A stretch of 64,000 bases of DNA from Clostridia bacterium (GTDB taxonomy: Bacteria > Bacillota > Clostridia > Christensenellales > DTU072). The stretch covers positions 9,948 through 73,947 of the forward strand of contig DAOSYK010000004.1 of NCBI GenBank assembly GCA_035381305.1. Reading direction: 5' to 3'. The notes under the pieces were generated by a model. The model did not search any database and had not been told where the DNA came from. It was given only the letters and a program-made list of their open reading frames with translations. The position numbers were made by a program, and so were the translations under genes. Shown piece after piece: positions 1-64,000 of this stretch. Each line of letters opens with the position of its first letter. Position 1 is the first letter of the stretch.

Positions 1-1
1 C

Positions 2-76
2 GAGTTTATCATCGAGCCCCTTGTTCACGGCATCGGTACTCTCAACGGCACGGTATCCGACTGCGGGAGGAAATGA
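2..76 (+). CDS. 3' end of an upstream gene cut by the window edge (product unknown)
   Basis: Open frame from the window edge (…EFIIEPLVHGIGTLNGTVSDCGRK*). It ends in a TGA that overlaps the moeA ATG as ATGA (73-76), which is typical translational coupling. Confidence 0.3.
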   Translation, partial: EFIIEPLVHGIGTLNGTVSDCGRK

Positions 77-1278
77 TGCTCAAAGTTGTGGAACTAAAGG
101 ATGCGAAAAAACTTATAAGTCAAAGATTTTCAACATATCCGTTTATAACTGTCCCGCTGGACGCGTCCGCGGGAAGGATTCTTGCAAAAGACGTATATTC
201 CCCCGAAAATCTGCCTCGGTTTTTACGCTCGGCGATGGACGGGTATGCCGTTAAGGCCTCCTGCCTTTCGGGTGCAAGCCAGAGCGTGCCCGTAACTTTC
301 AAGTTGATCGGCGAAGCGAAAATGGGTCAGAAAACCTATATATCGCTTACCGACGACGGCGTGGTCTATGTGCCCACGGGAGCCATGCTCCCCGAAGGCG
401 CCGACGCTGTCGTTATGATAGAGCACACATCGCGCCTCGGTGACGAGATTTTTGTCTACTCCCCTGTAAGATGGGGCGAAAACATAATCGCAAAAGGTGA
501 AGACTATAGAGAAGGCGAACTGCTTTTAAGTCGCGGTTCAATTCTTACAAGCGCAAAAATCGGCGTGCTCGCGGCGGCGGGAGTGACCGAAGTACCCGTC
601 GTCAGACCTATGAAGTTTTCTTTTATCTCCACGGGCGACGAAATTATTGACATAGGCGAAACCGTCGACGGCGGCAGAATAAGAGACATAAACTCCCACC
701 TGCTTAAGGCTATGATAAAGACCTTGGGCGAAGAAGTAAATTCGGTAATAATTAAAGACGACTTTAACGGGCTTGTTGCCGCAATACGCAAAGCGCTTGA
801 CGCAAGCGACGTGGTGGTAATTTCGGGCGGAAGCTCGGTGGGCGTAAGAGACTATACCAAGAGAGCCATTCTCGAATTTACAGACGACCTTTTCATAGAA
901 GGAATCGCTTTAAAACCGGGCAAGCCCACTATGGCGGCATCAGTGGGGGAAAAACTCGTTCTCGGTTTACCCGGAAATCCCATGGCGGCGTCGGTTGCGT
1001 TTGATAAGGTGTTTATTGAAGGTGCATTCGATGCGTTCGGCGTTAAACCGCCGCTCAGAATCCACGCCCGAGCAAAGATAAACTTTCCCAGCGCAAGCGG
1101 TAGGGCGACTGTTATGCCGTTACGACTTGAGGCTACAAAAGACGGGTATCTCGCCACGCCTTTATTCTACAAGTCGGGACTTATCCGCATGCTTTCGGAA
1201 GCCGACGGCTACACGATAATAGACGAAAACGAGGAAGGAATCCCCAAAGGAAAACTTCTTGAGGTATATCCATTATGA
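73..1278 (+). CDS. moeA: molybdopterin molybdenum/tungsten transferase MoeA
   Basis: 401-aa ORF with MoeA-like organisation and the MoCF-binding VVISGGSSVG motif. A GGGAGG RBS lies just upstream, and the stop overlaps the next gene. Confidence 0.85.
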   Translation: MMLKVVELKDAKKLISQRFSTYPFITVPLDASAGRILAKDVYSPENLPRFLRSAMDGYAVKASCLSGASQSVPVTFKLIGEAKMGQKTYISLTDDGVVYVPTGAMLPEGADAVVMIEHTSRLGDEIFVYSPVRWGENIIAKGEDYREGELLLSRGSILTSAKIGVLAAAGVTEVPVVRPMKFSFISTGDEIIDIGETVDGGRIRDINSHLLKAMIKTLGEEVNSVIIKDDFNGLVAAIRKALDASDVVVISGGSSVGVRDYTKRAILEFTDDLFIEGIALKPGKPTMAASVGEKLVLGLPGNPMAASVAFDKVFIEGAFDAFGVKPPLRIHARAKINFPSASGRATVMPLRLEATKDGYLATPLFYKSGLIRMLSEADGYTIIDENEEGIPKGKLLEVYPL

Positions 1279-3161
1279 GAAAGACCTATATTCAGAACAA
1301 CGATTTATCGCTATACAACGATTACCTTGCGTATCTTGGCAACCTCGAACTTGAGGGCGAATTTATCAACGTAGTCGACGGGCTTAACAGGGTGCTTAAT
1401 CACGCGGTATTTGCCAAAAAGTGCGATCCGATGTACAACGCCGCCGCCATGGACGGAATTGCGGTAAACGCCGAAAAGACCGCCTCGGCGAGTGAAAACA
1501 CTCCCCTCACCTTACACATAGGCGAGGACTTTGTATACGTAAACACAGGCAACGCCATAAAAGGCGCGTTTAACGCCGTCATTATGATTGAGGAAGTGCT
1601 TGTCCTTGACGAAAACACCGTGCAGATAATCACTCCCGCCTATCCCTGGCAGAACGTTCGCGTCAAAGGCGAAAGCATAGTGGAAGGCGAAATGGTCTTG
1701 CCGTCAGGAAGCGTCCTTCGCCCTGTCGACATCGGCGCGCTCTACGCCTCGGGCAACAAGACCGTGGAAGTTGTCAGAAAAGCCAGAATCGGCATTATCC
1801 CCACAGGCAACGAAATGGTAAACGACCCCGAACTATTAAAGGACGGCCGCCTTATGGAGAGTAACTCCAAGATGTTTGCCAACATGTCGCTGGAATGCAA
1901 CGCTGTCCCCGCCGTTTACCCGATCGTGAAGGACGAAGAACGGCTTCTCGAGGACGCGCTCAAAAAGGCAGTCGCCGAAAACGATATAGTAATTGTGAAC
2001 GCGGGAAGTTCGGCAGGCACCAAGGACTTTACCGTAAACGTAATAGAGCGTATCGGCGAAGTTTTCGCCCACGGCTTTGCCATAAAGCCCGGCAAGCCCA
2101 CAATCTTAGGCAAGATTAACAAAAAGCCCGTAATCGGCATACCCGGGTATCCCGTTTCGGCGTATATTGTGTTCGATCTTTTCGTAAAACCTATACTTTA
2201 CGCAATGCAAGGACAAAGCGCACGCCTCCGCCGCAAGGTTATCGCTACCCTTACCCGCAACGTTACTTCGACCTTTAAGAACACCGAAATAGTCAGGGTA
2301 TCGATGGGTAAGGTGGGTGGAAAGACTGTGGCGACGCCGCTCGAGAGGGGCGCGGCGCAGATAATGTCCCTGGTCAAAGCCGACGGCATAATAAAGATTG
2401 ACCGCCTGTCCGAAGGTATCTCCGAAGGGAGCGAGGTCGAGGTGGAACTGCTTAAAGACATGGAAAAAATCGAGAAGAACCTCGTTGTTATCGGCAGCCA
2501 CGACCTTATTATCGACGTAATCGGCGACAAGATGCCCATAACCAGCGCGCATACGGGCAGCATGGGCGGCATTATGGCGCTTATTCGCGGGGAATGCCAC
2601 ATCGCGCCCATACACCTTCTTGACGAAGAGAGCGGCGTATATAATATTCCTTATATAAAGAAGTATTTTGCGGGCAAAACCATGGCGCTTATCCGTGTGG
2701 TGGGAAGAAGCCAAGGGCTTATTCTCCCCAAGGGCAATCCTCTTAACATAAGGGATATCGAGACAATCGCCGAAAAAGGCTATGCTTTTGCTAACAGGCA
2801 GCGTGGCTCGGGCACAAGGGTGCTTTTCGACTACCTGTTAAAACAGAAAAAAATACCGCCGAAGAGCATCGTATCATACGAAAAGGAGTACAATACCCAC
2901 CTCGCCGTCGCGGTGGCTGTGGAAAACGGCGTCGCCGACGCAGGGCTGGGGATAGGCTCTGCCGCAAACCTTATGGGTCTTGACTTTATTAAGCTGGGCG
3001 ATGAGGAATACTCCTTCCTGACCACCGAAGAAAATCTCGCCGACGAAAGAGTGCAAAATCTCATTGGGCTTCTTAGGAGCGAAAAAATCAAGCAGAAATT
3101 TGACGCTTTCGGCGACTACACGACTGAAAGAATCGGAGAAATCGAGATAATAAAATGTTAG
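1275..3161 (+). CDS. MoeA-family molybdopterin biosynthesis protein fused to a C-terminal periplasmic-binding-protein-like domain
   Basis: 628 aa. The N-terminal ~400 aa are paralogous to the preceding MoeA (NAGSSAGTKDF, IKPGKPT). The C-terminal ~220 aa (LVVIGSHDL…RQRGSGTRVLFD) resemble a PBP/anion-binding fold. Confidence 0.8.
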   Translation: MRKTYIQNNDLSLYNDYLAYLGNLELEGEFINVVDGLNRVLNHAVFAKKCDPMYNAAAMDGIAVNAEKTASASENTPLTLHIGEDFVYVNTGNAIKGAFNAVIMIEEVLVLDENTVQIITPAYPWQNVRVKGESIVEGEMVLPSGSVLRPVDIGALYASGNKTVEVVRKARIGIIPTGNEMVNDPELLKDGRLMESNSKMFANMSLECNAVPAVYPIVKDEERLLEDALKKAVAENDIVIVNAGSSAGTKDFTVNVIERIGEVFAHGFAIKPGKPTILGKINKKPVIGIPGYPVSAYIVFDLFVKPILYAMQGQSARLRRKVIATLTRNVTSTFKNTEIVRVSMGKVGGKTVATPLERGAAQIMSLVKADGIIKIDRLSEGISEGSEVEVELLKDMEKIEKNLVVIGSHDLIIDVIGDKMPITSAHTGSMGGIMALIRGECHIAPIHLLDEESGVYNIPYIKKYFAGKTMALIRVVGRSQGLILPKGNPLNIRDIETIAEKGYAFANRQRGSGTRVLFDYLLKQKKIPPKSIVSYEKEYNTHLAVAVAVENGVADAGLGIGSAANLMGLDFIKLGDEEYSFLTTEENLADERVQNLIGLLRSEKIKQKFDAFGDYTTERIGEIEIIKC

Positions 3162-4078
3162 ATAACTACCAAAGAAACATAAACTACCTGCGCCTTTCGG
3201 TCACCGACCTGTGCAACCTTAAATGCCGCTACTGCATGCCTAACGGCGCGGTAAAATGCACCCACGACGAGATTTTGAGAATCGAGGAGCTTGTAAAGAT
3301 AGTAAAGGCGCTGACCACGCTCGGCATTGACAAGGTGAGAATAACAGGCGGCGAGCCTCTGATAAGGCGCGGCGTGGTTTCCTTGGTCGAGCAGATTTCA
3401 CCCCTTGTCAAGACCGTCGCCATGACTACAAACGGAGTACGGCTTGCCGATATGGGCGAAGACCTGAAGCGGGCGGGACTACACTCACTTAATATCAGCA
3501 TTGACACGCTTGACCCCGACTTATATAAAGAAATTACCGCGGGCGGAAATCTTACCGACGCTCTGAACGGAATAAATAAGGCAAAGGAACTGGGCTTTCC
3601 TATGAAGCTCAATACCGTACTTGTGGGCGGAATCAACGAAAACGCCCTGCCCGATCTTGCCGGGTTTTCCGCAAAAAACAATGCGGTCTTACGCTTTATC
3701 GAGCTTATGCCGTTTGAGTCGACGGGCGACTTCTTTGAAAAGCACTTTGTACCCGCGTCGCAAATAATAAATAAGTATGACCTGAAGTATACGGGTTTTG
3801 AAAACAATTGCGCCTACTACGACTACAACGGGCAGAAAATAGGCTTCATTACGCCCATTTCCAATAAGTTCTGCTCAAGCTGCAACCGCATAAGAGTGAC
3901 GGCAAAGGGAACGTTTATCCCCTGCCTGCACTGCCGCCGCGAATATGACCTAAAGCCCTATCTTTTCGACGAAAAGGCTTTGACCGACTACCTTGCCGAG
4001 TGTATAAAGGCAAAGCCCGAACACCACAACCTTTCGGTGGGAGAAGTTCGGGACGACATGTTCAATATAGGAGGCTGA
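3155..4078 (+). CDS. moaA: GTP 3',8-cyclase MoaA (radical SAM)
   Basis: Radical-[11 protein letters not shown] motif at the N-terminus, a GGEPL motif, and the second cluster motif [13 protein letters not shown]…C at the C-terminus. Confidence 0.92.
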
Positions 4079-4079
4079 A

Positions 4080-4544
4080 ATGGAATTTACCCACTTTAAC
4101 GAACAGGGCCGCGCCAAAATGGTAGACGTGGGACACAAGACCCCCACCGAGAGATACGCCCGCGCTAAAAGCGAAGTCCATATGGCGATTGAAACGCTAA
4201 AGGCAATTGTGGAAGGGAAGGTCAAAAAAGGCGATGTCCTGGCCGTCGCGCAGGTTGCGGGAATCATGGCGGCAAAGAGAACGTCGGACACAATACCCAT
4301 GTGCCACAATATACCCTTGACAAACGTAGACATTAATTTTGAAATAAAAGATTACGGCATAGATATTTTTGCCGAAGTAAAATGCACGGGAACAACGGGC
4401 GTGGAAATGGAAGCATTAAACGCCGTAAGCGTCGCCGCCCTGACCGTTTACGACATGGCAAAGGCGATTGATAAGAGAATGACCATAGCAAATATACAGC
4501 TTCTGGAAAAAAGAGGCGGAAAAAGCGGAGATTTTGTAAGATGA
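4080..4544 (+). CDS. moaC: cyclic pyranopterin monophosphate synthase MoaC
   Basis: 154 aa. Has the MoaC-like MVDVGHK…IPMCHNIPL…TGVEMEAL motifs and lies 1 nt after moaA. Confidence 0.92.
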
Positions 4545-4987
4545 CAGGAAAAGTAATTGCGGTTAATATCAGTGAAAAGAAGGGCGTGAGCAAACACCCC
4601 GTAGACTTTATCGAGTGCGTGGAGAATTTCGGCATAAATGGCGACGCCCACGCTTCCGAAGGGATAAAGAGGCAGGTAAGCCTGTTGGGTCTCGAGAGCA
4701 TAAACAAGTTCCGCGAAAATAAAAAGGCGGTAGGGCTTTGCGAAGGCAAATTTGCCGAAAACATCACGACCGAAGGAATTACCCTTTACGAATTGCCCGT
4801 AGGCACGCGCCTTAAAATCGGCGGCAGCATTCACGAGGTCAGCCAGATAGGAAAGAAGTGCCACGCCGACCAAGGGTGCGAAATCGCCAGGCTTTACGGC
4901 CAGTGCGTCATGCCCAAGGAAGGCATTTTTACAATAGTAATTAAAGGCGGAATAGTAAAAGCGGGCGATACAATAGAAAATATCTGA
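4541..4987 (+). CDS. MOSC domain-containing protein
   Basis: 148 aa, overlapping the moaC stop by 4 nt. The GINGDAHA…RQVSLL…GENITT pattern is typical of small MOSC proteins in Moco loci. Confidence 0.75.
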
Positions 4988-5639
4988 AAAAGTCTATAAA
5001 TTGTTTGGTGGCGGCATTTTGGGGGTTTTCCAACATGGTTTTGCTGTCCCCTCTCTCAACGATTTTGCCGTCTTTCATAAAGATTATTTCGTCGGCCAAA
5101 CTCGCTTGACGAAGACTGTGCGTCGCGTAAACAAGCGTTGTGTTGTTTGTTTTCGCGTATTCCATCATCGTTTTTTCTATCCTCAGCGCCGACTCGATGT
5201 CCATCGCCGAAGTGGGCTCGTCCAATAATAGCATATCGTGCTTTTTTATCAGCACTCTTGCAAGAGCGACTTTTTGCGTCTCCCCGCCCGAAAGTCGGCC
5301 GGCGTTTTTGTTTTTGAGTTCGGCAAGACCCATTTTCTCGATTATTTACCCGACCTCTGCGCTGTGCTTGTTTTTATCTTTGAACGGAAACGCCAATAAG
5401 ATATTTGTGCGTACCGAGAGAGCAAAAGCATAGCTTGTCTGGGGCATGTAAACGATGTCTTTAATGGGATTCTCTATCCTTCCTTCAAAATCGATAATGC
5501 CGGCAAGGATTTTTATGAGCGTCGACTTGCCCGAGCCGTTTGCGCCGATGAGAGCGTACTTTTTGCCCTCTTCGAGAGTGAACGAGACATCGAGCGCGAC
5601 GTTTTCGTCGTAAACCTTTTTCGCATTTATCTCTATCAT
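4941..5639 (-). pseudogene. tupC: tungstate/molybdate-type ABC transporter ATP-binding protein interrupted by one in-frame TAA (tupC-like)
   Basis: ORF 5346..5639 carries Walker A GANGSGKST and a Q-loop YMPQ. ORF 4941..5333 carries the LSGGE signature, Walker B LLLDEP and an H-loop ATH. Both are in the same frame (5639-5333=306) and are separated only by tta (=TAA) at 5346-5348 plus 4 sense codons. Confidence 0.8.
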
Positions 5640-6322
5640 CTCTTTTTCCCCCTCTGCAAAAGGCTGGCTGCGAGGTTTACGGCGACTACGATGAGCATAA
5701 GAATAACGCCGAGCGCCACTGCGTAGGCAAAGTCGCCTGTGTTATAGTTAAGCGCGATGGTGGTAGTCATTACCCTGGTTTTGTGGAGAATGTTTCCTCC
5801 CACTATCTGAACCGCGCCCACTTCCGACATCGCCCTTGCGAAAGCAAAAAGATATACTGCTATTATCTGATATTTACTTTCCACAAAGGTGAGCGCAAGC
5901 ACCTTGCTTTTGCCCATTCTCAGACCCTTGGCTGTCTCTGAAAGCCTGTCGCAGATGGGGCTGGCGGCGGTTTCGGTCATGCCCGCCACAATGGGGGTGA
6001 TGAGCACAACCTGCGCAATAATCATAAGTTCGACGGAATAAATAAGCCCCAGTTTTCCAAAAGGACCTATCCCCGAAAACAGGATATAGACAATAATGCC
6101 GACAACGACCGGCGGAAAGCCCATGCACGTTCTTATGAACATGACCACGGCTTTTTTTCCGGGAAACTCGTTGGCGGCAATCAAAAGCCCCGACGGCACT
6201 CCGATAAGGAGTGCCGCAAGGGAGCTTGAAAAGGCCATTCTGAGCGTAGTAAGGATTATTTCGGAGAGAACTTTATCTCCCGAAAACACCAGTGAAAACG
6301 CTCGGGCTAAAGATTCTGTCAT
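5636..6322 (-). CDS. tupB: ABC transporter permease (TupB-like)
   Basis: 228-aa polytopic membrane protein with a binding-protein-dependent permease signature region (…ETAKGLRMGKSKV…). Its start overlaps the tupA stop and its stop overlaps the ATPase start. Confidence 0.85.
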   Translation of the reverse strand: MTESLARAFSLVFSGDKVLSEIILTTLRMAFSSSLAALLIGVPSGLLIAANEFPGKKAVVMFIRTCMGFPPVVVGIIVYILFSGIGPFGKLGLIYSVELMIIAQVVLITPIVAGMTETAASPICDRLSETAKGLRMGKSKVLALTFVESKYQIIAVYLFAFARAMSEVGAVQIVGGNILHKTRVMTTTIALNYNTGDFAYAVALGVILMLIVVAVNLAASLLQRGKKR

Positions 6323-7257
6323 TATTTACCCTGATTCTTCTTGAAGGTGAGGTAAGTGGCCTTGTCGCTCAATACGTAAGCGTTCTGCTCGTTGGCCATG
6401 GCAAGACATGCGCCCATACCCTGACCGGCGGAGACATACCAACCCTTAACGGTTTCGGGAAGAGCATTGACATCGGCGGTAATTCCGAGGGTAGTGTCCC
6501 ACAGGGAAACTTCCTTGGTGTGGGTGCCCGACGAGTCACCGCGGGAGATGAATTTGCTCTGGGTGTCAGCTATAGCTTTGAAAGCGTCCTTGATGCTCGC
6601 GGCGTCTTTTACCTTTGCGGGATCAGCCTTGGGTCCGACGAGGACGAAGAAGTTGTACATAAAGGTCACCCTGGCGGCGGTAAAACCTTCCACGACGCGG
6701 CCGTATCCTTCGTTTACGAAAGCGTCTTCCTGGCTCTTGCTGTGAACAAGAATGAGGTCGGCGTTGCCGAGTTTGGCGGCGTTGATCGCGGCGCCCGTGC
6801 CGGCGGAAGCGATGTTGACCTTGTAGCCGTAAGCTTCCTCAAAGTAAGGCATGAGGTACTGCATAAGCCCCGAATCATTGACCGAGGTCGTGGTGGAAAG
6901 CGCGATATCCTTGGTGGCTGCGGTAGCAGCGGGGATCTCGACTTCTACGACTGTGGCGTTCTCCTGTAGATAGAAGAGCTTTTCGCCGTAGTCTTCCACA
7001 CCGTAGTTTTCGATGAGAGCACGGGTGGACGCGAGGCTGAGCCAGTTGATGAGAGCGTCGGCGCCCGCGGTGTTGATCTCAACATCGGTATCGGCAAACT
7101 TTTCGGGATTTACGGCAATTGCCGAATAGGTGTTTTTGAGGTCGTTGTCCTGTTCATAGAGGATGACGAGCTCATTGGGGTTGCTGCAGGCGGTAAATAC
7201 TGCCGCGCAGGCAACGAGAAGTGCCAAAACAAGCACAAGTGACAAAACTTTCTTCAT
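6322..7257 (-). CDS. tupA: tungstate ABC transporter substrate-binding lipoprotein (TupA-like)
   Basis: The start was chosen at MKKVLSLVLVLALLVACAAVFTAC (lipobox), with a GGAGGAA RBS at 7261-7267. The protein contains STTTSVNDSG, matching the TTTS anion-binding motif described for TupA. Confidence 0.8.
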   Translation of the reverse strand: MKKVLSLVLVLALLVACAAVFTACSNPNELVILYEQDNDLKNTYSAIAVNPEKFADTDVEINTAGADALINWLSLASTRALIENYGVEDYGEKLFYLQENATVVEVEIPAATAATKDIALSTTTSVNDSGLMQYLMPYFEEAYGYKVNIASAGTGAAINAAKLGNADLILVHSKSQEDAFVNEGYGRVVEGFTAARVTFMYNFFVLVGPKADPAKVKDAASIKDAFKAIADTQSKFISRGDSSGTHTKEVSLWDTTLGITADVNALPETVKGWYVSAGQGMGACLAMANEQNAYVLSDKATYLTFKKNQGK

Positions 7258-7261
7258 GTGT

Positions 7262-7352
7262 TCCTCCTTTCCGCAATGGGAGGCGCGGCCGTTTCCCACC
7301 GCACCCCGTCCGAAAAACCATGGCAAACGCTTTAGGCTTAACGGCTCGGATT
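7262..7352 (-). promoter_or_regulatory. candidate Moco/Tuco (molybdenum/tungsten cofactor) riboswitch in the tupA leader
   Basis: Minus strand reads UCCGAGCC…GGGAAACGGCCGCGCCUCCCAUUGCGGAAAGGAGGAA. The 3' part GCCUCCC-N5-GGAAAGG overlaps the RBS and resembles, from memory, the conserved 3' core of the E. coli moaA Moco RNA. It sits between a good promoter and a Mo/W transporter gene. No covariance model was run. Confidence 0.55.
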
Positions 7353-7364
7353 AATATTTTTATC

Positions 7365-7393
7365 AGTATAACAAAAATTTATTGTTATTTCAA
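7365..7393 (-). promoter_or_regulatory. sigma-A type promoter for the tupABC leader
   Basis: Minus strand reads TTGAAA-17 nt-TATACT (revcomp tttcaa 7388-7393, agtata 7365-7370). Confidence 0.55.
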
Positions 7394-7402
7394 CAAATTA
7401 CG

Positions 7403-8845
7403 CTATATTTGTTGTCCTCTACGCTCGGCAAGGTCGGCGTACATCTTTATTTTGACGTCCTTGTTTATCTTATACCAGAACATCGGCAGCATTGAGAGCA
7501 GCATGCTAATGCCGGGAATGCCCATATAGGCAAAGAATACCCAGTTCTGCATCCCGGGGGTAATGGTAATAAGTCCTTCGGCGACCTTTTCGGCATTGTA
7601 CCCCGCCGCGCCCACAATGAAGATACCTATTGCGACGCAAAGGGCGTTGTTTATCTTATTGCTTAAACTGAGTACAGCAAACTGAGTGCCCTCCGTCCTC
7701 TTGCCCGTCTGCCACTCGCGGTAGTCGACTATGTCGCTGACCATGACCATAGGAAGGTATCCTATCGGGCCGAAAGCAAAGCCCACGAAAATCTGATATA
7801 TAAGGATGGCAAGGAGTGTCCTTAATGCGCTTACGCCGGTGACGTAAAGGATAAACGCGGCAAGACACACAGCCGTGCCGTATACGGCAAACCATATAAA
7901 GGTCTTTTTCTCTCCCCATTTTTTATTGATTGCGGGGGCGAGGATAATGGAAATTGTGGAGCTGACGGCGGAAGTGACACCGAGGAGCCATGCGAGGTTT
8001 TCGCCCGCCATGTAGCCCAATATTGGTAAGGTCACGCCGTCCTTAAGGAGCACGGCGCCCGCCTGGACGCCGATATTCATTCCCATGCTGCGGCCAAAGC
8101 CCAGCATATATGTAAGGAATACGATAAAGAGCATGCGGTTGTCCTTAAGTTCCTTTACCAGATCCTTAAGCGTCATGCGGTTGTGCACAACGGGCACCGC
8201 CTCTTTGTTGCAAAAGGGTATAAGAAGATATAAGGGCAAACCCACCGCGACATATACAAGCGCGGAAATAAGGTACTCCTTGCTGCCTATCGCGCCGTTG
8301 GCCGATTTGGTAAGAATGCAGATAACGGGCACCACGACGCTTGGAGCCGCAAGCGCGACCGACTTAAGGATGTTGGTGATACCTGCCGCCGAGTTTCTCT
8401 CCTCTGCTTTTGGGGTGAGAAGCGCCAGCATTCCTTGGCTGGGGATGTCGGCAAAACTCATGGATATATTCCATAAGATAGTCGTTACGGTTATGTAGGC
8501 GTACATTCCGACTTGAGTTTTGAAGGGAATGACGATAAACATTATTGTCGTCAATATCGTAATGGGAAACGCACTGATTAAAATAAACGGGCGCATCTTG
8601 CCCATTTTGAAGTTGCTTCTGTCGATAAGGTTTCCGATTAACGGGTCGGCGAGAGAACTGAGAATTTTGGCGACGAGAATGATTACCGCGACCGCCATAA
8701 GGTCGGCGCCGAACATGCTGGTGTAAAACTGCGATTGGTAGGTGTTGATTGCGCCGATAAAGAGCTGCACACCGAAAATTCCGAACGCGTAGGTCAGGAT
8801 TTCCTTGGTGCCAAGTTTCTTATGGCTCTCCAAATTTTCGTTCAT
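7403..8845 (-). CDS. MFS transporter, glycoside-pentoside-hexuronide (GPH):cation symporter family
   Basis: 480 aa with about 12 predicted TM helices. The N-terminal LADPLIGNLIDR…GKMRPF motif is typical of GPH/MelB-like carriers. It starts 9 nt after the PII-like gene. Confidence 0.8.
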   Translation of the reverse strand: MNENLESHKKLGTKEILTYAFGIFGVQLFIGAINTYQSQFYTSMFGADLMAVAVIILVAKILSSLADPLIGNLIDRSNFKMGKMRPFILISAFPITILTTIMFIVIPFKTQVGMYAYITVTTILWNISMSFADIPSQGMLALLTPKAEERNSAAGITNILKSVALAAPSVVVPVICILTKSANGAIGSKEYLISALVYVAVGLPLYLLIPFCNKEAVPVVHNRMTLKDLVKELKDNRMLFIVFLTYMLGFGRSMGMNIGVQAGAVLLKDGVTLPILGYMAGENLAWLLGVTSAVSSTISIILAPAINKKWGEKKTFIWFAVYGTAVCLAAFILYVTGVSALRTLLAILIYQIFVGFAFGPIGYLPMVMVSDIVDYREWQTGKRTEGTQFAVLSLSNKINNALCVAIGIFIVGAAGYNAEKVAEGLITITPGMQNWVFFAYMGIPGISMLLSMLPMFWYKINKDVKIKMYADLAERRGQQI

Positions 8846-8854
8846 AATTTCCCC

Positions 8855-9187
8855 TTATTCTTCCACTATCTCTTTGGTTATGTTTGCTATTCCTATTACG
8901 TCCTCAACAGGCAAAGAAATGACTATGCCGTTGCCTTCGGTGGTAAGGCCCGCTTCCTTGTAAATTGCCTTCATGATTTCCTGTCTTGCGCTCTTTTCGG
9001 TGAGGATGAGAATGATGTCCTTCTCCGGCTCGATTGTCACTCCCCAGATCTTACTTGCGTCAAGACTGCCTGTGCCCCTGCCGTGAATGAGGGTGCCGCC
9101 CCTCGCTCCCGCGGCGTGCGCGGCGATCATGACTTTTTCGCAGAATCCTTTACGGACTATCGCGATTAACAACGAATAAGCTCCCAT
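8855..9187 (-). CDS. PII-like signal-transduction protein (small, ferredoxin-like fold predicted)
   Basis: 110 aa. The pattern LLIAIVRKG…AAGARGGTLIHGRGTG…ILILTEK…IMKAIYKEAGL…GNGIVISLPVEDV parallels the GlnB/GlnK beta-alpha-beta/T-loop/beta-alpha-beta layout. A GGAGGAG RBS lies inside the end of the preceding gene. Confidence 0.65.
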   Translation of the reverse strand: MGAYSLLIAIVRKGFCEKVMIAAHAAGARGGTLIHGRGTGSLDASKIWGVTIEPEKDIILILTEKSARQEIMKAIYKEAGLTTEGNGIVISLPVEDVIGIANITKEIVEE

Positions 9188-9189
9188 GA

Positions 9190-9537
9190 TTATTTCTCCT
9201 CCTTGTTTGCAAGAAATCCCGTAAGATATTGAAGGGCAAGCATACTGCTTAAGCTCCCTATCCTTACGGTAAACGCGATGCCCGTATTGGGCTGGTCAAA
9301 ATGAAGCTCGCTATTCAGCAACTCGAATATAATTTTGATTTCGTCCTCTTCGGCAACGCTCATGATGACCGATTTTTCGGTTTCGCCCAAGCCGAAATAG
9401 GTCTGCGTATCGGTAGGCGCGGTGCCCCTGCCGGGGGTGGCGATGTGGTATTCGATGTTCTTGTCGTTAAACAGCTTCGTCACCTTTTTGTCCATGTTTC
9501 GGTCAACAATGACAATAATCAGTTTGACCGGTTTCAT
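9190..9537 (-). CDS. PII-like signal-transduction protein (second paralogue)
   Basis: The start was set at MKPVKLIIVIVDR because this ATG overlaps the DUF1538 stop as ATGA (9534-9537). GRGTA follows the first beta-alpha-beta unit, as in its neighbour. Confidence 0.6.
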   Translation of the reverse strand: MKPVKLIIVIVDRNMDKKVTKLFNDKNIEYHIATPGRGTAPTDTQTYFGLGETEKSVIMSVAEEDEIKIIFELLNSELHFDQPNTGIAFTVRIGSLSSMLALQYLTGFLANKEEK

Positions 9538-11450
9538 TTCGAATTCGGACATGACTCCTCCTCTTTCTTCCCGCTGTCGTTTATATCGTCTTTTGTATTA
9601 TTGACTACGTCTGAAACGTCTTTTACATCTTTATTATCGCTGTTTCCTTTCTGTGCGGCGTCGACCGATTGCTCGTCAACGGGCTCTACGGTTTCGGGCG
9701 ATTTTTCAACGCTCTTTTCCGCATCTTCAATCTGAGGCGCAACGTCGGGAGCGGCCGCTTTTACTTCGGCCTTTTCTTCGGCCGATGTCGGTTCTTCCGC
9801 TTTTTCCTCAACAGATTTTTCTTCACTCCGTTGTTTTTCCCCGTCGGCGGTATCGGCTTTTATTTCCTCGCCGTCTGCGGGCTTTTCCTCGTCTAAGGTG
9901 ATAACCTCGGTCTCATAATCTTCCTCAAATTCCAGGGGCTGTTCCATAAATTCGGCAAGCGCTTCCACATCTTCCTCGGGGGATACGGTGACGACAAGTT
10001 TCTTTTCTTCCTGGCGTTTTGCCTTGATTTTGTAGACAAGACCAAGTATCTGTATCGTCATAAGGGGCGTCATTGCGACAAATCCGACAAGACCGAACGC
10101 GTCGGCAAGGACGTTTCCTCCCACCGTTTGGCTTACGCCGATTCCCATAGGCAATAAAAACGCCGACGCCATGCTTCCGGCGGCGACACCGCCCGAATCA
10201 AACGCAATGCCGGTAAAAATGGGCGGGACAAAGAAGCTAAGCGCAATGGAAATAACATAAACAGGGAGCACAAAGTACCATATGCTTATGCCCGTAAGCA
10301 CCCTCAGCATGGACAGACCGAGTGAAAAAGAAATTCCGATAGCGAGACTTACAAACATGCTCTTCTTGGAGATACTGCCCGCCGTGATTTCCTCAACCTG
10401 CTTTGTGAGCACGTGGACAGCAGGTTCGGCAAGCACGATGACAAGACCGATAACAAGCCCTATCGGCACAAGCAGCCACTTCAGGCGCGACGCGGCGATT
10501 ACGCTGCCAAGGAGCGCGCCCATGGGCATAAAGCCGATGTTTACGCCTGTAAGGAATATGACTATACCGAAATACGTGTATACAAGACCCACCACAATCC
10601 TTATGACCTGGATTTTGGGGAGTTTAAGGACGGTAAACTGAAAGATGAAGAAAACTACGGTAATGGGTACTATCGCTATGCTGACTTCCTTAAAGCTGGC
10701 GGGAAATCCCCTTATAAACGCCATAAGAATGTCGCCGAAGTTGTTGATTGCGGGGATTTCTGCCACGCCGTAACCAAGCTGAGTCTTTCCGAAAAGTCCG
10801 ATAATAACTATCGCAAGGACGGGACCCGTCGAGCACAGCGCGATTAGTCCGAAACTGTCGTCGCGGTCCTTGCCCGACTCACGCACGGCGGCAAGACCTA
10901 TCCCGAAAGATACAAGGAAAGGCACGGTGATAGGGCCTGTGGTAACACCGCCCGAGTCAAACGCAATGCCCAGGAATTGCGGGGGGACAAAAATCGCCAG
11001 AATAAATATCAGCGCATAGCTTATAAGCAGAATATAGCGAAGTTTTATTCTGAAAAACGTCCTCAGAAGGCTTATCACGAGGAAAATTCCCACGCCGACA
11101 GCCACGGTGTAAAGAATGGCCTTACTCTTGAGCTGTTCGCTAAGAACCTGAAGGTCGGGCTCGGCAAGAGTGATTATGCAGCCGATGACAAAACATATAG
11201 CAATTGCAAAGACGAGATTTTTCTTTTTGGAAATAAACGAGCCGAGCGAATTGCCTATAGGCAGCATTGCTATTTCCGCGCCCAGCGAAAAAAGCGTCAT
11301 ACCTATCATTACAAGTACCGCGCCCACCGCGAACAAACCGATTATTTCACCTTCGATGGCGCGGGTGGCGAATGCCAGAACAACCACAATTACACCGATC
11401 GGAAGAACCGACAAAAACGATTCGTACAGTTTACTGAGTAAGTCTTTCAA
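9534..11450 (-). CDS. DUF1538-type integral membrane protein (internally duplicated) with a ~160-aa acidic C-terminal tail
   Basis: 638 aa. There are two homologous polytopic halves, each containing GIAFDSGGV(T/A)(T/A)G. The final ~160 aa are rich in E/D/K/A/S and low in complexity. The family assignment is from memory of the DUF1538 consensus. Confidence 0.7.
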   Translation of the reverse strand: MKDLLSKLYESFLSVLPIGVIVVVLAFATRAIEGEIIGLFAVGAVLVMIGMTLFSLGAEIAMLPIGNSLGSFISKKKNLVFAIAICFVIGCIITLAEPDLQVLSEQLKSKAILYTVAVGVGIFLVISLLRTFFRIKLRYILLISYALIFILAIFVPPQFLGIAFDSGGVTTGPITVPFLVSFGIGLAAVRESGKDRDDSFGLIALCSTGPVLAIVIIGLFGKTQLGYGVAEIPAINNFGDILMAFIRGFPASFKEVSIAIVPITVVFFIFQFTVLKLPKIQVIRIVVGLVYTYFGIVIFLTGVNIGFMPMGALLGSVIAASRLKWLLVPIGLVIGLVIVLAEPAVHVLTKQVEEITAGSISKKSMFVSLAIGISFSLGLSMLRVLTGISIWYFVLPVYVISIALSFFVPPIFTGIAFDSGGVAAGSMASAFLLPMGIGVSQTVGGNVLADAFGLVGFVAMTPLMTIQILGLVYKIKAKRQEEKKLVVTVSPEEDVEALAEFMEQPLEFEEDYETEVITLDEEKPADGEEIKADTADGEKQRSEEKSVEEKAEEPTSAEEKAEVKAAAPDVAPQIEDAEKSVEKSPETVEPVDEQSVDAAQKGNSDNKDVKDVSDVVNNTKDDINDSGKKEEESCPNSK

Positions 11451-11495
11451 TTTCTCTATGTCCCATTAACTATATATTTCTCTTTTTGATTGTTT

Positions 11496-14400
11496 TTACG
11501 CCTCTCCGTAAAGAATAAGCGCGCTAACGTCCTCGTTCCAGGTAGCATTCCAGCCTACGGGCACCGAGCTTGTCTCGCAGTTAATTACCGATAGCTGACT
11601 GCACCCTTCAAACACCCTCGCGCCCATTCTCGCAACGCCGAGCGGAATTGTTATATTCCTTAAGTCGCAGTTGCGGAATGCCCTTGTGCCTATATCGGTA
11701 AGGCTTCTCGGTAAAGTAAGCGTACGTAACGCTGTGCAATAACCGAAGGCATCTTCGCCGATTTTCGTGACGGCGGGCATATCGGCTATGGATGTGAGGA
11801 ACGCGCATGCGTAAAACGCGCCAAGCTTTATCTCGACGAGTTTTGACGGGAAAACAAGCGTCGTTACTCTCGTGCCTCGGAAGGCGTATTCTCCGATAAC
11901 GGCCAGGTTTTCGCCGAAAGTAACGTTTGCGAGCATCAAACAGCCGTCAAACGCTCCGTTACTTATCTCCGTCACCTTGTTGGGAATGGTGATTGACGTT
12001 ATTTTATCACAGCCATAGAAGGCGTATTTGCCTATCTTAGTCAGGTTATTTCCCAAAGTCACGCCCATAAGGTTTTTCGCCGAATAAAACGCGCCGTCGA
12101 CTATCTCGGTCACGGTCTGAGGCACGGCAAAAGTTGTGTCAGCTTTGGCGGGGGCGTAGACATAAAGAACGGTCTTTGCCTTGTTGTAGAGCACATTGTT
12201 TTCTGCCAAGAAGTCGTCGTTTTCGCTTCTAAACGACAGAGAGACAAGGTTTCTGCTGCCTTGTAAAATGCCTATGCCCACGTTTTCGAGGTAGGCGGGC
12301 AGTATGACAGACGTAAGGTTTTGCATGTTTGCGAAAGCATAAGAGCCGATAGTCCTCACTCTGTCGGGCAGGCTTATCGAAGTAAGCGCCGTGCCCGCAA
12401 ACGCGTTTCCGCCTATCTTCGAAACGGTATACGGCAGATCAATGGACGAAAGACTTACATCGCCTGAAAACGCTCCCTCTCCGATTTCTGTTATCAATCC
12501 CTTTATCGTTACGCTCAAAAGGAGAGCGTTTTCTTCAAAGGCAAAGGCGCTTATTATCCCGACTTTTTCGGGAATTGTGATGTTCGATAGATCATTGCAG
12601 CTGAAAGCGGAAATGCCGATTTCCTCAAGGGATGTCGGTAAGGTTATTGCTTCCAAGGCGCAGTATTCGAAGGCGTAAGCGCCGATCGTGACAAGTCCTT
12701 CGGGTAAAGTGACGCCCGCAAGGCTTGTGCAGTTTGCAAAAGCATAGTCGGGTATGCTCGTCACGCCTGCCGGAATGACAACCGATACAAGGCTTGCGCA
12801 CCCGGCAAAGCAGCGTTCTCCCAATATCACGCCCGCGGGGATATAAACTTCGGTAAGCTTGGCGCAGTTTTCAAACGCCGAAGTGCCTATTATCTTTACC
12901 GTGTTGGGAATTTCCACGCTCATAATCGGGATGTCGCGGAATGTTTCGGCAAAAATCTCGGTTATGGGTGTGCCGTTGTAGCTGACGGGAATTATTACGT
13001 CGCCCGCGCTTCCTGTGTAGTTTGAAACAGCGTAGGTTTCACCGACCAACCGGTAGGAGAAGTCGCCGCTGTCCTTGTAGCAGTCGAATACAACTCTTGC
13101 CGTACTCCCGTTCCAGTTTGCGGGAAGGGCGTTTGCCTCAAAGTAAATGTGCAGGCTTGCGCCGTTTGCTTCTTTCATCTCGCTTACCGACGAGGGCACA
13201 ACAAGGTTTGAAAGGCTCGCGCAGTTTTCAAAGGCGTTGTGTGCGACTCTTGTCACCGTACCGAGTATCAGATAGATATCGTCGGTTTTGAGGGACGGGT
13301 ATTTGATGAGCGTCTTCATGTCGATATCGAAAAGTACGCCGCTTACGTCAAGGTAATTCGGATTTTTATCGTCGATTTCGATGCTGTAGAGGGACGCGCA
13401 GTTTTCAAAGGCGTTTTCGGCAATTACCGCTATCTTCTCGTGAACGGTGATGACGTACAGGGTGACGGCGTCCTTAAACGTCTCCGCGCCGATTGCCGTG
13501 ACGAGCTTTCCGTTATAAAACATAGGTACAGCAACCTCAGTGCCGTTTCCTATGTACTTTGAGACCGTATATGTATCGCCGTTTAAGGTATATTCAAAAT
13601 GCGCCTTGTCTTTGTTACAGCTCCACACAATGTTAGCGTTCTGCCCCATGAAGTTTGCCGCCCAGCCCGAGGGCTTTGCAGATGCCTCACAGTAGACTTT
13701 GACACTCGAAGCGACATTCTGATAGCCCACTTTTGTCACTCTGTCATGGACGTAGAGGGCTCCGAGGCTTGACACATTGTCAAAAGCGTAGTCGTATATC
13801 CTGTTCACCGTAAGGGGCACAAGAAAGTCGGTATCGCTCTTGTCGCTCATGTATCTGACGATAGCGCGATATGCGATTTGTCCGCTGACGGTTTCATATT
13901 CGTACAATACCTTATCTTCTATTACGAAATGGGTGTTTTCGGCATTGACGGCAATCGTCATCGCGCCGCACAGCGCAAAGACGCCTTCGCCTAAGTGTTC
14001 TACCTCTTTACCTATGGTAAAGGACGGGAGATTATTACAGCCGAAAAACGCGTAGTTCCCGATATAAGTTAAGGAGGGGTGCAATCTTATTTCGGTAAGC
14101 ACCGAACAGTTGCGGAAGGCGTTGTCGCCGATTTCGCCGATGACATCGGCGGCGTAATAGGTATTTTCCGCCCAGTCGTAAGCCTTGTTAAGGGGAACAT
14201 ATCCCATACCGCCCTGGCGATAATATTTAGCATAATTTTCGGTAAAGTCTTCGGGCATTTCCTCAAGCAGTCGGTAAGAGACGTTGTCGGCAATGACCGT
14301 CCGGAGAGCCGAACATCCCGAAAACGCGCTCTTTCCTATTGCGAGGATACTTCCCGGGAGATTGACCGAAACCAGTGCCGAATCGGAAAACGCGTACGCG

Positions 14401-16139
14401 CCCAGTTTTTCCAGACTTGCGGGTATGGAAATCGCCGAAAGCGCCGAGCAGCCCGAGAAGGCGTTGTCGCCGATTTGGGTTATGTTGTCGGCGAAGGTCA
14501 CCGAATTTAACGCCGAGCAGCCCGAGAAAACATTTGCTTCAATCTTCTTTAGCCCGAACGGCAGAGAAATCGAAGTCAGTCTCGTGCAACCCGAAAACGC
14601 GCCCGCGCCCAAAGCGTCGGTGTAATTTCCGAAGGTGTAGGAAGCGAGGTCGGAGCAGTTTGCAAAAGCGTATGCGCCGATAGATTTAATTCTGTTAATT
14701 AAGTCGCATGTAATGGTATCGAGGTTGCGGCAGTTCTGGAAGGCGTAGGCGCCGATTTCGGCGATGAATTCCGAAAACTCCACGCTTGTAAGCGAAGTGA
14801 GATTTCTGAACGCGCCCTCTCTCACAACGGCGTCACTGTCCTCTTCGGCTGTCAAAATTACTCTTTCAATGTTGGTCGCGCCGTAATTTCCCGCAACGAC
14901 GGCAGGAATGGAAACCGATGTCAGCGCGGTGCAGCCCAGAAACGCCTCTTCGCCTATTTGGGTGACCGTTAAAGGAATACCAAGGGCGGTGAGCTGAACG
15001 CAGTTTAAGAAAGCTCTCGAGCCGATTTCCGCAAGGTTTTCTCCGAAAAGTATATCACTTAAAAGTTCACACCCCGAAAACGCTCTGTCGCCGATTTCGA
15101 TTATTGTATCGGGCAAAGTCGTCTCGGCAAGTCTGACGCAGCCCGAAAAGACTTCCTTTCCGATTGTTTCAAGCGCCTCGGGATAGGTTATTGAAACAAG
15201 CCTTGAGTTTCCTGCAAAGAGTTTGTCGGCAAAACATGTAAGTTTATCGCCCGAGAAAGCGGCGCTAACGAGGTTTGTGCAGCCGCCGAATGCCGCCTCG
15301 CCGACAGACGCGACATTTTCGGGAACGGCAAGCGCTGTAAGACCCGAACAGCCGTAAAACGCCCTCTGTCCTATAGTTTCAAGATTTTCAGGCAAGTTGA
15401 GTGCGGTAAGTCCTGTGCACCCGTAAAACGCGTTATCGCCGATTTTTGCGACGTCTTCGGTAAAGTATACCGAAAGAAGGGCTGTGTTGCCGCTGAATGC
15501 GTTATCCGCGACCCCCGTTACGGGAAGTCCGTTGTATTTTTCGGCTAATACTATATTCCTTTCGGTCGATGATCCCGGCCCTGCGGCGAGATAGCCGTCG
15601 CGGGAGGAATTGAGAACATAAGCCAGGCCCACAGTGGACGGGTTTGTTTCATTACAAACACTGCAGGAAGTTTCACCTTCCTCAATCGTATGTCCGAGGG
15701 GAGCGATTGTCTCACTGTCAAGGATAATTCCGCAGATTTTGCAGATATTCTGTCTTAGCCCTGCCTTTATGCAGTCGGCTTTTTCTGTTTCCCGCCACTC
15801 GCCGATGTGGGTCTTGTGTTCAAAAAGGGCATAGACGGTAAAATTTTCACTGCTTGTTCTTATGATGTAATTGGTGAGTTTTTTGGAATAGGTTTTTTCA
15901 AGAAACCAGCCGCCGAAAACGTACCCTTCTTTTACAGGGTCGGGCGGGAGGGTTATCTGTCCCTGGGTATTGAGTTCGACCGCCTTATAGACTGCTCCGT
16001 CAACCTCAAAATTTATCATGATGTCCACGCCGTCCCGGGTATCGGCGGGGTCTTGCGCGCAGGCAGAAAGCGCGGCTGAAAGTATAATCAGCGCGAGCGC
16101 GACAAGTATGAAATTTCTTTTCGCGGACTTTCTTGCCAC
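11496..16139 (-). CDS. very large cell-surface leucine-rich-repeat lipoprotein (BspA/TpLRR type)
   Basis: 1547 aa with a GTG start 5 nt after an AAGGGAG RBS. It has a lipoprotein signal (…LSAALSAC), an N-terminal GYVFGGWF (Listeria-Bacteroides type) repeat, and then dozens of ~23-aa repeats of the form I(G)xxAFxxCxxLxS(I/V)xxP. Confidence 0.9.
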   Translation of the reverse strand: MARKSAKRNFILVALALIILSAALSACAQDPADTRDGVDIMINFEVDGAVYKAVELNTQGQITLPPDPVKEGYVFGGWFLEKTYSKKLTNYIIRTSSENFTVYALFEHKTHIGEWRETEKADCIKAGLRQNICKICGIILDSETIAPLGHTIEEGETSCSVCNETNPSTVGLAYVLNSSRDGYLAAGPGSSTERNIVLAEKYNGLPVTGVADNAFSGNTALLSVYFTEDVAKIGDNAFYGCTGLTALNLPENLETIGQRAFYGCSGLTALAVPENVASVGEAAFGGCTNLVSAAFSGDKLTCFADKLFAGNSRLVSITYPEALETIGKEVFSGCVRLAETTLPDTIIEIGDRAFSGCELLSDILFGENLAEIGSRAFLNCVQLTALGIPLTVTQIGEEAFLGCTALTSVSIPAVVAGNYGATNIERVILTAEEDSDAVVREGAFRNLTSLTSVEFSEFIAEIGAYAFQNCRNLDTITCDLINRIKSIGAYAFANCSDLASYTFGNYTDALGAGAFSGCTRLTSISLPFGLKKIEANVFSGCSALNSVTFADNITQIGDNAFSGCSALSAISIPASLEKLGAYAFSDSALVSVNLPGSILAIGKSAFSGCSALRTVIADNVSYRLLEEMPEDFTENYAKYYRQGGMGYVPLNKAYDWAENTYYAADVIGEIGDNAFRNCSVLTEIRLHPSLTYIGNYAFFGCNNLPSFTIGKEVEHLGEGVFALCGAMTIAVNAENTHFVIEDKVLYEYETVSGQIAYRAIVRYMSDKSDTDFLVPLTVNRIYDYAFDNVSSLGALYVHDRVTKVGYQNVASSVKVYCEASAKPSGWAANFMGQNANIVWSCNKDKAHFEYTLNGDTYTVSKYIGNGTEVAVPMFYNGKLVTAIGAETFKDAVTLYVITVHEKIAVIAENAFENCASLYSIEIDDKNPNYLDVSGVLFDIDMKTLIKYPSLKTDDIYLILGTVTRVAHNAFENCASLSNLVVPSSVSEMKEANGASLHIYFEANALPANWNGSTARVVFDCYKDSGDFSYRLVGETYAVSNYTGSAGDVIIPVSYNGTPITEIFAETFRDIPIMSVEIPNTVKIIGTSAFENCAKLTEVYIPAGVILGERCFAGCASLVSVVIPAGVTSIPDYAFANCTSLAGVTLPEGLVTIGAYAFEYCALEAITLPTSLEEIGISAFSCNDLSNITIPEKVGIISAFAFEENALLLSVTIKGLITEIGEGAFSGDVSLSSIDLPYTVSKIGGNAFAGTALTSISLPDRVRTIGSYAFANMQNLTSVILPAYLENVGIGILQGSRNLVSLSFRSENDDFLAENNVLYNKAKTVLYVYAPAKADTTFAVPQTVTEIVDGAFYSAKNLMGVTLGNNLTKIGKYAFYGCDKITSITIPNKVTEISNGAFDGCLMLANVTFGENLAVIGEYAFRGTRVTTLVFPSKLVEIKLGAFYACAFLTSIADMPAVTKIGEDAFGYCTALRTLTLPRSLTDIGTRAFRNCDLRNITIPLGVARMGARVFEGCSQLSVINCETSSVPVGWNATWNEDVSALILYGEA

Positions 16140-16240
16140 AAAGACTCCCTTTAATACAATATTTTTAAATATTGTACTATAATTTAAGGGTTATTGCAAG
16201 AACAAAAACCGAAATAAAAATATATATGGCGTTTACTGTG

Positions 16241-17629
16241 TTATTTCATCAGTTTGCGCGCCATGAGCACGCCCATGACCGACGCCATCATAAGTCCCCT
16301 CGTCCAGCCCGTGGAGTCGCCCAGACAGTGGAGATTGCTGACGTTGGTGTTAAAATCGGTGTCCATCTTTATCTTATTGCTGTAGAACTTCAGTTCGGGC
16401 GAGTAAAGAAGGGTCTCGGGGCTGGCAAATCCCGGCACGACCTTGTCGACGGCCTGAATGAAGTTTATGATGTTGGTCATCGCCCTGTAGGGCATGGCGG
16501 CGGTGATGTCGCCCGCAATCGCGTCGGTAAGCGTGGGTTTAAGATTGCTTTGGGAGAGCTCTTTCTGCCAGGTGCGCTTTCCGTCGAGGATGTCGCCGTA
16601 TCTCTGGACGAGAATGCGGCCGTTTGCGAGCATATTGGTCAGTTCGCCCACCTTCTGCGCGTATGCGATGGGCTGATTAAACGGAGTCGTAAAATTCTGG
16701 GAGCAGAGTATGCTGAGATTTGTATTGTTGCTCTTCTGTCCTTTATATGAGTGGCCGTTTACAACGGCTAAGTTGTTGTCGTAATTTTCCTGGCTGACAT
16801 ATCCGCCGGGGTTCTGACAGAAGGTGCGCACCTTGTCCTTGAAGGGGTTGGGATAGCCTACCAGTTTGCCTTCGTACAGGACTTCGTTTATCTCTTCCAT
16901 TACCTCGTTGCGGACTTCCACTCTCACGCCGATATCGACGGTGCTGGGCTGATGCTCGATGTTGTGCTCGTTGCAGATTTTTTCCAGCCAGTCGGCGCCG
17001 CGGCGGCCTGTGCAGACTATGACCTTTTCGGCCGAAACGGAAAATTCCTCTTTGCCCTTTTTGCATTCCACACCCACGCAGACATTATCTTTGATGATGA
17101 GGTTGTTGCATGTGCAGCCGAAGATAAGCTCAACGCCCTTTTCCTGCAAAAATTTCTCAATGGAAAGGTAAATAAGCTGCGCCTTTTCGGTGCCCAGGTG
17201 GCGTATCGGGCAGTCTATGAGGATAAGTCCCGCCTGAATAGCTTTTTTGCGGATTTCTTTAAGTTTGTCGGGGTCGCTGACGCCTTCGATGTAGGTGTCC
17301 GCGCCGAATTCGAGATAAATTTTGTCGGTGTAGTCGATGGTCTCCTGCACAACGTCGTGCCCGATGAGGTTGGGCAGGTCGCCTCCTACGTCACTGCAAA
17401 GAGAAAGCTTGCCGTCGCTGAACGCGCCCGCGCCCGAAAAGCCCGTAGTGATTGCGCACGAAGGACAGTTTATGCAGTGCCCTACTTTACGCTTGGGGCA
17501 TGCGCGGTTTTCCACCGCCTGACCTTTATCGATTATGGTAATCTTTTTTTTGCAGCCGAGATTTATAAGCTCAAGCGCGGTAAAAATGCCCGAGGGGCCG
17601 GCTCCGACAATCAATATATCCGTTTTCAT
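16241..17629 (-). CDS. FAD/NAD(P)-dependent oxidoreductase (COG2509-like)
   Basis: The start was set at MKTDILIVGAGPSGIF (dinucleotide-binding GxGxxG), preceded by an AGGAG RBS. The longer ORF reaching 17719 has no RBS. Confidence 0.8.
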   Translation of the reverse strand: MKTDILIVGAGPSGIFTALELINLGCKKKITIIDKGQAVENRACPKRKVGHCINCPSCAITTGFSGAGAFSDGKLSLCSDVGGDLPNLIGHDVVQETIDYTDKIYLEFGADTYIEGVSDPDKLKEIRKKAIQAGLILIDCPIRHLGTEKAQLIYLSIEKFLQEKGVELIFGCTCNNLIIKDNVCVGVECKKGKEEFSVSAEKVIVCTGRRGADWLEKICNEHNIEHQPSTVDIGVRVEVRNEVMEEINEVLYEGKLVGYPNPFKDKVRTFCQNPGGYVSQENYDNNLAVVNGHSYKGQKSNNTNLSILCSQNFTTPFNQPIAYAQKVGELTNMLANGRILVQRYGDILDGKRTWQKELSQSNLKPTLTDAIAGDITAAMPYRAMTNIINFIQAVDKVVPGFASPETLLYSPELKFYSNKIKMDTDFNTNVSNLHCLGDSTGWTRGLMMASVMGVLMARKLMK

Positions 17630-17713
17630 ATTTATCTCCTTAAAACCACAAACTATTATAGAAAAAATAAAATAGTATGTCAAACAAAACTTTTCCCGCC
17701 ACCCAAAATTGCC

Positions 17714-17742
17714 TTGCATAAAGCCCGTTTACGATGTATAAT
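17714..17742 (+). promoter_or_regulatory. sigma-A type promoter upstream of the exonuclease gene
   Basis: TTGCAT (17714-17719)-17 nt-TATAAT (17737-17742). Confidence 0.5.
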
Positions 17743-17816
17743 CATTTGCGGAAATGATTTTTTTCAATGGCTTATCGCCATTCATATTTATCGTAAAAAG
17801 GGATTAAAATATTAAG

Positions 17817-18806
17817 GTGAATTATCTTTTTTTTGATATCGAGTGCGCAAATTGCGATAACGGCGTAGGCAAAATATGCAGTTTTGGCTATGTTTTATGC
17901 GATTCGGAGTTCAATATCATAGAAAAAAAAGATATTTTGATCAATCCCGACGCCGAATTCAGCTACGGTGTTTTCAATAAAAAATATATTACTCTCGCAT
18001 ATCCGAGAAAGGAATTTTTAAACAAGCCCAAGTTTGACGAACTCTATCCCGTAATAAAGGATATTCTCATGCGCGAAGACCAGCTCGTTCTCGGACACGC
18101 CGTGGACAACGACGTGAATTTCCTTCTCGGCGACTGCGACAGGTACCGCCTGCCCATAATAGAATACGACTTCTATGACAGTCAGGAACTTTACAGGGCG
18201 CACACCAAAAGCGCCCTTCACAAAAACCTCAGCGCCATCTGCGAGGAATTGAACATAACTTTAGGCAACGCCCACCGAAGCGACGACGACGCCGAAATGA
18301 CCATGCACATTGTCAAAACGCTTTGCCGTCAGAACAACCTCACCTTGCCCGAACTCCTCGAAAGATACCCAAGCTGTCACCACAAGATGCGCGACCTTGT
18401 CATCAAGCACAACCTTCGCAAGCAGTATTTCCTGTTCAGGCAGTATTTGCTTTGCGCCCGGCCCGAAAAGAGAGAGGCCAACGGGCGCATAAAAGGCAAG
18501 ACGATATGCTTCTCCCGCAAAATTGAGGCGCTCGACTACGGCAAGGCGGCCAAACTCATTCAGCACATCTTGGACGGCGGCGGAGACTACACGACCGACC
18601 CCGGAAAAGCCGACATCTTCGTACGCGGACGGGGTGGATGCGACAGGTTCAACAAGGCGACCGCCCTTGGCACAGTCGCCATTATGACCCTTACCGCTTT
18701 CTGCAAGCTGTTGGACGTAAATTATTCTCTGCTCCCCCCCCTCAATATGCAGATGTACGTTTTCCACCACCAGAAAACGCCTTCCGCAAACAAGCGCAGA
18801 CATTGA
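17817..18806 (+). CDS. DEDDh (DnaQ-like) 3'-5' exonuclease domain protein with a C-terminal BRCT-like region
   Basis: 329 aa with a GTG start. The exonuclease motifs are FFDIECAN (ExoI), GHAVDNDVNF (ExoII) and HRSDDDAEM (ExoIII, H-x4-D). The C-terminal GKTICFSRK…DIFV resembles a BRCT fold. Confidence 0.75.
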   Translation: MNYLFFDIECANCDNGVGKICSFGYVLCDSEFNIIEKKDILINPDAEFSYGVFNKKYITLAYPRKEFLNKPKFDELYPVIKDILMREDQLVLGHAVDNDVNFLLGDCDRYRLPIIEYDFYDSQELYRAHTKSALHKNLSAICEELNITLGNAHRSDDDAEMTMHIVKTLCRQNNLTLPELLERYPSCHHKMRDLVIKHNLRKQYFLFRQYLLCARPEKREANGRIKGKTICFSRKIEALDYGKAAKLIQHILDGGGDYTTDPGKADIFVRGRGGCDRFNKATALGTVAIMTLTAFCKLLDVNYSLLPPLNMQMYVFHHQKTPSANKRRH

Positions 18807-18908
18807 CTTGCTTTTTTACCTTTTCAACAAACTTTTTCTCCTGTTATTCCGGTTTTTAACTGCTGTCCGCAAATGTCGTAAAGTGTCAATTTGTGTCGTG
18901 ATTTTATA

Positions 18909-18937
18909 TTGACCGCAAGACTTTTACAGGCTATAAT
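18909..18937 (+). promoter_or_regulatory. sigma-A type promoter upstream of the DUF1846 gene
   Basis: TTGACC (18909-18914)-17 nt-TATAAT (18932-18937), 35 nt before the ATG at 18973. Confidence 0.6.
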
Positions 18938-18972
18938 TATGGCTGTAGGTTCTTAAGGGAGTAAATTTTGTC

Positions 18973-20460
18973 ATGAAGAAAATCGGTTTTGACAGCGCCA
19001 GATATCTGGCCATGCAATCTCAGAAAATTTCCGAACGCATAGAAGAATTCGGCGGAAAGCTGTATCTCGAATTCGGCGGAAAGCTCTTTGACGACTTCCA
19101 CGCCGCAAGGGTGCTTCCGGGCTTTGCTCCCGATAACAAAATCGTCATGCTTCAGCAGCTCAAGGACAAAGCCGAGATAGTCATCGCAATTAACGCGATA
19201 GACATCGCCAAAAACAAACTCCGCGCCGACCTTGGCATAACCTACGACGACGACGTCCTTCGCCTTATCGACGTATTCAGAAGTAAAGGTTTGTATGTCG
19301 GCAGCGTTGTGATAAGTCAATTTTCCGACGACAACCAGAGCGCGATTGCGTTCAAACAAAAACTGGAAAAACTCAATCTAAAAGTCTACCGCCATTATCC
19401 CATCAAGGGCTATCCCAACAACGTGTCGCTGATTATCAGCGACGAAGGATACGGCAAAAACGACTACATCGAAACAAGCCGCCAGCTTATCGTCGTCACC
19501 GCCCCGGGCCCCAACAGCGGTAAAATGGCGACATGCCTCAGCCAGCTTTTCCACGACTTCAAGCGGGGAATTAAGGCGGGATACGCAAAGTACGAGACCT
19601 TCCCCATCTGGAATCTCCCTCTCGACCACCCAGTAAACATAGCTTATGAAGCGGCGACAGCCGACCTCAACGACGTAAACATGCTCGACCCGTGGCACTT
19701 TGCCGCCTACAACGAAAAGGTGGTCAACTACAACCGCGACGTCGAAGTCTTCCCCGTCCTCAACGTGCTGTTTGAGAAGATAATGGGCAAATCCCCCTAC
19801 AAGTCTCCCACCGACATGGGCGTAAACATGGCGGGATTCTGCATATCCGACGACGAGGTATGCGTAGAGGCGTCAAAACAGGAGATAATCAGACGCTACC
19901 TAAACGCGCGCGTCGGCGAGAGGAAAAACACCTCTAACGGAAACGAAACCCAGAAGATAAAAATCCTTATGGACAAACTGGGCTTAAGCCCAAACGACAG
20001 AACGGTAGTCCCTGCGGCAATCGCCTGCGCCCAGAGAACGGGCACGCCCAGCGCCGCGTTGCAGCTTAACGACGGCCGTATAATAACGGGCAAGACCACC
20101 GACCTTATGGGGTGCTCGAGTACCGTTCTGCTCAATTCTCTCAAAGCTCTCGCGGGGATAGACGACGAGGTTAAGCTGATATCTCCTGCCGCGATTGAGC
20201 CGATTCAGGCACTCAAAACACGCTTTTTGGGAAGCCATAACCCCCGTTTGCATACCGACGAGGTCCTTATTGCGCTGTCTATAAGCGCGGCAACCGACGA
20301 CAGGGCAAAGGCGGCGATGGCTCAGCTCAACAACCTCGAGGGATGTGAAATTCACACAACGACCATACTCGGCTCTGTGGACGAACGCGTCTTCCGCAGT
20401 CTGGGGCTCAACGTCACCAGCGAGCCTGTCTACTCGACAAAGAAGCTGTATCACAAGTGA
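18973..20460 (+). CDS. DUF1846/UPF0371 family protein
   Basis: 495 aa. The N-terminus [23 protein letters not shown]…[15 protein letters not shown] matches my recollection of the UPF0371 family. It is a clear coding ORF with its own promoter and terminator. Confidence 0.7.
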
Positions 20461-20470
20461 TACGCGAGAA

Positions 20471-20499
20471 AAAAAGCGCGGAGCCTTCCGCGCTTTTTT
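20471..20499. terminator. bidirectional rho-independent terminator between convergent genes
   Basis: AAAAA-GCGCGGA-GCCT-TCCGCGC-TTTTTT: a 7-bp GC stem flanked by an A-run and a T-run. Confidence 0.8.
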
Positions 20500-20531
20500 A
20501 TTAATAAGGGTTTCTCCCACTTTTAGTCAGC

Positions 20532-21005
20532 TCATAAGTATTCCCTGATAATCTTATAGTTTTCGGCGAGGCGGTCAAGACTGACGGCGCAGTTGGCGGG
20601 GCTGGGACTGGGAAGGCAGATGCTTTCGCGCCCTGTCAGCTGCTTGTAAAGGCGGGTGGCAGTGGCGCCGGTTGTGAAAACCGCGCGTATGTCGGCGACG
20701 GAGAAGATTGTCTCAAAGTCGTTGGGGGTGGCGTTGGCGATCGTGCTATCGCTCGCGCCCACTATCTCGCAGCTGTTTATTACGTCCCACATCGCTATAC
20801 CGTTTTGTAGCAGAAAGGCTTTTTTGCCCTCGATGTCGTCGGGAATTTCGGCATCAAAGATAAGAGACATCACTTTCCAGAAGCGGTTTTGCGGATGGCC
20901 GTAAAAAAAGCCCGCTTCCCTCGACTTGGGGGAAGGAAACGAGCCTAAGATTAATACTTTTGAGTTTTCGTCAAATACAGGTTTTATAGGATGGTATATA
21001 AGCAT
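20532..21005 (-). CDS. uracil-DNA glycosylase superfamily protein, deoxyinosine/hypoxanthine-DNA glycosylase-like
   Basis: 157 aa. The LILGSFPSPKS and GHPQNRFW motifs are characteristic of this small UDG-superfamily branch. Confidence 0.7.
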   Translation of the reverse strand: MLIYHPIKPVFDENSKVLILGSFPSPKSREAGFFYGHPQNRFWKVMSLIFDAEIPDDIEGKKAFLLQNGIAMWDVINSCEIVGASDSTIANATPNDFETIFSVADIRAVFTTGATATRLYKQLTGRESICLPSPSPANCAVSLDRLAENYKIIREYL

Positions 21006-22762
21006 TACTTTCTGAGACTGATTACTACATAGGTATCGGACGGCGGGGTGTCAAGCACGTAGTTGGAGGCGTAATTTCCCCAGATGCCGTCGTCAATGAG
21101 TTTCTTAATAAGCAGATTTTTACCGCTGAAAAATTCCGACACGTCGGTAATGACGTTGTCGGTGTATCCCGCGATCATGGTCTTTACAAAGTCGCTGCCG
21201 ATGTTTTCAAAGTCATTTTCGATTACGCCCTTGATGAGGTTGCCCACGGTGTAATTATAGGCGGTGAAAAGTTTTAGCCCAAACGGCACGATATTGGAGT
21301 CATAGCACTCGAGGATGCCGTCCTTGAACAGCTTGTCGAGGTCGACGTCGATGACGGGATAAGACGGCGCGGCGGCGGCAAGAAGGCCGCTTGCCTCATC
21401 GAGATAGTAAAACGCCGAAAACAGCGAATATTTAATGATATTCAGGTCGGGCGCGTTTACAAGGTTTTCGTCTCCCCCGAAGAGTATTGCCGCCATACGG
21501 GGAGCAAGCTCGACGAGGTTTTTGTATTGCGTTGTGGGCATGGATATACCATACTCGTTGAGAATGCGCTCGAGGGATGTGTTGTTGTCCTCGTCCTTTA
21601 TATAGAAAGGATTGTTGAGTACCTTTGCGACAACTTCATCGGCAAGCACTGCAAACGCCGCTTTTGCCTCGCCCGAAACATTTATATTTCTGCACCTCGA
21701 AACGACGCTCGCCGCCAAAGAGCTTATATAATTGCTGAAGTGCTCAAAACAGTAATTCTGAAGCCCTTTCGCTATCTTGTCCCTTATCTCCTGCGGGCAG
21801 ACCGAGGGAAGGTACTCTTCCTTGACGTTGTCAAAGCTGACGGTGTTGACGGTGATTGATTTCTTTTTGAGGCTTAATTCCTTATACGCACACGGGAAGA
21901 ACACAAGGGAACCCGCCGCGACTTCGTACAGCTCGTTGCCGTTGTCGGCCTTATACGTGATGATGTCCTGGACGTGGTCGTGTCCTGCAAGAATGAGCTT
22001 TGCGCCCTTTTCGGCGACGCTCTTTACAAGTTTACCCTGCTGGGTGGTCGTGGCGCGGTCAAACGCTATCTGCGCAATTTCGGGGAAGTGGTTAATAAAT
22101 GTGTCGTGCGCAAGGATAATGGGCGTAACTTTATCGTTATTGCATGCATCGACCTGTTTTTTCACCCATTCGATGTTGGTTTCGCTCAAAGGTTCGGGCT
22201 TTTCGAATGTCTCGTTTTCGTCGTACCTCGGCATATTGTCCACCGCAATCAAGCGGAAGTTTTTATTTATGTCGGCGACATACCCCAAGGAATAGGGGCT
22301 TACTTCTTTAGCCTCGGCATAGCCGAAATCGTTGTAAATCTCCTTAAAGCGGGCGGCCGAAATCTTCCTGCCGATTTCGCCCTTGTTACTGGGTAAATCG
22401 TGGTTGCCGTTTACTACATAGACCTGAATCCCTGCGTTCTCTAGGCGTTTGAACGCCGCGGCAGCGGCAAGGTGCGACGCTTCGTCGCCGCTTTGGGTTA
22501 TATCCCCGCTCACAAAAACGCCCTTGTACTTTTTCGCTATAATCTCATCCACCAAGGAATTGAGAATTGCTTCCGATATGTGGACGGATTTTTCCTGACG
22601 GACATAGGACGCATAATTTTCCTCGGTGAAAACGCTGTTTGCAACCACATGAAGGTCGGTTATGAACACATAGTCGTACCTCGGCCTGTTTTCGCACGCG
22701 GCAAGAGGCAGCGTAAAGCATACGAGAATGAGGATTATGAATAGCGAAACAAGTTTTTTCAT
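21005..22762 (-). CDS. secreted/lipoprotein metallophosphoesterase
   Basis: 585 aa with a signal peptide and lipobox (LPLAAC). The calcineurin-like motifs are DLHV, GDITQSGD, GNHD and GHDH. Confidence 0.85.
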   Translation of the reverse strand: MKKLVSLFIILILVCFTLPLAACENRPRYDYVFITDLHVVANSVFTEENYASYVRQEKSVHISEAILNSLVDEIIAKKYKGVFVSGDITQSGDEASHLAAAAAFKRLENAGIQVYVVNGNHDLPSNKGEIGRKISAARFKEIYNDFGYAEAKEVSPYSLGYVADINKNFRLIAVDNMPRYDENETFEKPEPLSETNIEWVKKQVDACNNDKVTPIILAHDTFINHFPEIAQIAFDRATTTQQGKLVKSVAEKGAKLILAGHDHVQDIITYKADNGNELYEVAAGSLVFFPCAYKELSLKKKSITVNTVSFDNVKEEYLPSVCPQEIRDKIAKGLQNYCFEHFSNYISSLAASVVSRCRNINVSGEAKAAFAVLADEVVAKVLNNPFYIKDEDNNTSLERILNEYGISMPTTQYKNLVELAPRMAAILFGGDENLVNAPDLNIIKYSLFSAFYYLDEASGLLAAAAPSYPVIDVDLDKLFKDGILECYDSNIVPFGLKLFTAYNYTVGNLIKGVIENDFENIGSDFVKTMIAGYTDNVITDVSEFFSGKNLLIKKLIDDGIWGNYASNYVLDTPPSDTYVVISLRK

Positions 22763-22833
22763 ACGGATTTTTCCTTTTTGTTGATTTCTCCGTCTTTAGT
22801 GTGTATCAAAATAATTCCTTTCTGCAGTTATGC

Positions 22834-23274
22834 CTATCTGTAACGCCTGCGGCGGCGCGGTATGTTTTCATTATATGTCTTATCTTTGTCTTTCGATTTA
22901 GCAAAAAGCGCGAAAAAGCACGGTATACAGCAGATTGACTGCACAATAAGGCCGATTATTCCCCCGCCTATTCCGCATTTTCTGACATCAAAAAAGCCCA
23001 CCGCGAGGAATATTATTATTCCCAGAGCGATGAGCAGTATCCCCAAAACGAGACTGGTCTTTAATATAATATAGCCGGCGAGAATGACTGCCGCTGCAAC
23101 TATCAGGGCAATCCCGCCATTGTAAAGGTGATAATTGTACTTTTTTTTGTACACGCGGTCAGCAATCAGCATAAACGCTCCGAGAACGATTATGCCCGCA
23201 ATTGCCAATAACGCTATCTTCCACCAGCTCAATTTTCGCTCCTTTTTGCGGCTTTCAATTCCATCATAGCACAC
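22834..23274 (-). CDS. small hypothetical membrane protein
   Basis: 146 aa with 4 hydrophobic segments and a basic tail (RRRRRYR). It lies 22 nt downstream of lysA. The function is unknown. Confidence 0.55.
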   Translation of the reverse strand: MCYDGIESRKKERKLSWWKIALLAIAGIIVLGAFMLIADRVYKKKYNYHLYNGGIALIVAAAVILAGYIILKTSLVLGILLIALGIIIFLAVGFFDVRKCGIGGGIIGLIVQSICCIPCFFALFAKSKDKDKTYNENIPRRRRRYR

Positions 23275-23296
23275 AAGAAGAAGCGTTACAAGAGCC

Positions 23297-24592
23297 TTAT
23301 AACTCTAATTTTGTCAGATCTTCTTCGGTTTCGCGCATTACGGCGAGCTTATCGGCACCGTTTGAGACCAAAACGATGGGCGGCCTCGGTATCCTGTTGT
23401 AGTGCGAGCTCATGGCGTAATTGTAGGCGCCTGTGACCAACACGGCGATAATATCCCCTCTGACAGGACGCGCGATAAGCGTGTTTTCCTGGATGAGGTC
23501 GCCGCTCTCGCAGCACCTGCCCGCGACTGTGCACCTGTAGTCGGGCGTCTTGTCCGCCTTATTGGCAACGATGACGGTATAGGGCGACTGGTAGAGGGCG
23601 TAGCGCGGATTGTCGGTCATACCGCCGTCGATGGACACGTAATTCTTAAAGCCGGGTATCTCCTTTACGCTGCCCACCGTATACAGGGTTATTCCCGCGT
23701 CGGCGACTATGCTCCTTCCCGGCTCCATGAGTATGACGGGGCGGACCAAGGAGAGCTTTTCGCAAACGGCGTTTATGTGGTCGGCGATCGCCTTTATGTT
23801 CTTTTCATAATCGATTTCGGGGTGGTCTTCAACATACCTTACCGCAAAACCGCCGCCTAAGTTGAGGTATTTTGCCATAAAGCCGTACTTTGTGAAGGTC
23901 CTTGCGATAAACTTCAGCATGACTTCGGCGGCCTCGAGGTAGGGTGTGCACTCAAAAATCTGGCTCCCGATATGGCAGTGGAAGCCCTGAAGCTCGATAT
24001 TCTTCTTGGAGAGCGCGAAAGCCGTGATAAATTCGGCTTGATTTGTGCCTATCGCCTGGCCGAACTTGCTGTCAATGTTGCCGGTCGTTATCGCCTTATG
24101 GGTGTGGGGGTCGATGCCGGGGGTTAGGCGCAAAAGGACTTTCTGCCTTATACCCGCCTGGCCTGCAACGCGGTCGATAGCTTCAAGTTCTTCAACATTG
24201 TCGGCGACGAAAAAGCCCACATGGTTATCGATGGCATACTTTATGTCGCGGTCGGTCTTGTTGTTGCCGTGGAAAAAGGCTCTCTCCATGGGAAAACCCG
24301 CACTCACGGCGGTATAGATTTCGCCCGAGGAAACGACATCGATGCCTATTCCCTCTTCCTTTGCTATCCTGTATATGCCCTTAAAGCATAAAGCCTTGCT
24401 GGCATAAAGGGGCATAGAGCCTGCGCCGAAATGCTTTTCCATCGCGCTCTTATACAGGCGGCAGCGGGTGCGGATTTTGTCCTCGTCAAGGAGCATCAGG
24501 GGCGTGCCGTACTTTTCGGCAAGTTTTACGGTGTCACATCCGGCAAACTCGAGTACTCCTTTTTCATTTATCTTAAGATTGTCGTGCAGCAT
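23297..24592 (-). CDS. lysA: diaminopimelate decarboxylase
   Basis: 431 aa. Has the PLP-lysine region PLYASKA, plus NLGGGF and CESGD motifs. Confidence 0.93.
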   Translation of the reverse strand: MLHDNLKINEKGVLEFAGCDTVKLAEKYGTPLMLLDEDKIRTRCRLYKSAMEKHFGAGSMPLYASKALCFKGIYRIAKEEGIGIDVVSSGEIYTAVSAGFPMERAFFHGNNKTDRDIKYAIDNHVGFFVADNVEELEAIDRVAGQAGIRQKVLLRLTPGIDPHTHKAITTGNIDSKFGQAIGTNQAEFITAFALSKKNIELQGFHCHIGSQIFECTPYLEAAEVMLKFIARTFTKYGFMAKYLNLGGGFAVRYVEDHPEIDYEKNIKAIADHINAVCEKLSLVRPVILMEPGRSIVADAGITLYTVGSVKEIPGFKNYVSIDGGMTDNPRYALYQSPYTVIVANKADKTPDYRCTVAGRCCESGDLIQENTLIARPVRGDIIAVLVTGAYNYAMSSHYNRIPRPPIVLVSNGADKLAVMRETEEDLTKLEL

Positions 24593-24610
24593 TTGTACCT
24601 CACTTGTTTT

Positions 24611-25789
24611 TTACAGCAGATTATCCAGTCTGTTTACCGCCTCTATGGTCGACTCGCGGTCGCCGAAAGACGTCAGCCTGAAATATCCTTCGCCCGCCGA
24701 GCCGAATCCCGCGCCGGGAGTGCCGACGACCTGCGCCTTGTCGAGCAGATAGTCGAAGAACTCCCACGAGGTCATTCCGCTTGGGCATTGCATCCAGATA
24801 TAGGGGGAGGAAATTCCGCCCGTGAAGAATATTCTCTTTTTCTTTAAGAGTTCGGCAAGCAGCCTTGCGTTTTCCATATAATATCCGATGAGCTGGGCGC
24901 ATTCTGCCTGACCTTTCTCGGTAAGCACGGCCTCGGCGCCTCTTTGTATTATATAGGGCACGCCGTTGAACTTGGTCGCCTGTCTGCGCGCCCAGAGCTT
25001 GTTAAGGTTCATGCATTTGCTCTCAAGCGCGGCGGGAATAACCGTCCACGCGCACCTTGTGCCCGTAAAGCCCGCCATCTTGGAAAAACTGCAGACTTCA
25101 ATCGCGCACGCTCTCGCGCCGTCGATTTCGTATATAGAGTGTGGGTAAGAACCCTTGATAAAGCTCTCGTACGCGGCGTCGAAAATGATAAGCGAGCCTG
25201 TCTCAAGCGCGTAGTTTACCCACTTTCCGAGTTGTTCGTAGCTGTAGACCGCGCCCGTCGGATTGTTGGGCGAGCAGAGGTAAATTACCGCGCAATCCTT
25301 GTGCTTGGGAGGCATGGGCAAGAACTTGTTGTCCTTGTTTGCATCGAGAAACTCCACCTTTCTCCCGCTCATTACGTTGCTGTCAAGGTAAACAGGGTAA
25401 ACGGGATTGGGGATGAGCACCTTATTGTCGCCCAAGATGTCGACGATGTTGCCGAGGTCGCTCTTTGCTCCGTCGCTCACGAAAATCTCCTCGCCGCTCA
25501 GTTCCACTTTGAATTTCTTATAGTGTTTTGCTATCGCCTGGCGCAAAAAGTCGTAGCCGTACTCGGGGGCGTATCCGCGGAAGGTCTCCTTAACGCTCAT
25601 TTCCCTTACGGCTTTTTCCATGGCTTCAACAGCCGAGGAAGGAAGGGGCAGGGTCACGTCGCCTATTCCCAGTCTGATGACTTTTTTGTCGGGGTGGGTG
25701 GCGGTGTATGCCTTTACTCTTTTTGCTACCTCGGAAAAGAGATAGCTTTCCTTGATGTCCTTGTAATTCTCGTTGAGCTTAATCTTCAT
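24611..25789 (-). CDS. dapL: LL-diaminopimelate aminotransferase
   Basis: Class I aminotransferase with the PLP-lysine motif SFSKMAGFTGTR and an N-terminal NENYKDIKESYLF. The start was set at MKIKLNENY because GGAG lies 9 nt upstream; the earlier ATGs lack an RBS. Confidence 0.85.
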   Translation of the reverse strand: MKIKLNENYKDIKESYLFSEVAKRVKAYTATHPDKKVIRLGIGDVTLPLPSSAVEAMEKAVREMSVKETFRGYAPEYGYDFLRQAIAKHYKKFKVELSGEEIFVSDGAKSDLGNIVDILGDNKVLIPNPVYPVYLDSNVMSGRKVEFLDANKDNKFLPMPPKHKDCAVIYLCSPNNPTGAVYSYEQLGKWVNYALETGSLIIFDAAYESFIKGSYPHSIYEIDGARACAIEVCSFSKMAGFTGTRCAWTVIPAALESKCMNLNKLWARRQATKFNGVPYIIQRGAEAVLTEKGQAECAQLIGYYMENARLLAELLKKKRIFFTGGISSPYIWMQCPSGMTSWEFFDYLLDKAQVVGTPGAGFGSAGEGYFRLTSFGDRESTIEAVNRLDNLL

Positions 25790-26627
25790 ATTCATATACT
25801 CCGTCATAAACTTTTGTCGCTGTTCCCGTCATGTATACCCTGAGGTCTTTGTTGCAGATTATGGAAAGTTCTCCGCCGATGAGCTTTACCGTAATGGGGG
25901 TATTGTAGTCACAGTGGCCGTTCAATATGGCGGCGACCACGCACGCGCACGAGCCTGTGCCGCAGGCGTATGTCTCACCGCTGCCCCTCTCCCATACGCG
26001 CATTTTGAGCGTTTTTTTGTCAATAACTTTAACAAACTCGGTATTCACCCGCTCGGGGAATATCGCGAGGTTTTCAAACACAGGGCCGATTTTTTCCAGT
26101 TCCAGTTCATCCACGTCGTCACAGAAGATGACCGAGTGAGGGTTGCCCATGGATACGGCGGTGATGTTGTACATCTTTTTGCCCACCAGCACCTTTTCGT
26201 TTATCATGGGCTTGGAAGAAATCACGGGGATTTTTTCAGGCTCCAGTGTGGCAATACCCATATCGACCTGCACTGTGTAGACCTTGCCGTCAACTACGTT
26301 TAGTTCGAGATATTTTATACCGCTAAGCGTCTCAATGGCAAGCGACGTCTTTTTGACAATGCCGTTATCGTAAAGGTATTTACCCACGCAGCGAATGGCG
26401 TTTCCGCACATCTTTCCTTCGCTGCCGTCGGCGTTGAACATTCTCATCCTTGCGTCGGCGACTTTGGACGGACAGATGAGCACAATGCCGTCTGCGCCCA
26501 CCGAAAAGTGGCGGGGCGACATCTTCTCGGCAAGAAGGGACGGATTTTCTATCTCTTTGTCGAGGCAATTAATATAGATATAGTCATTGCCCGCGCCGTG
26601 CATTTTGGTAAAATTTATCTTCTTCAT
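25779..26627 (-). CDS. dapF: diaminopimelate epimerase
   Basis: 282 aa with both catalytic Cys motifs (MCGNAIRC and YACGTGSCA). Confidence 0.93.
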   Translation of the reverse strand: MKKINFTKMHGAGNDYIYINCLDKEIENPSLLAEKMSPRHFSVGADGIVLICPSKVADARMRMFNADGSEGKMCGNAIRCVGKYLYDNGIVKKTSLAIETLSGIKYLELNVVDGKVYTVQVDMGIATLEPEKIPVISSKPMINEKVLVGKKMYNITAVSMGNPHSVIFCDDVDELELEKIGPVFENLAIFPERVNTEFVKVIDKKTLKMRVWERGSGETYACGTGSCACVVAAILNGHCDYNTPITVKLIGGELSIICNKDLRVYMTGTATKVYDGVYEYED

Positions 26628-27370
26628 TTCGTAAGCATATCCTTCATGTTGTAGAGACCCGTTTTTTGCTCGATAATAAATCTCGCCGCCTTAAGACTGC
26701 CCTCGGCAAACAAGGTTCTGGTATGCGCGCTGTGCTTTAACGTTATGGTCTGCGTGTCGGTACCGATGATTACTTCGTGGTCGCCGATTACTCCGCCCAG
26801 CCTTACGGCGTGTATGCCTATATCGTTTGGCTCGCGTTTGGCATTGCCTTCCCTTCCGTACACAAAGCGGGCGTCGGTCTTGACCTCTTTTATCACGTTG
26901 GCAATCATGAGCGCGGTTCCGCTGGGTGCGTCGAGCTTTTTGTTGTGGTGAGTTTCGATAATCTCGACGTCGGCGTCGGGCATGACGCTCACCGCCTTTT
27001 TGGCAAGCTCGATAAGGAGTACTATCCCGAGCGACATATTGCCCGACAAAAACACCGGCACTTTCTTGGCGGTATCTCTTATAAGCTCGAGTTCTTCCTC
27101 GGTATGTCCCGTCGTGGCGATTACCAGTGGCGTGTCTGTCTTTTCGGCATACTTGCACAGTTTTGCCGTGGCACTGTGGTGGGAAAAGTCAATAATGACG
27201 TCTGCGCCCTTGACAACAAAGGCGAGGTCACTGTAAGTTTTGTCGGCGTCGTTGTTCTCCAACGACACGTCGACAAAAGCATAGGGTTCGGCATTTTGGT
27301 ATCCCGATTTTATAAATTTGGATACCTCAAGACCCATTTTCCCGTTTGCGCCATGTAATATTACTTTCAT
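26624..27370 (-). CDS. dapB: 4-hydroxy-tetrahydrodipicolinate reductase
   Basis: 248 aa with N-terminal GANGKMG and ETHHNKKLDAPSGTA motifs. Confidence 0.93.
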   Translation of the reverse strand: MKVILHGANGKMGLEVSKFIKSGYQNAEPYAFVDVSLENNDADKTYSDLAFVVKGADVIIDFSHHSATAKLCKYAEKTDTPLVIATTGHTEEELELIRDTAKKVPVFLSGNMSLGIVLLIELAKKAVSVMPDADVEIIETHHNKKLDAPSGTALMIANVIKEVKTDARFVYGREGNAKREPNDIGIHAVRLGGVIGDHEVIIGTDTQTITLKHSAHTRTLFAEGSLKAARFIIEQKTGLYNMKDMLTK

Positions 27371-27388
27371 GGTTTTCTCCTTTTGTTT

Positions 27389-28276
27389 TTATACGTTAAG
27401 TCCTGCCTCGCGCATGCAAACAAGCATCTTCTGGAACTTGGTTTCGTCCATAGTGGTAAGCGGCAGTCTAACCGAATTTTCGCAGATACCCATTGCCGCG
27501 CAAGCAGCTTTTACAGGTATGGGATTGACTTCGCTGAACAAGGCATCAATGAGCTTGTGGTACTTTAACTGAAGCTCGAGGCTTCCCTTAATGTCGCCGC
27601 TGAAAAACCTCGTGCAGATTTCCTTTGTTTCACTCGGCATGATGTTACTGAGTACCGAAATTACGCCTTTGCCGCCTAAAGAAAGCAGGGGCACAATCTG
27701 GTCGTCGTTACCCGAATACAGGTCGAGCTTGTCGCCGACAAGGGACATGGTCTCCACTATTTTGGAAATCTGCCCGTTGGCTTCCTTAATCGCTACGATG
27801 TTTTCGTGCTCGGCAAGCGCCTGATAAGTGGTCGGCTCTATGTTTACTCCCGTGCGGCTGGGCACGTTGTAGAGCATCACCGGCTTTGTGCTGGCGTCGG
27901 CGATACGGTTGTACATCTCAATAAGCCCTCTCTGCGTCGCCTTATTATAATAAGGTGTTACGCAAAGCACGGCGTCCGCGCCCATTTCGCATGCTTCTTT
28001 GGTCAGGTCAATGGCATAAGCTGTGTCGTTGCTGCCTGTGCCTGCGATAATCGGTACCTTGCCGTTGGCGCGTTCTACCGCAAAGGCGATAGCCGCTCTG
28101 TGTTCCTCGTCGGTCAAGGTGGACGATTCGCCAGTTGTTCCGCAGACGACTATGCCGTCTATTCCGCTCTCGATCTGCCAGTCAATGAGCTTGCCGAAAC
28201 TTTCAAAGTCGATCTTGTCGTCTCTGAACGGTGTGATTATGGCCGTTGCCGCTCCCTTGAATACTGTCTTTTTCAT
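27389..28276 (-). CDS. dapA: 4-hydroxy-tetrahydrodipicolinate synthase
   Basis: 295 aa with GTTGES, the Schiff-base lysine in VAIKEANG, and a GGGAGGT RBS. Confidence 0.93.
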   Translation of the reverse strand: MKKTVFKGAATAIITPFRDDKIDFESFGKLIDWQIESGIDGIVVCGTTGESSTLTDEEHRAAIAFAVERANGKVPIIAGTGSNDTAYAIDLTKEACEMGADAVLCVTPYYNKATQRGLIEMYNRIADASTKPVMLYNVPSRTGVNIEPTTYQALAEHENIVAIKEANGQISKIVETMSLVGDKLDLYSGNDDQIVPLLSLGGKGVISVLSNIMPSETKEICTRFFSGDIKGSLELQLKYHKLIDALFSEVNPIPVKAACAAMGICENSVRLPLTTMDETKFQKMLVCMREAGLNV

Positions 28277-28295
28277 TACGACCTCCCGATAAAAA

Positions 28296-28548
28296 ATAAA
28301 AGCCGATCTTGCGTCGGCCTTTTGTAATTAAAATATACGCATGCAGTAAAAAACTGGCGTATACTTCATAACAAGTCAGCTCTCCGCAAATTGTTTTCTT
28401 GCGACAGTCGGGAAAATATTGTTTGTCCCGCCCAAGCGAATGGGTGCGTCTCTCCGATTCGCTTTCGGCACAACCCACCTTTTTCGGAGGAAAAACCGAC
28501 GCCGGCTTTGCTCCCCCCGATACTCATCAGATCGCGCGCCTCTAAACT
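28296..28548 (-). promoter_or_regulatory. lysine riboswitch (L-box) with terminator-type expression platform
   Basis: Minus strand reads AGAGGCGCGCGAUCUGAUGAGUAUCGGGGGGAGC…GUGCCGAAAGCGAAUCGGAGAG…GACUGUCGCAAGAAAA, matching the AGAGG(U/C)GC…GAGUA…GCCGAA…CUGUC core of the B. subtilis lysC L-box. It is followed by the hairpin aaaGGCCGA-cgcaaga-UCGGCuuuuAUUUUUU just before the dapA RBS. Confidence 0.85.
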
Positions 28549-28573
28549 GTTATCGAAATATATTGTTATATAT

Positions 28574-28602
28574 ATGGTATAATAATTGCCTCCTTATGTC
28601 AA
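28574..28602 (-). promoter_or_regulatory. promoter of the L-box/dap operon
   Basis: Minus strand reads TTGACA (28597-28602)-17 nt-TACCAT (28574-28579), about 25 nt upstream of the riboswitch. Confidence 0.5.
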
Positions 28603-28641
28603 TTATTTTTCTTTATTATATTCTTTTTTTGTCGATTTTGT

Positions 28642-28679
28642 GTAAAAAGAAAGGGATTCGGACTTGTCCGAATCCCTTT
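28642..28679 (-). terminator. rho-independent terminator of the hydrogenase operon
   Basis: 12-bp stem AAGGGATTCGGA/TCCGAATCCCTT with a 4-nt loop, followed on the minus strand by TCTTTTT. It lies 23 nt after the hydA stop. Confidence 0.8.
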
Positions 28680-28701
28680 GCCGTAATAGGTCGGGAGAGA
28701 A

Positions 28702-30447
28702 TCAATAGTTGTCTCTCTTGTGATACTTTGTATGGAGTATCTCGTGGGCCTTGTGGCTGTTGGGCTTTTCAAGATAAGTCTTGTAGAGCTCCTGAATAAT
28801 GGGGTTCTCATGCGATTTGCGGAGAGTGTTCTTCGCGTCGAAGGAGTAGATGGCTCCCGCACGGAGACCTCTGTAGTCCACGTTGTTGCGGATGTATCCG
28901 CCGACATGGGGCTGTCCGCCGCCGTTTACGCAGCCGCCGGGACAGCTCATTATCTCAATGAAGTGGTATTCGGCTTCTCCTGAGCGGATCTTATCCATAA
29001 GAACTTTGGCGTTGGCAAGACCGCTGGCTACAGCAACCTTGACATCCATACCCGCTACATGAACGGTAGCTTCCTTGATTCCTTTCATGCCGCGTACAGC
29101 CGTGTACTCGATGTTGGGAAGAGTTTTTCCCTCGAGGATTTCGGCAACGGTGCGCAGCGCAGCTTCCATAACGCCGCCGGTTGCGCCGAACAGCAAGCCC
29201 GCCGAAGAGGCGATGCCTAAAGGCGCGTCAAACTCGCTGTCCTCAAGCTGGCTGAACATGATGCCATGGAGCTTGATGAGCTTGGCAAGTTCTCTCGTCG
29301 TTATTGCGATATCGATGTCGGGTACGCCGGCAGCACTCTGGTCGGCTCTGCCTTTCTCGAATTTCTTCGCCGTGCAGGGCATAACCGAAACAACGATCAT
29401 ATCCTTGGGGTCTACGCCGATCTTCTCAGCATAGTAGGTCTTGCAGATCGCGCCGAACATCTGCTGGGGCGACTTGCAGCTGGAGAGATTGGGGATAAGG
29501 TCGGGATAGTTGTGCTCAACGTACTTGATCCATGCGGGCGAGCAGCTGGTAAGCATGGGGAGCGTACCGCCGTTCTGGAGCCTGCCGAGAAGCTCGGTGC
29601 CCTCTTCCATAATGGTGAGGTCGGCTGTGAAGTCGACGTCAAATACATTTTTGAAGCCCATCTTTCTGAGGGCGGCGACCATCTTGCCTTCCACGTTGGT
29701 GCCGATAGGATAGCCAAACTCTTCGCCGAGACCTACGCGTACCGAAGGAGCTGTTCCGACGATAACGTACTTGGACTTATCGTTGAGAGCGGCGATAACA
29801 TCGCTGACTTCCTCTCTCTCGGTGATGGCGCCTACGGGGCAGGCCGCTATGCACTGTCCGCAGCCTACGCAGGGCACGTCGTTGAGGTCTTTCTCAAAGG
29901 CGCAGCCGATGTGAGTGTCAAAGCCGCGGGCGTTGGGTCCGATGACCGAAATACCCTGATAGCCTTTGCACGCGGCAACGCAGCGGCGGCAAAGTATGCA
30001 CTTGTTGTTGTCCCTGACGATGTAGGGTGTCGAAGTGTCGAGAACAAACTCGTTCTTCGCGCCCGAAAATTTGTGGGAGTTGCAACCGAGCTCATCGCTG
30101 AGTTCCTGAAGTTCGCAGTTGCGATTTCTGGGGCAGCTCAAGCAGTTCTGGTCGTGGTCGGACAGCAGAAGCTCCACTGTGGTGCGGCGGCTGTCGAGAA
30201 CCTTCTTGGAGTTGGTGGTTACTTCCATACCTTCGCTTACGGGGAAAACGCAACTTGCAACAAGGCTTTTTGCACCCTTAACCTCGACAACGCACACACG
30301 GCAGGCGCCGATAGCGTTGATGTCGCGGAGATAACAGAGAGTAGGTATCTTTATTCCTGCTTTTTTAGCGGCGTCGAGGACGGTAGTTCCTTCGGGAACC
30401 GATATGTCCTGGCCGTTTATCTTTAAATTAACCATTTTAGCTTCCAT
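28702..30447 (-). CDS. hydA: [FeFe] hydrogenase catalytic subunit, HydABC/bifurcating (group A3-like) architecture
   Basis: 581 aa. Has an N-terminal plant-type 2Fe-2S region (CYLRD…CRVC), a His-ligated cluster (HDQNCLSCPRNRNC) and 2x[4Fe-4S]. The H-cluster motifs are MPCTAKKFE and EIMSCPGGCVNGGGQP. The L1 motif reads TSCSPAW rather than TSCCPxW. Confidence 0.9.
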   Translation of the reverse strand: MEAKMVNLKINGQDISVPEGTTVLDAAKKAGIKIPTLCYLRDINAIGACRVCVVEVKGAKSLVASCVFPVSEGMEVTTNSKKVLDSRRTTVELLLSDHDQNCLSCPRNRNCELQELSDELGCNSHKFSGAKNEFVLDTSTPYIVRDNNKCILCRRCVAACKGYQGISVIGPNARGFDTHIGCAFEKDLNDVPCVGCGQCIAACPVGAITEREEVSDVIAALNDKSKYVIVGTAPSVRVGLGEEFGYPIGTNVEGKMVAALRKMGFKNVFDVDFTADLTIMEEGTELLGRLQNGGTLPMLTSCSPAWIKYVEHNYPDLIPNLSSCKSPQQMFGAICKTYYAEKIGVDPKDMIVVSVMPCTAKKFEKGRADQSAAGVPDIDIAITTRELAKLIKLHGIMFSQLEDSEFDAPLGIASSAGLLFGATGGVMEAALRTVAEILEGKTLPNIEYTAVRGMKGIKEATVHVAGMDVKVAVASGLANAKVLMDKIRSGEAEYHFIEIMSCPGGCVNGGGQPHVGGYIRNNVDYRGLRAGAIYSFDAKNTLRKSHENPIIQELYKTYLEKPNSHKAHEILHTKYHKRDNY

Positions 30448-30456
30448 TTCTTCCTC

Positions 30457-32241
30457 CTACTTTCTAACAATGGCGTTGAACTTGCAGCTGTCCATACAAA
30501 CGCCGCACTTGATGCACTTTTCTTTGTCGATGACGTGCAGCTCTTTGACCTTGCCGGTTATGGCGCTGACGGGGCACTTCTTGGAGCACAGCGTGCAGCC
30601 CTTGCATGCGTCGGTGATCTCGTAGCTGAGGAGCGCCTTGCAAACGCCCGCGGGACATCTCTTTTCCAGGATGTGAGCTTCATACTCGTCACGGAAGTAT
30701 CTGAGAGTGCTGAGCACGGGGTTGGGCGCGGTCTGGCCGAGTCCGCAGAGTGCGTTTTCCCTTATGTAGTAGCAAAGCTGTTCCATGTCGGCGAGGTCCT
30801 GCATTGTCGCTTTGCCTTCGGTGATCATGTCGAGGTACTCGAGAAGTCTCTTGGTACCGATACGGCAGGGTGTGCACTTTCCGCAGGATTCGTCCTGTGT
30901 GAACTGCAGGAAGAACTTGGCTATGTCGACCATACAGTTGTCCTCGTCGAGAACGATAAGACCGCCGCTTCCCATCATGCTGCCGATAGCGATAAGGTTA
31001 TCGTAATCGATGGGGGTGTCGATGTGGGTATAAGGTATACAGCCGCCCGAAGGACCGCCGGTCTGGGCCGCTTTGAACTTCTTGCCGTTGGGTATGCCGC
31101 CGCCGATGTCCTCGATGATGGTACGGAGCGTGGTGCCCATGGGGATTTCCACAAGACCGGTGTTGACGATCTTTCCGCCGAGCGCGAACACCTTGGTGCC
31201 TTTGCTCTTCTCAGTGCCCATTGCGGCAAACCACTCTGCGCCCTTGAGTACGATCTGGGGCACGTTGGCGTAGGTTTCGACGTTGTTAAGCAGGGTGGGC
31301 TTTCCGAACAATCCTTTGTTCGCGGGGAACGGAGGACGGGGACGGGGCTCGCCGCGGCGTCCTTCGATGGACGTCATAAGAGCCGTTTCCTCGCCGCACA
31401 CGAATGCGCCGCTGCCCAACCTTACTTCGAGATCAAAGTCAAATCCCGAATCAAGTATGTTCTTTCCGAGCAGTCCGTATTCCTTAGCCTGCTGTATCGC
31501 GATGCCAAGTCTTTCTACGGCGATGGGGTATTCTGCACGGACATATACATAGCCCTGTTTTGCGCCGACGGCGTAACCTGCTATAGTCATAGCCTCGACT
31601 ATCGCGTGGGGGTCGCCTTCGAGAATGGACCTGTCCATAAACGCGCCGGGGTCGCCTTCGTCGGCGTTGCAGCAGACATACTTAAAGTCGCCGACTGCAT
31701 TCTTGGTGAGCTGCCACTTGATGCCGGTCGGGAATCCGCCGCCGCCGCGGCCTCTTAAGCCCGAGGCCTTGATGACGTCGACAACTTCCTGGGGCTGCAT
31801 GGAGGTAAGCACCTTGATGAGAGCCTGATAGCCGTCATAAGCTATGTACTCGTCGATGTTTTCGGGGTTGATAACGCCGCAGTTTCTGAGTGCGACGCGG
31901 GTTTGCTTCTTGTAGAAGTTGGTTTCCGAAAGCGCCTTGGTGATAGCTTCGGCGTTGGGGTCTTTGTAGAGAAGTCTCTTAACGAGTCTGCCCTTTACAA
32001 GGTGCTCGGAGACTATCTCCCCGACGTCCTCTACCGCAACTTGGGAATAGAACGCGCCTTCGGGATATACGATGATGACGGGACCCACGGCGCAGAGGCC
32101 GAAGCAGCCGGTTTTTACCAGCAATACGTCGTCGGTCAGGTTGTTTTCTTTTATTCTGGCGGCGAATTCGTCATATATCTCACTGCTGTGATTGGAATGA
32201 CAACCGGTTCCTCCGCAGACCAATACTGTACTTCTGAACAT
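30457..32241 (-). CDS. hydB: NADH-binding flavoprotein subunit of the hydrogenase (NuoF-like HydB/HndC)
   Basis: 594 aa. Has an N-terminal thioredoxin-like 2Fe-2S region, the FMN/NADH motif GRGGGGFPTG, the NuoF cluster motif CGKCTPCR, and a C-terminal 2x[4Fe-4S] (CKGCTLCSKKCP, CIKCGVCMDSC). Confidence 0.92.
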   Translation of the reverse strand: MFRSTVLVCGGTGCHSNHSSEIYDEFAARIKENNLTDDVLLVKTGCFGLCAVGPVIIVYPEGAFYSQVAVEDVGEIVSEHLVKGRLVKRLLYKDPNAEAITKALSETNFYKKQTRVALRNCGVINPENIDEYIAYDGYQALIKVLTSMQPQEVVDVIKASGLRGRGGGGFPTGIKWQLTKNAVGDFKYVCCNADEGDPGAFMDRSILEGDPHAIVEAMTIAGYAVGAKQGYVYVRAEYPIAVERLGIAIQQAKEYGLLGKNILDSGFDFDLEVRLGSGAFVCGEETALMTSIEGRRGEPRPRPPFPANKGLFGKPTLLNNVETYANVPQIVLKGAEWFAAMGTEKSKGTKVFALGGKIVNTGLVEIPMGTTLRTIIEDIGGGIPNGKKFKAAQTGGPSGGCIPYTHIDTPIDYDNLIAIGSMMGSGGLIVLDEDNCMVDIAKFFLQFTQDESCGKCTPCRIGTKRLLEYLDMITEGKATMQDLADMEQLCYYIRENALCGLGQTAPNPVLSTLRYFRDEYEAHILEKRCPAGVCKALLSYEITDACKGCTLCSKKCPVSAITGKVKELHVIDKEKCIKCGVCMDSCKFNAIVRK

Positions 32242-32253
32242 TGTTAATCCTCC

Positions 32254-32625
32254 TTACTCTTCCCCGACAAGATAGTCAACGCAGACTTTGCCGGCTACAA
32301 TATGTTGAGCTATTATATCTTTCGCCTTGGCGGGGTCAACCTTAACGTAAGTGACCTTGGGTTCGCCCGGCACAAATACTTCCACGATGGGCTCGAGTTT
32401 GCACATTCCGAGACATCCGGTGCGGGAAACTTTTACGCTTTTGAGATTGCGGTTCTGCACCTGCTCAACGAGTTCGTTGAAAACAGGTCTTGCACCCGCG
32501 GCGATTCCGCAGGTTGCCATACCGACGACAATGCGGGTCTCGGCGTTGGCGTCGCTGTTGTCGCGATTGAGAATCTGCGCCTGCATTTTTTCTCTTATCG
32601 CCTTGATGTCAGCTATTGTCTTCAT
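32254..32625 (-). CDS. thioredoxin-like [2Fe-2S] ferredoxin (HndB-like)
   Basis: 123 aa. The MATCGIAAGA…CLGMCKLEP pattern matches small HndB-type ferredoxins. Confidence 0.8.
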   Translation of the reverse strand: MKTIADIKAIREKMQAQILNRDNSDANAETRIVVGMATCGIAAGARPVFNELVEQVQNRNLKSVKVSRTGCLGMCKLEPIVEVFVPGEPKVTYVKVDPAKAKDIIAQHIVAGKVCVDYLVGEE

Positions 32626-33164
32626 AGATTTTTACCTCCGATTATGCTTTCGATGTTTTCTTGTATGTAGCTTTTCAGATAAACCATTGTCTCCGCGTCG
32701 TCTATGGGGACGGGGTCAAGTTCTCTCTTCACCTCGCGGGTGTCAAAAACGAATTCCTCGTTCTCATCCCGCACCGTCCAGACGAAATCGATATCGGGGT
32801 ACAACACCGTCGTTATCGTTTCGGCCACATCTCCTAAAGGCATTCTGTCGATGTGGTTTATAAGAAAGCTCGCATATACCCTGGTTCCCTTTCCTTTTTC
32901 CGACTCTATCGAGAAGTTTCCTCCCGCTGTTTCGGCCGCCATTTTCATAAGCGGTATCCCCAGTCCCACCTTTCTTGTCGTCCTGGTGGTGGAGAACGGA
33001 TCGGTGACCGTCTTTACAAATTCTTTGTCCATGCCCGTCCCGTTGTCGGCGATCTCGATATTTATGTACCCGTCCTTAACTTCTATGGTCACTTCAATCA
33101 GCGTGGCCTTTGCCTTGACCGAGTTTTCGACAATATCGAGGATGTGAAGGGACAGTTCTCTCAT
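32622..33164 (-). CDS. stand-alone GHKL (histidine-kinase-like) ATPase domain protein
   Basis: 180 aa with an N-box (EN), G1 DNGTGM and G2 GLGIPL. It has no DHp/His-phosphotransfer region, no TM segment and no receiver domain. It is translationally coupled on both sides inside the hydrogenase operon. Confidence 0.8.
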   Translation of the reverse strand: MRELSLHILDIVENSVKAKATLIEVTIEVKDGYINIEIADNGTGMDKEFVKTVTDPFSTTRTTRKVGLGIPLMKMAAETAGGNFSIESEKGKGTRVYASFLINHIDRMPLGDVAETITTVLYPDIDFVWTVRDENEEFVFDTREVKRELDPVPIDDAETMVYLKSYIQENIESIIGGKNL

Positions 33165-33665
33165 TTAGTCCTTGTACTTGGCAAGTATTCCGTCGACGTC
33201 TTTCGCCGTGAGCTTGCCGTAGACATTGTTGTTGATGTTGATAACCGGGGCAAGACCGCAGCAGCCTATGCACCTTGTCTCAACGAGTGAAAATTTGCCG
33301 TCGGCAGTGCATTCGCCGTTCTCTATGCCGAGGTTTTTGCTGATAGCGCTGAGAACGTCTCCCGCGCCCTTTACGTAGCACGCGGTGCCCATGCAGATGG
33401 AAACCTGATTCTTGCCCTGCGGGTTAAGCGTGAAGAACGAATAGAACGTGGCGATGCCGAACACTTCTTCAAGCGAGACATTCATACCTTCGGCGATAAT
33501 CTTCTGTACTTCAATTGGCAGATAGCCGTAGATGTTCTGTGCCGCCTGCATTATGGGCATAAGTCCGCCGGGAACGCTTTTGAATTCGTCCAGCTTCTTT
33601 CTCAACGCGGCTTCCTGTTCGGGAGTGCCCGCGAAAGGAACTTTCGTCAATTTGATTTTTGCCAT
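33165..33665 (-). CDS. hydC: NuoE-like [2Fe-2S] subunit of the hydrogenase (HydC/HndA)
   Basis: 166 aa with the NuoE cluster motifs CMGTACYVKG and CIGCCGLAP. Confidence 0.9.
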   Translation of the reverse strand: MAKIKLTKVPFAGTPEQEAALRKKLDEFKSVPGGLMPIMQAAQNIYGYLPIEVQKIIAEGMNVSLEEVFGIATFYSFFTLNPQGKNQVSICMGTACYVKGAGDVLSAISKNLGIENGECTADGKFSLVETRCIGCCGLAPVININNNVYGKLTAKDVDGILAKYKD

Positions 33666-33730
33666 TTATCCCTCCAGAATAAAATTTTTTAGCCGTGGCT
33701 TTTTGTGCGCGCTTGTGAGCGCACAGAAGC

Positions 33731-33759
33731 ATTATATCATAGCTTTTCGGTTTTTGAAA
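33731..33759 (-). promoter_or_regulatory. candidate promoter of the hydC-hydA operon (extended -10)
   Basis: Minus strand reads TTTCAA-17 nt-TGaTATAAT (attata at 33731-33736 on the plus strand). The -35 is weak and the extended -10 is strong. Confidence 0.45.
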
Positions 33760-33774
33760 CAAATTTTGAGTAAA

Positions 33775-34470
33775 TTATCGGATTTCCGAACGTAAAAAAT
33801 CAATTAAATTTTTGGCAGACAAACTCTCAAGTTCAATTAATCCGCAAGCTATGCCGATTTCGTCAAGAGAGTGGGCGTCGCTGTCGAAAATAAGCCGATG
33901 GTTTGCGGCGTATTGCTCCCTCGTTGACTCGTCCGCTTTATGGGACAATTCGAGCGCTGCATACCCTTCGGGTATACTTCCCAGAACTGCAATGACGCCG
34001 TATGCCTCTCTGTCGACGTGGGCGGGGATGGCTATGCCATGGTATTCGGCGGCCCTTTTCCCTATCTCGCTTTCGCTAATATCGGCGCTCAAAGCAAGCA
34101 AAGTAGGCTCCTCCCAAAAGTTGTCGTCCTCGTCGAAAATCAGCTGATTTCCGAAAACTTCGGGCCTGTTGAGTTTGGTGGTAAACGGTATGGAATTGTA
34201 AAAATTTTCAAGATCCGGGTAGCTCTCAAAAAGGCATAAAATATGGATATCCTCATTGGTCTGCACCTCGATCGCGGGTACTACAAGGATATCCATCAAC
34301 TTTCCGATTTCCATTGTCAGCCTGACGTTTTTTATGCTGTTGTGGTCGGAAACGGCTATTATTTCCAGTCCTTTCAGGCTTGCGGCCGCGACAATGTTGG
34401 CGGGCGACATATCGTTGTCGGCGCAGGGCGACAAGGCGCTATGGATATGAAGGTCATATAAATATTTCAT
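33775..34470 (-). CDS. PHP-domain phosphoesterase
   Basis: The start was set at MKYLYDLHIHSALSPCADNDM, a typical PHP N-terminal His motif. Further His/Asp motifs are AVSDHNS and IPAHVD. Confidence 0.8.
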   Translation of the reverse strand: MKYLYDLHIHSALSPCADNDMSPANIVAAASLKGLEIIAVSDHNSIKNVRLTMEIGKLMDILVVPAIEVQTNEDIHILCLFESYPDLENFYNSIPFTTKLNRPEVFGNQLIFDEDDNFWEEPTLLALSADISESEIGKRAAEYHGIAIPAHVDREAYGVIAVLGSIPEGYAALELSHKADESTREQYAANHRLIFDSDAHSLDEIGIACGLIELESLSAKNLIDFLRSEIR

Positions 34471-34474
34471 TTTC

Positions 34475-34789
34475 TCACATCTTTCTCGCCGCTTCAAATA
34501 CGGCAAGTTTTGTGGTAATAAGCGCGATTCCTTTATCGGCGACGGCTTTTTTCAGCTGTTCGTCGGGTTGCACGTCTTCGCAGAGCACGACGACGCTGAC
34601 GTCGGTCAGAGACGCTACCGCCGCGACGTTTGTGTTGTTCATAATCGTAAACCACGCCGAGTTTTCGGGGGCGCGGCTCATGACAAAGCTTAAAAAGTCG
34701 CCGCAATATCCGCCCGTAATCTCCCTTTCGGGAGCGGGAAGAGAAATTATCTTTGCGTTAAGCGCATTAATAAGCTCAGTTATTTTCAT
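34475..34789 (-). CDS. DRTGG-domain protein
   Basis: 104 aa. It is paralogous to the ORF at 36446..36805, and its size and pattern fit stand-alone DRTGG proteins. Confidence 0.65.
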   Translation of the reverse strand: MKITELINALNAKIISLPAPEREITGGYCGDFLSFVMSRAPENSAWFTIMNNTNVAAVASLTDVSVVVLCEDVQPDEQLKKAVADKGIALITTKLAVFEAARKM

Positions 34790-36014
34790 TTTTCCTCACG
34801 CAGCCGTTTTTGTCCACCACGCCGTTGACGACATCCTCGGCAAACGCCTTGCACGAAGGCGCGCCGCAGCTGCCGCAGTCGATAAGCGGCAGAGTGGCAA
34901 GAAGTTTTTCGATTTCGTCGAGTTTTTGCAATGCCAGCAATCTGTTTTCATCCAGCCTGAACACATCTTTGGTCTCGGGCACTTCCTCCCAGCGGTAAAA
35001 GTCAAGGGGCTTGCCCTCGCTCTCTATGCTGTTTTCCGCCTTGGGAAGTTTTTGCCTCAGCAGTCTCAATCTTGCTCGGGCGACAAAAGGGTTTTCGATA
35101 TTGAGAACGCCCCCTACGCAGCCGCTTGTGCAGGCGTTCAGCTCCACAAAGTCTATGTAGTTGAGCTTACCGTTTTCCATATCTTTTAAAACGGTGACGA
35201 CGTTTTCCATGCCGTCGGCGGCAAGGTATCTTGTAAGACCCGTTCCTATCGCCTCCCCGCTGCTGCTTGCCCAGTAAACGCCCGAAGCTCCGCTCTTTGC
35301 CATAGGCTTAAGCTCGGTAATCTTATCCATTACGGCGGTAAGCTTGAGGTAGACTTCGCTTGTGGAAAGCACTCCGTCCACGCAGGGCTTTTTAAGTCCC
35401 ATGCCCGTCTTTAACGCAAAGACCTTTGCAGGACACGGCGAGATGAAAAATACGCCTATGTCCTCTTCGGGAATGCCGTTTTTAATTGCTCTTTCGCGCG
35501 CAAGTCTTGCCGCGACGTCAACGGGCGCAAGCGTGTCTATAATGTGGTCTTTAAGTCCGTGATAGCCCATGATTATGAGTTCCACAACGGCAGGACATGC
35601 CGAGCTTATTATCGGCTTTTTTATCTTGCCCTCTTCGATTATCTTTTTGGTCGCTTCGGTGATAAGCTCGGCCGCGCTCGAAACTTCAAACACGTCGTCA
35701 AAGCCTATCATGAGCAGGCCGTTAAGCACTCTGTCTATCGAGTCAAGATTTTGGAACTGTCCGTACAACGACGGCGCGGGCAGCGCGATCTTGTACTTAT
35801 AGTTGTTGATAATGTCGAAGCTGTCGTAGGCGGGGAGTTTCGCCTGATGGGGGCAGACTCTCACGCACTCGGCGCACCCGATGCAACGCTCGTAAAGCAC
35901 CGTTGCCTTTCCGTTGCGCACCCTGATTGCCTCGGTGGGACACCTCTTCATGCAGGAAACGCAACCTTTGCACTTTGCCGGGTCGAGCATTACCGTATGT
36001 AAACTTTTGTCCAT
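34776..36014 (-). CDS. PAS-less [FeFe]-hydrogenase-like protein, putative sensory type (HydS-like)
   Basis: 412 aa. Has an N-terminal 2x[4Fe-4S] (CKGCVSCMKRCP, CIGCAECVRVCP). All four H-domain cluster Cys are retained, but the motifs are altered: SSACP (relay Cys replaced by Ala), SPCPAK and ELNACTSGCVGG. There is an extra C-terminal Cys4 motif, CGSCGAPSC…GC. Confidence 0.8.
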   Translation of the reverse strand: MDKSLHTVMLDPAKCKGCVSCMKRCPTEAIRVRNGKATVLYERCIGCAECVRVCPHQAKLPAYDSFDIINNYKYKIALPAPSLYGQFQNLDSIDRVLNGLLMIGFDDVFEVSSAAELITEATKKIIEEGKIKKPIISSACPAVVELIIMGYHGLKDHIIDTLAPVDVAARLARERAIKNGIPEEDIGVFFISPCPAKVFALKTGMGLKKPCVDGVLSTSEVYLKLTAVMDKITELKPMAKSGASGVYWASSSGEAIGTGLTRYLAADGMENVVTVLKDMENGKLNYIDFVELNACTSGCVGGVLNIENPFVARARLRLLRQKLPKAENSIESEGKPLDFYRWEEVPETKDVFRLDENRLLALQKLDEIEKLLATLPLIDCGSCGAPSCKAFAEDVVNGVVDKNGCVRKNENN

Positions 36015-36029
36015 CGCTTCTCCTGTAGT

Positions 36030-36449
36030 TTAGAAATAAACCGACAACGTAACCGTCGTGCCTTCGTTTACTTTGCTCTGAATATCGAACTCGTCGGAAT
36101 ACCGCTTCATGTTGGGAAGTCCCATACCTGCGCCGAAGCCCTGTTCGCGTATGGCGTCGGGCGCGGTGGAATAGCCTTCCTGCATTGCAAGCTCGATATC
36201 GGCAATTCCCGGGCCTTTGTCGGCGAGCACAATCTTTATTCTGTCTTCAAAAATGTCTACCAGCGCTCTGCCGCCGCCCGCGTGTATAACCATATTGATT
36301 TCGCCCTCGTACATAGCGACCGCCACCCGCCTTATCACCGCGGGATCGGTGCCGAGCTTCTTCAATGTGGACTTAACCTCGTTGGACGCGCTGCCGGCCG
36401 AAACAAAGTTGTTGCCGGCGACATCGAATTCAAGGTGTAAGGAATTCAT
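36030..36449 (-). CDS. SpoIIAB-like GHKL Ser/Thr protein kinase / anti-sigma-type ATPase
   Basis: 139 aa with an N-box (EGEINMVIH), G1 DKGPGI and G2 GFGAGMGLPN, which is the anti-sigma regulatory factor architecture. Confidence 0.75.
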   Translation of the reverse strand: MNSLHLEFDVAGNNFVSAGSASNEVKSTLKKLGTDPAVIRRVAVAMYEGEINMVIHAGGGRALVDIFEDRIKIVLADKGPGIADIELAMQEGYSTAPDAIREQGFGAGMGLPNMKRYSDEFDIQSKVNEGTTVTLSVYF

Positions 36450-36805
36450 ACATCGTGATCTCCGGCTTTTAGTCCGGCTTCATAAAGTCTGCCGCAGGCA
36501 TTGTACATTCTCATGCGGCTTGACAGTATCGCGATACCCCTTTCCTTGGCGAGCTCCATCATGTCGGGCGTAGGCGTCTTGCCCCTTACGAGCGCAATGC
36601 ACCTGATGTCCATCATGTCGGCAGTTCTGACAACCTGGGGATTGCACAGACCCGAAAGAAGCAGCGCCTGGTCCTTAAGAAATGCCAGAACGTCGCTCAT
36701 CATGTCGGACGCGCACGCAGACCTTATGTCGAGGTCGAGCAAATCTTCGCCGCAGCAAACTTTTGCGTCAAGTATTTCCACAATTTCTCTGATTTTCATA
36801 TACAC
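36446..36805 (-). CDS. DRTGG-domain protein
   Basis: 119 aa. It is paralogous to 34475..34789, starts 4 nt after the nadE stop, and overlaps the kinase-like gene by 4 nt. Confidence 0.65.
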   Translation of the reverse strand: MYMKIREIVEILDAKVCCGEDLLDLDIRSACASDMMSDVLAFLKDQALLLSGLCNPQVVRTADMMDIRCIALVRGKTPTPDMMELAKERGIAILSSRMRMYNACGRLYEAGLKAGDHDV

Positions 36806-36809
36806 TCCT

Positions 36810-37538
36810 TTAATCCGGAAATATTCTTCCCATTTTTTTCTTGTGCGAGGTAAAGGCTTTTGTCCTTTCTACCTTGGTCTTTGTCTCGTCGCTGCCCTCC
36901 CCCGTCCTTATATAACGGTCGAGGTCGGAATATTTTATGCCCATATCCTCTTCGTCGGTCTGCCCTTCAAAAAGTGCCGCCGAGGGCGCTTTTGCGATAA
37001 TCTTTTCGGGACATCCGAGGAACTTAAGCATTTCAAAAACTTCGCTTGCCGTGAGGTCGGCAATGGGGTTTAAATCAAACGCTCCGTCGCCCCACTTTGT
37101 GAAGTAGCCCATGGTGAATTCGCTCAGATTCCCCGTGCCGGCGACAAGACAACCTTTTCTCTGGGCGTAATTGTAAAGGGTTATCATTCTCAATCTCGGG
37201 TTCATGTTGGCGTAAGCCATGGGTGTCTGGCTCTCGTCAAGCGGCTCGAGCATACCGGCAAAAACTCTCTTTACGGGCGTGAGGTCGACTTCCAAAGTCT
37301 TTATGCCGTACTTCTCGTTGACAAGCAGCGCGTCGTCGCGGTCTTCGGCATAATTCCTTTTTGATTCGCACGGCATAATTATGCCTGTGACGTTATCATT
37401 CGCCATCTTGCACAGTATCCCCACAAGGGCGCTGTCCTTTCCGCCGCTCATGCCCAGAACCACGCCTTTTGCGTTGGCGTCGGCGAGAACTTTTTTTATC
37501 CACTCTACTCTTTGTCTTACAGATTGTGCTATGTCCAT
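36810..37538 (-). CDS. nadE: ammonia-dependent NAD+ synthetase
   Basis: 242 aa with the PP-loop SGGKDS motif and a NadE-like C-terminal region. Confidence 0.9.
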   Translation of the reverse strand: MDIAQSVRQRVEWIKKVLADANAKGVVLGMSGGKDSALVGILCKMANDNVTGIIMPCESKRNYAEDRDDALLVNEKYGIKTLEVDLTPVKRVFAGMLEPLDESQTPMAYANMNPRLRMITLYNYAQRKGCLVAGTGNLSEFTMGYFTKWGDGAFDLNPIADLTASEVFEMLKFLGCPEKIIAKAPSAALFEGQTDEEDMGIKYSDLDRYIRTGEGSDETKTKVERTKAFTSHKKKMGRIFPD

Positions 37539-37559
37539 AAAAAACTCCGATATAAAATA

Positions 37560-37588
37560 AGTATATCAGAATTTCAAACGATTTTCAA
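37560..37588 (-). promoter_or_regulatory. sigma-A type promoter upstream of nadE
   Basis: Minus strand reads TTGAAA (37583-37588)-17 nt-TATACT (37560-37565), followed by a GGAG RBS. Confidence 0.55.
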
Positions 37589-37592
37589 TATG

Positions 37593-37619
37593 AAAAAGGG
37601 CGGTCAAGCCGCCCTTTTT
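37593..37619. terminator. rho-independent terminator after iolG (bidirectional shape)
   Basis: AAAAA-GGGCGG-TCAAG-CCGCCC-TTTTT, immediately after the iolG stop. Confidence 0.75.
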
Positions 37620-37621
37620 GT

Positions 37622-38647
37622 TCAGATATTGTACTCTCCCGCAATTTCGGCGATTTTAACGGGTCGCTTCTCGATGAGCGACTTCTTTGCAGCAAGTCCG
37701 ATGAGAACGGGCTGCAGTCCGCAGTCAACGCCGACATCTGCTTTTTTGTCGTTTACCACGCAGTCGATAAACTCGGTGATTTCGTCGACATACGCCTGCA
37801 TATACCTCTCGAGGAAGAACAGCAGCGGCTTTTCGGCATGCACGCCCGTATCGTCGGAAATGACCGCCGAGCTCTGGGTGTCGTTGGAAATGGCGACCTG
37901 GCCTTTGCTTCCGAGCACTTCCACTCTCTGGTCATAGCCGTAGGACGCGCGGCGGCAGTTGTCGATAACGGCAAGGGCGCCGCTTTTCAATCTCATTGAA
38001 ATAATCGCCGTGTCAATGTCGCCGGCTTCGCCTATCGCGGGATCTACAAGCACCGCGCCGTAAGCGAACACTTCCTCAACTTCCTCTCCCGACATAAATC
38101 TCACCATATCGAAGTCGTGAATGGTCATGTCGAGGAAGATGCCGCCCGATACCTTAATATAGCTTACAGGCGGGGCACCCGGATCGCGGGAACAGATCTT
38201 GAGAACGTTGAGGTCTCCTACCTTTCCCGATTTTACCGCTTCACGCGCGGCGCGGAAGTTGTGGTCGAAGCGGCGGTTAAAACCTACCTGGAATTTGACG
38301 TTGCTGTTCTCCAGCGCTTTTTTAACTTCGAGTATTCTGTTTACGTCGTGGTCGATGGGCTTTTCGCAGAAGATGTGTTTGCCCGCCGCAATGGCCTCAA
38401 GGGAGATTTTGGAGTGGGTGTCGGTCGAGGAACAAATGAGTACTGCCTCGATTTCCTTGTCCTCGAGTATCTTGTGATAGTCGGTGTAAATGTTCTCCAC
38501 GCCCATGCCCTTTGCCCATTTTGCCGTGTCTTCACTCATAAACGGGTCGGCGATGGCCTTGACGCACGCGTTTTTGACATACCTTGTTATGGATTCGCAA
38601 TGAACCTTACCGATTCTGCCTGCTCCGATGATGCCTACTTTTACCAT
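37622..38647 (-). CDS. iolG: inositol 2-dehydrogenase (Gfo/Idh/MocA family)
   Basis: 341 aa with N-terminal VGIIGAGRIG. The call also rests on the iol operon context. Confidence 0.85.
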   Translation of the reverse strand: MVKVGIIGAGRIGKVHCESITRYVKNACVKAIADPFMSEDTAKWAKGMGVENIYTDYHKILEDKEIEAVLICSSTDTHSKISLEAIAAGKHIFCEKPIDHDVNRILEVKKALENSNVKFQVGFNRRFDHNFRAAREAVKSGKVGDLNVLKICSRDPGAPPVSYIKVSGGIFLDMTIHDFDMVRFMSGEEVEEVFAYGAVLVDPAIGEAGDIDTAIISMRLKSGALAVIDNCRRASYGYDQRVEVLGSKGQVAISNDTQSSAVISDDTGVHAEKPLLFFLERYMQAYVDEITEFIDCVVNDKKADVGVDCGLQPVLIGLAAKKSLIEKRPVKIAEIAGEYNI

Positions 38648-38670
38648 AAAAAATTTGCTCCTTTTGTTTA

Positions 38671-40173
38671 TCAGATTGTGCCGTCCCAGGTGGAAACGAC
38701 CGTTGATTTCTTTTCGTGCTCGTCAAACCAGTGGGTTGTGACCGTCTTCTGCTCGGTGAAGAACCTGTAGCTGTCCTTGCCCAGGCAGTGCAGGTCGCCG
38801 AAGAAGCTGTCCTTGTGCCCTGTGAAGCTGAATACGCCCACGGGCACGGGTATGCCGACGTTTATGCCCACCATGCCGCCGTGAGTATACCTTGCAAACT
38901 CCCGGGCGTAGTAGCCGTTCTGAGTGAATATAACGCTGCCGTTTGCAAAGGGATTGGCATTCATAACCGCAAGACCTTCCTCAAAGGTCTCCACGCGCTT
39001 TACGCAAAGGACGGGTCCGAATATCTCCCTCTGTCCTATCGTCATCTCGGGAGTAACCTTGTCGAAAATGGTGGGTCCCAAATAGAAGCCGTTTTCATAG
39101 CCTTCCACGACTACATTTCGCCCGTCGAGCACCAATTCGGCTCCCTCTTCGATACCTTTGGATATCCATTCGAGCACTTTTTGTTTGTGCTCTGCCGAGT
39201 AAACAGGCCCGAGCTTCGTGCTCTTGTCGTATGCGGGACCTATCTTGATCTTAGATGCAAGCTCTTTGATTTTGGCAACGAGCGCGTCGGCGATACCGTT
39301 CTGCGCGACGACGACGGGAAGCGCCATGCACCTTTCTCCCGCGCAGCCGTAAGCGGAGTTTATAATGCCTGCCGCCGTTCTGTCAAGGGCGGCGTCGTTG
39401 AGTACGAGTGCGTGGTTTTTCGCCTCGCACAGACACTGCACGCGCTTGCCGTTTTTGGCGGAGGTTTCATATACGTGACGGCCTACGGTGGTGGAGCCTA
39501 CGAAGGTCACGCCTTTGATTTTGGGATTGGTCAGAAGTTCCTGCGTGTCGTTTCTGTCACAGCTTATGATATTTAAAACGCCGCCGGGAAGTCCCGCTTC
39601 CTTATATAATTCGGCTATCTTAAGGCTGGTCATGGGAGTGGCTCCCGACACTTTAAGGATAATGGTGTTGCCGCAGGCGATACAGACCGGCGCCATCCAG
39701 CCCATCGGTATCATGGCGGGGAAGTTGAACGGAGCAATTCCCGCAAACACGCCGAGCGACTCCCTGTAGGACACGGTATCATAGCCGGTCGACGCGTCCA
39801 TAAGCGATTCGCCCGTGATGAGTGAAGGCATGCTTATGGCAAGCTCAAGCCCTTCTTTTGCCTTAAGCACATCGCCCTCGGCTTCGTCCCAGGTCTTGCC
39901 GTGCTCTTTGGCGCAGATGTATGTAAGTTCTTGCATTTTGGCGACGAGAAGTTCTCTCACCTTATAGAGTATCTGTACCCTCTTTATTATCGGCACTTTC
40001 GACCACGACTTGTACGCCTCGTGAGCGTTGTCGATAACTTGTTTTACCTCGCGAAGAGACAGTCTCGGCATGTTGGCGATATGCTCGCCCGTGCTGGGAT
40101 TGTATACCTCATAATACTTGTCGGTTTCCGACGCCACAAACTGATTGTTTGTAAAATACCTCAAAGTTTCCAT
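38671..40173 (-). CDS. iolA: CoA-acylating methylmalonate/malonate-semialdehyde dehydrogenase
   Basis: The start was set at METLRYFTNNQFV, after an AAGGAGGG RBS. It is an aldehyde dehydrogenase with a catalytic Cys region (GERCMA) and the MmsA-type C-terminus FTGHKDSFFGDLH. Confidence 0.88.
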   Translation of the reverse strand: METLRYFTNNQFVASETDKYYEVYNPSTGEHIANMPRLSLREVKQVIDNAHEAYKSWSKVPIIKRVQILYKVRELLVAKMQELTYICAKEHGKTWDEAEGDVLKAKEGLELAISMPSLITGESLMDASTGYDTVSYRESLGVFAGIAPFNFPAMIPMGWMAPVCIACGNTIILKVSGATPMTSLKIAELYKEAGLPGGVLNIISCDRNDTQELLTNPKIKGVTFVGSTTVGRHVYETSAKNGKRVQCLCEAKNHALVLNDAALDRTAAGIINSAYGCAGERCMALPVVVAQNGIADALVAKIKELASKIKIGPAYDKSTKLGPVYSAEHKQKVLEWISKGIEEGAELVLDGRNVVVEGYENGFYLGPTIFDKVTPEMTIGQREIFGPVLCVKRVETFEEGLAVMNANPFANGSVIFTQNGYYAREFARYTHGGMVGINVGIPVPVGVFSFTGHKDSFFGDLHCLGKDSYRFFTEQKTVTTHWFDEHEKKSTVVSTWDGTI

Positions 40174-40183
40174 TTTTCCCTCC

Positions 40184-41077
40184 TTAAATTTTGGCTGTGT
40201 TTCTGATATATTCTCTCGCTTTAAGCGCGTACCTGAACGGATTGGCAATGGCGGGGTCCTGCTCGGCTTCAACGAGCATCCAGCCCTTGTAATCGGCTTT
40301 GTCGAGTATGTCGAATATGGGCTCGAAGTCTATCGTGCCGTCGCCCGGTACGGTAAACGCGCCCAGTCTTACGCCCTGTAAAAAGCTGAGGTGCTCTCTC
40401 TTTACCTTTTCCACAATCTCAGGTCTTATATCCTTTAGGTGGACGTGTTTTACCCTGTGGGCGTACTTTTGGAGCACGGCGATATAGTCCTGCCCGCAGT
40501 AGGCAAGGTGCCCCGAGTCAAAGAGCAAAAACATTGAGTCAGGATCGGTCCCGTCCATGAGGCGGTCGATTTCTTCGGCGGTCTGCACTACGGTACCCAT
40601 ATGGTGGTGATAAGTAAGGGTTATGCCGTATTCCTTGGCGATGACGCCCAGGCGGGACAATCCGTGGCACAGCCTCTTCCACTCCTCGTCGTTCATGACG
40701 TACTTCTTCTCAAAAACAGGCGTATTCATCTGTCCCTGTATGCTGTAACTCTGCTCCGACGCGCCGATTCTCTCGGCGCCTACCGCCTGCAAAAACGCGC
40801 ATTCTTTCCTGAATTCCTTCTCCACTTCCTCAAAAGGTTTTGTAAGGATAAAAGAGGAAAACCAGCGGTTGGCAACCCTCAGGTTTCTTATCGAAAGTGC
40901 GTCGACAAGTTCGGCCGGGTCGGTGGGGTACTTATTGCCTATTTCGCAGCCCTCGTACCCTGCAAGTGCCATTTCGCTGACGCATTGCTCAAAGGTGATT
41001 TCCTTGCCGAGGTCGGGCATATCGTCATTAGTCCAGCCTATCGGCGCGATTCCCAGGTAAATGTTTTCTTTTTTCAT
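40184..41077 (-). CDS. iolE: myo-inosose-2 dehydratase
   Basis: 297 aa. A xylose-isomerase-like TIM barrel with an IolE-like N-terminus (LGIAPIGWTNDDMPDLG). Confidence 0.88.
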   Translation of the reverse strand: MKKENIYLGIAPIGWTNDDMPDLGKEITFEQCVSEMALAGYEGCEIGNKYPTDPAELVDALSIRNLRVANRWFSSFILTKPFEEVEKEFRKECAFLQAVGAERIGASEQSYSIQGQMNTPVFEKKYVMNDEEWKRLCHGLSRLGVIAKEYGITLTYHHHMGTVVQTAEEIDRLMDGTDPDSMFLLFDSGHLAYCGQDYIAVLQKYAHRVKHVHLKDIRPEIVEKVKREHLSFLQGVRLGAFTVPGDGTIDFEPIFDILDKADYKGWMLVEAEQDPAIANPFRYALKAREYIRNTAKI

Positions 41078-41113
41078 AAATGTATCCTCGATATAAAAAG
41101 ATTCGATATTGTC

Positions 41114-43057
41114 TTAATATTGTCTTGAGTCGTTGAGATTGAACAGTCTTGTCGAAAGCGCCGCGAAGCCTCTTTCGGTGCGCGGATTGTCGCTGCAACC
41201 CACGTTCCACCAGCTTCCGTAACCGTCGGTCATGGTCTTTGGCAAGGTCTTGATGTCGATAAGAGTGGGGAGCTTCTGCTTTTTGCTGTCGATAAGCGCC
41301 TTTTCAAGTTCTTCCGCCGTTCTTGCAGTATAGGTGACAAAGCCATAGCCCCTCGCGCTCATCGCGTAGTCGATGTTTATAAATTCGCCCTCGCGGATGG
41401 GCTTGTCGCCGTCACGGTAGCGGAATTCTGTGCACAGGGCGTTTATGCCCTGGTTCATCTGCAAGTTGTTGATGCAGCCGAACGACGCATTGTCAAAGAG
41501 CAGAATGTTTATCTTCTTCCCTTCCTGGATAGCGGTCAGCATTTCGGAGTGGAGCATATTGTAACTGCCGTCGCCCACCAAGGCGTACACCTCTTTGTCG
41601 GGGCAGGCGAGCTTTGCGCCCAACGCGCCCGCAATTTCATACCCCATGCAGGAATAGCCGTATTCCATGTTGTAGCTTCCGATGCTGTCGGTAGTCCACA
41701 TTCTCTGCAGACACCCTGGGAGCGAGCCCGACGCGGCGACAACAACGGCGTCGTCGTCGATAATCTTTCTTATTATTCCGAGCGCAGTGGTCTGGCAGAT
41801 AACGCCGCCCGTCGCCTTGACAAAAGCGTCCAGCGCGTCATACATTCTGACTTTGTTTTCAGGCTCAAACTTTCCTCCGCCGTACATTAATGTAGTCAGC
41901 CTTTCCATTTCCTTGTCCCAACCGCGCTTTGCCTTTTCGATTTCGCCCGAATAGGAAGTAACATAGCTGTCCAACTCTTTTTCGAGCGCATCTATTCCTT
42001 CGGATATGTCGGCGACCATGGACACACTGTCGAGTTTCTCGGCGTGGTAGGGGCTGACGTTTATTGTCACGCAAGGCGTGTTCGCATACAGCCACTTTGA
42101 CGATGTGGTAAAGTCACTAAAGCGGGTGCCAAGTCCAATAATCAGGTCGGCGTCTTTTGCAACGGTATTTGCGCAGGCGTTCCCGGTAACGCCGATACCG
42201 CCCAGGTTCAGTTTATGGCTTCCCTGTATCGCGCTCTTTCCCGCCTGTGTTTCGGCAAACGGGATATTGTGCTTTTCGCAAAACGCCGCCACCTTTTTCC
42301 CCGCAAGACTGTACCTTACGCCGCCGCCCACTATTACGAGGGGCTTTTTGCTGTTTCTTATCATTCCGGCGACGCGTCCGACCTCGTATGCGTCGGGTTT
42401 CGGGCGCCTTATGTAGTGCACGCGTTTGCGGAAAAACTCCTCGCGGAACTCGAAGCTCTCGCCTTGCACGTCCTGACAAAGCGCAAGCGCGACCGCCCCC
42501 GTGTTGGCGGGATCGGTCAAAACGCGCATAGCGTTGGTCAACGCGGTCATTATCATTTCGGGACGGGTAATTCTGTCAAAGTACCTCGTGACCGCCTTGA
42601 ACGCGTCATTTGTTGTGACGGTAAGGTCGTGAGGGTGCTCAACCTGCTGTAATACAGGGTCGGGCTGACGGGATGAAAACACGTCGCCCAAAAGCAGCAA
42701 CAGCGGCAGGTTGTTGACCGTTGCCGTCGCCGCCGCGGTCACCATGTTGGCAGAGCCGGGACCTATTGAGGACATACAAGGGATAATTTTGAGCCTGTTG
42801 TGCATTTTCGCATACGACGTCGCCGCGTGCGCCATGCCCTGCTCGTTTTTCCCCTGCATTACTTTTATGCCGTGTTCGGCCTGCGATAAAGCTTCGCCTA
42901 CTCCCAGCACACAGCCGTGGCCGAATACCGTGTAAAAATATTCCACAAATTTTGACTCGACTATCTTGCCGTCGGTCTCAATCGCGACGTACTGATTGTC
43001 GAGATATCTCACGATTGCTTCTCCCGTTGTCATACGGGTTGTATTTTTCATAATCAT
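41114..43057 (-). CDS. iolD: 3D-(3,5/4)-trihydroxycyclohexane-1,2-dione acylhydrolase (TPP enzyme)
   Basis: About 647 aa, with the start set at the ATG 1 nt after the iolB stop. It has the TPP-binding motif GDGSYNM…N and IolD-like length and context. Confidence 0.88.
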   Translation of the reverse strand: MIMKNTTRMTTGEAIVRYLDNQYVAIETDGKIVESKFVEYFYTVFGHGCVLGVGEALSQAEHGIKVMQGKNEQGMAHAATSYAKMHNRLKIIPCMSSIGPGSANMVTAAATATVNNLPLLLLLGDVFSSRQPDPVLQQVEHPHDLTVTTNDAFKAVTRYFDRITRPEMIMTALTNAMRVLTDPANTGAVALALCQDVQGESFEFREEFFRKRVHYIRRPKPDAYEVGRVAGMIRNSKKPLVIVGGGVRYSLAGKKVAAFCEKHNIPFAETQAGKSAIQGSHKLNLGGIGVTGNACANTVAKDADLIIGLGTRFSDFTTSSKWLYANTPCVTINVSPYHAEKLDSVSMVADISEGIDALEKELDSYVTSYSGEIEKAKRGWDKEMERLTTLMYGGGKFEPENKVRMYDALDAFVKATGGVICQTTALGIIRKIIDDDAVVVAASGSLPGCLQRMWTTDSIGSYNMEYGYSCMGYEIAGALGAKLACPDKEVYALVGDGSYNMLHSEMLTAIQEGKKINILLFDNASFGCINNLQMNQGINALCTEFRYRDGDKPIREGEFINIDYAMSARGYGFVTYTARTAEELEKALIDSKKQKLPTLIDIKTLPKTMTDGYGSWWNVGCSDNPRTERGFAALSTRLFNLNDSRQY

Positions 43058-43058
43058 A

Positions 43059-43853
43059 TTATTTCTGCTCCTTTGAAACAAATTTGCATTCCGATTCAAG
43101 ATGAACGTACCTCGGGTCGACTATGCGGGTCTTGAGCCACGGGTCGCCGTCGAGATGCCTAATCATCCATACGTTGTACATCGGGTACCCCGGCGCTGTC
43201 ACCTGAACGTGGGTCTTTCCGCCCTCAAAACAGCCGTAGCTGCCGTCTTTAACCGTGTACGCTTTTTCGCCTATAAAGCACGCGCCAAATCCTTCGGAAC
43301 GCTCGAACTTATAGTAATACACTTCGGGTTGGGGGTGACTGTGCGGCACATAACTCCACCACCTGCCCTGTCTTGCCAGAACTTCGCCGATTACCATATT
43401 TGAGTAAGGCGCGTTGTCCTTGTCGAAAATGGTGTTGACGTCCCGCACCGCCGTGTTCTCCCACATCCCCTCGCACGCAGTGGTGCGGATGATGTCCTTT
43501 TTGCGGTAAAGTTTTTCGCCGAAAACTTTATCGTTTGCGGTAGCCTGGTAAAGTATTTCGGTGTCTTCCAACGCCTCAACTGTTATCTGAGTTGCTTTGC
43601 ATACGTGCAAACAAGTCGGAAGGTCGTCAAACAGGCTCGTCCTTTCGGCGATTTCGTCAATTTCCCCCGCGGTAAATCTCACTTTTCCGAGGACAAGCAG
43701 GACGGCGATTTCCTTATCGCTTTGGATAAATTTCCGCTTTTCGCCTTTGCGGAGTTGAAAAACGGATATGTCCATCAGCATATTCTTATTCCGCCCGTCC
43801 ATGCGGGTGAGAATTTTTTCGCCGCGTTTGTTAAATTTCGGATAGCCGAACAT
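43059..43853 (-). CDS. iolB: 5-deoxy-glucuronate isomerase
   Basis: 264 aa cupin-type protein. Its position between iolC and iolD and its overall pattern fit IolB. Confidence 0.85.
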   Translation of the reverse strand: MFGYPKFNKRGEKILTRMDGRNKNMLMDISVFQLRKGEKRKFIQSDKEIAVLLVLGKVRFTAGEIDEIAERTSLFDDLPTCLHVCKATQITVEALEDTEILYQATANDKVFGEKLYRKKDIIRTTACEGMWENTAVRDVNTIFDKDNAPYSNMVIGEVLARQGRWWSYVPHSHPQPEVYYYKFERSEGFGACFIGEKAYTVKDGSYGCFEGGKTHVQVTAPGYPMYNVWMIRHLDGDPWLKTRIVDPRYVHLESECKFVSKEQK

Positions 43854-43856
43854 AAA

Positions 43857-44873
43857 TTACTCCCTCGCCACCATTTCGCCGTATTTCTCTTTGCAGTCGG
43901 CAATAAACGCCTTGACTTCACCGACCGTGGGCATAAATGCCGAACAGCCGTGCGCCGCCACCAGCATCGAAGCCGACGCGCTGCCCATCTCGAGACAGTC
44001 TATTATGTCCCAGCCTTCGAGTAAACCGTAGATAAACGACGAGCCGTATCCGTCCCCGCCGCCGAAGGACTTGAGCGCGGTGATCGGGAAAGGCTTAATC
44101 GAGTAGCTCGCGCCGTCAGCTGTATAAGCTGTGGAGCCTTTCTTGCCGTGCTTAATTACCACAATCTTATTGCCCTTTTCGATAAAGTACTTTGCCGTCT
44201 CGATATCGGTGCGTCCTTGCGCAGTAACCGCCTCGGTAAGGTCGTATTCTTCCCTCGAGCCCATTATTACGTCGCTGTTTTCGGCTACGAGCGAGTAATA
44301 GACCGAAATTTCGTCCTTGTTCTTCCACGTGTAGGGGCGGTAATCTATGTCGAAAATGATTTTTGTATCGACTTTCTTGGCGATTAAAACAGCTTTTAAG
44401 CAGGCTTCGCGGGAAGGCGATGCCGAAAGCGCGGTGCCGCTGATAAGTATGGCTTTGGCCTTAGCTATATACTCTTCATCGACATCATCGGGCTTTAACA
44501 TCAGGTCGGCTACGCCGTCACGGTACATGAGAATGCTGCTCTCGGTGGGACTTAGTATCTCGGTAAAGGTAAGTCCCAGCTTTTCGCCGTTTTCGGCTTT
44601 TGTGATGTGAGAGCAGTCAATGCCCTCTTTTTTGAAAAACTCCACGACGTATTCGCCGAATCTGTCGTCCGACACTTTGCCGATAAAGCCGACGTTTTTT
44701 CCAAGTCTCGCAAGTCCTACGGCGATGTTGGCGGGCGAGCCGCCCACGTATTTGCGGAAAGTGTCGCTTTCGGCAAGCGTCCTGAAGTAGTCGACGGGGT
44801 TGAAGTCGATAGCCACCCTTCCCATTGGAATTAAGTCTACGGGACGGTTTTTGTCAAACTCGATGTATTTCAT
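43857..44873 (-). CDS. iolC: 5-dehydro-2-deoxygluconokinase (PfkB family)
   Basis: 338 aa with an IolC-like N-terminus (DLIPMGRVAIDFNP) and the PfkB motif GGGDGYGS. Confidence 0.85.
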   Translation of the reverse strand: MKYIEFDKNRPVDLIPMGRVAIDFNPVDYFRTLAESDTFRKYVGGSPANIAVGLARLGKNVGFIGKVSDDRFGEYVVEFFKKEGIDCSHITKAENGEKLGLTFTEILSPTESSILMYRDGVADLMLKPDDVDEEYIAKAKAILISGTALSASPSREACLKAVLIAKKVDTKIIFDIDYRPYTWKNKDEISVYYSLVAENSDVIMGSREEYDLTEAVTAQGRTDIETAKYFIEKGNKIVVIKHGKKGSTAYTADGASYSIKPFPITALKSFGGGDGYGSSFIYGLLEGWDIIDCLEMGSASASMLVAAHGCSAFMPTVGEVKAFIADCKEKYGEMVARE

Positions 44874-44887
44874 TTTCCCTCCAGATT

Positions 44888-46417
44888 TTACTTTACGTTT
44901 ATTCCTCTTTGCTTTCTCATTTCGGCAAGTTCTGCCGTTATCTGATCTTTCTTGGCTCCCGTGAGGTCATACCAGAAAATCGGTATGGCGCACAGGATAA
45001 GGCTTATGCCGGGCACGACCGACACCAGCGAAAACATCGCAAACCTCTGCATGGGCGCGAGCGCCGTCGCCGCCTTTACTGCTTCGGAGTTGAGCATCTG
45101 GCTCGGGTCGATGTTGATAATTATGTACATAAGCACAATAAAGGTCGTCGCTATCGCGTTGCCGAACTGGTTTACAAAGGACTGGCACGCGCTGCCGAGG
45201 CCGTTATCTCTGTATCCTGTCTTAAGCTCGAGATAGTCGAGGCTGTCGCCTATCATGGCGTATGATGTTATGTTAAGCGCGCCGAGCGGGATGCACTGAA
45301 TTATTATAAACGGTATGCAGACATACACAAGGTATGAGGCGGTCGTAAATATCGAGAGCGCACCGATTATCGCGGTAAGGACGCTTGCGCCAAAGCCCGC
45401 AAAACAGGTAAACAGCACAATCTGTTTGTAGTTATAGCGTTTGTATAAAAACGGCATAAAGAGCATTGCGCCGAACATACCGACAGCCGAGCACACCGAG
45501 AATATGGTGCTGACCGTGGATACGCTCGCCTTAATCGCCGCGGTCTGCGCCGCTTCCGAAAGCCCCTCGAGGGACGGGCCGATGTAGAAGGCGTATCTCG
45601 CCACGTGCACCGCCGCAGCCTGCATCATGTATCTGCCGCTGCTCAATAATCCCATGACAATAACCAGCATAAGGGGTTTGCACTTGATTATGCGTGAAAA
45701 CGCCGAAGGCTGAGTCGGGTCGCGCTTTTTATCGGGAAGGACCACCCTCTCCTTTATATGGAAATAGGAGTTTACAAACAAGGCTATTCCTATTACCGAG
45801 CACACAACCGCCATGGTGGTATATATCTTCTTGTCCATTTCGATGCCGTGGGCATCGACGAGGCGGGGCATTATAAAGCCGAGCAAAAGAAACATCGCCA
45901 TAGGCACCGCGCTGCCAATACCGTTTAGCGTGCGTCCGACAGAAATTGTGCGCGCTCTTTCGGACGGGTCGGGGGTCATGGCGTTGGGCAGACTCCAGAA
46001 GGGCACGTCGCTTACAGAGTAGGTAATACCCCATAAGACGTAAATCACCGCGGCATATGCCATCTTCGCGCCTACGCTCAGATTACTCGGCGCATAGAAC
46101 ATGAAGAAGGTCAGAACGGCTATGGGAATGGCGGTAAATAGCATATAGGGCTTCATTTTGCCCCATTTTGTGGTGTACCTGTCGACAATCGCCCCCATAA
46201 ACGGGTCGTAAGCCGCGTCCCAGAATCTCGCTATAAGCATGAGAAGGAGCACGAACAGGAGAGGCACCTGCAAGACGTTTATGTAAAAGTCGGAGATGTA
46301 GCTTGACATCATGGAATAAATCATTCCCTGCCCAAGGCCTCCTACGGCATACATCCAGAATTCTTTCCCCGGAATGTACTTTTTTTCGTTGGTCGTGACA
46401 GCCTTGGCTTTCTTCAT
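44888..46417 (-). CDS. MFS/GPH-family transporter heading the iol operon
   Basis: 509 aa with about 12 TM helices. Has a GPH-like FWDAAYDPFMGAIVDR…GKMKPY motif and a GGGAGG RBS. Confidence 0.8.
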   Translation of the reverse strand: MKKAKAVTTNEKKYIPGKEFWMYAVGGLGQGMIYSMMSSYISDFYINVLQVPLLFVLLLMLIARFWDAAYDPFMGAIVDRYTTKWGKMKPYMLFTAIPIAVLTFFMFYAPSNLSVGAKMAYAAVIYVLWGITYSVSDVPFWSLPNAMTPDPSERARTISVGRTLNGIGSAVPMAMFLLLGFIMPRLVDAHGIEMDKKIYTTMAVVCSVIGIALFVNSYFHIKERVVLPDKKRDPTQPSAFSRIIKCKPLMLVIVMGLLSSGRYMMQAAAVHVARYAFYIGPSLEGLSEAAQTAAIKASVSTVSTIFSVCSAVGMFGAMLFMPFLYKRYNYKQIVLFTCFAGFGASVLTAIIGALSIFTTASYLVYVCIPFIIIQCIPLGALNITSYAMIGDSLDYLELKTGYRDNGLGSACQSFVNQFGNAIATTFIVLMYIIINIDPSQMLNSEAVKAATALAPMQRFAMFSLVSVVPGISLILCAIPIFWYDLTGAKKDQITAELAEMRKQRGINVK

Positions 46418-46456
46418 GAGGTCGGCCTCCCGTTACTCAAAAAATATGTCTATATA

Positions 46457-46485
46457 ATATTATCATAACGTAAAAAATAGTTCAA
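46457..46485 (-). promoter_or_regulatory. candidate promoter of the iol operon
   Basis: Minus strand reads TTGAAC (46480-46485)-17 nt-TAATAT (46457-46462). Confidence 0.4.
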
Positions 46486-46513
46486 TACCCGCGTTTGTTT
46501 TTGTTTTTCCGCC

Positions 46514-46543
46514 TTGTAATTTAATGTGCCGTTGTGCTAACAT
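46514..46543 (+). promoter_or_regulatory. candidate promoter of the MBL/GDPD/PfkB operon
   Basis: TTGTAA (46514-46519)-18 nt-TAACAT (46538-46543), with TGn immediately upstream (extended -10). Confidence 0.4.
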
Positions 46544-46576
46544 AGTACCGTAATACAAAAATCACGGGAGGCATGT

Positions 46577-47263
46577 ATGAAACTTACCGTCATCGGCAGA
46601 TACGGTCCTTACGCCAAGGGCGGAGGCGCGACGAGCTGCTACCTTGTGGAAGAGAAGAATACCCGCATAGTGCTCGATATGGGCGCGGGGACGTTGTCCC
46701 GCCTGCTTTCCCGAGTGGACATACGGGACATAGACGCAATTTTCATCTCCCACCTGCACTATGACCATACCAGTGATTTATTGCCGTTACGGTACCTGTT
46801 GGACGAAGTCGGGGTACCCATAACGATATATACGAACTATTCCGAGGGCGAATGGTACAGACTGCTTTTCACCCATCCGCTGATAAATGCGGTCAACGTA
46901 GACGAAAATTCTGACATAACTTTGAAGGACGTCAGACTGTCGTTTTTTAAGCTCGAGCACCCCGTCACCGATTACGCGATTAAGATACAGAGCGAAAAGA
47001 CCATAGTATATACGGGCGACACGGTTTATTGTGACAACCTTATCAAAGCCGCCCGGGGAGCCGACCTCATTGTCGCCGACTGCGCCAAGCCCATCGGCTT
47101 TACGGGCCCGCACATGACTGTCGATAAGGCGGTGGAACTGTATAAGGAGACGGGCACAAAGATACTCGCAAGCCACCTTGGGGCAGATTATTCGCCCGAA
47201 GAGTATTTCCTGCCTTACCCCGACATACTCGTAGCCGAAGAAGGCTTTACTTACGAGGTGTAA
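46577..47263 (+). CDS. MBL-fold metallo-hydrolase
   Basis: 228 aa with the HLHYDHTSD (HxHxDH) motif and a GGGAGG RBS. Confidence 0.8.
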   Translation: MKLTVIGRYGPYAKGGGATSCYLVEEKNTRIVLDMGAGTLSRLLSRVDIRDIDAIFISHLHYDHTSDLLPLRYLLDEVGVPITIYTNYSEGEWYRLLFTHPLINAVNVDENSDITLKDVRLSFFKLEHPVTDYAIKIQSEKTIVYTGDTVYCDNLIKAARGADLIVADCAKPIGFTGPHMTVDKAVELYKETGTKILASHLGADYSPEEYFLPYPDILVAEEGFTYEV

Positions 47264-47914
47264 ATGGAGATACTTGTTACCGCCCACGGCGGAGCGCATA
47301 AGACTTTTCGAAACAGCAAGCGGTTTTTTGCCCACATCGCGGATTGGAACGTCGACGTCATCGAGGTAGACATCTGGAAATGCGGAAAACGGCTTTACCT
47401 GTCCCACCTGCCCGGACCGCCCTTTTTGAGACTTCCCCTCAGGTATGCATTCCGCTTTATTAAAGAGCATGATTTCAAAATAAACTGCGACGTAAAGCAG
47501 AAGGGACTGGTTAAACACGTGCTTGACCTTGCCAAAGCCGAAGGCGTTGTCGACAGGATAATCTTTACCGGAAGCGTGTCGGAGAAAGATATCCCCCGCC
47601 TCACCGAGGGCGAAGTCTACCTCAACAAATCCTTTTTCGGGATTAACGCACCCAAAGTATCGGACGTTAAGACAATGGCAGAGAAAATTATGAAGTTCGG
47701 CTGTCCGCAGATTAAGGGCATTAACCTTAAATACACCTTTCTGACAGAAGAATTCCTTGACGAGTGCGAAAAATACGGGCTGGTCGTTTCGGCGTTTGTC
47801 GTCGACGAGGACGCCGAAGTCGAAAGGCTGTTACAGCGCAGAATTATCGTCAACATAACTTCCAACTACCCCGAGTTAATACTTGAAAGACTTGAAAGGA
47901 ACACCAAAAAATGA
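47264..47914 (+). CDS. divergent glycerophosphodiester-phosphodiesterase-like (GDPD/TIM-barrel) protein
   Basis: 216 aa. VTAHGGA stands in place of the usual AHRG motif, with IEVDIW (E-x-D) and a C-terminal ITSNYPE. The ATG directly abuts the preceding stop. Confidence 0.45.
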   Translation: MEILVTAHGGAHKTFRNSKRFFAHIADWNVDVIEVDIWKCGKRLYLSHLPGPPFLRLPLRYAFRFIKEHDFKINCDVKQKGLVKHVLDLAKAEGVVDRIIFTGSVSEKDIPRLTEGEVYLNKSFFGINAPKVSDVKTMAEKIMKFGCPQIKGINLKYTFLTEEFLDECEKYGLVVSAFVVDEDAEVERLLQRRIIVNITSNYPELILERLERNTKK

Positions 47915-48798
47915 AAAAACAATACGACACCTTGGTCATCGGGCACATTTCCCTCGACTACAACATCGACTATCTTGACAATCTCATAATCGAGACGGGC
48001 GGCGCTGTCATATACTCGAGCGCGGCGGCAAAAGCAAGCGGCTATAAGACGGGCGTGGTCACCAAGCTCGCCGAAAACGATAAGAAGCGTTTGGACACTT
48101 TTGTAATCGACAAAGAGGATATTTTCTTTATCCCTTCTTCTAAATCTACCTCGATAAGAAACAAGTACTTTACTGCCGACAAGGAGAAAAGGAAGTGCAC
48201 CTGCATCTCTCAAGCCGACCCGTTTACTATCGATGATATCCCCGACGCGGACAGCAAAATCTACCACCTCGCGGGGCTTATCTACGGCGACTTTGACGGA
48301 GAGCTTATAAAGGCTCTCGCAAAACGCGGCGCGGTTGCAGTGGACGTGCAGGCGTTTTTACGTCACGCAAGCGGCGACAACACCGAAATGTACTTTGAGG
48401 ACTGGAAGGAGAAGAAAGAGCTACTGCCCTACATCACTTATTTCAAAACCGACGCCGCCGAGGCCGAGATCCTCACAGGTCAAAGCGACCGCAAAAAAGC
48501 GGCGGAGATGTTTATCGAATGGGGCGCCAAGGAAGTGGTAATAACTCACAACACCGAAGTCCTCGCTTACGACGGCAAGACCATGGCGACCTGCCCGATA
48601 AAAGCGCGAAACCTCTCGGGACGCAGCGGAAGGGGCGACACGACCTTTGCCGCGTACATAACCGAAAGGCTTAACGCCGACCTTGAAAACGCTCTCCTCT
48701 GGGCGACTGCGACGGTAAGCAACAAGATGGAAAAGGTGGGACCATATAAGGGAAACCGCGCCACGATTCAAGCCTATATCGACAAATTTTACAAGTAA
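47911..48798 (+). CDS. PfkB-family sugar/sugar-phosphate kinase
   Basis: 295 aa with a ribokinase-like fold pattern and the C-terminal motif GRGDTTFAAY. It overlaps the previous gene by 4 nt. Confidence 0.75.
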   Translation: MKKQYDTLVIGHISLDYNIDYLDNLIIETGGAVIYSSAAAKASGYKTGVVTKLAENDKKRLDTFVIDKEDIFFIPSSKSTSIRNKYFTADKEKRKCTCISQADPFTIDDIPDADSKIYHLAGLIYGDFDGELIKALAKRGAVAVDVQAFLRHASGDNTEMYFEDWKEKKELLPYITYFKTDAAEAEILTGQSDRKKAAEMFIEWGAKEVVITHNTEVLAYDGKTMATCPIKARNLSGRSGRGDTTFAAYITERLNADLENALLWATATVSNKMEKVGPYKGNRATIQAYIDKFYK

Positions 48799-48816
48799 TC
48801 TTAATTATTACGGACA

Positions 48817-48849
48817 ACAAAAAAGCGCAAGGGTCTCCTTGCGCTTTTT
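48817..48849. terminator. bidirectional rho-independent terminator
   Basis: AAAAAAAA-GCGCAAGG-GTCT-CCTTGCGC-TTTTT between convergent genes. Confidence 0.8.
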
Positions 48850-48868
48850 GTTTTGGTTGTTTCCGTTA

Positions 48869-50119
48869 TTACTTACCCGCGTCGTAGTCCTCGATGGCCT
48901 GTACGGTGACTGCAAAGCAGTCTGCGAGGCAGTCTAAGTCAAGGTTGTCATAGGTATCGCGCCTTGTGTGGTAGTAGTTTTTGAGGTTGTGGTCCATGGC
49001 GGTGATACCTACCGACTTGAATCCGCCCTGATTAAACGCGGCGGCATCGGTGGAACCGAACGGAACGGTACCCTTGCTGCAGGTGATGCCGAGCTTATCT
49101 GCGGCGTTCTTAAAGAGGTCTATCGCGTGAGGGTCGGCGTCTACGCTGGAGTTGAGGTCCTTGACGTTGACCGAGAGGAATTTTGCCTCGTGGATGGTGT
49201 CAAAGGCGTAAATTAACGTCTCCACATCCTTATAATCGTCGGCGTGAACTTTGCACCACTCTTTGGCGCCGCGGAGTCCCGCCTCTTCGCTTCCCGAAAT
49301 GATAACGCCGACTTCGGTATTTTCGAGTTCTACATTGTTGTCCTTAAGAGCCTTCATCACGGCTATGCCCATATAGCAGCCGGAGAGGTTGTCATTGGCA
49401 CCGTCAACGCACATATCGTCATTCCAGAGAATGAACAGCGCGAGCCAGAAGGGAAGGAAGGCAAATGCGCCCAAACCGAGTTCTGTCACAAGGGGAAGAT
49501 TTATTCCCTGCGCGGCCTGAACAGAGGGGAAGAAAGCGGCGATAAGTACGGCTACGAGATAGCCTACGCCGATTATGCTTATAAAGAAGTGCGCTATAAA
49601 GCCGATTCCGCCGAGGAGATAGTTAAATGTCCACTCGCCCGCGGCATCGGGATGTCCGTTAAGGAATATTCTTCTCTTTACTTCGCCTGTGGGCTTTTTG
49701 ACGGCGGTCACGTTATAGGACGTTTTTTCGGGGAAGATTTTGTCCACGACCTTTCTGTACATTATGAATTCGCCTATCATGAGCACGAATCCGATTGCGA
49801 TAAAGGCAAGCGCTATGGCTTTTGCCCAGATGGCGTTGTTGAGATAAACGCCTACAAAATAGAGCGCGAAAGCGGCAAGCAGCAAGGTTACGGTTATGTA
49901 AATCCAGCCGTAGAACGCGCCTGGATTGAGTTTGAAGGGCTCAACCTTTACATCTTCGCAGCCGTACTCTTTGAGCTGCTCTGCCATGTACTCGCAGGCT
50001 TTCTTCTCGCCTTCGCTGCCGGGAAGGCGCTTTCCGAAGGTCTTTATGACCTTGGTGATTTCGTCCGCCATATAATTGGCGCTTTCAAGTTTTTTCTCTC
50101 TGATAGTGTCAAATCCCAT
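48869..50119 (-). CDS. membrane-embedded M28-family metallopeptidase
   Basis: 416 aa. M28 zinc-ligand regions (NGHPDAAG, DGANDNLSG, GSEEAGLRG, HTRRD) are interrupted by several hydrophobic helices. Confidence 0.75.
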   Translation of the reverse strand: MGFDTIREKKLESANYMADEITKVIKTFGKRLPGSEGEKKACEYMAEQLKEYGCEDVKVEPFKLNPGAFYGWIYITVTLLLAAFALYFVGVYLNNAIWAKAIALAFIAIGFVLMIGEFIMYRKVVDKIFPEKTSYNVTAVKKPTGEVKRRIFLNGHPDAAGEWTFNYLLGGIGFIAHFFISIIGVGYLVAVLIAAFFPSVQAAQGINLPLVTELGLGAFAFLPFWLALFILWNDDMCVDGANDNLSGCYMGIAVMKALKDNNVELENTEVGVIISGSEEAGLRGAKEWCKVHADDYKDVETLIYAFDTIHEAKFLSVNVKDLNSSVDADPHAIDLFKNAADKLGITCSKGTVPFGSTDAAAFNQGGFKSVGITAMDHNLKNYYHTRRDTYDNLDLDCLADCFAVTVQAIEDYDAGK

Positions 50120-50191
50120 TTTTATGCACCTCTGAAAGTTATTTTGATTGCCGTAAAGGCTTGAATGGCTTAAAAATTTTCAACATTCCAT

Positions 50192-50220
50192 ATTATAACA
50201 TATCGCGAATTTGCTTTCAA
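50192..50220 (-). promoter_or_regulatory. strong sigma-A type promoter for the M28 peptidase gene
   Basis: Minus strand reads TTGAAA (50215-50220)-17 nt-TGtTATAAT (attata 50192-50197). Confidence 0.6.
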
Positions 50221-50292
50221 CACCGAATTTTTACAAAATAAATATATCTTTTTTCGGGGCAAAATTCAAAAAATTTTTCGGCGCGAATTCGC

Positions 50293-50320
50293 CCAAAAAC
50301 AGCCTCGCACAAGCGAGGCT
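50293..50320 (-). terminator. terminator-like hairpin H1 (distal)
   Basis: Minus strand reads AGCCTCGC-TTGT-GCGAGGCT followed by GTTTTTG. Confidence 0.5.
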
Positions 50321-50332
50321 TGTCCTAATAAC

Positions 50333-50446
50333 AAAAGCTAACGGCTTTTTGGGGGCAAAATCTCGGGGGCTCCCCCGAAAAGCAATCGGCTTTTTGGGGG
50401 CAAAATCTCGGGGGCTCCCCCGAAAAGCAATCGGCTTTTTGGGGGC
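50333..50446. repeat. 45-bp direct tandem repeat, about 2.5 copies, highly structured
   Basis: The units at 50333-50377 and 50378-50422 differ at only 2-3 positions (aaaagc(t/a)a(a/t)cggctttttgggggcaaaatctcgggggctcccccg). A partial third unit lies at 50423-50446. Each unit contains G5/C5 and AAAAGC/GCTTTT self-complementary blocks. Confidence 0.9.
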
Positions 50447-50474
50447 TAAATTAAAGCCTCGCACTTGCGAGGCT
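50447..50474 (-). terminator. terminator-like hairpin H2 just after gcvPB
   Basis: Minus strand reads AGCCTCGC-AAGT-GCGAGGCT followed by TTAATTT. The stem is identical to that of H1. Confidence 0.5.
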
Positions 50475-50515
50475 TCACCTTATACTAAAAATGTTAGTCA
50501 AACATTTTTAGGGGG

Positions 50516-51925
50516 TCATCTTATCTTTGGATTCCTCGCCGCGTTGACTTCATCGGGGCGCGCAATACAGGCGTTTTTGGGCGTGTCTTTGACGTCCCCG
50601 GGGTTTTCGTACGCGCGCTTTATTATGTTCAGGATTTTTTGTGCCGCGTCGTCGAGTGTAGCCTTGCTCTCGGTTTCTGTCGGCTCGAACATCAGCGCCT
50701 CGTGGACAATGGACGGGAAGTACATAGTGGGCGCGTGCATGTCTTCGTCGAGCATCGCCTTGGCAACGTCCAGCGCGGTAACGCCCGTTTCGTCCTTAAG
50801 TTTTTGCATGGAAAGGACAAATTCGTGCATACAGCCCTGACCCTTTTTCCAGTCTATATCGGCAAGCAGGTGCTTTAAGTAGTTGGCGTTCAGCACGGCT
50901 TTTTGCGCGGCGTCCTTAATTCCGTCTGCTCCCAATGTCAGGATATAGGCGTAGGCTCTGACCAGCACAAGGAAATTGCCGTAAAAGCTCTTCACCTTGC
51001 CGATTGTGCGCGCGGGACGATAAAATTCGAATCTTTCGCCGTCTTTTCTGACAATCGGATAAGGTAAAAACTCGGCAAGAAAGTCCTTGCATCCCACTGG
51101 ACCCGCTCCCGGACCGCCGCCGCCGTGGGGTGTGGAAAAGGTCTTGTGGAGATTGATGTGCATGATGTCAAAACCCATATCCGCGGGACGCGCGATACCC
51201 ATTATCGCATTGAGGTTTGCGCCGTCGTAATACATAAGTCCGCCGCATCCGTGGACTATCTTTTCGATTTCGGCAATTTTCTCTTCGAAAATGCCCAAAG
51301 TACTGGGATTGGTCAGCATAAATCCCGCGGTGTCTTCGCCGCAGGCGTTTCTGAGCTCTTCGAGGTCGACGCCGCAGTCCTCGAGTGAAGGGATGTTTAT
51401 TATTTCAAAGCCCGCCAATGCCGCGCTTGCGGGGTTTGTGCCGTGCGCCGAATCGGGCACGATTATTTTGGTGCGGGCGTAGTCATGGCGGCTTAAGTGA
51501 TATGCGCGCATTATCATAAGTCCAGTCAGTTCGCCGTGGGCTCCCGCGGCAGGCTGAAGACTGAAGTTCATACCCGTGATTGCCTTTAGTTTTTCGTTAA
51601 GTCCATACATAAGTCCGAGACAGCCCTGAACATTGTCCTGAGTCGGGTGAATCTCGGTAAAGCCGTCTAAGCCTACGACGACTTCATTAATCTTCGGGTT
51701 GTATTTCATCGTGCACGAGCCCAAGGGGTAAAAACCGTTATCCACGCCGAAGGCTTTTCGCGAAAGTTCGGTATAATGCCTCACCACGTCGATTTCGGCA
51801 ACTTCGGGTAATTCGGACTTTGTCTGTGTAAGATAAGCTCCGTCGAGTTTATATTCGGGAATAGTGAGGGGCGGGAGTTCAAAGCCCCTTCTTCCTGTTT
51901 CGCTTCTTTCAAAAATCGTCAGCAT
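50516..51925 (-). CDS. gcvPB: glycine dehydrogenase (aminomethyl-transferring) subunit 2
   Basis: 469 aa with the PLP-lysine region HINLHKTFSTPHGGGGPG. Confidence 0.93.
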   Translation of the reverse strand: MLTIFERSETGRRGFELPPLTIPEYKLDGAYLTQTKSELPEVAEIDVVRHYTELSRKAFGVDNGFYPLGSCTMKYNPKINEVVVGLDGFTEIHPTQDNVQGCLGLMYGLNEKLKAITGMNFSLQPAAGAHGELTGLMIMRAYHLSRHDYARTKIIVPDSAHGTNPASAALAGFEIINIPSLEDCGVDLEELRNACGEDTAGFMLTNPSTLGIFEEKIAEIEKIVHGCGGLMYYDGANLNAIMGIARPADMGFDIMHINLHKTFSTPHGGGGPGAGPVGCKDFLAEFLPYPIVRKDGERFEFYRPARTIGKVKSFYGNFLVLVRAYAYILTLGADGIKDAAQKAVLNANYLKHLLADIDWKKGQGCMHEFVLSMQKLKDETGVTALDVAKAMLDEDMHAPTMYFPSIVHEALMFEPTETESKATLDDAAQKILNIIKRAYENPGDVKDTPKNACIARPDEVNAARNPKIR

Positions 51926-53235
51926 ACAACCTCCCCGATTATCCCGGCGGCTCTGTCTATGTCGTCCTTATTTACCGTTTCGGTGGCGCACCAAAGTATT
52001 TCCTTGTCGTTAAGTTTAAGCCCGCCCAAAATTCCCCTCTTGTCAAGGCTGTCGAGGATAACGTCTGATTGGGTTTCGGAGACAGTCACAAACTCGTTGA
52101 AAAATTCTCCCGAATATTTCGGCTTAAAGCCAAAGCTTACAAGGCGGTCTTTTAGGTAGTGGGCGTTGCTTGTGCACGCTGTGGCAACGTCTTTAAGTCC
52201 CTTTTCGCCCATAGCGGCAAGATACATCGCCGCCCTGAGTGCGCAATGGGCCTGGTTTGTGCAGATGTTGCTGCTCGCCTTCTCGCGGCGTATGTGCTGC
52301 TCTCTTGCCTGAAGGGTAAGGACGTAAGCGCGCTGTCCGTTCTTATCCACGGTCTCGCCCACAATTCTCCCCGGCAATTTTCTCATCATAGCCTTTGTAG
52401 TAGCCATAAATCCGAGATACGGACCCCCAAACGCCATATTTAAGCCAAGCGGCTGACCTTCGCCCACGGCGATGTCGGCGCCGCACTCGGCAGGTTTTCT
52501 GAGCAATCCGAGGGCTATCGGATAGCAGCCCATAACAAACTTCGCGCCCGCTGTATGGGCAATTTCGCCTATCGCGGTTGCGTCGTCAATTACGCCGTTA
52601 TAAGCAGGCTGTTCGATATAGACCGCGGCCGTTGTTTCGTCGATGATATTTTTCAGCGCGTCAGGGTCGGTCTTTCCGTCTATCGTGCCCGCGGCGACGA
52701 CAATCTCCATATTGGTAAGGTAGGTTCTCATAACGCTAAGCGTGTCGGGCTTGATAAAGGGCGACACTATGAGCTTGTTGCGGGTCTTCTCCCTGCACAT
52801 CAGCGCGGCCTCGGCGGCGGCTGACGCGCCGTCATAGTGGGAGGCGTTGCTCGCTTCCATACCCGTTATCGCGCAGATCATACTCTGAAACTCGAATATC
52901 GACTGCAAAATGCCTTGGCTTATCTCGGCCTGGTAGGGCGTGTAAGCGGTAAGAAACTCCGACCTTTCCGAAAGCTTCCTTACCGCGGCGGGTATGTAGT
53001 GGCTGTATGCGCCCGCGCCCCGCAAAATGACGGGATAAACCTTGTTTTTTGCGGCAAGGTGTTTTATAACTTTCTCAACTTCCATCTGGGAAAGCCCTTT
53101 TTCCATTTCCGGCTCTCTTGCGAGAAACTCGCGCGGAATCGACGAGTATAATTCGTCAAGACGCGACAGTCCGAGGGCTTTTAACATTTCCTCAGCTTCC
53201 CGCTCTGTGTGCGGTGTGTAGACGGACATAATCAC
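51919..53235 (-). CDS. gcvPA: glycine dehydrogenase subunit 1
   Basis: 438 aa. A GcvPA-like sequence (…YTPYQAEISQG…) that overlaps gcvPB by 7 nt. Confidence 0.92.
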   Translation of the reverse strand: MIMSVYTPHTEREAEEMLKALGLSRLDELYSSIPREFLAREPEMEKGLSQMEVEKVIKHLAAKNKVYPVILRGAGAYSHYIPAAVRKLSERSEFLTAYTPYQAEISQGILQSIFEFQSMICAITGMEASNASHYDGASAAAEAALMCREKTRNKLIVSPFIKPDTLSVMRTYLTNMEIVVAAGTIDGKTDPDALKNIIDETTAAVYIEQPAYNGVIDDATAIGEIAHTAGAKFVMGCYPIALGLLRKPAECGADIAVGEGQPLGLNMAFGGPYLGFMATTKAMMRKLPGRIVGETVDKNGQRAYVLTLQAREQHIRREKASSNICTNQAHCALRAAMYLAAMGEKGLKDVATACTSNAHYLKDRLVSFGFKPKYSGEFFNEFVTVSETQSDVILDSLDKRGILGGLKLNDKEILWCATETVNKDDIDRAAGIIGEVVC

Positions 53236-53238
53236 TCC

Positions 53239-53589
53239 TTATTTTTGAATAAGCTTTTGGTACTCCTCTTGGGAAATAAGTTCGCTTGTGGCTTCGATTT
53301 CGGCTTTAATAAACCACGCGTTGAAAGCGTTGGCGTTAATAAGTTCGGGACTGTCGGCAATCTCGGAGTTGACCTCGATTACTTTGCCTGTAACGGGGGA
53401 AAGCACGGGGGATACCGCCTTAACCGATTCCACCTCGGCAAAAGCCTCGTCTGCGTTCAGCGCGTCACCTATTTCGGGAAGCTGGACGTAAACGATGTCG
53501 CCCATTTCACTTGCCGCATAGTCGGAAATTCCGATAGTTGCGACATTGCCTTCGATTTTTACCCATTCGTGAGTAGCAGTAAATTTCAT
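53239..53589 (-). CDS. gcvH: glycine cleavage system H protein
   Basis: 116 aa with the lipoyl-lysine motif ESVKAVS. Confidence 0.93.
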   Translation of the reverse strand: MKFTATHEWVKIEGNVATIGISDYAASEMGDIVYVQLPEIGDALNADEAFAEVESVKAVSPVLSPVTGKVIEVNSEIADSPELINANAFNAWFIKAEIEATSELISQEEYQKLIQK

Positions 53590-53608
53590 GTTGCTTGTTA
53601 TCTCCTTT

Positions 53609-54685
53609 TTATTGTCCTCTTTTATAAAACGGCATAGCCGTGATTTCCGCTTTCAGTCTTCTGCCTCTGACGTCGATAAACGCGTCTTTTAGAAAGCCTT
53701 TAACAACGCGCGCCATGGCATACGAGCCGCCCAAGGTCACGCACACGCCGCCCGAGGTCGTCTGCCCGATAAGCTTTCCGCCCTCGTCAAAGATGTCGCA
53801 GTGCTCCCGCGCGATACCCTTATCGATGAGCTTTAGCCCAATTCTTTCATACTTCGGAGGATGGGCAACAAGCGCGTCTTTCCCGATAAAATCAACGTCG
53901 TACTTTATGAACGCATCCAACCCCACTTCGTGGGCTTTGGTTTCGGCACTAAGTTCGTGCCCATACAGCGGCATACTGCTTTCAAACCGCAACGTGTCCC
54001 TCGCGCCCAGTCCCGCAGGCTCGATGCCGTATGCTTCGCCCTCGGCAAGGAGCTTTTTATAAATGTAAACGACGTCACCAGGCGCGCAGAAGATTTCATA
54101 ACCCTTTTCGCCCGTGTAGCCCGTCGTTGAGACAAGGCAGTTTTTGCCGCCGACGTTTATATCGCGGCCAAAATAATAACTTTTTGCCGGGAGCAGGCTT
54201 ATATCGGTAAGTTTCGCGATAACCTTTTCGGCGTTGGGTCCTTGTAAGGCAATCAGCGCGGTTTGCTCGGAAATATCCGAAACTTCCGCCATATTTCCGA
54301 TATGGGAATATATCCAGTCGAAGTCTTTTTCGATATTTGCGGCGTTTACCACAAGCATGAAATGTTCGTCATCGAATTTGTAAATGAGAAGGTCGTCCAC
54401 TATCCCGCCGTCTTCGTACAGCATCAGCGTATAGCGGCATTGACCTTCCTTCATGGTGTCGACACGGTTTGTAACGATTGTTTGCAACGCCGCGGCGGCG
54501 TTTTTGCCTCTGATGACAAATTCACCCATATGCGACACGTCGAAAAGCCCGACGCTGTTTCTTACGACGTTGTGCTCGGCGATGATGCCTTGCGCGTATT
54601 GGACGGGAAGGTCGAACCCTCCGAATTCCACGATTTTTCCTCCTAAGCGAACGTGCAAATCATATAACGGCGTTTTCTTGCCCAT
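53609..54685 (-). CDS. gcvT: glycine cleavage system aminomethyltransferase T
   Basis: The start was set at MGKKTPLYDLH, after a GGGAGG RBS. It has a GcvT-like pattern (FGGFDLPVQY…, DVSHMGEF). Confidence 0.9.
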   Translation of the reverse strand: MGKKTPLYDLHVRLGGKIVEFGGFDLPVQYAQGIIAEHNVVRNSVGLFDVSHMGEFVIRGKNAAAALQTIVTNRVDTMKEGQCRYTLMLYEDGGIVDDLLIYKFDDEHFMLVVNAANIEKDFDWIYSHIGNMAEVSDISEQTALIALQGPNAEKVIAKLTDISLLPAKSYYFGRDINVGGKNCLVSTTGYTGEKGYEIFCAPGDVVYIYKKLLAEGEAYGIEPAGLGARDTLRFESSMPLYGHELSAETKAHEVGLDAFIKYDVDFIGKDALVAHPPKYERIGLKLIDKGIAREHCDIFDEGGKLIGQTTSGGVCVTLGGSYAMARVVKGFLKDAFIDVRGRRLKAEITAMPFYKRGQ

Positions 54686-54689
54686 AAGT

Positions 54690-56021
54690 TTATTCCTCCC
54701 TGTGTTTTTCAGCGTCAAGCGCGCTCAGCCTTACCGCCTCGGAAAAAGACGGATGAGGGTGAATGGTCCTGATTATGTCCTGAGCGGTCAGTTTGTTGAC
54801 AACGGCAAGGGCGATTTCGGCGATAAGTTCGGACGCCTTGTCCCCGACTATCGTTCCGCCCGTAATTACGCCTTCGGCGTTGATAACGGTCTTTACGAAT
54901 CCCGCCGTTTCGTCCTCGGCACACGCCTTGCCGTTGGCAATGAAATACGCCTTGCCGCTGATAAGATCTTCGCCGTCACACCTTCCCGCCCACGCTATTT
55001 CGGGGCTTGTGTAAACAACCCCGGGAACGCAGTTAAGGTCGAAGGTCCCCTTCCCCGCAATACGTTCGGCAACCGCCACCCCTTGCGCTTCGGCGTAGTG
55101 CGCAAGCTTAATTCCGCTTCCCGCATCGCCGATGCAATATATATTCTTGACGGCTGTTCTGAATGTTTCGTCCACGACGATTTTGCCGTCTTTTAGGGCA
55201 ACGTCGGTCCTGTCCAGACGTAACGATGCGATTTCGGTCTCTCTGCCAACTGCCGATATGACAAAATCGGCTGTAAACGCTTTTTCGGAGCCGTTTACAA
55301 TTGCCCAAACTTCGTACTTTTCGTTCTTCTTTATCCCGGTGACTTTGGCGTCTGTGTAGATTTTTACGCCCTTTTTCTTAAATTGCATGATAAACGCGCT
55401 TACCGCGTCATTGTCAACCTTCGGGAGAATTTTCGGAGCGTATTCGAGAATGGTGACGTTTTTGCCAAGATCGGCATAAAACGAGGCAAATTCCAGCCCG
55501 ATGACGCCGCCGCCCACTATGAGAATGTCGTTCCCGTCCACAGGGTCGGCAAGCACTTTGTCGGAGTCGAGCGCATGCTCGCCGCCAGCGACGGCAAGAT
55601 GAGCGGGGACCGAGCCGATTGCGATTATGATATACAGCGCCTTGATTTCCCGACCGTTGACGTCGAGCGTGTGATTGTCGACAAAAGTTGCTTCGCCTTG
55701 GACAAAATCGACGCCGCTTTTTCTTATCAGCAGTTCCACGCCCTTTCTTAATTTTTCCACCACTTTATTTTTGTGCCCGTATATGTCGGAAAGATTATAG
55801 GATAAGTTTTCGCAAGATACGCCCAGTTTTTCGCCGTCCGACACTTGCCTGTAAAGGTGGGCGAACTTAAGAAGGCACTTTGTGGGTATGCAACCGCGGT
55901 TTAAGCACGTGCCGCCCGCTTCGCCCTTTTCAATGAGCGCGGTTTTAAGCCCGAGTTCTGCGGCTTTCAACGCGGCGTTGTAACCCGCGGGACCTGCCCC
56001 TATTATCGCTACATCGTACAT
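54690..56021 (-). CDS. lpdA: dihydrolipoyl dehydrogenase
   Basis: 443 aa with N-terminal GAGPAGY, the redox-active disulfide GGTCLNRGCIPTK, and a C-terminal HPHPSFSE motif. Confidence 0.9.
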   Translation of the reverse strand: MYDVAIIGAGPAGYNAALKAAELGLKTALIEKGEAGGTCLNRGCIPTKCLLKFAHLYRQVSDGEKLGVSCENLSYNLSDIYGHKNKVVEKLRKGVELLIRKSGVDFVQGEATFVDNHTLDVNGREIKALYIIIAIGSVPAHLAVAGGEHALDSDKVLADPVDGNDILIVGGGVIGLEFASFYADLGKNVTILEYAPKILPKVDNDAVSAFIMQFKKKGVKIYTDAKVTGIKKNEKYEVWAIVNGSEKAFTADFVISAVGRETEIASLRLDRTDVALKDGKIVVDETFRTAVKNIYCIGDAGSGIKLAHYAEAQGVAVAERIAGKGTFDLNCVPGVVYTSPEIAWAGRCDGEDLISGKAYFIANGKACAEDETAGFVKTVINAEGVITGGTIVGDKASELIAEIALAVVNKLTAQDIIRTIHPHPSFSEAVRLSALDAEKHREE

Positions 56022-56974
56022 ATCTTACTCCCGAGAAGGTTAATAATATCATTTTCGACGTCGTCGTCCGACTTCATGTTCGTAATTTCTTCACAGCTTT
56101 TGCCCGAAAGAAGCTTCTCGATACCGGCTATCTTGTCGGGATAAAGCCCGTCGCTTGCGATTTTTATCGTTTCAATAGTTCCGCCGTTCTTTCTTATCCC
56201 TATTTCGGCGCATCCCCAATCAAAACTTCCGCGGATGTCGGCCGCAAACTCCTTCCACTTGCCGAAAATGTAGTCTTCGCCCGCCCAAGTTGCCGCTCGC
56301 GAAGTTATCTTTTCGCTCGTCCAGTCGATTTCAAGGGGATTTGCTTTCCCGCCATAGACGTTTTCAAACGCTTCTTTCAGCGCGGGAATTATGCTTTTTA
56401 CGGTAATACCCATAGCTACTTCCGACAAGTTTATCACCCTGCTTTCCACCGACGGCACGCCTTTTTTTGCGAGTTTATCCTTATTGACCGTCAGGTACTT
56501 TTTCATGCGGGAAAAGTCGGCGTTGATGAGGATTGTGCCATGGTGCAGGCAAGCAACTTTCGACGTGTAAAAGGCGTTTCCCGAAAATTTCCTTCCCTCG
56601 CAGAGTATATCGTTTCTGCCCGAGAAGCTGCTTTTTACGCCGAAATGCTCCAGTGCTTTTCCGATGACGGAAAGCTGCTTTTTGACGTCGTACACATTTT
56701 TCGGCGCGACAAAGGAAAAGTTGAGGTTTCCCATGTCGTGAAAGACTGCGCCGCCCCCCGTTTTTCTCCGAGCGATTTTTACGTTATCGCAAATTATGTT
56801 GTCCCGGTTGCATTCACTGTACGGATTTTGATTTGCACCGATTACCACGGTGTCGGCGTTCTGCCACAAAAAGAGGTAAACCTCTTTTTCGCCGCAGTTT
56901 TCGTATATCTCCCATTCGGCGGAAAGGTTGAGATAGGGATTTGTCTTGTCTCCCGTACCGAAATACAGTTTCAT
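56009..56974 (-). CDS. lplA: lipoate-protein ligase A
   Basis: 321 aa with RRKTGGGAVFHDMGN and GRKFSGNA motifs. Confidence 0.88.
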   Translation of the reverse strand: MKLYFGTGDKTNPYLNLSAEWEIYENCGEKEVYLFLWQNADTVVIGANQNPYSECNRDNIICDNVKIARRKTGGGAVFHDMGNLNFSFVAPKNVYDVKKQLSVIGKALEHFGVKSSFSGRNDILCEGRKFSGNAFYTSKVACLHHGTILINADFSRMKKYLTVNKDKLAKKGVPSVESRVINLSEVAMGITVKSIIPALKEAFENVYGGKANPLEIDWTSEKITSRAATWAGEDYIFGKWKEFAADIRGSFDWGCAEIGIRKNGGTIETIKIASDGLYPDKIAGIEKLLSGKSCEEITNMKSDDDVENDIINLLGSKICTM

Positions 56975-56978
56975 AGTC

Positions 56979-57557
56979 TTAATAATATGTCCGCCCCTTC
57001 TGTTTTACGCCCCTGAGGTCGAGCGTCTCGTTTTCGTTTACGATGATGTCCATCTTCACGTCGTAATCGGCGACGGCAAGACGTTCAAACTCCTGCGCCG
57101 AAAAGGCTATCCCAGCCTTAAGACATTTTTTGTCGGTCAAAAACTTGTCGAAATACCCTTTTCCGTGCCCGAGACGGTTGCCGTACGGATCGTACGCCAC
57201 CATGGGGATTACGGCAAAATCGACATCCATCGCCTCTTCGCCTTTTTCGGGCTCGGATACGCCGAATGCGCCTTTTATAAATCGGGTATTTTTATCGATG
57301 GAAATGAGTTTTAAAGTGTCCAGTGTGACGGGAACAAAAACCTTTTTGGACTTTAATGCGTCCTCTAAAATAAGCCGGGTATCGACTTCATTCGGAAGGG
57401 ACATATAGACCATAACGCTTTCAGCGCGGCGGTATTCCTCGAGCGAAAGCACTCTTTCGGCAATGCGCCTGCTCAGAACGTCCTTGTCGGAAAGCCCGGA
57501 AACTCTCGCCCTTGCAATTTCGCGCTGTTCTTTTTTGGTCTGAAGCCTTATCTTCAT
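56979..57557 (-). CDS. 5-formyltetrahydrofolate cyclo-ligase
   Basis: 192 aa. The pattern (…VMVYMSLPNEVDT…, GHGKGYFD) is typical of 5-FCL/MTHFS. Confidence 0.8.
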   Translation of the reverse strand: MKIRLQTKKEQREIARARVSGLSDKDVLSRRIAERVLSLEEYRRAESVMVYMSLPNEVDTRLILEDALKSKKVFVPVTLDTLKLISIDKNTRFIKGAFGVSEPEKGEEAMDVDFAVIPMVAYDPYGNRLGHGKGYFDKFLTDKKCLKAGIAFSAQEFERLAVADYDVKMDIIVNENETLDLRGVKQKGRTYY

Positions 57558-57581
57558 ACGGTGCGCCCCCTGTTCTACTTT

Positions 57582-57610
57582 ATCTTAGCACTTAATCGGC
57601 GGCAAGGCAA
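57582..57610 (-). promoter_or_regulatory. candidate promoter of the 5-FCL/lplA/lpd/gcv operon
   Basis: Minus strand reads TTGCCT (57605-57610)-17 nt-TAAGAT (57582-57587), with TGc immediately upstream (extended -10). Confidence 0.35.
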
Positions 57611-57941
57611 TATCAAATATTTTTAAAACGTGCTATACTTTTAATAACAAGTCCGCAAAAAATATTGATTCTGTTTTTCTTCAAAAATCAGGGAAAAATC
57701 TGCTGATCGGATTGAAAATTATGAAAAGTTCCGGCGCATTGTGCCGACGATTTGTTTGTGATGCAAGCGACAAGGTGAGTTTTATGTAGTGAGAGCATGG
57801 AAGACGCCGGTTAAGTCAATCTTAAGCCCGAAATTGTGGTCGTAAATCGTAAATTTTCTTCAAAAAGTTGCGAAAACTTATAAAAAAGCTTATACTAATA
57901 CCTAAGCATAGAGTAAAAAAGTAAAAAGTGTTGAAAAAGTG

Positions 57942-57970
57942 TTGATTTATATTTTGCTCGGTGCTATAAT
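57942..57970 (+). promoter_or_regulatory. sigma-A type promoter of the atp operon
   Basis: TTGATT (57942-57947)-17 nt-TGcTATAAT (TATAAT 57965-57970), 31 nt before the atpB ATG. Confidence 0.6.
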
Positions 57971-58001
57971 TGACTATAGTTTCAAAAGGAGTCCGCAAAA
58001 A

Positions 58002-58724
58002 ATGTCGATATTGCTGGCGACCGAAGGTAAGACCCTCGGCGAAGTAATGAAAGAAGCTGTCCTTCCCGAGGACGTCAACTTTTTGGGTCTGGGCGTAAAT
58101 CCCAGCTTCTATTCGGCTCTTATCGTGACGGGAGTATTGCTCTTCGCCGCGCTTATTCTGCGGATTTTCGTAATTCCCAAATTCAAAACAGTCCCGGGAA
58201 AATTTCAGGCGATATTGGAGTGGATAGTCTCCTTCTTTTCGGGAATAGCATCCGACAACAGCCCCCAAAGAAACGAATATTTAGGCGCGTTTAACTTCAG
58301 CGCAGGGCTATATATCTTCTTTGGGACGATGATAGAGCTTGTGGGCATAAGGGCGGTGCTCGTCGACATTAACGGCGCGATAGCCCTCGCTTTGTGCGCG
58401 TTCGGCTCAATTATGATTGCGGGACTGAGGTTCAACGGCGCCAAAGGTCTTCTTGGCACACTTAAAGACTTCTCCCTGCCCCTCTCCATGACCTTCCGTC
58501 TGTACGGAAACATGCTGAGCGGATTGCTTGTGACCGACCTTGTATACTTCTACCTTGCGACAAGCTTTGTAGTACCTGTCATTGTGGGTGTGCTGTTCAC
58601 CGGTCTGCACGCCGTAATTCAGACGTTTATATTCGTGACGCTGACCTCAATGTTCTTCGGCGAGGCGGCAGAACACCACGAGAAAAAGAAAAAGAAGAAA
58701 AATAAAGAAGCGACCGCACATTGA
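58002..58724 (+). CDS. atpB: F0F1 ATP synthase subunit a
   Basis: The start was set at MSILLATEGK, after an AAAGGAG RBS. The essential Arg lies in LSMTFRLYGNMLSG, and the C-terminal tail is lysine-rich. Confidence 0.88.
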   Translation: MSILLATEGKTLGEVMKEAVLPEDVNFLGLGVNPSFYSALIVTGVLLFAALILRIFVIPKFKTVPGKFQAILEWIVSFFSGIASDNSPQRNEYLGAFNFSAGLYIFFGTMIELVGIRAVLVDINGAIALALCAFGSIMIAGLRFNGAKGLLGTLKDFSLPLSMTFRLYGNMLSGLLVTDLVYFYLATSFVVPVIVGVLFTGLHAVIQTFIFVTLTSMFFGEAAEHHEKKKKKKNKEATAH

Positions 58725-58754
58725 TAACGCGCGTTGTTTTTTGAGGAGGATAAA

Positions 58755-59015
58755 ATGCTCAACCTTATGTCTTTAGCGGCGATTGAACTTAAAGGAATCT
58801 ATGCCCTGTCGGCGGCCATTGCCATAGCCGTCGTAGCGGCGGCAGGCGCAATTTCCATGGGATTTGCGATATCCAAGGCTATGGACGCCATAGCCCGCCA
58901 GCCCGAAGCCGAAAGCAAGATAAGATCGGGACTCATTCTCGGCCTTGTCTTTGTGGAAACAGCGATAATTTTCGTGCTGGTAGTCGCCATCCTTATCATC
59001 ATCAACATACTGTAA
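58755..59015 (+). CDS. atpE: F0F1 ATP synthase subunit c
   Basis: The start was set at MLNLMSLAA, after a GAGGAGG RBS. It is a helical hairpin with an ARQPE loop and the carboxylate in LVFVETAII. Confidence 0.9.
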   Translation: MLNLMSLAAIELKGIYALSAAIAIAVVAAAGAISMGFAISKAMDAIARQPEAESKIRSGLILGLVFVETAIIFVLVVAILIIINIL

Positions 59016-59031
59016 AAAATAGAGGCGCAAA

Positions 59032-59547
59032 ATGTATCCGCTGTTGTCAAGCAGTCTGCCGCTCGGTATCGACTGGGTCAAAATCTTGCTTCATCTATTA
59101 AACTTCGCCCTGCTCATGACGGGGCTTACTTTCTTATTGTACAAACCCGTACTAAAGTTTATAAAGAACAGGCAGTCCACGATTAAGAACCGGCTTGACG
59201 AAATCGAAACCGAAAAGGCAAAGGCCGAAGAAACGATAAAAGAGTACCAGACAAGATTGGACGCCGCCGAGACCGAAATCGACCGCAAGAAAGCCGAGGC
59301 CGAAAAGGAAATCGAGCAGAGGAAAGAGGCGCTTATCGCCGAGGCCAAAGCGCGCGCCGACGAAATATACCGCAAAGCCCAAGCCGAAAGTGAAAACGAG
59401 CGCATCGAGGCAATCAACAATCTTCACAACGAGATTGCCGACGTTGCGATAACCATCGCCGAAAATATACTTGAAAGGGAAATTTCCCGCGAAGAAAACG
59501 CAAGAATCATTGACTCGTGTCTGAAAGAATGGAGCGACGATGACTAA
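59032..59547 (+). CDS. atpF: F0F1 ATP synthase subunit b
   Basis: 171 aa with one N-terminal TM helix followed by a long charged coiled coil. Confidence 0.88.
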   Translation: MYPLLSSSLPLGIDWVKILLHLLNFALLMTGLTFLLYKPVLKFIKNRQSTIKNRLDEIETEKAKAEETIKEYQTRLDAAETEIDRKKAEAEKEIEQRKEALIAEAKARADEIYRKAQAESENERIEAINNLHNEIADVAITIAENILEREISREENARIIDSCLKEWSDDD

Positions 59548-59755
59548 GCTTACGATAACTACGAGTGTGGAACTTATCGACGAGGAAAAGGATAAACTCG
59601 AAAAACGCCTCGCGAAAAAATACGGCAAGTTCAAAACGGAATATCACGTCGACGACCACCTTGTCGGCGGCATAATCATCTTTGACGGCGAAAAGGTTTA
59701 TGACGGCTCCGTTCGCAAACAGCTCGACAAGCTGAAAGAGAAGATATTCAGGTAA
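59540..59755 (+). CDS. atpH: truncated F1 delta (OSCP) subunit consisting of the C-terminal domain only
   Basis: 71 aa. DDHLVGGIIIFDGEKVYDGSVRKQLDKLKE aligns with the extreme C-terminus of bacterial delta (…GG..i..gd.viDgSvr..L..l). It sits in the canonical b-delta-alpha position. Confidence 0.75.
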   Translation: MTKLTITTSVELIDEEKDKLEKRLAKKYGKFKTEYHVDDHLVGGIIIFDGEKVYDGSVRKQLDKLKEKIFR

Positions 59756-59759
59756 AAAT

Positions 59760-61264
59760 ATGAATACCGAACTTGGTTTTATTACCCAACAAATCAAAAA
59801 AGAGGTCGAAAGTTTTACCAAAGCTTTCGGTCCCAGCACCGCGGGCAGAATAATCTCCAGCAACGACGGCGTCATTATGATTGAGGGTCTTACGGGAGTA
59901 AAAAACGGCGAGCTTCTCTACATTTCGGGCGATAAGTACGCGCTTGCGCTTAACCTTGAAGAGAAACTTATCGGCGCGATCCTTCTCACCTCTTCCAGCG
60001 ACGTATCGGTGGGCGATATCGCCTACACAACGGGCAGAATCGTCAGCGTGCCCGCAGGAAAAGCGCTCCTCGGACGTGTAATAAACCCACTTGGCGTGCC
60101 CCTTGACGGCAAACCCGAAATAAAGACCAAGGTCTACCGCAACATTGAAGCGCCGGCACCCGCCATTTTCGACCGCGGCAAGGTAAACACCCCGCTTTAT
60201 ACGGGCATAAAAGCTATTGACAGCATGATTCCCATAGGCAAAGGCCAGAGGGAACTTATAATTGGCGACAGGCAGACGGGTAAGACCGCCCTCGCCGTCG
60301 ACACCATTTTAAACCAGAAAGGCAAAAACGTAATCTGCGTCTATGTCGCTATCGGGGAGAAGTCTTCGTCGGTTTCCAAGATAATTCACGAGCTGGAATC
60401 CCGCGGCGCCATGGATTACACAATAATAGTCTCAAGCACGGCGGGACAGCCCGCCCCGCTTCAGTACCTCGCGCCCTATACGGGCACGGCTATCGCCGAG
60501 GAATTTATGTACAGCGGAAAAGATGTGCTGATTGTTTACGATGACCTGTCAAAGCACGCCGTCGCGTATCGCACAATTTCTTTGCTGTTACGACGTCCTT
60601 CGGGAAGAGAAGCGTACCCCGGCGACATTTTCTATATACACTCAAGGCTGCTTGAACGTAGCGCAAAACTTTCGGAATCGCTGGGCGGCGGCTCAATAAC
60701 CGCCCTGCCGATAATAGAAACTTTGGCAGGAGACATTTCGGCGTATATCCCGACCAACGTAATTTCCATAACCGACGGACAGATTTACCTCGAGAGCGAG
60801 CTCTTTAACGCGGGCATCCGCCCCGCGATAAACGTCGGATTATCGGTCTCCCGCGTGGGCGGCTCGGCGCAGTGCCCCGCAATGCGCAAAGTGTCTTCAA
60901 AAATCAGGCTTGCCCTTGCCCATTACCGCGAACTGCAGGTCTTTGCACGCTTCGGCGCCGACCTCGACAGTTCCACCAAAGCGACGCTTGAGATGGGCTC
61001 GAGGCTCACCGAAAGCTTAAAACAGCCCGAGTTTTCGCCCGTGTCGATGGAAGACATGGTCGTCGAACTTTATGTGATGCAGAACGATTACCTTAAGGGG
61101 TATCCCGCAAAACGCGTTCAGCCTATTATCTCGGGATTTCTGGAATATTTCCGCTCACGAGAAGCCGCGTTACTTGAAAAGCTGCGCAACACCCAGGATG
61201 TCGACAACGAGGATATAAAAATTATCGACTACCGCATAAAACGGTACCTCGAAAGGCATTTGAG

Positions 61265-61268
<4 letters not shown>
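59760..61268 (+). CDS. atpA: F0F1 ATP synthase subunit alpha
   Basis: 502 aa with the Walker A motif GDRQTGKT. Confidence 0.95.
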
Positions 61269-63881
<2,613 letters not shown>

Positions 63882-64000
63882 TTTTTATTGGAAACATCTA
63901 CAAATTTTTATACAAAGTCTCCCAAATAGTTGCAAATTCTCCTCTCATCTGTAATAATTAATTGGTATAAAAGCAATTAAATTGCTTCCACGCAATTTTT

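What the first reader, a model, noticed from the sequence alone, without database searches (positions are those of the whole stretch)
33775..36805. PAS-less sensory-type [FeFe] hydrogenase embedded in a DRTGG / GHKL-kinase / DRTGG / PHP module directly upstream of HydABC: a putative H2-sensing partner-switch with no DNA-binding output
The 412-aa hydrogenase-like protein keeps the four H-cluster cysteines (SSACP, SPCPAK, ACTSGC). The position of the proton-relay Cys of TSCCP is Ala, the motifs are otherwise degenerate, and a C-terminal Cys4 motif (CGSCGAPSC…C) is added. These are features reported for putative sensory rather than catalytic [FeFe] hydrogenases. It lacks PAS, HK, MCP or phosphatase fusion domains. 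Instead it is flanked by separate genes: a SpoIIAB-like Ser/Thr kinase/anti-sigma ATPase (139 aa), two paralogous stand-alone DRTGG proteins, and a PHP phosphoesterase. All overlap or are nearly abutting (overlaps of 4 and 14 nt). No STAS antagonist, sigma factor or HTH protein is present. The kinase substrate (possibly the DRTGG proteins), the phosphatase (possibly PHP) and the output are therefore undefined. The simplest reading is a post-translational H2/redox sensing circuit acting on the adjacent bifurcating hydrogenase. As far as I know this mechanism has not been worked out experimentally.
Basis: partly seen in the sequence, partly recalled or inferred. Interest (0 to 1): 0.65.

Follow-up and report, generated by a model that had tools for sequence, protein, structure and literature searches.

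The report
Group D sensory-type hydrogenase gene cluster
This is one more copy of a very widespread, already described gene cluster in which a slow, probably hydrogen-sensing [FeFe] hydrogenase sits with kinase-like helper genes next to the main hydrogen-producing enzyme; nobody has yet shown how the signal is passed on.

Summary
Five co-oriented genes on the minus strand (DRTGG, a SpoIIAB-like GHKL ATPase, a 412-aa [FeFe]-hydrogenase-like protein, a second DRTGG, PHP) lie directly upstream of hydC, a second GHKL gene, a [2Fe-2S] ferredoxin gene, hydB and hydA.

The hydrogenase-like protein is a typical group D (M2e) "putative sensory" [FeFe] hydrogenase. It is 49% identical over its full length to a protein 99% identical to my reconstruction of TamHydS, the characterised member. 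It carries every group signature.

The same gene order occurs in Caldicellulosiruptor bescii, Thermoanaerobacter and Coprothermobacter. All five genes are present in order in 75 of 80 related genome loci.

Papers from 2012 and 2020 already call these enzymes sensory, because of the neighbouring kinases and the bifurcating hydrogenase. The core interpretation is therefore not new.

I found no paper that discusses the DRTGG and PHP genes. A strict partner-switch reading fails: there is no STAS domain, no PP2C phosphatase and no sigma factor.

New comparative points:
- A natural DRTGG–GHKL fusion exists.
- The module sits inside the hydC–hydA operon in 25 loci.
- The operon-internal GHKL gene often travels with the module.
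- The PHP protein resembles nucleic-acid/nucleotide phosphoesterases.

Verdict: a new member of a known kind, with the mechanism still open.

The parts
36446..36805 (-). DRTGG_a: stand-alone DRTGG-domain protein. The likely true start is the ATG at 36799, giving 117 aa.
   Evidence: Pfam PF07085, 30.7 bits. AlphaFold2 model with pLDDT 92.8, whose best PDB match is 2IOJ (a DRTGG protein), TM 0.84. D34 is 83/84 and S37 84/84 in the D-x-M-S-D-V-L motif (119-aa numbering). Overlaps GHKL_a by 4 nt. Fused to GHKL_a in a Thermovenabulum-type locus.
36030..36449 (-). GHKL_a: 139-aa SpoIIAB-like Bergerat-fold ATPase, a putative Ser kinase.
   Evidence: HATPase_c_2 and HATPase_c. TIGR01925 spIIAB at 58 bits, below its cut-off. 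Full-length alignment to SpoIIAB 1TIL, E 1e-8. The N box (E48, N52), G1 box (D77xG79xG81) and G2 box (G104-G110) are invariant in 82 orthologues.
34776..36014 (-). HydS: group D (M2e) putative sensory [FeFe] hydrogenase, 412 aa.
   Evidence: Domains 2x[4Fe-4S] Fer4 + Fe_hyd_lg_C + PF04060 FeS. A139-C140-P141, S192-P193-C194, C295/C299 and C380x2C383x4C388x16C405. 49% identity over 404 aa to P0121, which is 99% identical to my TamHydS reconstruction. Only 23% identity to the HydA of the same locus.
34475..34789 (-). DRTGG_b: second, more divergent DRTGG protein (104 aa). Overlaps the HydS 3' end by 14 nt.
   Evidence: PF07085 at 22.2 bits, sub-threshold. 20% identity and E 3e-9 to DRTGG_a. Orthologues hit PF07085. 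D31 and S34 are invariant in a D-x-L-S-x-V-M motif (84/84).
33775..34470 (-). PHP-family metal-dependent phosphoesterase (231 aa from the ATG at 34470).
   Evidence: PF02811. Metal-binding residues H8, H10, D42-H43, E68, H76, H151, D198 and H200 are invariant in 38 orthologues. The profile's best solved relatives are the PHP domain of Endonuclease Q (E 1e-11), then 3E0F, TM0559 and RNase AM. No PHP protein phosphatase matched at E<=1.
33704..33758 (-). Promoter-like site for hydC (TTCAAA-16-TATAAT with an extended TG), followed 6 nt later by the 7-bp inverted repeat TGTGCGC-N8-GCGCACA (33725-33704).
   Evidence: An extended -10 box followed by a GC-rich or hairpin element recurs upstream of hydC in related loci of both gene arrangements. 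These are consensus matches only; function is not shown.
33165..33665 (-). HydC (NuoE-like [2Fe-2S] subunit).
   Evidence: PF01257, E 2.5e-48. NuoE/HoxE NCBIfam matches.
32622..33164 (-). GHKL_b: 180-aa histidine-kinase-like ATPase encoded between hydC and the ferredoxin gene. Probably a sixth component of the regulatory module.
   Evidence: HATPase_c, E 1e-18. In 25 genome loci it directly follows PHP, with a median gap of -2.5 nt. About 38 of 44 informative GHKL_b-anchored metagenome loci carry the module; the counts are my hand tally of the listing. It follows PHP without hydB/hydA nearby in L134 and L140; in L144 it follows PHP with hydC-fdx-hydB-hydA upstream of the module.
32254..32625 (-). 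Small thioredoxin-like [2Fe-2S] ferredoxin (HydD-like).
   Evidence: Sub-threshold PF01257 and NCBIfam 2Fe-2S ferredoxin matches. Conserved in this position in nearly all loci.
30457..32241 (-). HydB (NuoF-like flavin/NADH subunit with extra Fe-S domains).
   Evidence: Complex1_51K, NADH_4Fe-4S, Fer4. nuoF_fam at 499.7 bits.
28702..30447 (-). HydA, the catalytic group A multimeric (HydABC-type) [FeFe] hydrogenase.
   Evidence: NF040763 'NADH-dependent [FeFe] hydrogenase, group A6' at 900 bits, above its cut-off of 765. Best solved relative is 7Q4V 'Iron hydrogenase HydA1', E 2e-213.
28650..28679 (-). Terminator-like hairpin (13-bp stem plus T run) ending the hyd operon.

Best explanation
The locus is an orthologue of the conserved group D (M2e) 'HydS' cluster that accompanies HydABC-type [FeFe] hydrogenases in Clostridia and their relatives.

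Shown here:
- The 412-aa protein is a full-length relative of TamHydS and carries all group D signatures.
- Its four flanking genes are conserved, mostly translationally coupled partners.
- The cluster is physically tied to hydC-GHKL_b-fdx-hydB-hydA.

Inferred mechanism:
1. HydS binds an H-cluster but turns over slowly because it lacks the proton-relay Cys. It reports H2 pressure or redox state through its C-terminal [4Fe-4S] domain.
2. This input modulates a split serine-kinase-like unit. DRTGG_a is the accessory domain and GHKL_a the catalytic ATPase; the two are fused in one lineage.
3. The PHP phosphoesterase, coupled to DRTGG_b, reverses or antagonises that step.
4. The second ATPase, GHKL_b, usually encoded next to PHP or hydC, belongs to the same circuit.
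5. The output is most likely control at the protein level (activity, assembly or electron routing) of HydABC-type complexes, because no DNA-binding gene is conserved at the locus and the module often lies inside the structural operon.

My probabilities:
- Group D HydS locus: about 0.95.
- Regulatory or sensory role: about 0.6.
- ATP-dependent phospho-switch of this particular wiring: about 0.3.
For: Identity:
- Domain architecture and motifs.
- 49% full-length identity to a TamHydS-like protein.
- The Cx2Cx4Cx16C motif and the C299/M353 replacements are those described for M2e enzymes.

Conservation:
- All five genes in order in 75 of 80 genome loci.
- Arrangement I (module, then hydC): 31 loci.
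- Arrangement II (hydC, module, then GHKL_b): 25 loci.
- Divergent arrangement: 3 loci.
- The same ten-gene order in C. bescii, Thermoanaerobacter and Coprothermobacter.

Coupling:
- Share of loci in which the two genes overlap or abut: DRTGG_a/GHKL_a 87%, HydS/DRTGG_b 78%, DRTGG_b/PHP 68%, PHP/GHKL_b 64%.

Fusion:
- The DRTGG_a-GHKL_a fusion P0382/P0391 (NCBI name: Thermovenabulum sp. ATP-binding protein) is seen on 9 contigs from several sources and sits in an otherwise standard locus.

Active sites:
- ATP-binding boxes of GHKL_a and metal ligands of PHP are invariant.

No conserved regulator:
- Clustering of the flanking ORFs finds none.

Expression:
- Metatranscriptome contigs from digesters cover the module and cross the DRTGG_a/GHKL_a, GHKL_a/HydS and HydS/DRTGG_b junctions.

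Literature:
- TamHydS has high H2 affinity and low turnover. H2-induced secondary-structure changes in TamHydS are cited.
Against: - No experiment links any of these proteins to signalling.
- TamHydS is catalytically competent, only slow.
- The partner-switch template does not fit: no STAS, PP2C or sigma factor is present.
- DRTGG_a has a DRTGG / HPrK-N fold.
- The PHP profile is closest to Endonuclease Q, nucleotidase-like and RNase AM PHP enzymes. It gives no match to PHP protein phosphatases, so its role as a protein phosphatase is a guess.
- Five loci carry the module with no hyd genes within 5 kb or more.
- Six GHKL_b loci lack the module. Linkage to HydABC is therefore strong but not absolute.
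- A conserved promoter-proximal GC-rich or hairpin element at hydC leaves room for transcriptional control by an unlinked factor.
Confidence: 0.55

Rival explanations
1. The output is transcriptional and goes through an unlinked factor. GHKL_a would act as a true anti-sigma factor or kinase towards a sigma factor or regulator encoded elsewhere. Alternatively the module would feed into Rex-type redox control, so that H2 status sets transcription of the hyd operon and fermentation genes.
For: - GHKL_a aligns over its full length with the anti-sigma factor SpoIIAB.
- In the related group C system of T. saccharolyticum, deleting hfsA or hfsB raises adhE transcript levels (PMC5707799).
- In the Thermovenabulum-type locus a Rex-like gene (Put_DNA-bind_N + CoA_binding) overlaps the start of the fused DRTGG-GHKL gene.
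- hydC has its own promoter-like site with an inverted repeat over the likely transcription start, and related loci have comparable elements.
- Land et al. report an AraC-family gene next to TamHydS.
Against: - No sigma factor, Rex or other HTH gene is conserved among the 80 loci.
- No Rex box lies near the operon; 3-mismatch matches occur at chance level.
- In 25 loci the module lies inside the structural operon it would regulate.
- The Thermoanaerobacter locus I fetched has no AraC gene beside the module.
Confidence: 0.25
2. The module is not a sensor. It would be an accessory, assembly, repair or electron-input system for HydABC. HydS would be a slow auxiliary hydrogenase or Fe-S electron entry module. 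The GHKL ATPases would be chaperone-like ATP-driven clamps. PHP would be a housekeeping phosphoesterase.
For: - TamHydS does catalyse H+/H2 interconversion.
- In arrangement II the module is co-transcribed between hydC and hydB/hydA, which is unusual for a low-copy regulator.
- Some GHKL-fold proteins are ATP-driven clamps rather than kinases (established knowledge of the GHKL superfamily).
- PHP resembles nucleic-acid and nucleotide hydrolases.
- GHKL_b also occurs directly upstream of rnfCDGEAB in two metagenome loci.
Against: - HydABC enzymes whose structures are solved (7Q4V, 8A6T, 7P5H) work as HydABC complexes. From my own knowledge, the A. woodii and T. maritima operons lack this module; I did not check this here.
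- GHKL_a is specifically SpoIIAB-like.
- The module can stand alone, away from hyd genes.
- The loss of the whole proton-transfer pathway is conserved across the group. That argues for selection for slow turnover.
Confidence: 0.12
3. Signalling runs through a small nucleotide rather than protein phosphorylation. PHP would hydrolyse a nucleotide or phosphodiester signal, and the DRTGG proteins would be its receptors or adaptors.
For: - The nearest solved relatives of PHP act on nucleic acids or nucleotides: EndoQ, a 3E0F-type phosphoesterase and RNase AM. NCBIfam matches include a 3',5'-nucleoside bisphosphate phosphatase and RNase RNM.
- DRTGG domains occur inside the nucleotide-regulated inserts of CBS-pyrophosphatases.
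- A DRTGG-PHP-GHKL_b triad exists with no hydrogenase gene nearby in L134.
Against: - In CBS-pyrophosphatases the nucleotides bind the CBS domains, not DRTGG (abstracts listed).
- The canonical GGDR part of the DRTGG motif is replaced in DRTGG_a (alignments).
- No cyclase or synthetase gene is present in the module.
Confidence: 0.08

Closest known systems
TamHydS, the group D (M2e) putative sensory [FeFe] hydrogenase of Thermoanaerobacter mathranii (Land et al. 2020, PMC8163306; Schumann et al. 2026, PMC13104023)
   Same: - Same domain order: 2x[4Fe-4S], H-domain, C-terminal Cx2Cx4Cx16C cluster.
- No PAS domain.
- SSACP (Cys299 to Ala) and SPC (Met353 to Ser).
- 49% identity over the full length.
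- A Thermoanaerobacter protein 96% identical to my TamHydS reconstruction lies in the same DRTGG-GHKL-HydS-DRTGG-PHP-hydC-GHKL-fdx-hydB-hydA order.
   Different: - A different, mesophilic digester lineage.
- Asn instead of Leu at the Met497 position (ELNAC versus EGLAC).
- 23 residues shorter at the C-terminus.
- No biochemical data exist for this protein.
Group C (M2f) HydS systems: Thermotoga maritima HydS, Ruminococcus albus HydS, Thermoanaerobacterium saccharolyticum HfsB
   Same: - H-domain lacking the proton-relay Cys.
- Extra C-terminal [4Fe-4S] motif.
- Encoded near multimeric group A hydrogenases and Ser/Thr kinase genes, with phosphatase genes too by my recollection.
- Genetic evidence for a regulatory role in T. 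saccharolyticum.
   Different: - Group C enzymes carry a fused PAS domain. By my recollection, not tested here, they pair with PP2C-type phosphatases.
- This locus has no PAS domain and has DRTGG and PHP genes instead.
SpoIIAB-SpoIIAA-SpoIIE / RsbW-RsbV-RsbU partner-switching modules
   Same: GHKL_a is a minimal (139-aa) Bergerat-fold protein that aligns end to end with SpoIIAB and RsbW and keeps their ATP-binding boxes. A hydrolase gene is co-encoded.
   Different: - No STAS antagonist is present; the small partners have a DRTGG fold.
- The hydrolase is a PHP enzyme, not PP2C.
- No sigma factor is encoded in the locus.
HPr kinase/phosphorylase (HPrK/P)
   Same: The DRTGG_a model superposes on the N-terminal domain of HPrK/P (1KO7, 1KNX). 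In the Thermovenabulum-type fusion a DRTGG-like domain precedes a serine-kinase-like domain, as it does in HPrK/P.
   Different: The catalytic domain here is GHKL, not the P-loop kinase of HPrK/P. There is no link to HPr or carbon catabolite control.
Regulatory [NiFe] hydrogenase HoxBC with HoxJ/HoxA (Ralstonia/Cupriavidus)
   Same: The concept is the same: a slow hydrogenase used as an H2 sensor that controls a metabolic hydrogenase through an ATP-dependent kinase (summarised).
   Different: - An unrelated metal site and protein family.
- HoxJ is a PAS histidine kinase with a response-regulator output (HoxA).
- Here there is no HisKA/DHp domain, no receiver domain and no DNA-binding partner.

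Membership tests
Group D (M2e) [FeFe] hydrogenase (TamHydS type) | [quoted passage not shown] | tested here: met
   Fer4_10, Fer4, Fer4_9 and Fer4_7 hits at residues 8-58. C15/C18/C21/C25 and C44/C47/C50/C54 are invariant.
Group D (M2e) [FeFe] hydrogenase (TamHydS type) | H-domain with the four H-cluster cysteines | tested here: met
   PF02906, E 2.7e-31. C140, C194, C295 and C299 are invariant in 15 relatives and conserved in nearly all of about 80 loci.
Group D (M2e) [FeFe] hydrogenase (TamHydS type) | Proton-relay Cys (CpI C299) absent, and Met353 replaced by Ser or Thr | tested here: met
   A139 and S192 are invariant. IS(S/T)ACPA is found in 70 of 80 loci and FISPC in 79 of 80. This matches the description in PMC8163306.
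Group D (M2e) [FeFe] hydrogenase (TamHydS type) | C-terminal Cx2Cx4Cx16C cluster motif and no PAS domain | tested here: met
   C380, C383, C388 and C405 have exactly this spacing. PF04060 FeS, E 1.2e-10. No PAS hit.
Group D (M2e) [FeFe] hydrogenase (TamHydS type) | Closer to TamHydS than to group A enzymes | tested here: met
   49% identity over 404 aa to P0121, which is 99% identical to my reconstruction of TamHydS from the published coding sequence. Against that, 23% identity to the locus's own HydA and E 1e-8 to CpI. No formal phylogeny with group B and group C references was built.
Group D (M2e) [FeFe] hydrogenase (TamHydS type) | Binds an H-cluster, with high H2 affinity and low turnover | not testable with these tools
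   This needs expression, maturation with a [2Fe]adt mimic, and FTIR, EPR or electrochemistry.
Group C (M2f) sensory [FeFe] hydrogenase | PAS domain fused C-terminal to the extra [4Fe-4S] motif | tested here: not met
   No PAS family hit at E<=0.01. The protein ends 7 residues after the last Cys of the motif.
Partner-switching module (SpoIIAB/RsbW type) | GHKL serine kinase / anti-sigma factor | tested here: met
   Met by sequence only. TIGR01925 at 58 bits, below its equivalog cut-off of 135. Full-length alignment to SpoIIAB structures, E 1e-8. ATP-binding boxes invariant. Kinase activity was not tested.
Partner-switching module (SpoIIAB/RsbW type) | STAS-domain antagonist phosphorylated on Ser/Thr | tested here: not met
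   No STAS hit in any of the ten proteins. The DRTGG_a model matches DRTGG, HPrK-N and MurE-N folds, and no STAS protein appears among the matches at E<=0.001.
Partner-switching module (SpoIIAB/RsbW type) | PP2C (SpoIIE/RsbU) phosphatase and a sigma-factor or other output partner | tested here: not met
   The only hydrolase is PHP. No sigma-factor or HTH gene is conserved in the 80 loci.
Two-component histidine kinase system | HisKA/DHp phospho-acceptor domain and a receiver-domain partner | tested here: not met
   GHKL_a and GHKL_b have only the HATPase domain. There are no HisKA or Response_reg hits.
HydABC-type multimeric group A [FeFe] hydrogenase (the neighbouring enzyme) | HydA with an N-terminal [2Fe-2S]/NuoG-like domain, plus NuoF-like HydB and NuoE-like HydC | tested here: met
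   NF040763 at 900 bits, above its cut-off of 765. nuoF_fam at 499.7 bits. PF01257, E 2.5e-48. Best solved relatives are 7Q4V and 8A6T. Whether the enzyme bifurcates or is simply NADH-dependent cannot be told from sequence here.

The most novel reading that the evidence does not exclude
DRTGG + GHKL + PHP would be a previously unrecognised type of ATP-dependent signalling cassette, a non-STAS and non-PP2C analogue of partner switching. It would use a group D hydrogenase as its H2 input and include the operon-internal GHKL_b as a sixth component. It would act directly on ferredoxin/NAD-linked complexes: HydABC, and perhaps Rnf. The DRTGG-PHP-GHKL_b triad found without any hydrogenase (L134) would be the minimal core.
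Probability: 0.2. Interest if true: 0.75.

Novelty: new member of a known kind. Interest (0 to 1): 0.3.

Why it matters
Group D HydS loci sit next to the main H2-evolving or bifurcating hydrogenase in a very large number of fermentative Firmicutes. There are at least 8000 protein clusters, and they include biofuel organisms and gut and digester bacteria. How these cells sense H2 pressure and re-route electrons between H2, ethanol and lactate is an open question with practical weight.

This window adds no new kind of system. The comparative analysis does sharpen which proteins to test:
- the DRTGG_a-GHKL_a pair as one functional unit;
- DRTGG_b-PHP(-GHKL_b) as a second unit;
- the absence of any conserved DNA-binding partner.

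Tried and rejected
- Rex operator search (TTGTGAA-N4-TTCACAA, up to 3 mismatches). It gave 3 matches against 2.96 expected, none in a promoter position. Rejected.
- PDB search with the single PHP sequence found nothing. A profile of 38 orthologues was needed.
I relied on the profile-versus-PDB result instead.
- Poudel et al. 2016 and Calusinska et al. 2010, probably the papers that first described the flanking kinases, are not held. Their content is cited only through Carere 2012 and Land 2020.
- The supplement of a C. thermocellum absolute proteomics paper had no entries for the orthologous genes, assuming my Clo1313 numbering.
- The TamHydS coding sequence in the 2026 supplement carries OCR frameshifts. 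I hand-corrected the translation and used it only to retrieve the true database protein, which is 99% identical.
- DRTGG-containing long proteins P0267, P0336 and P0288 (SPOR, peptidase M3 and ArgJ fusions) look like gene-call or assembly chimeras and were not used. The DRTGG-HydS fusion P0340 is a singleton on a 2.4-kb contig and counts only as weak evidence.
- The idea that the invariant Ser of the DRTGG proteins equals the canonical 'AMS' serine of DRTGG domains could not be settled from the 2IOJ alignment.
- nadE upstream is present in only 24 of 80 loci. I treat it as lineage synteny, not as part of the module.

Full report
**1. Observation**

ORF listing shows ten co-oriented genes on the minus strand between 28702 and 36805.
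- DRTGG_a, 36446-36805.
- GHKL_a, 36030-36449, 139 aa. Its best NCBIfam match is anti-sigma F factor SpoIIAB.
- A 412-aa protein, 34776-36014, with two ferredoxin-type [4Fe-4S] motifs, the [FeFe]-hydrogenase large-subunit domain and a C-terminal PF04060 'FeS' domain.
- DRTGG_b, 34475-34789. It scores just under the Pfam threshold but matches DRTGG_a at E 3e-9.
- A PHP phosphoesterase, 33775-34470.

No PAS, HisKA, MCP, PP2C, STAS or HTH domain is present in any of them. Downstream follow:
- hydC (NuoE-like);
- a second GHKL ATPase (GHKL_b);
- a small [2Fe-2S] ferredoxin;
- hydB (NuoF-like);
- hydA, which scores 900 bits on NCBIfam 'NADH-dependent [FeFe] hydrogenase, group A6' against a cut-off of 765.

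A strong terminator-like hairpin ends the operon. The overlaps of 4 and 14 nt are real. The likely true starts of DRTGG_a (ATG at 36799, behind an AGGAG site) and PHP (ATG at 34470) differ slightly from the longest ORFs.

**2. What the hydrogenase-like protein is**

An alignment with 14 database relatives shows these residues to be invariant:
- A139-C140-P141 (SSACP; the CpI C299 position is Ala);
- S192-P193-C194 (the Met353 position is Ser);
- C295 and C299;
- C380-x2-C383-x4-C388-x16-C405.

This is the description of the M2e / group D enzymes given by Land et al. 2020. They list two N-terminal clusters, a C-terminal Cx2Cx4Cx16C motif, no C299, Met353 changed to a hydroxyl residue, no PAS domain, and a gene position upstream of a trimeric group A enzyme (PMC8163306).

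I took the TamHydS coding sequence from the supplement of Schumann et al. 2026. It contains OCR frameshifts, so a tblastn of the raw text gives three segments at 34-50% identity. A hand-corrected translation retrieved a database protein, P0121, that is 99% identical to it. The window protein is 49% identical to P0121 over 404 residues with all motifs in register. By contrast it is 23% identical to the HydA of its own locus and matches CpI only at E about 1e-8. No group D structure is in the PDB. The family is very large, with at least 8000 clusters at E<=1e-10.

**3. Conservation of the neighbourhood**

A scan of one genome per species returned 80 loci at 50-85% identity, mostly uncultured Christensenellales, Oscillospiraceae and other Clostridia. 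I mapped the ten window proteins onto six-frame ORFs of these loci.
- All five module genes occur in the same order and strand in 75 loci. The other 5 lack part of the module on their contig; at least 3 of them are cut at a contig end.
- 31 loci have the window's arrangement: module, then a spacer of 126-214 nt, then hydC.
- 25 loci have hydC upstream, so the module lies inside the operon between hydC and GHKL_b.
- 3 loci have a divergent arrangement.
- 5 loci have at least 5 kb on both sides and no hyd genes. In one of these the neighbour is a convergent rnf operon.
- 11 loci are too short to tell.

Share of loci in which adjacent genes overlap or abut:

| Gene pair | Share |
|---|---|
| DRTGG_a / GHKL_a | 87% |
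| HydS / DRTGG_b | 78% |
| DRTGG_b / PHP | 68% |
| PHP / GHKL_b (arrangement II) | 64% |

The identical ten-gene order is found in three distant organisms:
- Caldicellulosiruptor bescii;
- a Thermoanaerobacter whose HydS is 96% identical to my TamHydS reconstruction;
- Coprothermobacter platensis.

Clustering all other flanking ORFs finds no conserved regulator. The most frequent extra neighbour is nadE, in 24 of 80 loci, which looks like lineage synteny.

**4. What is already published**

Carere et al. 2012 list Athe_1292, Csac_1857, Cthe_0335, Cphy_3798 and Teth39_1463 as 'D M2e' enzymes. [quoted passage not shown] Land et al. 2020 reach the same hypothesis from biochemistry and note the flanking histidine-kinase-like ATPase. 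Later work still calls the role putative and the signalling route unknown.

Full-text searches for DRTGG together with hydrogenase, and for 'DRTGG domain', found no paper that discusses the DRTGG or PHP genes of these loci.

**5. The accessory proteins**

*GHKL_a.* It aligns end to end with SpoIIAB (1TIL, E 1e-8) and RsbW. Its N, G1 and G2 ATP-binding boxes are invariant in 82 orthologues.

*DRTGG_a.* It is the best conserved small protein, with invariant S37 inside D-x-M-S-D-V-L (119-aa numbering). DRTGG_b shares a D-x-L-S-x-V-M motif with invariant D31 and S34. An AlphaFold2 model of DRTGG_a (pLDDT 92.8) matches the following structures, and no STAS protein appears among the matches at E<=0.001:
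- the DRTGG protein 2IOJ (TM 0.84);
- the DRTGG domain of CBS-pyrophosphatase;
- the N-terminal domain of HPr kinase/phosphorylase.

*Fusions.* An exhaustive search of 1.84 billion representative proteins with DRTGG_a found 1498 relatives, nearly all about 115-130 aa. Among the longer ones:
- P0382 (270 aa) is a DRTGG_a-GHKL_a fusion. Its cluster has three members on 9 contigs from several sources, including an NCBI Thermovenabulum protein. It sits in an otherwise standard locus whose first gene is a Rex-like repressor overlapping the fusion gene by 4 nt.
- A DRTGG-HydS fusion, P0340, is a singleton and only weak evidence.

*PHP.* A profile of 38 PHP orthologues keeps all metal ligands. Its best solved relatives are the PHP domain of Endonuclease Q (E 1e-11), then the phosphoesterase 3E0F, TM0559, RNase AM and PolC PHP domains. 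No PHP protein phosphatase appears at E<=1.

**6. The operon-internal GHKL_b**

I anchored a metagenome scan on GHKL_b.
- About 38 of 44 loci with enough flank also carry the module (my hand tally of the listing).
- Six loci do not. Three are plain hydC-GHKL_b-fdx-hydB(-hydA) loci, one has GHKL_b alone near a contig end, and two have GHKL_b directly upstream of rnfCDGEAB.
- In L144 the order is hydC-fdx-hydB-hydA, one unrelated gene, the module, then GHKL_b. Here GHKL_b travels with the module and not with the enzyme.
- L140 has a degenerate module followed by GHKL_b and fdx, with no hydB or hydA.
- L134 has only DRTGG-PHP-GHKL_b, with no hydrogenase gene within about 9 kb.

GHKL_b is therefore best viewed as a frequent sixth member of the module.

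**7. Expression**

The window comes from a digester/sludge Clostridia lineage. Metatranscriptome contigs from four runs match hydA-hydC and the module at 95-100% identity. Single contigs cross the DRTGG_a/GHKL_a, GHKL_a/HydS and HydS/DRTGG_b junctions. This is consistent with co-transcription, but DNA carry-over cannot be excluded.

In the window, hydC has its own promoter-like site: TTCAAA, a 16-nt spacer, then TATAAT preceded by an extended TG. A 7-bp inverted repeat follows directly. Comparable promoter-plus-GC-rich or hairpin elements precede hydC in related loci of both arrangements.

**8. Mechanism**

Shown:
- identity of the sensor class;
- conserved, translationally coupled partners;
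- linkage to HydABC-type operons;
- intact ATP-binding and metal sites;
- one robust DRTGG_a-GHKL_a fusion.

Inferred:
1. HydS reports H2 or redox state.
2. DRTGG_a plus GHKL_a form one kinase-like unit. The fusion, and the HPrK/P-like 'DRTGG-type domain then kinase' order, favour DRTGG_a as an accessory domain rather than a free substrate.
3. DRTGG_b, PHP and often GHKL_b form a second unit that opposes or relays the first.
4. The output acts on HydABC-type complexes at the protein level.

The weakest steps are the identity of the phospho-acceptor, the chemistry of PHP and the target. The rival explanations, each with the result that would refute it, are given in their own section:
- a transcriptional output through an unlinked factor;
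- an accessory or assembly role;
- a nucleotide-based signal.

**9. Verdict**

The locus is a new member of a known kind. Its remaining interest lies in the unexplored DRTGG/GHKL/PHP partners, for which the comparative data here give concrete, testable pairings.

Noticed in passing
window 28369-28552 (-): A lysine riboswitch (RF00168, 82 bits) lies just downstream of the hyd terminator and upstream of a dihydrodipicolinate synthase gene (27389-28276, PF00701).
   Followed up: partly
window 7249-7363 (-): A molybdenum/tungsten cofactor riboswitch (RF01055, 52.7 bits against a gathering score of 36).
   Followed up: no
window 28702-30447 (-), HydA residues about 297-325: The catalytic HydA has TSCSP and LSSCKSP where CpI has TSCCP and LSSAKSP. 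That puts Ser at the CpI C300 position and Cys at the A321 position. The solved protein 7Q4V 'Iron hydrogenase HydA1' shows the same pair. TSCSP is found in 47 of 51 related HydA sequences. Where both motifs could be read, CS paired with C in 25 of 30. I did not work out which Cys ligates the cubane.
   Followed up: partly
window 36810-37538 (-): An NH3-dependent NAD+ synthetase gene (PF02540, E 7e-68) ends 4-10 nt before DRTGG_a, and the ribosome-binding site of DRTGG_a overlaps its stop codon. It has a promoter-like site at 37588-37560, so the module may be co-transcribed with nadE. nadE holds this position in only 24 of 80 related loci.
   Followed up: partly
window 33704-33725 (-): The perfect 7-bp inverted repeat TGTGCGC-N8-GCGCACA lies 6 nt downstream of the hydC -10 box. 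Related loci have GC-rich palindromes (for example CGCGCATATGCGCG in L008) or other hairpins at the same place. It could be an operator or a stabilising stem-loop at the 5' end of the mRNA.
   Followed up: partly
window 37622-44873 (-): The genes upstream of nadE look, from their translations, like a myo-inositol catabolism set: a Gfo/Idh/MocA dehydrogenase, a methylmalonate-semialdehyde dehydrogenase-like protein, a TIM-barrel IolE-like protein, a ThDP-dependent IolD-like protein, an IolB-like protein and a PfkB-kinase IolC-like protein. I did not run them through family searches.
   Followed up: no
L084/L085 7372-8813: In a Thermovenabulum-type locus a Rex-like repressor gene (Put_DNA-bind_N + CoA_binding) overlaps by 4 nt the start of a fused DRTGG-GHKL gene that heads the HydS module. 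An rnfC-like gene follows hydA.
   Followed up: partly
L136 and L146 (about 9947-15650); L134 8848-10528: GHKL_b homologues occur directly upstream of rnfCDGEAB operons with no hydrogenase genes. A DRTGG-PHP-GHKL_b triad occurs alone next to a 2666-aa protein gene. The cassette may therefore serve more than HydABC.
   Followed up: partly
P0031 (456 aa; alignment A1, columns 423-467): One HydS relative carries a second copy of the C-terminal Cys4 motif (NCGKCGQRTCRQFARNVVFGDTVAEKC) after the first. This is a tandem duplication of the putative signalling cluster domain.
   Followed up: no
L098, L122, L160, L163: Some metagenome loci carry two sets of hydrogenase genes, hydC/B/A or part of them, either flanking or following one HydS module.
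   Followed up: no
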